From positions 780,001 through 812,000 of the forward strand of contig OY969938.1 of assembly GCA_963704755.1 (NCBI GenBank): a stretch of DNA of 32,000 nucleotides, in the 5' to 3' direction. Position numbers and translations under genes: made by a program. Positions 1 through 32,000 of the stretch are shown piece by piece. Position 1 is the stretch's first letter. Every line of letters starts with the position of its first letter. The notes beneath the pieces are model-generated. The model made no database searches. It worked only from the letters and a program-made list of their open reading frames with translations, and was not told the origin of the DNA. The DNA comes from an uncultured Chloroflexia bacterium (lineage in GTDB: Bacteria; Chloroflexota; Anaerolineae; Anaerolineales; Anaerolineaceae).

Positions 1-4
1 GGGG

Positions 5-30
5 TGACTTGCTACTCGAAAGTCATTTTT
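5..30 (+). terminator. Possible intrinsic terminator at the window edge
   Basis: Inverted repeat TGACTT (5-10) / AAGTCA (20-25) is followed by TTTTT (26-30). The gene it would terminate lies outside the window. Confidence 0.2.
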
Positions 31-103
31 AATTTACGCCGGTTCTAAAACCCTTGTGTCTTCTTCTCTCTTCCCTCATCCCCTGATTACTCATTACTAT
101 TCT

Positions 104-781
104 CTATTCTCTACTCTCTCTTCTCGCCTTCACCCACACCTCATCAAACATCGCCGCCGTCAGGCGGCCGGTCTGGGTATTCTGCCGGCTGGGGTGATAG
201 GAAGCGACCAATTTTAGCCGGTTTTTACCCAACGGATAGACGGCGCCATGCTTGAACTCGAACCGGGGCAGGTCGGGGTTGTTCAGGCGGTAAATGGCCA
301 GGGTCTGGTCGAAGGCCAGTTTGCCCAGGGCCACAATCACCTTGAGCCGCTCCAGGGCATCGATTTCTGCCTGCAAATAGGGCCGGCAGGCCATAATCTC
401 GGCAGGCAGCGGCTTGTTATCCGGCGGCGCACAGCGGCAGACCGCGCTGATGAACAGATCTTTCAATTGCAGCCCATCCTCGCGGCTCTGGGTCGTGGGC
501 TGGTTGGCAAACCCGGCCCGAAACAGGGCCGGGTAAAGGAAATCGCCGGAGGCGTCGCCGGTGAACATGCGCCCGGTTCGATTGGAACCGTGCGCCCCCG
601 GCGCCAGGCCGATCACCAGCACCGCCGCATGCGGGTCGCCAAATCCGGGTACCGGTTTGCCCCAATAATCCCAATCGCGGTAGGCCTTGCGTTTGGTGCG
701 GGCAACCTCTTCCCGGTATGCCGTCAGGCGGGGACACAGCCGGCAGTCGATAATGGTTTGGTTAAAGGCTTCCCAATCCAT
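104..781 (-). CDS. Uracil-DNA glycosylase, family 4/5 (Fe-S type)
   Basis: The 225-aa ORF has N-terminal CRLCPRL cysteines, the motif GLAPGAHGSNRTGRMFTGD typical of family 4/5 UDGs, and a C-terminal HPS motif. Its ATG overlaps the TGA of the upstream TetR gene (TGATG). Confidence 0.85.
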   Translation of the reverse strand: MDWEAFNQTIIDCRLCPRLTAYREEVARTKRKAYRDWDYWGKPVPGFGDPHAAVLVIGLAPGAHGSNRTGRMFTGDASGDFLYPALFRAGFANQPTTQSREDGLQLKDLFISAVCRCAPPDNKPLPAEIMACRPYLQAEIDALERLKVIVALGKLAFDQTLAIYRLNNPDLPRFEFKHGAVYPLGKNRLKLVASYHPSRQNTQTGRLTAAMFDEVWVKARRESRE

Positions 782-1374
782 CAGGATTCGCTCCCCAAGG
801 CGCCATGAAAGAAAATGGCCAGAATCTGTGAAAGCAGTTCTTCCAGTTGAGCCTTTTCCAGGTTTTGCTCTGGGGTGAAAAATGGGTACATCATTCCCAG
901 TAAAATCCAGGTTGCGGATCCGGTATTTTTCAAATTGAGCTGCCCACTTTGTACACCCGCGTCTAAAAGAGCCTGAATCTGGCCGGTGAACTTTTCGTGG
1001 TAAATCTGCCCAAACTCCAGGCGGGTGCCCGTATCCAGGTGGTGCATCTCCGAGCTCGCCAGCCGGATCACTGCTCGCTGGTTGGGCGGTAGAGAAAAGA
1101 TGCCATGCACCAGGGTGATGATTTTCTGTTCGATCCCTTCATCCGAATGAATACAGGGTTCAAGGATTTTATCGACTTCTTCCAGGTGCGCCTTGAGGAT
1201 GGCCAGAAGAAGTTGGGCCTTATCGCGGTAATAGTAATACAGGCCTGCTTTGGTAATCTGGCAGGCCTCAGCGATTTCGCGCATAGAAATGCCGTCATAC
1301 CCCCGCAGAACAAACAGCCGGGTGGCCTCGGCAAGGATACGGTCCTGCATCCGTGGGGAAAGCTCAGGTTGCAT
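781..1374 (-). CDS. TetR/AcrR-family transcriptional regulator
   Basis: The 197-aa ORF has an N-terminal HTH region (RILAEATRLFVLRGYDGISMREIAEACQITKAGLYYYY) characteristic of TetR_N, followed by a helical C-terminal domain. Confidence 0.85.
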   Translation of the reverse strand: MQPELSPRMQDRILAEATRLFVLRGYDGISMREIAEACQITKAGLYYYYRDKAQLLLAILKAHLEEVDKILEPCIHSDEGIEQKIITLVHGIFSLPPNQRAVIRLASSEMHHLDTGTRLEFGQIYHEKFTGQIQALLDAGVQSGQLNLKNTGSATWILLGMMYPFFTPEQNLEKAQLEELLSQILAIFFHGALGSES

Positions 1375-1520
1375 AAAAGTCGCTCCTGGAGTTTGCCTGG
1401 ATTAACTACCCGGCCGGCTGCTTTGAACCCTAAATTCGAGATATTTGTGGAAATGAACGCTCAGCAAATAGCAGGGTTTCGGGCATTCTTGAGCCAAACC
1501 CGAGTGGTTTCGCCCGATTA

Positions 1521-2942
1521 TTATAAATCCGTTCCGGGCTGCTCGGCTTGTATCGACCGGCTGGCGTGGGCAAAACGCTCTTCTTGACGCGACTTCAAGG
1601 CAAAGGAGATTATAAACATGACCAGGCTGGAGCCGGCCATCGCCAGAAAACCTTCTTGATATCCCTGGGCCGTCCCATTTCCCGAGGCGATTACTGCCCC
1701 GATCAAAGCCGAGCCGACTAATTGGCCTACACTGGTAAACAAAGAAACCACACCCTGGGCAGCGGACTTTTCGGCCTGGCCGGCCTCGTTAAGCATAATA
1801 TAGCGCAAAGGCGCTCCCAGCAGAGCGGATAATCCCAGGCCTATCAATGCACCGGAGGATATGAACATCGCCAGGGATTGACTGGCCAGGCTCAACAGCG
1901 CCAACCCGGCGGTTAATATGCCAGTGCCGCTCAGAATCACCCATTTCGAACCGAATCGATCCAAAAGCCGGCCTACCAGGGGTGAACCAAATGCCATCGC
2001 CACAACAACCGGCATGAGCAAATAGCTTGCCTGGCTTTCTCCCACCCCGAATAACGATACAACCGCCAGCGAAGGCATAAACACCAGGCTCGCCTCCCCC
2101 ATCCCTGCCCCTATTCCAAGCAAATAACTCAAATTAAGCTGCTTTTTCGCAAATAGTCGTGGGGGTAAGATTGGATTCTTGGCCCGCTGTTCCAATCGGG
2201 CGCCTGCGACTACTCCCAGTATTGCCAGCAGTAAAAATGGCCCGACAGACCAGGAGATCAAGCTTTGCCAAAAAGCGCCGGTATCGATCCGGTTTAACCC
2301 GATGGCCAGGCTGGCCAACGCCAACCCCAGAACGGCCATACCTGCCCAATCGAAGGACAGAGGCGCCTGTCGCTTTGTTTGCGGCAGCAGCCACAGGCTG
2401 AGGCCAATGACGACCAACGCCAGGGGAATATTCACCAGAAATAGCCATTGCCAGCCCACCGGCAGCAAAACGCCGCCTAAAATGGGGCCAACAATAAACG
2501 CCAGCCCAAACACTGCCCCAATCAACCCTAAAGCCGAACCCTGCTTCGCGGGAGGAAAAGTATCCCCAATCACGGCGCTGGCTACCGGAAAGATCCCGCT
2601 GGCTCCCAAGCCCTGGATGGCCCTGCCCAGCAACAACCCCCTGAAACCTACAAATCCAGAAAGCACCAATAGCAACGAGCCAAGGGCGAATAAGCTCACA
2701 TCCAGAACATAAATCATTCGCCTGCCGTAAGAATCGGATAATTTCGCCATCAAAGGCGTGCCGATCAAGTTGAAGAGCACATAAATGCCGAAAACCCAGG
2801 CCATCTGCCGTTCATTACTGACCCCAAAATATTTCTGGATGGCCGGTAAAGCCGGTCCAACGATTGCAATATCCAAGGCCCCCATAAGCACCCCCAGAAA
2901 TAAAACCAATAAAATGACATTGCGTTTTTTGTTTGTGATCAT
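1521..2942 (-). CDS. MFS transporter, DHA2 (EmrB/QacA-like, about 14 TMS) drug:H+ antiporter family
   Basis: The 473-aa ORF is very hydrophobic and carries the MFS motif LSDSYGRR after TM2. Size and TM pattern fit DHA2. A GGAGG SD lies 13 nt upstream of the ATG. Confidence 0.85.
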   Translation of the reverse strand: MITNKKRNVILLVLFLGVLMGALDIAIVGPALPAIQKYFGVSNERQMAWVFGIYVLFNLIGTPLMAKLSDSYGRRMIYVLDVSLFALGSLLLVLSGFVGFRGLLLGRAIQGLGASGIFPVASAVIGDTFPPAKQGSALGLIGAVFGLAFIVGPILGGVLLPVGWQWLFLVNIPLALVVIGLSLWLLPQTKRQAPLSFDWAGMAVLGLALASLAIGLNRIDTGAFWQSLISWSVGPFLLLAILGVVAGARLEQRAKNPILPPRLFAKKQLNLSYLLGIGAGMGEASLVFMPSLAVVSLFGVGESQASYLLMPVVVAMAFGSPLVGRLLDRFGSKWVILSGTGILTAGLALLSLASQSLAMFISSGALIGLGLSALLGAPLRYIMLNEAGQAEKSAAQGVVSLFTSVGQLVGSALIGAVIASGNGTAQGYQEGFLAMAGSSLVMFIISFALKSRQEERFAHASRSIQAEQPGTDL

Positions 2943-2950
2943 TTGAAATA

Positions 2951-3008
2951 GAAAGCCTCCTATAATATACTTACCGACCGGTCGGTAAGTATATTATAGG
3001 AGGCTTTC
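2951..3008. promoter_or_regulatory. Perfect 58-bp palindrome (29+29, no loop) between the PPIase stop and the MFS start. Candidate TetR operator, terminator and SD-sequestering hairpin.
   Basis: The sequence GAAAGCCTCCTATAATATACTTACCGACC|GGTCGGTAAGTATATTATAGGAGGCTTTC was checked base by base. It contains TATAAT on both strands, the core TACCGACCGGTCGGTA and the GGAGG SD of the MFS gene. Confidence 0.6.
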
Positions 3009-3043
3009 GCCAATTTGCAAAGTATTAATCGAGCGAAGATGTA

Positions 3044-3565
3044 TTACTCTTCTTCGGTAATCTCCACAGTTTGAAGCTTGACAGATGGGCTGCCAATTTT
3101 GGATGGATCGCGCTCCGGGATGGAAAGCAGCACATCCATCCCCTCGACCACCTCGCCGAAGATGGAATGTTTGTTATCCAACCAGGGAGTTGGCACGTGG
3201 GTCAAGAAGAACTGCGAGCCGTTGGTGCCCGGGCCAGCGTTGGCCATCGAGAGCAGGCCGGGCTTGTTGTGACGAAGTGACGGATGGAATTCATCGGCAA
3301 AGCGGTAGCCGGGGCCTCCGCGGCCGGTGCCGGTGGGGTCACCGCCCTGGACCATGAAATCCTTGATCACCCGGTGGAAAATGGTGTCATCGTAAAAACC
3401 TTCACGAACCAGAAAAACAAAGTTGTTGACGGTTTTGGGGGTTTTATCGGCAAACAAATGCACCACGATATCTCCCTTATCGGTTTTGAAAGTAGCCGTG
3501 TACTTCTTTTTTGTATCGATCTGCATTTCAGGGGGTTTATTCCACTGCTTGGCTGAGCTGGTCAT
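3044..3565 (-). CDS. Peptidyl-prolyl cis-trans isomerase, cyclophilin type
   Basis: The 173-aa ORF has cyclophilin signatures [15 protein letters not shown] and NGSQFFL. Confidence 0.9.
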
Positions 3566-3640
3566 AATATCTCCTTTTTAAAATCCAGAATTGGTAAGTT
3601 CAAATCGGGTGAGAAACCTGAACCAGAGGGCCCAAATCCC

Positions 3641-4660
3641 TCACAGTAACAACATGGCGTCGCCAAACGAGAAGAAGCGGTACTTCATCTCGATCGCTTG
3701 CTGATATGCTGACAGAATTCGCTCGCGCCCTGAAAATGCCGAAACCAGCATCAGCAGGGTAGAACGGGGCAGATGAAAATTGGTAACCATGGCATCCACT
3801 GCCCTAAAGGTATACCCCGGCAGGATGAACAGGTTGGTTGGTCCGCTGAACGTGCCGACTACCTGCCCTTCGGCGGCGTTTTGGGCAGCCGACTCGAGCG
3901 TCCGTACGCTGGTCGTGCCGACGGCCACAATTCGCCCACCGTTATGTTTGGCCTGGTTGATCTGGTCGGCAGTGGCCTGGTTCAATTCACACCACTCGGT
4001 GTGGATTTTGTGCTCGACCGGGTCGTTTTCATTGACCGGCGCGAACGTATCCAGCCCAACGTGCAGTGTTAGCCTGGCAAAGCCAATTCCATGAGCGGAA
4101 AGGTCCTCCATCAACTCACGGGTAAAGTGCAGGCCGGCTGTTGGCGCAGCCGCAGAACCGGACTCTTTGGAATAGACGGTCTGGTAGCGTTCCGGGTCGG
4201 TCAATCGCTCGTGGATGTAAGGCGGCAGCGGCATCTGCCCGATCTGGGGCAAAAAGCTCTCCACCGGCTCATCGAAGCGAACTAACCGGCGAGCCCCATC
4301 CAAAGCCTCCACAACTTCCAATCCCGGCCCGCCTTCCAGGTCCAGGTGACTGCCAGTACGCACCTTCTTCCCGCCAATCAAAGTCTCCCAGGTGCGCTCG
4401 TCCACCCGGCGCAACAACAATACCTCGACTTTACCGCCGGTAGGTTTGTGCGCGAAAATCCGCGCCGGGATGACCCGCGTCTGGTTGATGACCAGCAGGT
4501 CGCCGGGATTGAGATATTTCCCAATCTCCCGAAAGGTGACGTGCTCCAATGGGCGGCCGTCCCTGGCCAGGACCATCAAGCGAGAGTTGTGGCGCGGTTC
4601 GATAGGCGCCTGGGCAATCCGCTCAAGCGGCAGGTCATAGTCAAAATCGTCAGTACGCAT
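3641..4660 (-). CDS. queA: S-adenosylmethionine:tRNA ribosyltransferase-isomerase
   Basis: The 339-aa ORF has the canonical QueA N-terminus [19 protein letters not shown] and C-terminus [12 protein letters not shown]. Confidence 0.92.
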
Positions 4661-5766
4661 GCGAAATCAAAAACCTTTAGCAAGCAGCAGGGAACCGGAA
4701 CTAACCCTGCGAAGTCTTCTTCCAGAGGGAGAGAGTTAAAAAGAGGCGGCTGGCGATCATTGGTCTCCGGATAAGCCACCCCCAGGTGATCGTAAGCCCG
4801 GCGTGTTGCGATCCGGCCTTGCGGCGTGCGGTCGATGAACCCCAATTGGAGCAAATAGGGCTCAACGACATCCATGATCGTATCCGCTTCTTCACCGATC
4901 GAGGCGGCAATCGTATTCAATCCCACCGGTCCGCCGCTATATTTTTCGATAATCGTCGACAATACCCGCCGGTCCACATCATCCAACCCCAGCGGATCCA
5001 CATTGAGCAGGTTCAAGGCATCCCCGGCTACTTCCCGGTTGATCACCCCATCCGCGCGCACCTGGGCGTAATCCCGCACCCGCCGCAGCAGGCGCAAGGC
5101 AACCCGCGGGGTTCCGCGCGCCCGTCGCGCCACTTCTTCGATGCCACTGTCGTCACAAGTCACAGAAAGTTTGCCGGCCGCCCGACGGACGATGGTGCTC
5201 ATGGCGGGCAAATCGTAATAATCCAGGCGATAAACCGCGCCAAACCTGGCCCGCAAAGGAGCGCTAACCAGTGCCAAACGAGTTGTAGCGCCGACTATTG
5301 TAAAACGAGGCAATTTGAGGCGGATCGAGCGTGCCGATGGGCCCTTGCCGATAATGATGTCCAGCGAGAAATCTTCCATAGCCGGATAGAGAACTTCCTC
5401 GACAGCCCTGCCCAGGCGGTGGATCTCATCGATAAACAGCACATCCCCGCCCTGCAGATTGGTCAGGATCGCAGCCAGGTCGCCAGCCCGTTCCACGGCC
5501 GGCCCGGCGGTGATTTTAATATTCACGCCCATCTCGTTCGCCAAAACGTGCGACAACGTCGTTTTTCCCAGGCCGGGTGGCCCATAAAACAAGACGTGGT
5601 CCAGGGGTTCTTTGCGCTGGCGGGCGGCGTCGATCAAAATCTCCAGGTTTTCCTTCACCTGGTTCTGGCCGATCACATCATTGAGGTGTCGAGGACGCAG
5701 CGCCTGGTCCTGGCGGTCATCCGGACGGACATTGGGAGTGACTATACGCTGCGGGGTATCGTTCAT
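4576..5766 (-). CDS. ruvB: Holliday junction branch migration DNA helicase RuvB (with an abnormal C-terminal tail overlapping queA)
   Basis: The chosen start is the internal Met (MNDTPQRIV...) at 5766. Walker [10 protein letters not shown], Walker B FIDEIH and the RuvB winged-helix C-domain are present. After ...[20 protein letters not shown] the frame stays open for about 65 more codons into queA. Confidence 0.85.
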
Positions 5767-5829
5767 GCAGACGATTATACCCTCATTCTGAAACGGAGTT
5801 TGGGAAACGACGCAGCTACCGCAAAAGAG

Positions 5830-5888
5830 AGCGTTGTTTTTATGTTTTTTCGTGTGCGATGCACGCGAAAAAACATAAAAACAACGCT
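5830..5888. repeat. Intergenic hairpin repeat, copy A (59 nt)
   Basis: AGCGTTGTTTTTATGTTTTTTCGTGTGCGATGCACGCGAAAAAACATAAAAACAACGCT is a near-perfect inverted repeat centred at 5859. It shares an 18-mer, TTTTTCGTGTGCGATGCA, with copy B at 24451-24495. Confidence 0.7.
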
Positions 5889-5958
5889 GGTTACCAAACC
5901 AGCTTGAGTAGTATCCAGTTTGGTATATAATTGGCAAAATTTCCCAAGAGGAGAACGC

Positions 5959-6585
5959 ATGTCCGAACTGCACGTAAGCACACATCCGTTGATCCTGCAC
6001 AAGCTGGGCAAGCTCCGGGCCACCAGCACTGAACCCAAAAAATTCCGCGAGTTGGTGCGCGAAATCACAGCTTTACTGGCCTATGAAGCCACCTCAGATC
6101 TATCGGTTACACCGGTAGACATCCAAACCCCGATGGGCACCGCCCATTGCGCTGAGTTGAATGAAAAAATTGGATTAATCCCCATTTTGCGCGCCGGGCT
6201 GGGGATGGTCGAAGGGATCTGGGAGTTAATGCCTTCAGCCGAGGTTTGGCATATTGGCCTGTACCGCGACGAAAAAACCCTTAAACCGGTCCAGTATTAC
6301 AATAAACTACCCCTGGAGCCGCGGGTAGCAATTTGCCTGATCGTAGATCCCATGCTGGCGACCGGCGGCTCGGCTGTGGCGACCGTAGACATTTTGAAGA
6401 ATTGGGGTGTCACAAAGATCAAGTTCGTCGGGTTGATTGGCGCACCGGAAGGGATCAAAGCCCTGCAGACCGCGCACCCGGACGTGCCCATTCACCTGGC
6501 TGCGGTGGACGACCACTTGAATGAAATCGGCTACATCGTTCCTGGCCTGGGAGATGCCGGCGACCGCCAGTTCGGTACCGGTTGA
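5959..6585 (+). CDS. upp: Uracil phosphoribosyltransferase
   Basis: The start was moved to [11 protein letters not shown]... (ATG 5959), which has an AGGAG SD 5-10 nt upstream. Upp motifs are present ([31 protein letters not shown]). Confidence 0.92.
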
Positions 6586-6605
6586 ATGGCGCATTCTTAA
6601 AACAT

Positions 6606-6636
6606 AAAGCCTGAGATATTCAATCTCAGGCTTTTT
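6606..6636. terminator. Bidirectional intrinsic terminator between the convergent genes upp and moaA
   Basis: A 12-bp stem AAAGCCTGAGAT / ATCTCAGGCTTT has the loop ATTCA. It is flanked by a T-run on the + strand and an A-run on the other side. Confidence 0.7.
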
Positions 6637-6692
6637 AGGAATTCCTTTACTCAACTGGAAGAAAACCTGAATTTGAATCTTTTACGTGGCGT

Positions 6693-7682
6693 TTAGCCGC
6701 CGATTTGGGTCATCCAGCGGCCGGATGGGTGGATATCTTCCGCCAGAGGGTGTTTTTCCGGTTTCAAAGCCACAGCCTGTTCGAGTAACGGCAGCATGGG
6801 CTCTCCGGCACGCATCTTTTCCAGGATGGGCACTTCCAGGTCTTTCATCAGGCAGGGGCGCAGGTTGCCGTCTGCGGTGAGGCGCATGCGATTGCAGGCC
6901 TGGCAGAAATGGACCTCACTCAGGGGTGAGATGAACCCTACCGTACCCGGGCTGTCCGGGAACCGGTACGTAGCGGCCGGCCCGCTGCCAGCCTGGCCTT
7001 CAACCGGCACCAACCCGAGGGGTTCCAGGATTTCGAGGGCCTCTTCTACCGAGAAGAAGGCTTTTTCGACATCCGCCCAATCGCTCTCCCAGGTTTGCTC
7101 ATCCTGCAGCGGCATCAACTCGATGAAGCGGACCTGCCAGGGATGGACTTTGCTCATCTCTGCCAGCTCGACTATTTCGTCGTCATTGAAACCGCGCATG
7201 AGTACCGAATTAATCTTGATGGGTGCAATCCCGGCTTGCTCGGCTGCCGCGATCCCTTTAAGCACCTGCTCCAGTTTCCCACCGCGAGTGATGTGGCGGA
7301 AACGCTCCGGATTTAAAGTGTCCAGGCTGACGTTGATCCGCTTCAAACCGGCCTGCGCCAGTGGAACCGACAGGCGCTCCAATAAAGTGCCGTTGGTGGT
7401 CAGGCTGAGATCCTTCAGGCCAGGGATATCCGCGAGCATTTTGATCAGCTCCGGTAAATCAGCCCGGACCAGCGGTTCGCCTCCGGTGATTCGCACCTCG
7501 GTAATGCCGTTTTCGACGGCCATCCGGGTGAAATCCACGATCTCTTCATAACGCATCACTGCTCCATGCGAGATCCAGGGCAACCCCTGGGGGGGCATGC
7601 AGTAGGTACAGCGTAAGTTACAGCGATCGGTAACCGATATTCTCAAGTAAGTGATCTGGCGTCCGAATGTATCAGTAAGCAC
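6693..7682 (-). CDS. moaA: GTP 3',8-cyclase MoaA (radical SAM, molybdenum cofactor biosynthesis)
   Basis: The 329-aa ORF has a GTG start, the motif YLRISVTDRCNLRCTYC (CxxxCxxC) and a C-terminal second-cluster region CQACNRMRLTADG. Confidence 0.9.
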   Translation of the reverse strand: MLTDTFGRQITYLRISVTDRCNLRCTYCMPPQGLPWISHGAVMRYEEIVDFTRMAVENGITEVRITGGEPLVRADLPELIKMLADIPGLKDLSLTTNGTLLERLSVPLAQAGLKRINVSLDTLNPERFRHITRGGKLEQVLKGIAAAEQAGIAPIKINSVLMRGFNDDEIVELAEMSKVHPWQVRFIELMPLQDEQTWESDWADVEKAFFSVEEALEILEPLGLVPVEGQAGSGPAATYRFPDSPGTVGFISPLSEVHFCQACNRMRLTADGNLRPCLMKDLEVPILEKMRAGEPMLPLLEQAVALKPEKHPLAEDIHPSGRWMTQIGG

Positions 7683-7829
7683 TATTGATCCTGAAACAAT
7701 AATTTTTTTATAGCTGCTCAGTCCAAGGAAAGAATCTGAGTAGTTTCTTTTTGTTACCGAAATTATATTTTACCCACCCACCACCAAACCGGCAGGTGTT
7801 GAAGGTCACTTCCCTGCCAGACAACCGGC

Positions 7830-8471
7830 TTAAACCTCAACCTGCAGAATCAACCGGCCCGCCAATACCCGCAGCAGCCAGACCGGGATAGCCAGAAACA
7901 GGTGTACTGCCAGGCTGATCACAAAGATCAAGGCCAGGAAATGCAGCCCCTGGTTGAGCGGCGGCATCAGGTTTTGCAGCATCCAGGTGCCTGCCCCGGC
8001 CAGCAAGGCCAGAACCGTCGCTACTCCAATGACCAGCGTTACCGGCAGCCAGGCCTGCCGGTCAGAGGCCGAAGGCAACATGGTAGAGCTGATGACAAAA
8101 CACAAATAAAACCAGACCCAGAAATCCGGGCGATCGGTAGCCGAACCCAGACCGGCCCACAGAGACGCCCAATCCATTCGGATCAGGTCGTCGGCTAACG
8201 GGAACAGTCCGAGCTGCCGGATGCCAATCCAACTGATTGCTGCCACTCCGCTGATCAAAGGAGCCGTGCCGATCAGCGCCTCGCGGAAAAAGTCGCTTGA
8301 TGCCGCTTCGACATACCCCAAACGCAAGGTCCCATTGGCCTGGGCTCGCGGAATCAACGAAAAGCGGCCCGTTTTGACTCGTAATAATTTAGCCATCACC
8401 AGATGACTCAGCTCGTGCAGCAAGACGCCGGGCAGAAAAAGCAAAGAAAACAGGCCGATCGTGACGTTCAC
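7830..8471 (-). CDS. Polytopic membrane protein with an N-terminal HExxH motif (putative M50/site-2-protease-like metalloprotease)
   Basis: The 213-aa ORF has LHELSHLVMA inside the first hydrophobic segment and several further TM segments. No closer family assignment is possible by eye. Confidence 0.45.
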   Translation of the reverse strand: MNVTIGLFSLLFLPGVLLHELSHLVMAKLLRVKTGRFSLIPRAQANGTLRLGYVEAASSDFFREALIGTAPLISGVAAISWIGIRQLGLFPLADDLIRMDWASLWAGLGSATDRPDFWVWFYLCFVISSTMLPSASDRQAWLPVTLVIGVATVLALLAGAGTWMLQNLMPPLNQGLHFLALIFVISLAVHLFLAIPVWLLRVLAGRLILQVEV

Positions 8472-8586
8472 ATTGTCGGTGAGAATTAAAAGAGAGCCTG
8501 CAACTCGCGATGCAGCCAGCGCTGCACCAGCAAGAAAGCCAGCAGGCTCCCAATAAAATAGACCAGTCCGCTAAATTGCGACAGGA

Positions 8587-9345
8587 TTACCCGGCGGCAG
8601 TTTCGACGATCTTGACGAAATCAGCCGGTTTCAGGCTGGCGCCGCCCACCAAAGCCCCGTCGATCTCGCTCTGTGAGAAGAACTCAGCGGCATTGGCGCC
8701 GGTGACCGAACCACCGTACAGGATGCGGATCGCGTTAGCCACATCGGAGCCGTATAACTCGGCCAGGGCGGGCCGGATATAATCCGCCAGGACTTTGTTG
8801 GCGCCCTCACCGCTGGCAGCTCGCCCGGTGCCGATAGCCCAGATCGGCTCGTAAGCAACCACCAGTGCGCGTGCCCGCTCTTCAGACAAATTTCTCAGCC
8901 CGTGCTTGATCTGGCGGGTCACGACTTCGGCTGTCTTGCCATCTTCGTTCTCTTCCAGCGTTTCACCCACGCAGACAATAGGCGTCAGGCCAATTTCATA
9001 AGCCGCCATCACTTTCTTGTTGACCGTTTCATCGGTTTCGCCAAAATACGCCCGGCGTTCAGAGTGTCCGAGGATGACGTATGCGCAGAATTCCTTGACC
9101 ATTTCTGGTGAAACCTCGCCGGTAAAGGCGCCTTTGGCCTCCCAAAAAAGGTTTTGCGCGCCTAACCCGACCCCGGTCCCCGTCAGCATGGCCGAAATCG
9201 GCACGAGGCTGATATACGGTGGGCACAGCACCCGATCGACTGTGGTCACAGATTGTAGCCCCGGCAGCATATCGGCGACCAGGCTGCGCGCCTGCTCGAC
9301 AGTCTTGTTCATTTTCCAGTTCCCGGCAACGAACGGTTTACGCAT
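8587..9345 (-). CDS. tpiA: Triose-phosphate isomerase
   Basis: The start was trimmed to MRKPFVAGNWKMNKT (ATG 9345), with a GGGAGG SD upstream. TIM motifs are present (GHSERR, AYEPIWAIGTG, GGASL). Confidence 0.92.
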   Translation of the reverse strand: MRKPFVAGNWKMNKTVEQARSLVADMLPGLQSVTTVDRVLCPPYISLVPISAMLTGTGVGLGAQNLFWEAKGAFTGEVSPEMVKEFCAYVILGHSERRAYFGETDETVNKKVMAAYEIGLTPIVCVGETLEENEDGKTAEVVTRQIKHGLRNLSEERARALVVAYEPIWAIGTGRAASGEGANKVLADYIRPALAELYGSDVANAIRILYGGSVTGANAAEFFSQSEIDGALVGGASLKPADFVKIVETAAG

Positions 9346-9595
9346 GAAGAACCTCCCGCAAAAGAATTGATAGGCCGGCCAACAAAAGGTATTGTATCTT
9401 TCCAGCCTTGATCGGCTAACTCTTTTGGACCGCCCCAATAGACACAAAATTTCATCGAGGATAGCGCCTGAACCGCCAAGAAGACCTTCCATTCGGAAAT
9501 TTTCTGGTTTTCCTTTTGGCTGTCTTCCTGGGGAAAGCTTAATGTCCAGGCTGAACTGCCCCAGCTAATTATAATAGAAATTCACCTCCTGGGGT

Positions 9596-9624
9596 TTGAC
9601 GAAAGTCGCGCTTCAAGGTATATT
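9596..9624 (+). promoter_or_regulatory. Sigma-70-like promoter for rnpB
   Basis: TTGACG (9596-9601) and TATATT (9619-9624) are separated by a 17-nt spacer. The -10 element ends 6 nt before the predicted rnpB 5' end. Confidence 0.5.
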
Positions 9625-9630
9625 CAACCT

Positions 9631-10012
9631 GCCCAGGTCGGCCGGACGGTTGCGGTGCCCTTCGTGGCATCGAGGAAAGTCCGCGCTCCGTAGAGCATGA
9701 TGTCGGGTAACACCCGGGGAGGGGTAACCTTCCGGATCGGGCCACAGAGACATACCGCCGGGTAAACCGGTAAGGGTGAAAAGGTGGTGTAAGAGACCAC
9801 CGGCGACCGTAGTAATACGGCGGCCAGGCAACCCCCATCAGGAGCAAGGCCAAGCAGGGACAAGGAGCTGCTCGTTCCTTTCGAGTCCCGGGTAGGCTGC
9901 ACGAGCCGGCTGGTGACGGCCGGCCTAGATAGATAACCGTCACCTCCACGACCGTCTCCTAATCAGAGATACCCGTGGGGGAACAGAACGCGGCTTACAG
10001 GCTGGCCTGGGC
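9631..10012 (+). ncRNA. rnpB: RNase P RNA, bacterial type A
   Basis: Conserved elements are present: GAGGAAAGTCCG, GGTAAGGGTGAAA, AGCAAGGCCAAG, GGGTAGGCTGC, CCTAGAT and ACAGAACGCGGCTTA. The P1 stem pairs 5' GCCCAGGTCGGCC with 3' GGCTGGCCTGGGC. Ends are approximate to within a few nt. The Arg/Pro-rich minus-strand ORFs at 9569-9949 are artefacts of this RNA gene. Confidence 0.93.
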
Positions 10013-10079
10013 AAAAAATTTCCATTATTTTATTAAAACATCCGCTATAATTGACAAAATCTCCCCAAAGGTATTTGTC

Positions 10080-10703
10080 ATGGACCATTTTGCCCTGCTT
10101 GCCAAAGGCATGATTATTGGCTTCTCTATCGCTGCGCCGGTTGGCCCGGTCGGTATGCTCTGCATCCAGCGCACGCTGGCTTACGGCCGGTTGTCCGGCC
10201 TGTTATCCGGCCTGGGGGCCGCGACCGCCGATATGTTCTACGGGTTGATTGCCGGGTTAGGGTTGACCGTTTTGAGCGGGTTCTTGATGGCCGGCCAGTT
10301 CTGGATCCGCCTGGTCGGAATCGTGTTTCTGATATACCTGGGCGTTAAAGCGCTCATCTCGCGACCTGCCTCTGAGCAAGCTTCCACAGGTAAAACCAGT
10401 CTGTGGGGAGCTTACTTTTCTACCCTCGGTTTGACCTTGACCAACCCGATTACAGTGCTTTCCTTTCTGGGCATCTTATCGGCGGCCGGTGTTGGCATAG
10501 AAAATCCCGGCGCGCTTCTGGTTATCTTCTTTGTGGTGGGGGTATTTACCGGGTCGGCCTTATGGTGGCTGCTGCTCAGCCTGGGCGTCGGCCTATTTCG
10601 GCGGCGCGTCACGCCTAACCAACTGATCTGGGTCAACCGGCTCTCCGGAGTGGTCATTATCGGCTTCAGTGTAGTCATGGCCCTCGGTCTCCTCACTGCT
10701 TGA
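10080..10703 (+). CDS. LysE/ArgO-family amino-acid exporter
   Basis: The start was trimmed to MDHFALLAKGMIIGFSIAAPVGPVG... (ATG 10080). The longer ORF would run into rnpB. The protein has about 6 TMS and the typical LysE N-terminal motif. Confidence 0.8.
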   Translation: MDHFALLAKGMIIGFSIAAPVGPVGMLCIQRTLAYGRLSGLLSGLGAATADMFYGLIAGLGLTVLSGFLMAGQFWIRLVGIVFLIYLGVKALISRPASEQASTGKTSLWGAYFSTLGLTLTNPITVLSFLGILSAAGVGIENPGALLVIFFVVGVFTGSALWWLLLSLGVGLFRRRVTPNQLIWVNRLSGVVIIGFSVVMALGLLTA

Positions 10704-10717
10704 GCAACGCGAAAGCC

Positions 10718-10768
10718 AGGGTGTTTTTAATTTTCGCACGCGCCGCACGTAAAAATCAAAAACACTCT
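10718..10768. repeat. Intergenic hairpin repeat, copy C. It probably also acts as a bidirectional terminator between the convergent genes.
   Basis: AGG-GTGTTTTT-AATTTT-CGCACGCGCCGCACG-TAAAAATC-AAAAACAC-TCT has the same layered architecture as copies A and B. Confidence 0.55.
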
Positions 10769-10867
10769 TTTCTCCTGAAAAGTTGGCGCAAACGGTTATT
10801 TAATACAAGAACCCCAGGACTCCTTTGCAAAGGTCAGCCTGGGGCTTCTTGATGAATATGAGATGGA

Positions 10868-11752
10868 TTACCCTACGTCCTCCATCCCGTCCGTTGTCGT
10901 TTCGATTAGATTCAGAAAAGTATCGACGATGCGTGGATCAAAATCCTTACCAGAGCAGCGCTTTAGCTCTTCGATTGCCTCGTTATAGGATTTGGCAGGC
11001 CGGTAGACCCGATCCACCACCATGGCGCCATAGGCATCCACTACCGCCAGAATTCGCGCACCCAATGGAATTGCTTCACCCCGTAAACCGTAAGGATAAC
11101 CCGAGCCATCGTAACGTTCATGATGGGCCAAAACCAGCTTGGAGACTTCGGATAGGCCGCGAACCATCCGCAGGATTCGCGCACCGATCTCCGGGTGCTG
11201 GCGCATAACCACCCATTCCTTATCGCTCAATGGGCCGGGTTTATGGAGAATTTGATCCGGTATGCCGATCTTCCCGATGTCATGCAAGAGAGCGGCTCTC
11301 CGGATGATTTGAATTTCTTGAAAGGAGCAATTCTGCCTGACAGCCATCAATTCGGTCAGGCGGGTGATCTTGCGGCAATGAGCCCCGGTGGACAAATCGC
11401 GGGCCTCGAGCGCCTTGGAGAGCGCCATGACGATTTCCACGACGCTATCTTCGTCAGTATAGGGCAGTCCTTCACGGTGTAAGGCCGCCGCAGCTTGCTT
11501 GGAGAACAATTGCGCAAGCTGGATTTTCTTTTCAACTTCGACGTAATTTTCAAAGCCGAGCACGAAAATGCCAACCGGCTCAGTATCCAGGCGCATCGGC
11601 ACAATCAACAGGTTGTCCTGCGGACCAGAGCGTAAAGCCAGCCGCTCGTCCACCGAAATGGACTTATCTCCATTTCTGAAGATCGCCACCTGGTCCAGCA
11701 AGATGAACTCGCTGGAGCCATTCCTGCGCTTTAGGGCTATCGTGCAGCCCAC
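10868..11752 (-). CDS. HD-GYP domain c-di-GMP phosphodiesterase-like protein (C-terminal part of a frameshifted GAF-HD-GYP gene)
   Basis: Motifs HDIGK and HHERYDGSGYP are present. The N-terminal roughly 75 aa look like the second half of a GAF domain. The ORF opens with GTG in a frame that overlaps the upstream GAF fragment. Confidence 0.8.
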   Translation of the reverse strand: MGCTIALKRRNGSSEFILLDQVAIFRNGDKSISVDERLALRSGPQDNLLIVPMRLDTEPVGIFVLGFENYVEVEKKIQLAQLFSKQAAAALHREGLPYTDEDSVVEIVMALSKALEARDLSTGAHCRKITRLTELMAVRQNCSFQEIQIIRRAALLHDIGKIGIPDQILHKPGPLSDKEWVVMRQHPEIGARILRMVRGLSEVSKLVLAHHERYDGSGYPYGLRGEAIPLGARILAVVDAYGAMVVDRVYRPAKSYNEAIEELKRCSGKDFDPRIVDTFLNLIETTTDGMEDVG

Positions 11753-12044
11753 CGATCCTTTTGACCGGGCCAGGGCTGCGCCAGTGGAAAGCCACCGGAT
11801 GAAAAAGGCCGTCTGAGCCTAAAACGATAATTTGACAATGCCTGACTTCCAATAATTCGACCGCTTTTACGGCGATTTCGTATAACAAGCTGGACGATCC
11901 TTCCCTTTCCAACCAATGGGCTATCGGATCGCCTTTCTCTACAAGACTTTCAACCAGATTTGCGGTTGAAATCTTATAAGGCTTGTTCAAATCTCCCGTA
12001 TAGCGAATATTACCCGAGATCATTGTGACGTTTCCTTGCTGCAT
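11664..12044 (-). CDS. GAF-domain N-terminal fragment (5' part of the GAF-HD-GYP gene, different frame)
   Basis: The 126-aa ORF contains LLYEIAVKAVELLEVRHCQIIVLGSDGLFHPVAF, which looks like the first helix and strands of a GAF domain. Its tail after about residue 100 overlaps the HD-GYP ORF and looks out of frame. Confidence 0.6.
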   Translation of the reverse strand: MQQGNVTMISGNIRYTGDLNKPYKISTANLVESLVEKGDPIAHWLEREGSSSLLYEIAVKAVELLEVRHCQIIVLGSDGLFHPVAFHWRSPGPVKRIGGLHDSPKAQEWLQRVHLAGPGGDLQKWR

Positions 12045-12154
12045 GATGATCCAACGACGTTATTTGTCAGGCATTACGATGACCGACAATAAGGGAATCA
12101 CCAAACTCCACTAGAAATAAGCTCTGCACGAATTAAACTCCCACCAGACCGTAG

Positions 12155-12439
12155 TCAATCAGCCGCAATGGAGGCTAACCCCCGGGCTGAAGGGACATTG
12201 TTCAATTGCGAAGCAAATTCTGCCAGAGATGTGGCCCGAATATTGGCGAGTCGATTGCGATCTTCGCTATCGAGGTCAAATGCTTCTCCACCAAAACCAG
12301 CAGCGATGGCTTTTGCGGGGTTGGAAAGCAATAATTGGCGGAATTGAACACTGATAACGGCCGCCGTAAGAATACGGCTATATTCCTGAGAGTTCTCAAA
12401 ACGAACCCGTCTTGAAGTTTCGTACATCATAGGTTTCAT
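12155..12439 (-). CDS. Small helical protein of the NHLP / LigA-like clan (RiPP-precursor-like), 94 aa
   Basis: The start was set at MKPMMYETS (ATG 12439), with an AGGAGG SD 7 nt upstream inside the last codons of the preceding gene. The segment ILTAAVISVQFRQLLLSNPAKAIAAGFGGEAFDLDSEDRNRLANIRATSLAEFASQL follows the xxAxxDxxFRxxLLSNPxxAL...LTxEE...L...FA pattern of NHLP-clan / LigA-like proteins. The assignment is by eye only. Confidence 0.6.
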   Translation of the reverse strand: MKPMMYETSRRVRFENSQEYSRILTAAVISVQFRQLLLSNPAKAIAAGFGGEAFDLDSEDRNRLANIRATSLAEFASQLNNVPSARGLASIAAD

Positions 12440-12441
12440 TA

Positions 12442-13029
12442 TTAATCCTCCTGTTTCGATCCGGTGTACACCGGTCCACCGATTGCCCAGAGCAACCAAA
12501 ACGCCCCTAGAGCGACAACAACATCCCCGAAGCTAAAGGCTACCCGATAAGCGTCCAGCGAAGGTGTACGGAATCGATCTGACAAGAAGTAAAGGACTGT
12601 CTTATCGACCGGCAGGACAATATCTTTGCCGATTCCCAACCGCTGCCCAATTGTCCAGAAGCTGGCCGGTACTTCGGGATGGAGCCATTCGACTGTGTCG
12701 GGACTGATGGGCATAAAACCGCCATTCGCCACGATTACAATCAGATTCAAGATCAGGCCCGCACCCAGGAGCCAAAACCCTGGCAGCTTACGATTGAGAA
12801 ATGCGAAGACAAATAATATCGTTTGTGAAAGTACTAAAGAGGTGCTTGCCACCCAATCAGGAACAATATCGCGAGTAATTGGAAGAGAGAAGGCTAGATA
12901 CTGAAGAATTAGAGCGATCAGCACCAGCCAGATACCACGCATCTGGTATGGCTGGTATGGCCTTTTTCCGATTTTTGCCCGAATAAGTCCAGCGGATAAG
13001 CCTGCAATGACGGCGACGACAAGTACCAT
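12442..13029 (-). CDS. DUF5317-like integral membrane protein (5 predicted TM segments)
   Basis: The 195-aa ORF has four N-terminal TM helices ending in ANGGFMP, a soluble loop of about 60 aa, and a final TM helix with FSFGDVVVALG. The resemblance to DUF5317 is from memory and needs an HMM check. Confidence 0.55.
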   Translation of the reverse strand: MVLVVAVIAGLSAGLIRAKIGKRPYQPYQMRGIWLVLIALILQYLAFSLPITRDIVPDWVASTSLVLSQTILFVFAFLNRKLPGFWLLGAGLILNLIVIVANGGFMPISPDTVEWLHPEVPASFWTIGQRLGIGKDIVLPVDKTVLYFLSDRFRTPSLDAYRVAFSFGDVVVALGAFWLLWAIGGPVYTGSKQED

Positions 13030-13049
13030 TTAGAACGAAGAATTATTCG

Positions 13050-13178
13050 TTAGAAACCAAATACAACGCGGATGCAGAAGATGATGCCACCACCAGCTTC
13101 AGGAGCACCGGCGCCGATGACAAAGAGAGCAACGGTCAAAGCGAACAAAGCGACACGGGGGTTCATTAATTTTTTCAT
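13050..13178 (-). CDS. 42-aa hydrophobic peptide (not in the supplied ORF track): MKKLMNPRVALFALTVALFVIGAGAPEAGGGIIFCIRVVFGF
   Basis: The ATG at 13178 is preceded by a GGAG SD 8 nt upstream and an in-frame TGA 15 nt upstream. The TAA stop is at 13050-13052. The next gene starts 20 nt downstream on the same strand. The sequence resembles a signal peptide or TM helix followed by a Gly-rich hinge and a short hydrophobic tail. Confidence 0.5.
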   Translation of the reverse strand: MKKLMNPRVALFALTVALFVIGAGAPEAGGGIIFCIRVVFGF

Positions 13179-13233
13179 TTCAAATTCTCCATTTCACGAT
13201 TTGTTGCGGATAGATTTAGTTTAGCAATAGGTA

Positions 13234-13254
13234 GGCTTCAAAGGTGGCTTCAAA
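13234..13254 (-). promoter_or_regulatory. Tandem direct repeat GGCTTCAAA x2 (12-nt period) upstream of the peptide operon. Candidate activator site.
   Basis: GGCTTCAAA occurs at 13234-13242 and 13246-13254 (TTTGAAGCC on the coding strand), about 56-76 nt upstream of the peptide ATG. Each repeat contains the -35-like TTGAAG. Confidence 0.3.
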
Positions 13255-13484
13255 AACCCGGTTTTGGAGCCATTAACCTTAAAAATTCGCACTTATTGCG
13301 TATATTTTCCTAACCAAATTATTATTAAAAAGGGGATAAAAAGAATTACCGCTTCCCCCCTGGTTGTTTTTCGTCTTTCAGAAATACGCGGGCTAATGAT
13401 TTATCGCCCACCTGGTAAAAAAAAACGAATTTTTACAAACTAACCTGAACTTCTATGGACCATTTGATGCACGCCGGAATGGCC

Positions 13485-15503
13485 TTACTGTCTTGTCAAG
13501 ATCTTATACAGGCTCTGAGTTTGCGCGGATGGCTCGGTACCCAGTTCGTTGACCAATTCCTGGACGCATTTTTCGTACTGCTTCACAACTTCCGCCAGGT
13601 TGCCGATCGAGGCGTTGGCCCGCATGGCTAACCGGTAAAAATTCTCGTTAGCCGGATCGTAAGTCAAACCCTGCTGGACCGCGCTCAATGTATCCAGGAA
13701 TTTTCCATTTTCCATGTGGATTTCACTGATCCGGACCATGGCATCCACATACATTTGGTGCAACCGCTGCCTTTCGGCTAATACCCAATCCTCGTTGAGT
13801 TCCGGCAAGAAGTCGCCATGGTAGAGCGCGGTCGCGTTCAGGTAATGGGTAAGCTGGGTTTCCTGGTTTGGGGCCCTGACCGCATTTTGGAATTCGCGTT
13901 TAAAGGATTCGAAATCCGCCTCGTAATCCATGTTGTGGTTGAAATAATAGGTTTCATCGTCGAAAACGATAACGTCTTTCCCGGCGGCATGACGCAGGCG
14001 GTAAATCGAATTCTTGTACCTCAGTTTCAACTCTGCCGGGGATGAATCCGGCCAGAAGAACATGCCGACTTCTTCCTTGGTTAATCCCTCCGGGTGTAAA
14101 AGTAAAAGCAGCATCAGGTCCCGCGCACTTTGTGCCTTCCACTCCGCCCCGCTGATCACATGATCCCCCAGGGATACCTGTATTTTTCCCAAACTAACAA
14201 TCGAAAGCTCGGGAGGCGTAAGCGGTACGACCTGGGATTGGCGGCGCAGCAGTTTCCGCACTTGCGGTAAATTTTTATTGACTTTGTCGATCATGCCTCT
14301 CAAGGGCTGGATCTTTTCGACGGTCTCTGTAGGGATTTTATCTATTTCGATCAAGTCCACCAGCACCTCGCCTGCCGAGGCAAGCACGTTTTGCAACTCC
14401 CCGCTGGTTACCAACGGGAGCACTATGTTTATCTGATCGTCGGCCTCTTTAATATGATCCAATTGGAAATACGTCGCCGCGACCATAAAGCGGCTGCGCA
14501 CGGCCTCCACATGATGGCCCTCTCCGGTGAAATACTCCATCGCCGGTACTAATTCGGCTAATGCCTGTTCGTAATCTTTGCGGTTGTAGGCCACCCGCCC
14601 GGCCAGCATACCGGTCAAATATTTTTCGTAATCCGAGCCGGCTTCTTGGGCTATTCCGCGGGCAATATCCAGCAATTCCTCGGCCCGGCGGATGTGTCCC
14701 CGCAGCAGCCCCATCTCGCATTCCACTAACATCAGGTAAAACTGTAAGAACTGGTCGTTGATCTGGTGAATGGTCTCGCGTGCCTTCTGGTAGGCTTCAG
14801 TCGCTTCCTTGAAACTGTGGATATCCTTGAACAGGTCTCCCAGGCTGGTCAGCGCGTAAGCTTCCAGCCGGCTGTAACCGCCCATACGGGCGTATTGGAT
14901 GGCCCGCTCCAGTTCGTTCAGCGCAGTTTCATACTCTCCGGATAGGGCATGCAGGACACCTAAATTATTTAATAAATTCGCCTGCCAGACGACGTTGCCG
15001 GTGGATTGGTAGTAAGACAATATTTCGCGATATATCTCTTCTGCCGTGGTGAATTTGCCCAGGTAACGCGAGACCATGGCGATCTCCATGGATACCTTGG
15101 CTACCGAATCTTCATCATTGATTTTTCGGAAGGCATCTTTAGCGCGATTGAGCCAGGCCAGGGCTTCGCTCAAATTACCTAAGAAATTCAAACCCATCCC
15201 CTTGGTGTGATATGCCCCCGCCAGAATCATTTCCATTTCACTGTTTTTACTTGCAATTTCAATCGCGCGATCCGCATCGACGAGTGAAAGGCGATAATCG
15301 CCAAGCATACGGTAAGCGCTTGATCTTCGAACATACGTCAAGGCTTCCAGTAGGCTGTTGGGGAAAATTTTAATAATCCAAGAGCTCGGCCAAAAATCTC
15401 CACTGCTGCTTTCGTGTCCCCCAACATACCTTTTGCCGCTCCCTGCAATGAGACCAGCGCAGGCGATTTTTCGAGAGTGTTTTCGGGGAGCTGTTCCAGC
15501 CAA
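13485..15503 (-). CDS. TPR + OmpR/SARP-type winged-helix + BTAD region (3' part of a frameshifted STAND regulator)
   Basis: Multiple TPR-like repeats are followed by a C-terminal region (LSIVSLGKIQVSLGDHVISGAEWKAQSARDLMLLLLLHPEGLTKEEV...YRLR, then HYLNATALYHGDFLPE...YRLAMRA...AEVVKQYEKCVQELVNELGTEPSAQT) typical of the SARP DNA-binding and BTAD domains. The first roughly 45 codons of the listed ORF are probably out of frame. Confidence 0.75.
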   Translation of the reverse strand: MAGTAPRKHSRKIACAGLIAGSGKRYVGGHESSSGDFWPSSWIIKIFPNSLLEALTYVRRSSAYRMLGDYRLSLVDADRAIEIASKNSEMEMILAGAYHTKGMGLNFLGNLSEALAWLNRAKDAFRKINDEDSVAKVSMEIAMVSRYLGKFTTAEEIYREILSYYQSTGNVVWQANLLNNLGVLHALSGEYETALNELERAIQYARMGGYSRLEAYALTSLGDLFKDIHSFKEATEAYQKARETIHQINDQFLQFYLMLVECEMGLLRGHIRRAEELLDIARGIAQEAGSDYEKYLTGMLAGRVAYNRKDYEQALAELVPAMEYFTGEGHHVEAVRSRFMVAATYFQLDHIKEADDQINIVLPLVTSGELQNVLASAGEVLVDLIEIDKIPTETVEKIQPLRGMIDKVNKNLPQVRKLLRRQSQVVPLTPPELSIVSLGKIQVSLGDHVISGAEWKAQSARDLMLLLLLHPEGLTKEEVGMFFWPDSSPAELKLRYKNSIYRLRHAAGKDVIVFDDETYYFNHNMDYEADFESFKREFQNAVRAPNQETQLTHYLNATALYHGDFLPELNEDWVLAERQRLHQMYVDAMVRISEIHMENGKFLDTLSAVQQGLTYDPANENFYRLAMRANASIGNLAEVVKQYEKCVQELVNELGTEPSAQTQSLYKILTRQ

Positions 15504-16723
15504 TTTTGCAGAGTCAACAAACGGCCGTGGGCGACCATGATTGGCCCGGCAGTTTCGATCATGCGGGCGATGTAATCATTGTTCCCGATTTGCTCGTAAA
15601 CCTGGTAAGCGCGTTCCCATTCCCCAATCCCCTGATAATATTCAGCCAGGGCCATCTGGATTTTGCGGGCCTCTTCCAAATGCTCGCGCAGCATGCGGTT
15701 CTGCAGAAAATCGCGAAAGAGGTGGTGATAGCGCAGCCAGATCTTCTCTTCGACCACCGGGAGGACGAACAGGTTATTTCGCTGGACCTCCTCCATCAAA
15801 CTGTCCCAGTTTGCTTGAATTCCCAGGGTTTTGCCCAAAACCTGTTCGCACAATTGCGCATCGAATTCTTCTAGCAGCGAGGTCCGGTACAGGAACAGCT
15901 TGAGTTCGTCGCTCTGGTGCTCCAAAACCTGCTGGGCCAGGTAATCGTAAAGGCCTACCCCGGTAACCGGGTAGGATTGGAATCGGGTTACAACCCGCCC
16001 ATTGACCACCTGGGTAGAAAGGATCAACCCGGTAATCCAGCCCTCGGTCAGTTCGGCCAGTGAATTGGCTTCGCGGTCACTGATGGTCAGTTTGAAGTTT
16101 TGCAGGTACAGGTCTTGAATTTCTTCCAGGCGGAAGGCCAGCTCTTCGAAACCCAAACCGCCTACTTCCGAGCGTGCGACCAACAGGGGCATATCCGGTA
16201 AAGGCAGCAGCCGGCGCGAAGAGATAATCAGGTGGCAGTTCTCATCCACCATCAACAAGAACCGGTTGATGAAATAATTGATGTCCCGGTTCTCTTCCAC
16301 CAGGTGATAATCGTCGAGCACGATCAGAAAGTGCTCGTCGATGGTCTCGTATGCATCATTGACCACCAGCGAAACCAGCGCGTCCAGGTTTAGCCTCTCT
16401 TGAGGCATCGACTGTAAGGCAGACATACTGGTCTTCCCGAAATCGCCAAACACATTTGATACCGCCGCGATGAAATGGGCGATAAACCGCTGTGGGTCAC
16501 GATCCAGGTTGTCTAAAGCCAGCCAGCAGACCGGCATGGAATTCTGATGGACGTAATCAACCAATAATGAAGTCTTGCCATAACCAGCCGGTGCCGCCAC
16601 AATGATCAGCCGGTTTTCGACTAAATCATCCAGGTGGTTCAACAGACGGGGACGCGTCAATAAATCCGCCCTGCGCCGTGGAATAATAATTTTCGTTCTT
16701 GTAACGGGTGTGGTGGTATCCAT
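15338..16723 (-). CDS. MalT-like STAND (AAA_16) ATPase N-terminal part of the same regulator
   Basis: Walker A is present (AAPAGYGKTSLL), as is Walker B (FLIVLDDYH), with a MalT-like arm (LAELTEGWITGLIL). The ORF terminates inside an A4/T4/C4 homopolymer patch, and the next ORF continues the repeat in the -1 frame. Confidence 0.8.
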   Translation of the reverse strand: MDTTTPVTRTKIIIPRRRADLLTRPRLLNHLDDLVENRLIIVAAPAGYGKTSLLVDYVHQNSMPVCWLALDNLDRDPQRFIAHFIAAVSNVFGDFGKTSMSALQSMPQERLNLDALVSLVVNDAYETIDEHFLIVLDDYHLVEENRDINYFINRFLLMVDENCHLIISSRRLLPLPDMPLLVARSEVGGLGFEELAFRLEEIQDLYLQNFKLTISDREANSLAELTEGWITGLILSTQVVNGRVVTRFQSYPVTGVGLYDYLAQQVLEHQSDELKLFLYRTSLLEEFDAQLCEQVLGKTLGIQANWDSLMEEVQRNNLFVLPVVEEKIWLRYHHLFRDFLQNRMLREHLEEARKIQMALAEYYQGIGEWERAYQVYEQIGNNDYIARMIETAGPIMVAHGRLLTLQNWLEQLPENTLEKSPALVSLQGAAKGMLGDTKAAVEIFGRALGLLKFSPTAYWKP

Positions 16724-17088
16724 CAGCGAATAAAACCAGGCCGGTAATTAAATTTATCCCGATTTAACGAAGAATATTACCGGAGTTAATTTTCGTTATT
16801 ACCCGACTCGTCGAAATAGGCTGTGTGGTTGAGCGCTTCGCCAGGTCGCATCACATAGGAAAATATCTCAATAACAACCATATTTCGATAAAGTTCGAGA
16901 AGAGACAATAATTCTTCTCTAGGGATAATTTAATATATCCCACCCCCCTTATTATTGCAACCTGAAAACCAATTCAATTTTCCTCCGCACCTTCTGGACC
17001 GCAAAAAAACAGCTTTTCTCGGCCTGATGCACTGCCATTTACAAGATTACGAGTAAAGGGAATTGTTCCTCCTAAAAGGAAATACCCC

Positions 17089-17214
17089 GTGTTTCTCGCA
17101 AAGCTCAAGAGCTACCCAGGAACCAACCCGAACCGGTCAATTTTGACGCAGATTCTCAACAAAGGTAAAATTGAGCTATTCGACTTGCCGGGCGGCCGGA
17201 AAGTACAAAAATAA
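17089..17214 (+). CDS. Candidate small ORF (41 aa from GTG), possibly a remnant of an HTH/excisionase-like gene
   Basis: The translation is VFLAKLKSYPGTNPNRSILTQILNKGKIELFDLPGGRKVQK. The segment SILTQILNKGKIELFDLPGGRKV loosely resembles the xSTIYRLIxxGKLPxxKLGGRxxI pattern of MerR/excisionase-type HTH domains. The frame is open for about 85 codons but has no ATG. A weak hairpin lies at 17252-17275 downstream. Confidence 0.2.
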   Translation: MFLAKLKSYPGTNPNRSILTQILNKGKIELFDLPGGRKVQK

Positions 17215-17414
17215 GTTATGGTTAGTATTAATTTTCGTTTTTCATATCCTCAAGCCTGCTGTAAAATAAGGCTTTACCTCACTTTTTAGAGGAAATATTC
17301 ATTTTGGAGCAGCCCAAGCCGGGCGGTAAATCTTTCGATTGAGTAAAGTTTCCCCTGGCGGTAAGCTGTAACTTTTTTTTATTATGATCACGATCCGGTG
17401 AAAGGGAGTTCTTC

Positions 17415-18410
17415 ATGGAATTCAAGCTACTGGGAAATACAGGCGTAAGAGTATCCAGTTTATGTTTTGGCACCATGTCCTTCGGCGGCGACGCCGACGA
17501 AACCACATCGGCAGCCCTGTTCAATCGCTGCCTGGATGCCGGTATCAATTTCTTCGATTGTGCCAACATTTACAATGACGGAAAAGCCGAAGAAATCCTC
17601 GGCCGGCTGATCCAGGGACGGCGCGACCAGCTCGTTTTGACCAGCAAAGTCTATTTCTCAACGGCGGCCGGGGTCAACAACCGCGGTGCATCCCGCCGGC
17701 ACATTCTGCTTTCCGTCGAAGACAGTCTGCGCCGTTTGCAAACCGACCGGCTCGACGTTTACTTCATCCACCACTTCGACGAACAAACTCCGCTGGAAGA
17801 AACCCTGCGCGCGCTGGACGATCTGGTCCGCCAGGGGAAAATCCTCTACCCGGCCGCTTCCAACTTTGCCGCCTGGCAAATCATGAAGGGCCTTGGAATT
17901 TCAGAGCGCTGCGGTTTTGCCCGGTTCGAGGTGCTTCAGCCTATGTATAACCTGACCAAGCGCCAGGCCGAGGTGGAAATTCTGCCGCTAGCCCAATCCG
18001 AAAACCTGGCCGTCATTCCTTACAGCCCACTGGGCGGCGGTCTCTTGACCGGCAAATATTACGCCAGGAATCACCCGCAAATCGGCCGGCTGAATGACAA
18101 CAAGATGTACTCTGAGCGCTACGGTCAGGAAGAAACTTTTGCCACCGCCGATCGCTTTTATGACTTCGCCCGGTCAAATGGCTACGAACCGGCTGCGTTA
18201 GCGGTTGCCTGGGCCGGCAGCCACCCGGCCGTCACTGCCCCGATCCTGGGTGCCAGGAACCTGGAGCAGTTGAACGGCTCCTTGAAATCCCTGGAGATCG
18301 ATATGACCCCCGACCTGCGAGCCAAAATCTCCGAGCTTTCGATCGCACCAGCTGTTGCGACGGATCGTACCGAAGAAAGGGACGAGATTGATTATTTATC
18401 CAGAAAGTAA
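17415..18410 (+). CDS. Aldo/keto reductase family oxidoreductase
   Basis: The 331-aa ORF has the typical AKR N-terminus (LGNTGVRVSSLCFGTMSFGG...FFDCANIYNDGKAEEILG) and a GGGAG SD upstream. Confidence 0.88.
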   Translation: MEFKLLGNTGVRVSSLCFGTMSFGGDADETTSAALFNRCLDAGINFFDCANIYNDGKAEEILGRLIQGRRDQLVLTSKVYFSTAAGVNNRGASRRHILLSVEDSLRRLQTDRLDVYFIHHFDEQTPLEETLRALDDLVRQGKILYPAASNFAAWQIMKGLGISERCGFARFEVLQPMYNLTKRQAEVEILPLAQSENLAVIPYSPLGGGLLTGKYYARNHPQIGRLNDNKMYSERYGQEETFATADRFYDFARSNGYEPAALAVAWAGSHPAVTAPILGARNLEQLNGSLKSLEIDMTPDLRAKISELSIAPAVATDRTEERDEIDYLSRK

Positions 18411-18463
18411 TCTGGTCGCGCAAGCAGATCGGATTCTTCAGGAACAAGTCTGCCATCATGGGG

Positions 18464-18491
18464 GAAGCGGCCAGGCCGCTTCTTCTTTTTT
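18464..18491 (+). terminator. Intrinsic terminator after the aldo/keto reductase gene
   Basis: Stem GAAGCGG / CCGCTTC with loop CCAGG is followed by TTCTTTTTT. Confidence 0.65.
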
Positions 18492-18614
18492 CACCGGTTG
18501 ATTAACCAAAGGGAACTATTCAGTCAAACAGGAAAAGATCCCAAATTTCAAATACCTGCCTGAGTAGAGTCAACGGAATAAGATTTCTTCATTGGAAACA
18601 AAGAAGTAGAGCCA

Positions 18615-20471
18615 ATGGTAACCGTAAAACGCATCTCTGAAATCCGCCCGCGCCTGGACCAGGAATTCAAACCGCAGCCCTTCACACCCCGTACCGAGGC
18701 CATCGCTGAAGCCTACCGTTGGGGACAGGCCCTGCACGCCGGTCAATTCCGTTTGAGCGGAGAACCTTACTTCGAAACGCATTGTGCCTGGGTGGCAGGC
18801 TTTCTGGACGAATTGGTCCACCACGAAGCCTGGACCATCGCCGCCCTGCTGCACGACAGTGTAGAAGACCAGGGCGAAAGCCTGGAGATGATCAAGGAAC
18901 ATTTTCCGGGACCGTTAGGGGAAGAAGTCGCTTACATCGTCGATGGCGTTACCAAAATCAGCAACCCGCGCGACGGGCGCTCGCGTGAGATCGAAACCTT
19001 GCGAAAGATTGCCCAATTCCGTGACCCAGGTGTTTTTCTGGTCAAGCTGGCCGATAAAAGCCACAACCTGTTAACCCTGGAGCATATGCCCGAGCATAAG
19101 CGCCGCCTGAAGGCGACCGAGGCTATCCGTGCGTACGGCAAACTGGCCGGCATTTTGAATTGCTACAAATGGCGTCGCTGGATCGAAGATATGTCTTTCC
19201 CGTTCGCCGACCCCGAAACGTACCGCTTCGTCCGTGAAAAGATCGATCATGACCCGCGTCTGAACCTGTATTTCATCAATGACCTGATGAACCAGGTCGG
19301 CAGAATAATGGAAGAAGCCGGCGTGGAGGGTTCGGTTGAGCTGGTCGTCAACGGGTACTGGCAATCCTGGCAAAAATTACGCCGCATGGCCCAGGCTCGC
19401 CAGACTTCGATGAATTCGTTCAAAGACGTGAACGACGTGATCAGCATTCGTATGGTGCTGGACAGCGACGATGAAACCGGCTGCTATTTGCTCCTGCCGC
19501 GGATCAACCGCATGCTGGCACCCTACCTGGACCAGAACCGTTTCGACGACTACATTGCCTGCCCGCAGAACGGTTACCGCGCCTTGCAGATCACCGCCTG
19601 GATTCCCAACCGCGGCGCAATTGAAGTCGCCATCGTCACCCGGGATATGGAAGGCGAGAATCACTGGGGAGTCGTCTATGCCCTGCAACATGGCAAAGAC
19701 ATCAGCCACTACAACCCGGTCGAGATATTGACCCCCTCCGGCGGGGCCAGGTTCGTCCAAGAAGGCTCTTCGGTATTGGACGCCGTCGCTTCGATCCAAC
19801 AAGAGCTTCTGCTCGACAAAATTAGCGCAGTCAAAATCAACGGCAAACCCACCCCACTTTCGGATAAAGTCCACCCCGGCGATATCGTTGAGGTCATCAC
19901 CGAGGGAAAACGCATTTTGCCGGCCGAGGATTGGCTAAAATACGCCAACAACTCGACCACCCGTGTTCTGCGCTCGGCAATCAATACCCAGGCATTGCGA
20001 AAAACGGCCGAGGAAGGCCGTTTGATGATTCGCCCGGTCCTGGGGAATCATGGGATGCTGGCCCTGGAAGACATTCAGGAGCTGGACCACGATCAATACG
20101 ACGTCTTGCTCGAAAAGCTGGGAGCCTCCAGCCTGGAAGACCTGTACGCCTCGCTCGGTTCGGGCGCCATCCGCCTGATCGATTTCAGCCAGACGCTGGA
20201 CGAGATCGGCCTGACCGCCACCAACCTGATGTGGACGACCATCTCCTGTATTGGCACCAAATCCTCCAATAAACCGGGCGCACTGGCCAGCCTGGCCAAC
20301 CTGGTCTCCCAGGCCGGCGGAAATATCCTGCGCTCGGTCAACAACACCCTACCGGACGGGACTTTCTATTTGCGGCTGGTCATCAAGAACCTGGACCGGG
20401 ACCAACGCGATAATTTGCGCATTGCCTTTATGCAAAGTGGATTGGAATTAGAAAATCTGGAGGTTGTTTAG
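18615..20471 (+). CDS. RelA/SpoT homologue (HD hydrolase + degenerate synthetase + TGS + ACT)
   Basis: HD-domain motifs are intact (GEPYFETH, LLHDSVED, VDGVTKIS, VKLADKSHNL). The synthetase-like region has substitutions in canonical motifs (see findings). A TGS-like segment (GDIVEVIT) and a C-terminal ACT-like segment are present. Confidence 0.8.
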   Translation: MVTVKRISEIRPRLDQEFKPQPFTPRTEAIAEAYRWGQALHAGQFRLSGEPYFETHCAWVAGFLDELVHHEAWTIAALLHDSVEDQGESLEMIKEHFPGPLGEEVAYIVDGVTKISNPRDGRSREIETLRKIAQFRDPGVFLVKLADKSHNLLTLEHMPEHKRRLKATEAIRAYGKLAGILNCYKWRRWIEDMSFPFADPETYRFVREKIDHDPRLNLYFINDLMNQVGRIMEEAGVEGSVELVVNGYWQSWQKLRRMAQARQTSMNSFKDVNDVISIRMVLDSDDETGCYLLLPRINRMLAPYLDQNRFDDYIACPQNGYRALQITAWIPNRGAIEVAIVTRDMEGENHWGVVYALQHGKDISHYNPVEILTPSGGARFVQEGSSVLDAVASIQQELLLDKISAVKINGKPTPLSDKVHPGDIVEVITEGKRILPAEDWLKYANNSTTRVLRSAINTQALRKTAEEGRLMIRPVLGNHGMLALEDIQELDHDQYDVLLEKLGASSLEDLYASLGSGAIRLIDFSQTLDEIGLTATNLMWTTISCIGTKSSNKPGALASLANLVSQAGGNILRSVNNTLPDGTFYLRLVIKNLDRDQRDNLRIAFMQSGLELENLEVV

Positions 20472-20479
20472 GAGCATTC

Positions 20480-20971
20480 ATGAAAATCGGCATCATTTCA
20501 GACACACACAATAACACTGCCAACCTAAAAGCCGCCGTCGAGCGGTTCAAGAAAGATGGCATCCAGATTGTCATCCATTGCGGAGACCTGACCAACCCGG
20601 AAGAGTTGGATTGGCTGGACGGCTTCCAGGTGATTTTCACCTATGGCAACGGCGATTATGACCCAGATGAAATTCACCGGCGTCTGATCGCCGCCAACCC
20701 CGCATCAACTGCCGCCTACAAATACGAAGGGGAATTCGACAGCCTCTTCATCGGGGTTACGCATGGGCATTTGGAAAACTTTCTAGACGAAATGGCCAGC
20801 AGCAACAAATTCGATTTCATCTTTCGCGGCCATTCTCATCACCGCAAGGAAGAGCTCGTTGGCCGCACCCATATGATCAACCCAGGCGCCCTGGGTGGCC
20901 TTTTCCACGAAGAGCGCTCGTACTGCATCCTGGACACAGGCACCCGCCAGGTAGAGTTTGTTATGCTCTAG
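20480..20971 (+). CDS. YfcE/MJ0936-family metallophosphoesterase
   Basis: The 163-aa ORF carries the motif series ISDTH, HCGD, GNGD, THGH and RGHSH. It starts 8 nt after the RSH stop. Confidence 0.85.
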   Translation: MKIGIISDTHNNTANLKAAVERFKKDGIQIVIHCGDLTNPEELDWLDGFQVIFTYGNGDYDPDEIHRRLIAANPASTAAYKYEGEFDSLFIGVTHGHLENFLDEMASSNKFDFIFRGHSHHRKEELVGRTHMINPGALGGLFHEERSYCILDTGTRQVEFVML

Positions 20972-21044
20972 CGCATTTATAGATTTCAACTAAATACTCA
21001 GACTCCCGGTCAAGTTAAGGCGAACCTTAAGATCTAATCTGGGT

Positions 21045-21137
21045 ATGCCTTCAAAATCCACACCCCTTGTGATTGCAATCGCTGGCGGCTCTGGTTCCGG
21101 AAAGACCACAGTCGCCAGTGAAATTTTAAAGAGGTAG
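21045..21137 (+). CDS. udk: Uridine kinase, N-terminal P-loop fragment (frameshifted)
   Basis: The translation is MPSKSTPLVIAIAGGSGSGKTTVASEILKR*. The P-loop is separated from the rest of Udk by a frame change at the TTTT/AAA run at 21124-21130. Confidence 0.7.
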   Translation: MPSKSTPLVIAIAGGSGSGKTTVASEILKR

Positions 21138-21184
21138 GCGGCCACCGGATTGCCTACCTGCCGCACGACGCCTATTATCGCGAC

Positions 21185-21685
21185 TTGAAAGACTTGCCGC
21201 TCAACCAGCGCCTACAGATCAATTTCGATCACCCGGACTCGCTGGAAACCAGTTTATTAATAAAACATATCACTGCCTTGAAGAATTGGGAAACAATCGA
21301 TCTGCCGGTTTACGACTTCACGACCCACACACGTACCGACCAAACTGTCCAGATCAAACCACAAAGGGTGATTATCGTCGAAGGGATCCTGATCTTTGTC
21401 GAACAAGCGCTCCGTGATCTATTCGACGTGAAAATCTTCGTCGATACCGACTCGGATTTACGCTTTATCCGCCGACTGGAGCGCGATATCCGCGAACGCG
21501 GCCGGACTACCGACACGGTCATCCATCAGTACCTGACCACCGTCCGTCCCATGCACATGGATTTTGTAGAGCCCTCTAAACGTTATGCCGATGTCATCAT
21601 CCCGGAAGGTGGGTTCAATACGGTTGCCCTGGAAATGGTGATTTCCAGAATCGAAACACTCCTGGAGAAGACCAACCCGGCTTAG
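21185..21685 (+). CDS. udk: Uridine kinase, main body (frame continues upstream to about 21128)
   Basis: Udk motifs are present (NFDHPDSLE, YDF, IVEGIL, FVDTDSDLRFIRRLERDIRERGR). In this frame the upstream codons read KEVGGHRIAYLPHDAYYRDL, which joins the P-loop fragment naturally. Confidence 0.85.
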   Translation: MKDLPLNQRLQINFDHPDSLETSLLIKHITALKNWETIDLPVYDFTTHTRTDQTVQIKPQRVIIVEGILIFVEQALRDLFDVKIFVDTDSDLRFIRRLERDIRERGRTTDTVIHQYLTTVRPMHMDFVEPSKRYADVIIPEGGFNTVALEMVISRIETLLEKTNPA

Positions 21686-21686
21686 C

Positions 21687-22118
21687 ATGCAAAAATCAAC
21701 CCAAACTAAAATCATCCGCATTCTCACCCTGGTTTTTGTTCTTGGGTTAACCGTTGTTCTATTCATCTTCCGCGATCAAGTCCATCGCCTGCAGGCTTTT
21801 GGCTATCCCGGCATCTTCCTGGTTTCGTTACTGGCTAACGCCACGCTAATTTTGCCGGTGCCAGGGGTGCTGCTGACCTCGGCGATGGGTGTGGTCTTCA
21901 ACCCGTTCTGGGTTGCCGTGGCTGCCGGCAGTGGCGCAGCCCTGGGCGAAGTTTCCGGCTACATGGCCGGTTTTAGCGGCCAGGGGGTCATCGAAAAACT
22001 CGCTGGCATGATCGTTTCGAAGCCTGGATGCGCAAATATGGTCCGATTACCATCCTGGTGCTGTCTTTTGTGCCAAACCCCCTTTTTGACATCGCCGGGA
22101 TCACTGCCGGCATGCTGA
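21687..22118 (+). CDS. DedA/VTT-domain membrane protein, 5' part (true frame leaves at about 21998)
   Basis: Hydrophobic segments are present with LANATLILPVPG and GEVSGYMAGFSG, typical of DedA/SNARE-associated proteins. The tail after IEK looks out of frame (Cys/Pro-rich). Confidence 0.65.
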   Translation: MQKSTQTKIIRILTLVFVLGLTVVLFIFRDQVHRLQAFGYPGIFLVSLLANATLILPVPGVLLTSAMGVVFNPFWVAVAAGSGAALGEVSGYMAGFSGQGVIEKLAGMIVSKPGCANMVRLPSWCCLLCQTPFLTSPGSLPAC

Positions 22119-22237
22119 AAATGTCTTTGGGGACTTTTATGTTTTACTGCCTGTTAGGCAAAATCCTGAAAATGCTCGTTTTTGCTTATGGGGGATCTTA
22201 TATCGCCAATCTTTTTCCACACCTGCTTACGCCATAG
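22028..22237 (+). CDS. DedA/VTT-domain membrane protein, 3' part
   Basis: The fragment reads MRKYGPITILVLSFVPNPLFDIAGITAGMLKMS... This frame is open back to 21995 (KTRWHDRFEAW), which continues ...GQGVIEK of the 5' part. Confidence 0.65.
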   Translation: MRKYGPITILVLSFVPNPLFDIAGITAGMLKMSLGTFMFYCLLGKILKMLVFAYGGSYIANLFPHLLTP

Positions 22238-22246
22238 GAGGTTCTC

Positions 22247-22600
22247 ATGCCCGAATTTGATTCCATCGATGCTTATCTTGAAACCCACCTTAACGAGAGT
22301 ATTGCTGAATTGAGCACGCTATGTGCCCAGCCTTCGGTGTCAGCCCAAAACCTGGGCCTGGAAGATGCCGCTGAATTGGTCAAAAAGATGTTGGAGCAAC
22401 GGGGATTTACCGCCCGTATTTACCTCACCGCAGGGGCACCGGTTGTGGTCGCCGAGAAGGCCGGTAAGTCGAGAGAAAACCTTGCTCTTCTACAACCATT
22501 ACGACGTCCAGCCACCCGAACCGCTAGATTTATGGGAAACACCGCCTTTCGAACCGACTCTTCGGGATGGCAAACTATTCGCCCGCGGCGTCAGCGATGA
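22247..22600 (+). CDS. M20-family peptidase, 5' part (true frame leaves at about 22476)
   Basis: The N-terminus MPEFDSIDAYLETHLNESIAELSTLCAQPSVSAQ...GAPVVVAEKAGKSRE is typical of M20 dipeptidases/ArgE-like enzymes. The remainder is out of frame. Confidence 0.7.
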   Translation: MPEFDSIDAYLETHLNESIAELSTLCAQPSVSAQNLGLEDAAELVKKMLEQRGFTARIYLTAGAPVVVAEKAGKSRENLALLQPLRRPATRTARFMGNTAFRTDSSGWQTIRPRRQR

Positions 22601-23609
22601 CAAAGGCCACCTGGTCAGCCGTCTGTTCGCCATCGACTCACTCCTGGCCGAAAACCCCGAGCTGCCCTGCCGGATCAAATTCGTCGTCGAAGGTGAAGAG
22701 GAAGTCAGCAGCATCCATTTGAGCGACTTCGTTTACAGTCACCTGAATGAACTCAAAGCCGATGCCTGCGTCTGGGAATTTGGCAGTGTCAACGCCAACG
22801 ACATTCCGGTGCAAGACCTGGGCCTGCGCGGAATTTGTTACGTCGAGATGAGCGTGCAAACTGCCAGCCAGGATGTTCACTCCGGCCTGGGTGGATCGAT
22901 CTTCCCCAATGCTGCCTGGCGTCTGGTTTGGGCGTTGAACAGCCTCAAAGACCCGCAGGGCAACATTCGCATCCCCGGCTTCTACGACAAAGTTAAACCG
23001 CCCTCCAAACGGGATGAAGAACTGGTGGCTGCCCTGCCGGATGATGCCGAAGAATACCACCAACGTTACGGCGTCAAGGAATTCCTCAACGGCCTGACCG
23101 GCGGCGCGGAACTGCACCTGGCTGAAGTCTTTCAGCCCACCTGCACGATCTGTGGCCTGACCTCTGGCTACCAGGGGCCTGGATCTAAGACCGTTTTACC
23201 GGCCAAGGCCAGCGCTAAAGTCGATTTTCGCCTGGTCCCCGATCAGTCCCCGGAAGAAATTGTCGAGTTATTACGCAGCTACCTGGATTCACAGGGATTC
23301 GAAGATATCCAGGTCACCATGTTAGGCGGCGAAGCCCCCGCCCGCACCGATCCCGACGATCCGTTCGTCAAGCTGGTCGTCGAGTCGGCCGAGCCGATTT
23401 ACGGGCATCCCATGTTGATCAACCCGATGAACGGCGGTTCCGGGCCGAATCATGCCTTCGTGCATGGGCTGGGCCTGCCGGTGGTTATGGCCGGAATCGG
23501 CCATCCGGGTGGGCAGGTGCATGCGCCGAACGAAAATATCCGCCTGGACCTTTATTTGAAAGGCGCCAAACACATCACCCGCATCATTAAGGGGTTCGCC
23601 GAAGGCTGA
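22323..23609 (+). CDS. M20-family peptidase, main body
   Basis: The sequence TLLFYNHYDVQPPEP...ARGVSDDKGH...EGEEE shows the M20 metal-binding motifs. Genuine coding in this frame starts near 22476. The upstream part of the listed ORF overlaps the 5' fragment. Confidence 0.85.
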   Translation: MPSLRCQPKTWAWKMPLNWSKRCWSNGDLPPVFTSPQGHRLWSPRRPVSREKTLLFYNHYDVQPPEPLDLWETPPFEPTLRDGKLFARGVSDDKGHLVSRLFAIDSLLAENPELPCRIKFVVEGEEEVSSIHLSDFVYSHLNELKADACVWEFGSVNANDIPVQDLGLRGICYVEMSVQTASQDVHSGLGGSIFPNAAWRLVWALNSLKDPQGNIRIPGFYDKVKPPSKRDEELVAALPDDAEEYHQRYGVKEFLNGLTGGAELHLAEVFQPTCTICGLTSGYQGPGSKTVLPAKASAKVDFRLVPDQSPEEIVELLRSYLDSQGFEDIQVTMLGGEAPARTDPDDPFVKLVVESAEPIYGHPMLINPMNGGSGPNHAFVHGLGLPVVMAGIGHPGGQVHAPNENIRLDLYLKGAKHITRIIKGFAEG

Positions 23610-23617
23610 AAACCCGG

Positions 23618-24406
23618 TCAAGCCAGTTTTACGGTCACCGGGTCGCCAACTGCGGCCCGGAGGCTTTCTGCGGCGCTGCCGTTGACCACACATAGGCTGA
23701 GCCGTCCGGAGCTGTCCAACATGGCGATCAAATCACCCACCTGGGCTTCCCCAAAGGTGTTCTGCACACCCTGGACGATTTTTCCCCGGCAGGCGACTGT
23801 GGCCACCTGCCGGCCGGCCAACAGATCTTCGCTCAGATTGGTGATCAGGTTCCCGAAAACGTCCACCAAAATAACCTGAGCCTCCCAGCCGTTTTCCACA
23901 TCCTGTGGTTGGGGCATATCCAGGAGAATCACTTCACCGGCCGGTGAGCCGATTTTGTTTAGCGGCGTTCCTTGGGCCAGGTGTGCCCCTACCGGGGCAA
24001 AGATATCCCGCCCATGGAACGAGCGGCTGATGTCGGGAAGCCAGAATTGTGGCTGGTCCAGTTGGACGATATCTACCAGCTCTCCGCGAGTTTCAGCGTC
24101 TTGTAATACGGCGGTAAGCAGGCCATTATCCGGGGCGACAAAATAATGTTCGCCGATCCGGGCCGCGATCGCTCGCCGGGCAGTACCGACGCCCGGGTCA
24201 ATCACAGCCACGTGAACACTGCCGGCCGGGAAATAGCGGTAGGATTTCTCCAATAAAATAGCTCCCTGGAGCACATTCTGCGGGGCAACTTCGTGGCTGA
24301 TGTCAGCGATCTGCGCCTGTGGGGCAATCCCCCAGATCACACCTTTCATCACCCCCACAAAGCCATCCTTATTGCCAAAATCGGTTAGAAGTGAAATAAC
24401 GGTCAT
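23618..24406 (-). CDS. SAM hydrolase / SAM hydroxide adenosyltransferase family protein (DUF62)
   Basis: The 262-aa ORF has the N-terminus ISLLTDFGNKDGFVGVMKGVIWGIAP...IADISHEV...AVIDPGVGTARR, which is diagnostic of the family. Confidence 0.85.
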   Translation of the reverse strand: MTVISLLTDFGNKDGFVGVMKGVIWGIAPQAQIADISHEVAPQNVLQGAILLEKSYRYFPAGSVHVAVIDPGVGTARRAIAARIGEHYFVAPDNGLLTAVLQDAETRGELVDIVQLDQPQFWLPDISRSFHGRDIFAPVGAHLAQGTPLNKIGSPAGEVILLDMPQPQDVENGWEAQVILVDVFGNLITNLSEDLLAGRQVATVACRGKIVQGVQNTFGEAQVGDLIAMLDSSGRLSLCVVNGSAAESLRAAVGDPVTVKLA

Positions 24407-24450
24407 GGCTTTATTGTAATGTCAATCGCCGATCAACCAACCAAAAGTCG

Positions 24451-24495
24451 GGGGGATTGTTTTTCGTGTGCGATGCATAGGAAAAACAATCCCCC
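24451..24495. repeat. Intergenic hairpin repeat, copy B (45 nt)
   Basis: GGGGGATTGTTTTTC-GTGTGCGATGCATAG-GAAAAACAATCCCCC has a 15-bp outer stem and the same apex as copy A. It lies between the SET-domain stop and the DUF62 start. Confidence 0.7.
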
Positions 24496-24505
24496 AGATT
24501 CTCAA

Positions 24506-25051
24506 TCAGGCCAGTTTTCGTCCGTTGTTTCGCGGAGCAAGCTGGCGCATTTTTTCGATCCGCCGTTGTAAGTACGGCGAGAAATAACCGTCGTAACGTT
24601 CCTGCAATTCGGGTAACTGCCAGTCGTGTCCGGTAATCGTTTTGCGGCAGTTTGTCGAGCCGCAGTGGCATTCGAATTCGTCGTAATCCGAAGAGTCGCT
24701 CATCGCATAATCGAAGCAAACCTCTTCACCGGTGGGGATATCCCGCATGGCAACCATCGAGATCGGCGTGTCCAGCCCGCTGTTCGGGTCACAGGAATGG
24801 TTGAAATAATCCGCCAATTCGCCATGTGTAACCGGCACCAGATACAGGTCTTCCTGAATCTGGATACCATGGGTCTGTCGCTCTACCGGTAATTCACCCA
24901 ATTGGTCAGTCGTGACCACCTGGCCGCCCCACATGGCCAGCAGTTCGCCCTGCGGAATTGGTTCGATGGCATACAGGCCAAAGCCGCCTTTTTCGCTACA
25001 CGGCCGCAGTTCCAATTTTGGTGAACAATACGAAAACGTCGTAATTTCCAT
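24506..25051 (-). CDS. SET-domain protein (putative protein lysine methyltransferase)
   Basis: The 181-aa ORF has NHSCDPN, EEVCFDY and a post-SET Cys cluster CHCGSTNCR. Confidence 0.85.
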   Translation of the reverse strand: MEITTFSYCSPKLELRPCSEKGGFGLYAIEPIPQGELLAMWGGQVVTTDQLGELPVERQTHGIQIQEDLYLVPVTHGELADYFNHSCDPNSGLDTPISMVAMRDIPTGEEVCFDYAMSDSSDYDEFECHCGSTNCRKTITGHDWQLPELQERYDGYFSPYLQRRIEKMRQLAPRNNGRKLA

Positions 25052-25219
25052 TTTTCTCCTGGGTACACAGTATTGAAATACTTTTCAGTCAAAATTGCCA
25101 TGGATATTTCACCATGAGCCTGTCCTGGGCAGCCAAAAGGTTACCCAACCGACCAGCCATAACGGCGGCCTGTTCCCCGCTCCGCTTGAACAGCAAGCGT
25201 GGATCAGCGCGCTCGAGGC

Positions 25220-25264
25220 AAAAAGATTGGCGCCCCCGCGAAAATTCGTGGTTTTTGGCGCCAA
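25220..25264 (-). terminator. Candidate intrinsic terminator about 190 nt downstream of tRNA-Thr
   Basis: Outer stem TTGGCGCC / GGCGCCAA (25227-25234 / 25257-25264) encloses inner stem CCGCGAA / TTCGTGG. On the minus strand it is followed by TCTTTTT. Confidence 0.4.
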
Positions 25265-25457
25265 GGTTTTCCCCACAACTTGACCTGGGGAAGTGCGTTA
25301 CAGCGACTTAAAGTGCTGACGAGACAGACACATGCCTTGCCAGGGCAATTTCGGTACCAGAAGGTAACCCTTCCTACCGGGCAATGGAGTGCATATTATA
25401 ACAAATACTGCCTTGAATGAATAGAAATTGTGTAGATAGATGTTAGAATTAATCTTG

Positions 25458-25530
25458 AGCCATCGATGGGATTCGGACCCATGACCTGACGTTTACGAAA
25501 CGCCTGCTCTGCCAGCTGAGCTACGATGGC
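25458..25530 (-). tRNA. tRNA-Thr (anticodon CGU)
   Basis: The minus-strand sequence is GCCATCGTAGCTCAGCTGGCAGAGCAGGCGTTTCGTAAACGTCAGGTCATGGGTCCGAATCCCATCGATGGCT. The cloverleaf folds with a 7-bp acceptor stem, GCTC/GAGC D stem, GGCGT/ACGTC anticodon stem, loop TTCGTAA and ATGGG/CCCAT T stem. CCA is not encoded. Confidence 0.9.
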
Positions 25531-25583
25531 GTGCGGCGAAATTATAACAGCACTCCTTAAAAAACAGCAAGGAATTTACTGAT

Positions 25584-26870
25584 ATGAATGTGGCTATGCT
25601 TTCTTACCATACCTGTCCTTTGGCGACTTTGGGCGGTAAAGATACCGGTGGAATGAATGTATACGTCGCCGAACTGACCCGCCATTTGGGCAAGTTTGGT
25701 ATTCACGTGGATGTATTCACCCGCTCGCAGGACGAACACGTGCCGCACGTCCTGCATGACCTGGGCTATGGCAACCGGGTGGTCCATATCCCGGCCGGGC
25801 CAGAGACCCCGTTGCCCAAGCCTGAGTTAGCCAGCCACATTCCCCAGTTTGTAGAAAACATACGCGATTTTGCCGAATGCAAGAACATTCACTACGATTT
25901 GATTCACAGCCATTACTGGATGTCCGGGGTGGCCGCCGAGGCGCTCAAAGCCACCTGGCAGGTGCCCATTGTGCACATGTACCATACCCTGGTGATGATG
26001 AAGAACCGCATCGCCCGCAGCCCGGAAGAACGTGAGGGCGATTACCGTCTGGAAGGGGAAAAACGGATCCTGCAAGTCGCGGACCGTATCATTGTGGCCA
26101 CCCTGGCCGAGCAGTCGCAACTGGAATTCCTTTATAAAGCTAACAGTCGTAAACTTGAGGTCATCCCGCCCGGGGTGGATATCAGCCGCTTTTACCCCAT
26201 CCCGCGCGACGAAGCTCGCGCCGTGATTGGTATCCCGGAAAAAGAACGCATGATCCTATACGTCGGCCGGATCGAACCGCTGAAAGGCATCGACACGCTC
26301 TTACGCTCGATCAGCTACATGCAGCACGAGGAAGACCAGACCTGCTGCTCCTATAACCTGGTCATCATCGGCGGCGACCCGGATGCCAGCGAGCAAACGC
26401 TGGATTCGGAGATTACCCGCCTGAAGATCCTGGCTCACGACCTGGACCTCAAGGACACCGTGTTCTTCCTCGGCAAACGCAGCCAGGATTCGCTGCCGTA
26501 TTATTATTCTGCCGCTGACGTGGTCGTGGTGCCCTCCCATTACGAATCTTTCGGCATGGTCGCCCTGGAAGCGATGGCTTGCGGTACACCGGTGGTCGCC
26601 TCACAGGTCGGCGGACTGGCCTTCCTGGTCCAGGACGGCGAGACCGGCTACGTCATCCCGGATGGCGAGCCGCAACTGCTGGGCAAACGGGTGGCCGGAA
26701 TTATATGCAACCCCGAATTACGCGACCGGCTGGGCCGCCAGGGCGCCGAACTGGCCCGGTCCTATTCCTGGGACCTGATCACCCAGCGGATTATGGCTGT
26801 TTATGACGAACTGCTTGGCCAGCCCAACCCCCAAAGATCTCAGCCGGCCACCATCGAAAACCCAATGTAA
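25584..26870 (+). CDS. GT4-family glycosyltransferase, MshA-like (D-inositol-3-phosphate glycosyltransferase-type N-terminus)
   Basis: The 428-aa ORF has N-terminal LSYHTCPLATLGGKDTGGMNVYV and the C-terminal GT-B motif PSHYESFGMVALEAMACGTPVV. The substrate cannot be determined by eye. Confidence 0.8.
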   Translation: MNVAMLSYHTCPLATLGGKDTGGMNVYVAELTRHLGKFGIHVDVFTRSQDEHVPHVLHDLGYGNRVVHIPAGPETPLPKPELASHIPQFVENIRDFAECKNIHYDLIHSHYWMSGVAAEALKATWQVPIVHMYHTLVMMKNRIARSPEEREGDYRLEGEKRILQVADRIIVATLAEQSQLEFLYKANSRKLEVIPPGVDISRFYPIPRDEARAVIGIPEKERMILYVGRIEPLKGIDTLLRSISYMQHEEDQTCCSYNLVIIGGDPDASEQTLDSEITRLKILAHDLDLKDTVFFLGKRSQDSLPYYYSAADVVVVPSHYESFGMVALEAMACGTPVVASQVGGLAFLVQDGETGYVIPDGEPQLLGKRVAGIICNPELRDRLGRQGAELARSYSWDLITQRIMAVYDELLGQPNPQRSQPATIENPM

Positions 26871-26879
26871 AGGATGACC

Positions 26880-27584
26880 CTAGACCGGCATGCGGAAGAA
26901 GACTATCAAAACCATCAGAATGCTGATCCAGACCCCCAGGGCTGCCCACATCCGGAACACTCGCGTTCCGGCCTTTAGCATTAAGCCAACAAAGAATACC
27001 GCTCCGCCAATGGCTATAAACCCGCAGGCCTGATAGAAATTATCGAAAATACGGAACTGGTTAGCCATTTTCAACTGGTATGCCAGCAGAAAATGGATCG
27101 CCCAATTCATCAGGAAGCCGAGGGCAAAAAACTTCAGGCCAACCGGCAACACCGGTTTCCAAATGGTGATCAAAATCAACGAAGTCATCAGCAGCAGGAT
27201 AAAGAACATATCCGATGAAAGGCTGATGCGATCGATATGCAGCACCAATTCCATCACGAACCAGATCAACAAGCCGGAAACTGAGCCGAACCAGATCCGT
27301 GCCGGCTCACCCATATTCAATTGAATCGAACGGTCCAGGGAAAATATTCCAACAGCCAGGGCAAATAGGGTATAGACCAGCAACCCCGACGGCCCAAATA
27401 AAACCTGCACCGGGGCAATCATCAAATTGACCGTCATGGTCAGCAGGATCAACACAGCCGACGGCAGCACCCCATCGTAAACAATACGAACTATTTTCTC
27501 ACGCCAGGATTCCTCACCCCAGATATTCCTTACCGGCGAAATAAGGGGAAAGTGCAATATCATGCGGTCATCAGACGGTTTCAT
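26880..27584 (-). CDS. Polytopic membrane protein of unknown function
   Basis: The 234-aa ORF has about 6-7 hydrophobic segments and no motif I recognise. Confidence 0.5.
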   Translation of the reverse strand: MKPSDDRMILHFPLISPVRNIWGEESWREKIVRIVYDGVLPSAVLILLTMTVNLMIAPVQVLFGPSGLLVYTLFALAVGIFSLDRSIQLNMGEPARIWFGSVSGLLIWFVMELVLHIDRISLSSDMFFILLLMTSLILITIWKPVLPVGLKFFALGFLMNWAIHFLLAYQLKMANQFRIFDNFYQACGFIAIGGAVFFVGLMLKAGTRVFRMWAALGVWISILMVLIVFFRMPV

Positions 27585-27624
27585 GGTCCTACCTTGCTTC
27601 CGGGCTGGGTTTCATTACCCGGTA

Positions 27625-28809
27625 CTAGCTCGATCCATTTTTTAACGACGTCCCTTTTTGGACGATTTTCTTCCCGTATTTGTCCTTGAGTGCATCGATC
27701 GCCTGTAAAAGTTTTCGCTCTTTGTCGTCCGGGGTCTCCCACAAGGCCGGCTGGAAGGTTTCCTCCGCCAACCCGCTGACGCCTACTCCGATCAGGCGGA
27801 CAGGGCGCTCCCCGTCCCAGGCCTGAGCAAACAGCTCCAGCGCTGCGGTAGAAATGATGCTGTCCTGGCTGGTTGCCTGCGGCAGGGTCACCTGACGGGT
27901 ATGAGTTGAAAAATCCGGCCAGCGGACTTTGATCCGGACGGTTGCACCAACCATATTGTGCTGGCGCAGCCGGTAGCCGACCTGCTCGCTCAACTCACGG
28001 ATCTTTTGGTAAAGAGCCTGTTGGTCATGGATATCTTTGGAAAATGTGACTTCCTGGCTGATGGATTTGGTCTGGTGTTCTGTGGTAACCGGGCTGTCGT
28101 CAATTCCATGGGCGCTCCTGGATAGGTCACGGCCATATTTGCCGTACAGGCGGATCAACGCATCCTCGGGTTCGCGAGCCAAATCGCCAATCGTATGGAT
28201 CCCCAAACTATTCAGTTTTTCGGCCGTCTTTGGGCCAACGCCTAATAAGGCTTTTACCGGTAACGGCGCCAGAAATTGGGCTTCCTCACCCGGGGGCACG
28301 ATGCGGATAGCGAAAGGTGGACCGTTGCCGCGATGAGCGGCTTTGCCCGCATCGGTCGCCAGTTTTGCAACCAATTTGTTGCTGGCTATTCCCAGAGAAC
28401 AAGGCAGACCTGTTTCTTGGCGAATGGTTCTTTGTAGAGATTGGCCCAGTTGCAACAATGGCTGATGGATGTCACTGACTTCGAGGTAGGCTTCGTCGAT
28501 GGATATCTGTTCGATTAGAGCGGTGTACCTGGCCAGGATCGCCATAACGCTTCTGGATGCTTCGGAGTATGCAGCGAAGTGACCGGACACAATGGTGAGT
28601 TGAGGGCAAAGACGTAGGGCCCGGCTGGTAGGCATAGCCGAGGAAATCCCAAAGGCTCGTGCTGCGTAGGAACAGGATGCGACCACCCCGCGATTTTCTG
28701 GTCTGCCACCTACCATGAATGGTTTTCCTAGCAACTCAGGATGATGGAGTTCTTCTACCGAGCAGAAAAACGCATCCAGGTCCAGGTGAATAATCTTACG
28801 AAAAACCAT
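27625..28809 (-). CDS. dinB: DNA polymerase IV (Y-family)
   Basis: The 394-aa ORF has IIHLDLDAFFCSVEE, SIDEAYLEV and GIASNKLVAKLA motifs. Confidence 0.92.
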   Translation of the reverse strand: MVFRKIIHLDLDAFFCSVEELHHPELLGKPFMVGGRPENRGVVASCSYAARAFGISSAMPTSRALRLCPQLTIVSGHFAAYSEASRSVMAILARYTALIEQISIDEAYLEVSDIHQPLLQLGQSLQRTIRQETGLPCSLGIASNKLVAKLATDAGKAAHRGNGPPFAIRIVPPGEEAQFLAPLPVKALLGVGPKTAEKLNSLGIHTIGDLAREPEDALIRLYGKYGRDLSRSAHGIDDSPVTTEHQTKSISQEVTFSKDIHDQQALYQKIRELSEQVGYRLRQHNMVGATVRIKVRWPDFSTHTRQVTLPQATSQDSIISTAALELFAQAWDGERPVRLIGVGVSGLAEETFQPALWETPDDKERKLLQAIDALKDKYGKKIVQKGTSLKNGSS

Positions 28810-29015
28810 TCGCCGTCCTTATAATAGCTCGAATTCGCATAAAATAGATGTAAAAAAAGTTTACAACAGGTTGTCATGCGGTAATTATTTTGTAAATTCC
28901 GCTGTTCAATCGATCGAAAATCGCCCTTATTTGGCTGTGCCGTCGATTTTAAAACACCGTTACTACAGATTAAGATAGCCCATCCTGGCATCATTTTTAC
29001 ATCCAGTCGGCCGGT

Positions 29016-29261
29016 TCAACCACGCCTTTCCTCGACCAATGCAGCCAGTTGATTCAGGCTGTCAAAAGTATCTGCATTCAATTCTGTATCATCGATCCTT
29101 ACCCCAAACAAGTCTTCGACGATCAGAGCCAGATCGACCAGGCTGAACGAATCGATCAGGCCGCTCGATATCAGGGGTTCGTCCGGCTGGATTACTTTTC
29201 CGGGCTGTTTCAAGATATCGGCTGCAATTTTCTCTGCGAGCATTTGGACGGTTTCCGACAT
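29016..29261 (-). CDS. Stand-alone acyl/peptidyl carrier protein (phosphopantetheine-binding)
   Basis: The 81-aa ORF has the motif GLIDSFSLVDL with the attachment Ser. It is acidic, and a GGAGA SD lies upstream. Confidence 0.75.
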   Translation of the reverse strand: MSETVQMLAEKIAADILKQPGKVIQPDEPLISSGLIDSFSLVDLALIVEDLFGVRIDDTELNADTFDSLNQLAALVEERRG

Positions 29262-29282
29262 GATTTTCTCCTGTTGAAAAGA

Positions 29283-30302
29283 TTATTGAGCGTTGAGTGT
29301 CTTCCAGACGAAATCCAGCGATTGAAGCCCGGTCAGGTTGCGAACCGGCCGCGCATCGAGCATTTGCTGCGGATCATCGAACATATCCTGGCCAACCGTA
29401 AGGTGAAACCCATCCGTCCACAAGCCGTGGTTTGGTAATGGATTTGCCGCGGCCCAAAAATTCCACAACGGAATCTGGTATTCGCAGGCCAGGTTGGCGA
29501 TGGTCTGGTCGATGCTGTAATCCCCTTCCAGGTTATCGGCTTTGGTCGCAATAATCGGCACGGCTCCATGGGCGATTACAGTGTCCAGGATCTGGCGCAT
29601 GTATTTCTCGTACACATCGGCCGGCTGTTTCGACCACCATGTTTCCATGCTGACGATCACGATGCTGGGTTTGTTGATGCGCAATTCGCAATCCAGCGGG
29701 TCTTCCTTAGGTTGGCACTGATCAGGGTCAGATTGCAGTACGGAAAGCACCGCGGCCACATTATACCCCCCACTGACGGCCAGACTGTGGCGTGAAAATG
29801 AGCCTTTGAACCAATCGATCGTCTCTTGCAGGTAAGCGTACTGCTCACCCAGGCTGTAGTCATCCAGGTTATCGAAATGGCCCAGAAAAACCGAGGGGAC
29901 GTTCTGGCAGTCCCCCACCACCGAGATGGCATGGGGATTGTTTCCCGCGGCCAGGCCGTCCTGGTACACCTTGACCATTTCAGCGGACACGTAATTGGGG
30001 ACCACCGGCATCGATTGCCAATCTGCCGCATCGCATTTTGGCTGGTAATGGGTCGGCAGTGCGGTTGGGGTAAACTGCCAGGTCGATGTGGGCCCGGGTG
30101 TGATCGTGGGGATCAACGGTTCGCTCGGATCGGTTTGGACGGGGTTCGTCTCTGTAGATTGGCTCGCGGCCGGATAAGGAGAAACCAGGGTCGCGGTGGC
30201 GGCGCCTTGATGGGCCGCGACCGGGCTGCCCGAACAGCTATTCATCACCAGGCCGAACAGGATTACGCCGACGACAACCGCAAACTGGCGAGAATGGTTC
30301 AT
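29283..30302 (-). CDS. Lipoprotein with a Pro/Thr-rich linker and an SGNH/GDSL-hydrolase-like domain
   Basis: The signal peptide has a lipobox-like LVMNSC. After a low-complexity linker, the domain has block-I-like VVGDCQN and block-V-like DGFHLT. The family call is tentative. Confidence 0.5.
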   Translation of the reverse strand: MNHSRQFAVVVGVILFGLVMNSCSGSPVAAHQGAATATLVSPYPAASQSTETNPVQTDPSEPLIPTITPGPTSTWQFTPTALPTHYQPKCDAADWQSMPVVPNYVSAEMVKVYQDGLAAGNNPHAISVVGDCQNVPSVFLGHFDNLDDYSLGEQYAYLQETIDWFKGSFSRHSLAVSGGYNVAAVLSVLQSDPDQCQPKEDPLDCELRINKPSIVIVSMETWWSKQPADVYEKYMRQILDTVIAHGAVPIIATKADNLEGDYSIDQTIANLACEYQIPLWNFWAAANPLPNHGLWTDGFHLTVGQDMFDDPQQMLDARPVRNLTGLQSLDFVWKTLNAQ

Positions 30303-30327
30303 TGCTGCTCCTCTACGATGGCTCGGT

Positions 30328-31014
30328 TTATTTTCTGGAAGGATTATCCAGCCTCAGTCCGTAGCCACGCACGGTGACCAGGAAGCTGTGATTTGGATCG
30401 AGGACTGCAATCCGGTCCCGCAGCCGCCGGATCAGCGCATCCAGCGCCTGCTCCGAAACACCCACGGCGGCATCATCGCTCCACACCGAAACTACCAGAT
30501 CTTGCCGCGAAACCACCTTGCCTTCGGCATTGAACAGGGCTTCCAACAAACGAAACTGCGGCACCGAGAGCGGTGGTAAAAGCTCGCGCTCATCGATCCA
30601 TACTCGCCGGGAAAGTTTATCCAGGTAAAGACGGAGTGCAGGCCGCTCCTCGTTTTCTGGCTCGAAAAAGCCCGGTCTTCCAGACCCTAACGGGACGGTC
30701 GCATCCGAGCTCAAATAAACAAAATTTTGGACCATGGCAATTTGGATGGTGTCGCCATCCTGCAGCCGCATCGGTTCCGTGACCGGCACACCGTTGAGGT
30801 AGGTGCCGTTTTTACTGGAAAGGTCTTCCAAGACCAGGTTTTCATCCTGCGCGGACAAGCGCGCATGATAACGTGACACCTGGCGATCCGGGATAATGAC
30901 ATCACAGGATTCGTCCCGGCCGATAACCGTGTCTTTTACGATCACCCAACGTTCGCCATTCAAAGGACCACTCTGGCCAATCAAAATAGGCAAATCTTCG
31001 TTTGAATGATCCAT
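30328..31014 (-). CDS. FHA domain fused to an OmpR/PhoB-type winged-helix DNA-binding domain
   Basis: The FHA part reads GRDESCDVIIPDRQVSRYHARL...LEDLSSKNGTYLNG. The C-terminal part reads LSVPQFRLLEALFNAEGKVVSRQDLVVSVW...ALDALIRRLRDRI...VTVRGYGLRL. Confidence 0.85.
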   Translation of the reverse strand: MDHSNEDLPILIGQSGPLNGERWVIVKDTVIGRDESCDVIIPDRQVSRYHARLSAQDENLVLEDLSSKNGTYLNGVPVTEPMRLQDGDTIQIAMVQNFVYLSSDATVPLGSGRPGFFEPENEERPALRLYLDKLSRRVWIDERELLPPLSVPQFRLLEALFNAEGKVVSRQDLVVSVWSDDAAVGVSEQALDALIRRLRDRIAVLDPNHSFLVTVRGYGLRLDNPSRK

Positions 31015-31291
31015 GTAGCAGTTCCTCCGGGATTTTCAAGGTCATTGTAACCACTCAGGTTGGTGAAATAAGTTCTCGAATTTGGCATGTTCCGGAATTA
31101 TCGCCCCCGCCACCCTACCAAATTCGAGATTCATTCTCATCAGGCTGATCAGTTACAGGTCGTTAAAACATACCTGTACGGTATAATATATCAAAGATTC
31201 AGAAATTTGTGTTGTTGCAAGCCCTTTCTTTCTGGTAATACGCCGAAATAAAGCCAGAATACTTCAAGGAATCTTACGCCAGGAACAGGTC

Positions 31292-32000
31292 ATGCCGTTA
31301 CCCTTAAAGTCAGGGGAAGTGCTGCGCGGCCGCTATAAGGTCGCCCGCATCATTGGGCAAGGTGGGATGGGAAGCATCTACCTTGCTGATGATCTCCGCC
31401 TGGAAGGCCGTCAATGTGCGCTCAAAGAAGTCGAACATGACCGCTCTCTCCCCCCCGAGATCGTCCAGGAAGCCCGCGATCAATTTTTCCGCGAGGCTAC
31501 CGTTCTAGCACGCCTGGACCATCCCAATCTGCCCAAAGTTTCTGACTTTTTCTCGATCAGCACCCGTGATTACCTGGTGATGGATTTCGTTCCTGGCCAC
31601 GACCTGCGCACCTTAATGGTCGAGGCGCGTTCGGCCAACCGTTTCTTGCCGGAAGCGCAGGTGCTCAACTGGGCCGATCAACTGGCCAGCGCGCTGTCTT
31701 ATTTACACAGCCAGGATCCACCGATCCTGCACCGCGATATCAAGCCAAGCAATTTGAAAGTCACCCCGGCCGGGGTGCTGAAACTGGTCGACTTTGGATT
31801 GGTCAAGCTCCTCGCACCCGGTGAAGTCACCATAACCGTCCTGCAAGGCCAGGGAACGGCGTTATACACGCCCCTGGAGCAATATGGTGGCGACAGCGGC
31901 CACACCGACGTACGCAGCGATATATATGCCTTTGGGGCCACGCTGTACCATCTGCTGACCAACGAATCGCCCCCGGACGCACGGGAACGATTCTTGAACC
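31292..32000 (+). CDS. Hanks-type Ser/Thr protein kinase (5' partial, continues past the window end)
   Basis: This was hand-translated and is absent from the track because no stop lies in the window. The sequence is [32 protein letters not shown]...ALKEV...[11 protein letters not shown]...DFGLVK...[10 protein letters not shown]. Confidence 0.85.

Follow-up and report, generated by a model that had tools for sequence, protein, structure and literature searches.

Background

In the RRNPP systems of Firmicutes (Rgg/SHP, PlcR/PapR, NprR/NprX), a cytoplasmic regulator that combines TPRs with DNA binding is encoded upstream of a very small gene, whose product has a basic N-terminal end, a hydrophobic segment and C-terminal residues that differ between lineages. 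These receptors are about 290–430 aa long and consist of an HTH (N-terminal, XRE-type) or a phosphatase plus TPRs. In the Agr system, the genes for the pro-peptide AgrD, about 45 aa long and made up of amphipathic leader, core and acidic tail, and for AgrB, a multi-pass membrane protein of about 190 aa, are neighbours and are followed by that for a signalling protein. A small hydrophobic peptide gene, a multi-pass membrane protein and a dedicated activator are also the common layout of class II bacteriocins. Among activators, the SARPs (AfsR, ActII-ORF4, DnrI) carry a BTAD beside an OmpR-like winged helix and have operators made of direct repeats with an 11-nt period, which overlap the -35 region; in AfsR, as in MalT, a P-loop NTPase is joined to a TPR sensor. 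LigA-like domains, finally, are found in RiPP leaders (NHLP, Nif11, ComX) and in the peptide-recognition subunit TglI (PMC12353581).

We have analysed a window of 32,000 nt from an uncultured Chloroflexia bacterium (contig OY969938.1), in which a sequence-only reading had pointed out four packed minus-strand genes, for a 42-aa peptide, a DUF5317-like membrane protein, a 94-aa NHLP-like protein and a GAF/HD-GYP protein, as a candidate module matching no known system. Here we describe how this locus compares with the systems above.

Results and discussion

A cassette conserved throughout the Anaerolineae

The linkage survey comprised 80 species-level Chloroflexota loci with DUF5317 identities of 45–67%. 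According to jackhmmer, a peptide gene is located directly 5' of the DUF5317 gene, on the same strand and 0–25 nt away, in all 75 evaluable loci. An NHLP-like gene lies directly 3' of it in 78 of 79 loci, a regulator of about 1080 aa with STAND, TPR and BTAD regions is encoded upstream on the same strand in 60 of 63, and an HD-GYP gene is found downstream in 62 of 77. The linkage proposed for the four genes is thereby upheld, less strictly for HD-GYP than for the others. The gene order is kept also in loci at about 30–46% identity, and across the class Anaerolineae the cassette is stable, present in single copy and conserved by vertical descent. These counts show that the module exists and exceeds the extent first reported, its arrangement being far beyond chance. 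Five parts travel together, namely the regulator, a repeat promoter, one to four peptide copies, the DUF5317 protein and the LigA-like/NHLP-clan protein, and a GAF/HD-GYP gene usually comes next. The regulator encoded upstream and the promoter with its direct repeats are likewise parts of the module.

Among the closest relatives, synteny extends to genes around the cassette (aldo-keto reductase, RelA/SpoT, metallophosphoesterase), as if the genes formed no functional unit and adjoined through inherited synteny alone. However, more distant loci have wholly different flanks and yet keep the order regulator-peptide-DUF5317-NHLP-like; stop and start codons overlap or lie 2–20 nt apart; a promoter element is common to the loci, and fusions of the DUF5317 and NHLP-like genes exist. 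The linkage counts and the fusions contradict an explanation by synteny alone, which we find hardly credible.

Searches of models, databases and literature revealed no described system, curated model or paper for the gene set, in agreement with what had been stated from the letters. PADLOC gave no match for the peptide, the DUF5317 protein or the 94-aa protein, and only generic HD and TPR matches for the other two proteins. The cassette is thus unlike any described system, and its probable role is in the production or handling of a small signalling peptide. The tests that the earlier reading had named against itself were run, and its overall interpretation as an undescribed module came through them.

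The regulator and its direct-repeat promoter

A large STAND/SARP regulator had been noted upstream of the operon. Its presence is confirmed by Pfam and NCBIfam, but in the assembly it is split into two ORFs (16723->15338 and 15503->13485), one T being absent at about 15376. A tblastn search with an intact 1088-aa orthologue shows the frame switch, and in relatives the regulator is one gene of about 1080–1090 aa. The whole feature (13485..16723, minus strand) encodes a STAND (MalT-like P-loop NTPase) region, TPRs and a C-terminal BTAD region with a putative winged helix. The Pfam matches are BTAD (81.1 bits, cut-off 22.1; 65 bits in the intact orthologue), TPR_12 and TPR_MalT, while NCBIfam MalT matches the N-terminal ORF with an E value of 5e-67. 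The regulator is nevertheless not a MalT equivalog, as PRK04841 reaches 226.7 bits (cut-off 537) with a match confined to the NTPase and arm, and the C-terminus is a BTAD, not an LuxR-type HTH. Pfam Trans_reg_C gave no match in the regulator at E ≤ 0.01. The aligned regulators share the pattern ...FWPD...LK.RFKN.IYRLR.A..., which we take to be that of a typical OmpR-type winged helix; it is C-terminal, not N-terminal.

The protein resembles the SARPs in having a BTAD beside a putative OmpR-like winged helix, AfsR and MalT in its P-loop NTPase and TPR sensor, and all of these in lying beside the genes it presumably controls. It differs from them in that the order is NTPase-TPR-wHTH-BTAD, whereas that of AfsR is wHTH-BTAD-NTPase-TPR, in scoring far below the cut-offs of the NCBIfam MalT and AfsR models, and in its host phylum, Chloroflexota. 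As in RRNPP systems, the cytoplasmic TPR regulator stands upstream of a very small gene whose promoter it is predicted to activate. An RRNPP receptor is ruled out, however, by its size (about 1080 aa), its P-loop NTPase and its C-terminal, SARP-type BTAD in place of an N-terminal XRE-type HTH, and only the logic of a receptor next to a pro-peptide is shared. The cassette further departs from RRNPP in the near-invariant G-A-P junction of its peptide and in two extra core genes (for DUF5317 and the LigA-like protein), and no Opp-type importer is linked to it, processing and re-import being putative.

Between the regulator and peptide genes lies a 306-nt spacer (13179–13484), correctly described as AT-rich (38.2% GC versus 53.6% for the window). 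Within it, the predicted operator of the BTAD regulator consists of two direct repeats of 12 nt, TTTGAAGCCACC and TTTGAAGCCTAC (13231..13254, minus strand). Their GAAGCC hexamers are situated at 13251->13246 and 13239->13234, and GAAGCC-N6-GAAGCC has a single exact occurrence in the window. Direct repeats with a 12-nt period, about 70 nt 5' of the peptide gene and in 2–6 copies per promoter, were found in 58 of 74 loci versus 9% of control windows. Both hexamer copies co-vary across lineages (GAAGCC, GTAGCC, GATGCC, GGAGCC, GCATCC, AGAGCC, GAGGAT and others), and such joint change is as predicted for a SARP-type operator. The recognition helix of the regulator also differs between repeat classes, a match that is confounded by shared ancestry. 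A -10-like hexamer, TAAACT (13218..13223, minus strand), recognised by pattern and conserved offset, is found 10 nt past the hexamer of the second repeat, with about 40 nt left to the peptide ATG, and related loci have TAAACT, GATAAT or CATAAT at the same offset. Repeats of about one helical turn that end about 10 nt before a -10 element are a further likeness to SARP promoters, from which the period of 12 instead of 11 nt sets the cassette apart.

The mini-peptide

The peptide ORF, 13178->13050 (13050..13178, minus strand), was seen as had been described, with GGAGA 7 nt ahead of the ATG and a 20-nt gap to the DUF5317 gene. It encodes a 42-aa pre-peptide, MKKLMNPRVALFALTVALFVIGAGAPEAGGGIIFCIRVVFGF, identified by jackhmmer and gene neighbourhood, in which a basic N-terminal end is followed by one membrane helix, the G-A-P junction and a tail of 16 aa. 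The peptide is found also in distant loci (L088, L089, L091). Of 84 unique peptides, 76 have GAGAP, AAGAP or GSGAP as their junction. The tails contain 33% Gly and are 8 aa long at the median, the shortest remainder after the junction being 5 residues. Helix and junction are conserved at the protein level; the tail varies between clades and is constant within each, and in the clade to which the window belongs the N-segment on the cytoplasmic side is short and shows little conservation. The copy number is 1–4 per locus, with tandem identical copies in L083 (four), L069 (four) and L004 (two).

A small, sometimes multi-copy hydrophobic peptide gene, then a multi-pass membrane protein, together with a dedicated activator, could also denote a membrane-active toxin or bacteriocin, from which DUF5317 would protect the producer while the regulator controls production. 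We regard this as very improbable, as a 5-residue remainder is short for such a product, conservation lies in the presumed signal or anchor and not in the presumed mature part, the cassette is class-wide, stable, vertical and single-copy without the patchy spread typical of bacteriocin loci, and PADLOC gave no anti-phage or conflict-system matches.

Proline directly after an A-x-A-like site blocks signal peptidase I, so the peptide could simply stay membrane-anchored. Uncleaved peptide, DUF5317 and the LigA-like protein as adaptor might then form a stable sensor complex in the membrane, with no secreted signal, which senses the state of the membrane or envelope, or an external ligand bound to it, and passes this on in the cytoplasm to the regulator, to the HD-GYP protein or kinase, or to both. 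In keeping with this, the junction proline, which is near-invariant, would shield the peptide from the peptidase, conservation of the peptide is highest in its membrane helix, as it should be in a subunit that packs against another membrane protein, the LigA-like domain is tethered to DUF5317 in fusions (see below), and the last gene of the operon nearly always encodes a signalling protein. On the other hand, up to four tandem identical peptide copies suit a consumed precursor better than a 1:1 subunit, the constraint on the tail within clades indicates that it is not a mere spacer, and the varying N-terminal domains and lengths of the HD-GYP proteins (369–764 aa), as well as the occasional absence of their gene, make a fixed protein-protein relay unlikely. 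Taken together, we consider a sensor complex of this kind possible but doubtful.

The DUF5317 membrane protein

The gene 13029->12442 (12442..13029, minus strand) was rightly called DUF5317-like. Its 195-aa product, with five TM helices and a beta-rich conserved loop (residues 102–166), matches PF17248 with 110.8 bits (cut-off 25, E 7.9e-32) over model positions 3–151 of 151, and Pfam found nothing besides this domain. The AF2 model has a pLDDT of 87.8. In a set of 24–63% identity, R17, N79, N95, N102, G104, M106, P107, D151 and D169 are invariant, so that two invariant Asp and three invariant Asn stand in or beside the TM4-TM5 loop. The protein gave no PDB sequence match at E ≤ 10 and no Foldseek match at E ≤ 0.001, and a literature search retrieved no paper on DUF5317.

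Foldseek, the PDB sequence search and hhalign against LspA agree that the protein is unlike any known protease, transferase or transporter, and AgrB, LspA and GxGD intramembrane peptidases were rejected as relatives since Pfam, PDB, Foldseek and hhalign showed no sequence or fold similarity. With LspA it has in common its small size, two Asp close to the outer face that are essential or invariant, and an F-[NS]-x-[AG]-D motif at the start of the last helix, and the substrate-like peptide helix, ending L-(A/G)-(A/G)-G-A, is reminiscent of a lipobox. In contrast, the sole hhalign alignment spans 19 columns with a probability of 0.9%, Foldseek finds no LspA, helix number and loop placement are unlike those of LspA, and the peptide has no invariant Cys past the junction. 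The side-by-side arrangement of pro-peptide and membrane protein, followed by a signalling protein, likewise recalls Agr, but DUF5317 lacks both a relation to AgrB and a conserved His/Cys pair, and the peptide has an N-terminal membrane helix and a C-terminal tail where AgrD has leader, core and acidic tail.

Two independent fusions join DUF5317 to a PF14407-like domain, P0339 (residues 27–194 and 262–314) and P0351 (residues 26–177 and 225–281; a cluster of six member sequences). They locate the small protein to the C-terminal end of DUF5317, in the cytoplasm, and thereby fix the membrane topology.

The 94-aa LigA-like protein

As had been described, the gene 12439->12155 (12155..12439, minus strand) follows after a 2-nt gap, with GGAGG within the last DUF5317 codons. 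Its cytoplasmic 94-aa product has a conserved helical core (residues 19–80) between variable tails; the AF2 model is helical with a pLDDT of about 90 for residues 20–80, and the C-terminal tail is disordered in it (pLDDT < 50). Hydropathy profiles of this protein, the HD-GYP protein and the regulator revealed no convincing membrane segment. While the DUF5317 protein matched its proposed family outright, the NHLP/LigA-like assignment holds with E values around 1e-7 and with scores below the curated cut-offs, both for PF14407 (Frankia_peptide; 29.6 bits, cut-off 48, E 8.4e-7) and for NF038399 (Os1348 NHLP-clan family; 31.3 bits, cut-off 40, E 1.6e-7). At E ≤ 0.01, both models are matched by each of the 25 family members that were aligned (best values 1.2e-7 and 5.3e-9), and by these scores the family is a related yet separate subfamily. 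At the level of fold, the LigA-like/NHLP clan is defined by a core of three alpha-helices in common with the nitrile hydratase alpha chain. With the model of the 94-aa protein, chains of nitrile hydratase and thiocyanate hydrolase came up in Foldseek at E values no better than about 5, and the fusion P0351 has a weak NHase_alpha match as well.

A putative three-helix LigA-like core, recognised by HMM at E values around 1e-7, and flexible tails are shared with NHLP, Nif11, ComX, Frankia_peptide and TglI of the ECOD LigA-like group (PMC12353581), and like RiPP recognition elements the domain occurs free or fused to its partner. The protein might therefore itself be the true precursor, in the manner of ComX or NHLP, with a LigA-like leader and a variable C-terminal core of about 12–15 aa that DUF5317 modifies or exports, the mini-peptide being an accessory subunit. 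The annotation of the two closest families as RiPP precursors, the leaders of ComX, Nif11 and NHLP in the same fold group (PMC12353581) and the variable, disordered tail, which in Anaerolineaceae often ends small-small-Asp/Glu, favour this. Yet, class-wide, the conserved helical core is not followed by a shared cleavage motif of Gly-Gly or other type, and no residue of the supposed precursor core is conserved (84 loci; tails of 0–40 aa without a common residue). The domain is moreover cytoplasmic and, in two lineages, part of one polypeptide with the membrane protein, and its gene is single-copy everywhere, the amplified gene being that of the mini-peptide. The constant partner is the DUF5317 membrane protein, unlike in NHLP, Nif11, ComX or TglI systems. 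The window had been said to hold none of the usual RiPP partners. This was incorrect as regards radical SAM genes, since MoaA (6693-7682, with a Mob_synth_C domain) is one, the only one among the ORFs scanned and a housekeeping gene, not a RiPP maturase. The statement stood in that no maturase (radical SAM/SPASM, YcaO, LanM, ATP-grasp) or peptidase-domain ABC exporter was found by Pfam in most large ORFs of the window or in the precomputed annotation of loci L001, L004, L086, L088 and L089. An NHLP/Nif11-type RiPP precursor is rejected on the missing Gly-Gly-type site and the lack of a neighbouring maturase or exporter, and a precursor role for the 94-aa protein in general appears quite unlikely.

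The HD-GYP gene as a probable exchangeable output

The GAF/HD-GYP gene had been given as a single ORF, 12044->10868, after a 110-nt spacer. Pfam confirms the phosphodiesterase-type gene (HD_5 125 bits, cut-off 27.2; HD 77.5 bits), whose product carries the HHERYDGSGYP motif (sequence AHHERYDGSGYPYGL). The span of 1177 nt, however, is in two frames (12044->11664 and 11752->10868), with a +1 frameshift from an extra base in GTTC at about 11707-11705, whereas in a relative of 83% identity the gene is intact and encodes 384 aa, and the orthologues in relatives have 384–388 aa. A start at 12023 (MISGN, with AAGGAA before it) is more likely, so that the feature becomes 10868..12023 (minus strand) and the spacer after the 94-aa gene 131 nt. 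The frameshifts in this gene and in the regulator are probably assembly errors, since the uridine kinase gene is frameshifted in the assembly too. The layout of the packed four-gene operon stands as described, apart from the single HD-GYP ORF and the claim on partner genes.

In its HD_5 domain, which bears the HHE...DGxGYP motif, and in having a sensor domain at the N-terminus, here a weak GAF, the protein resembles RpfG-type HD-GYP proteins, from which it differs in having no receiver domain and in being encoded by an exchangeable last gene. Several of the loci without HD-GYP have instead a PAS-GAF, hybrid kinase, kinase ATPase domain or receiver gene. HD-GYP is the least firmly linked member of the cassette, apparently an exchangeable output and not a core component.

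How the cassette may work

We tentatively interpret the cassette, with somewhat less than even confidence, as a self-contained, self-regulated peptide cassette of the Anaerolineae, a processing or signalling operon with c-di-GMP output. In this model the regulator would bind the repeats and turn the operon on. The peptide would insert with its N-terminus inside and its tail outside, which would bring the G-A-P junction to the outer membrane face, beside the DUF5317 loop with its invariant Asp and Asn. DUF5317 would bind the peptide at the junction and most likely cleave or otherwise process and release it, with the LigA-like protein serving as adaptor or recognition element, docked to the DUF5317 C-terminus in the cytoplasm. 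The freed tail, or the state of the complex, would feed back on the TPR sensor of the regulator, and the co-expressed HD-GYP enzyme would lower c-di-GMP as the physiological output.

Both a peptide-processing system and a peptide- or membrane-sensing c-di-GMP signalling module had been suggested for the locus. Its anatomy fits peptide processing slightly better, because of the multi-copy peptide genes, the free or fused LigA-like domain of recognition type and the cluster-situated SARP-type activator. The missing resemblance of DUF5317 to known proteases, transferases and transporters counts against our model, as do the junction proline, owing to which the peptide may stay anchored, and a cassette without a peptide importer or surface receptor, and the short, poorly conserved N-segment of the peptide weakens a leader-recognition role for the LigA-like protein.

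Conclusions

A more far-reaching proposal, which we consider rather unlikely, is that DUF5317 founds a new class of membrane-embedded peptide-processing enzymes, acting at the outer face on mini pre-peptides with a G-A-P junction and aided by a LigA-like helper, within a circuit that has a STAND-type TPR protein as receptor and activator and is wired to c-di-GMP turnover. If this is true, it would be the first peptide autoinducer circuit described in Chloroflexota.

Linkage of the cassette genes among relatives

A scan with a degenerate pattern, taking one genome per GTDB species, returned 299 relatives of the DUF5317 protein, and linkage was counted for the best 80 of these 299, whose ORFs were called locus by locus and searched with HMMs built in this analysis. 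The 80 are all from Chloroflexota, nearly all from annotated Anaerolineae orders, and share 45–67% identity with the DUF5317 protein of the window. The mini-peptide gene lies 0–25 nt upstream of the DUF5317 gene on the same strand in every evaluable locus (75/75), the gene for the small NHLP-like (LigA-like) protein follows directly downstream on the same strand in 78 of 79, and a full-length regulator orthologue stands upstream on the same strand in 60 of 63. An HD-GYP gene (c-di-GMP phosphodiesterase type) is found downstream in 62 of 77 loci; the linkage of DUF5317 to the three genes with which the sequence-only reading had grouped it is thus kept. In several of the loci that lack HD-GYP the next gene encodes a different signalling protein, namely a PAS-GAF-GAF protein, a hybrid kinase (PAS-HisKA-HATPase-REC), a receiver or the ATPase domain of a kinase. 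Loci at about 30–46% DUF5317 identity retain the order regulator, peptide, DUF5317, NHLP-like, with every flanking gene different; in the most distant locus sampled (L092) the downstream gene differs and the LigA-like gene is absent. From the linkage counts and the order retained in distant loci it is evident that the cassette core comprises four genes and a promoter, with HD-GYP as a frequent, exchangeable fifth. That the arrangement reflects mere synteny is hardly credible in our judgement.

The lone evaluable locus without an NHLP-like gene, L041, carries directly after DUF5317 a serine recombinase of 634 aa (6772–8676, Resolvase and Recombinase domains), and a mobile element may have disrupted this cassette. 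In another locus (L048, 6380–7040) the NHLP-like gene is in two frames, with HMM positions 10–42 and 43–82 on separate ORFs, owing to either a frameshift or a further assembly error.

Gene structure in the window

ORF scan and sequence agreed with the earlier description of the three small genes on the minus strand: the peptide gene is a 42-aa ORF (13178->13050) with GGAGA ahead of it, a 195-aa ORF (13029->12442) follows after a 20-nt gap, and a 94-aa ORF (12439->12155) after a further 2 nt, with GGAGG within the preceding codons. The AT-rich spacer at 13179–13484 is likewise real (306 nt, 38% GC versus 54% for the window). The GAF+HD-GYP gene, in contrast, had been drawn as one gene at 12044->10868, but these 1177 nt are not a single ORF and consist of 12044->11664 and 11752->10868 in different frames. 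Comparison with the 83%-identical intact 384-aa orthologue in a close relative (L086) reveals one extra base in GTTC at about 11707–11705 and places the start at 12023 (MISGN after AAGGAA). The large upstream regulator is present as proposed, although the absence of one T at about 15376 splits it into 16723->15338 and 15503->13485; in relatives it is a single gene of about 1080–1090 aa. A third single-base frameshift in the same 32 kb, at about 21140, divides a uridine kinase gene on the plus strand into 21045–21137 (30-aa ORF, P-loop) and 21185–21685 (166-aa ORF, Pfam PRK positions 60–195). Since all three are single-base changes, at least two of them in T-runs and one in a housekeeping gene, they point to indel errors of the assembly, whose rate is probably high, rather than to decay of the cassette in this genome, for which assembly error is the simpler explanation.

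The window had been said to hold no radical SAM gene, which is not correct, as MoaA with a Mob_synth_C domain is encoded at 6693–7682 (minus strand). It is the sole radical SAM gene in the window, lies 3 kb past the cassette end and is unrelated to the cassette.

The regulator and the cassette promoter

The intact regulator orthologue contains, from N- to C-terminus, a MalT-like P-loop NTPase, TPR (about residues 350–750), an OmpR/SARP winged-helix pattern and BTAD (938–1075), and the N-terminal regulator ORF of the window matches NCBIfam MalT with E 5e-67. Some 70 nt before the ATG of the first peptide gene, an exact sequence of at least 6 nt is repeated at a 12-nt period in 58 of 74 loci, compared to 9% of control windows taken from the same loci. 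Repeats of the cassette promoter include TTTGAAGCC. In the window the hexamer is GAAGCC (13251->13246 and 13239->13234), the only exact occurrence of the repeat in the 32 kb, while other loci have GTAGCC, GATGCC, GGAGCC, GCATCC, AGAGCC, GAGGAT, GTATCC or GTCTAC. Within a given locus the hexamer is identical in every copy, with up to six copies at one locus, and a -10-like hexamer follows about 10–13 nt after the repeats (TAAACT, 13223->13218, in the window). Concerted change of tandem half-sites, spaced by about one helical turn and abutting the -10, is the signature of SARP/OmpR-type activator sites. We infer that the regulator activates the cassette promoter. The recognition helix of the regulator also differs between repeat classes, a correlation that is confounded by phylogeny.

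Most genomes have two 12-nt units, and some have three to six in tandem (TTTGCATCCxxx), as in L056 (about 230–290 nt upstream of DUF5317, which starts at 6001), L036, L026, L049 and L060. Two Anaerolinea loci (L065 and L084) keep the repeat promoter with no regulator within 6 kb, and on the other strand, some 6 kb upstream of the cassette, they encode a second HD-GYP-containing protein of about 963 aa.

No Rfam model matched the 306-nt leader or the intergenic spacers at E<=1, and a riboswitch or another known RNA was therefore dismissed there. The spacer between the 94-aa and HD-GYP genes is not conserved and does not fold unusually (z = 0.72), and no convincing terminators were found between the cassette genes.

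The mini-peptide

The peptides share a common plan: a basic N-terminal segment of 8–25 aa, a helix that is conserved (...R.xLFVLTxxLFVLxAGAP), a junction and a short tail. The junction reads GAGAP, AAGAP or GSGAP in 76 of 84 unique peptides. Tails have a median length of 8 aa and 33% Gly, usually end in G, W, F, R or H (an example is PEAGGGIINSIITFPGW), and are alike inside a clade and unlike between clades, with EAGGGIINSIITFPGW in Bellilinea and xCTGSVGG in another group. Compared with its 85% relative, the window peptide has 85% identity in the helix and 62% in the tail. Each locus carries one to four copies in tandem, often identical (L083, L069, L004, L040). That such a peptide is a bacteriocin accompanied by its immunity protein appears very improbable to us. 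The charge distribution of the peptide implies an orientation with the N-terminus in and the tail out, which would bring its G-A-P junction to the outer face, next to the conserved loop of DUF5317.

Four near-identical tandem peptide genes, every one of them with a ribosome-binding region of its own, are found in both L083 (Ornatilinea apprima P3M-1, 5377–5997) and L069 (5324–5919), with the sequences MSKARVIMFVVMVAMFVLAAGAPFCVGGVGG and MKSTLQGRHIRILLALSALTMFVLSAGAPGASGW; the regulator lies farther upstream in L083, and none is present within 6 kb in L069. A match of the peptide to a light-harvesting antenna (E 0.0065) was below the cut-off and reflects merely a common single membrane helix.

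The DUF5317 and NHLP-like proteins

The 195-aa protein is a full-length member of DUF5317 (PF17248, 110.8 bits; cut-off 25), a Pfam family of about 3,400 sequence clusters. A confident AF2 model (pLDDT 87.8) gives it five membrane helices, with residues 102–166 forming a loop that contains beta structure. Twelve residues are invariant in a set of 24–63% identity (R17, N79, G91, N95, N102, G104, M106, P107, L149, D151, G168 and D169), giving the motifs NGGxMP, LSD and FSxGD. The outer end of helices 4–5 bears the two invariant Asp and several Asn, which hints at a site of catalysis or binding there. The LSDR and FSxGD motifs raised the possibility of a GxGD or LspA-like aspartyl peptidase, which received no support from Foldseek, PDB sequences or hhalign and stands as no more than a lead. 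Foldseek yielded no PDB relative by fold at E<=0.001 (best E 0.7), with no peptidase listed, and a profile search yielded none by sequence at E<=10. DUF5317 recalls the second catalytic Asp of signal peptidase II (LspA) at the motif level, a likeness that is statistically unsupported, as hhalign against Pseudomonas aeruginosa LspA covered only 19 residues around that Asp with 0.9% probability.

For the 94-aa protein, the proposed relation to the NHLP clan is real (PF14407 E 8.4e-7, NF038399 E 1.6e-7), but the scores stay below the curated cut-offs: 29.6 bits versus 48 for Frankia_peptide (PF14407) and 31.3 versus 40 for the 'Os1348 family NHLP clan protein' model (NF038399). All 25 aligned relatives match both models at E<=0.01. 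The core, residues 19–80, is highly conserved and helical, whereas the first 18 or so and the last 14 or so residues are variable and predicted to be disordered. The C-terminus is small-small-Asp/Glu in many Anaerolineaceae, not class-wide, and no cleavage motif was found in the family. Matches of its profile to RecA in the PDB were spurious and arose from LLLSNP, a short word in RecA constructs that are concatenated. The 'LigA-like' group of ECOD unites Frankia_peptide, Nif11, ComX, DurB, the nitrile hydratase alpha chain, LigA and the N-domain of TglI, the last of which serves in peptide recognition (PMC12353581). Given this mixed membership, the fold serves both as leader and as recognition or regulatory subunit; that the 94-aa protein is itself a ComX-like precursor seems improbable.

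Two proteins unite both families in a single chain. P0339 (357 aa) has DUF5317 at residues 27–194 and a PF14407-like domain at 262–314, P0351 (296 aa, from a cluster of six member sequences) has them at 26–177 and 225–281, and upstream of both there is a BTAD regulator and a G-A-P peptide. These two fusions are strong evidence that DUF5317 and the small NHLP-like protein act together physically. As the small domain is without a signal sequence and low in hydropathy, the C-terminus of DUF5317 is cytoplasmic. Its N-terminus lies outside, as does the long, conserved segment that links helices 4 and 5; the basic loop following helix 1 is consistent with this topology.

Proposed mechanism

The analysis establishes joint inheritance of the genes, the two fusions, constraints on the topology, conserved motifs and a promoter with repeats. 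We tentatively favour a peptide-processing or autoinducer-like circuit, in which the regulator would drive a single operon, peptide and DUF5317 would meet at the outer membrane face, DUF5317 would process or hold the peptide, the LigA-like protein would be its cytoplasmic adaptor, and HD-GYP or a kinase would be the output. This reading draws on the amplified peptide genes, on the adaptor being free or fused, as is typical of peptide-recognition elements, and on the resemblance to RRNPP systems, in which a receptor-like TPR regulator likewise adjoins a pro-peptide gene. The main rival, a stable sensor complex of mini-protein and DUF5317 without cleavage, appears somewhat unlikely; in its favour the peptide helix is conserved, and the Pro that follows the A-x-A-like site would keep signal peptidase I from cutting. 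An anti-phage defence system was rejected, as there were no PADLOC matches.

Neighbouring features of the window

Upstream of the regulator, 17415–20971 (plus strand) encodes an aldo-keto reductase, RelA/SpoT (618 aa) and a metallophosphoesterase, which flank the cassettes of the Bellilinea clade (L001, L004) and not those of distant loci; the proximity of a ppGpp (alarmone) enzyme to a cassette tied to c-di-GMP may be significant or a coincidence. Bacterial class A RNase P RNA lies at 9634–10013 (plus strand, 267 bits), and the longest LysE ORF (9975–10703) overlaps its 3' end solely through an extended GTG start; as the L086 orthologue has 207 aa, the true start is near 10080. At 30328–31014 (minus strand) a 228-aa protein combines FHA with an OmpR-type Trans_reg_C DNA-binding domain, an uncommon phosphothreonine-reader/transcription-factor architecture. 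A SAM hydroxide adenosyltransferase (SAM_HAT_N/C) and a SET-domain protein adjoin tRNA-Thr(CGT) (23618–25051 and 25457–25530, minus strand).

Novelty and significance

The set matches no described system, as had been supposed: we found no Pfam (beyond the DUF), NCBIfam, PADLOC or Rfam model, no PDB entry and no searchable paper for it, and literature searches for DUF5317 or Franean1_4349, and for HD-GYP together with NHLP, returned nothing relevant. Its components fall into known superfamilies (SARP/STAND regulators, LigA-like domains, HD-GYP), and for this reason we rate it as a peptide-centred regulatory cassette, a type already known as a kind. It is doubtful, but conceivable, that within it lie both a genuinely novel class of membrane enzyme and the first autoinducer circuit of Chloroflexota to be based on a peptide.

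The Anaerolineae, which are filamentous, abound in anaerobic digesters, activated sludge and sediments, and to our knowledge almost nothing is known of their signalling. A class-wide cassette with its own regulator and operator, whose core proteins are structurally unmatched in the PDB, offers a well-defined entry point to it. Since the cassette occurs in three strains that are in culture (Bellilinea caldifistulae GOMI-1, Ornatilinea apprima P3M-1 and Anaerolinea thermolimosa IMO-1), the question is directly testable. If the peptide is processed, DUF5317 would be a new membrane enzyme family acting on a new kind of pre-peptide signal, and a Pfam domain of this size would gain a function; if it is not, the cassette would represent a new membrane sensor that contains a mini-protein and is tied to c-di-GMP.
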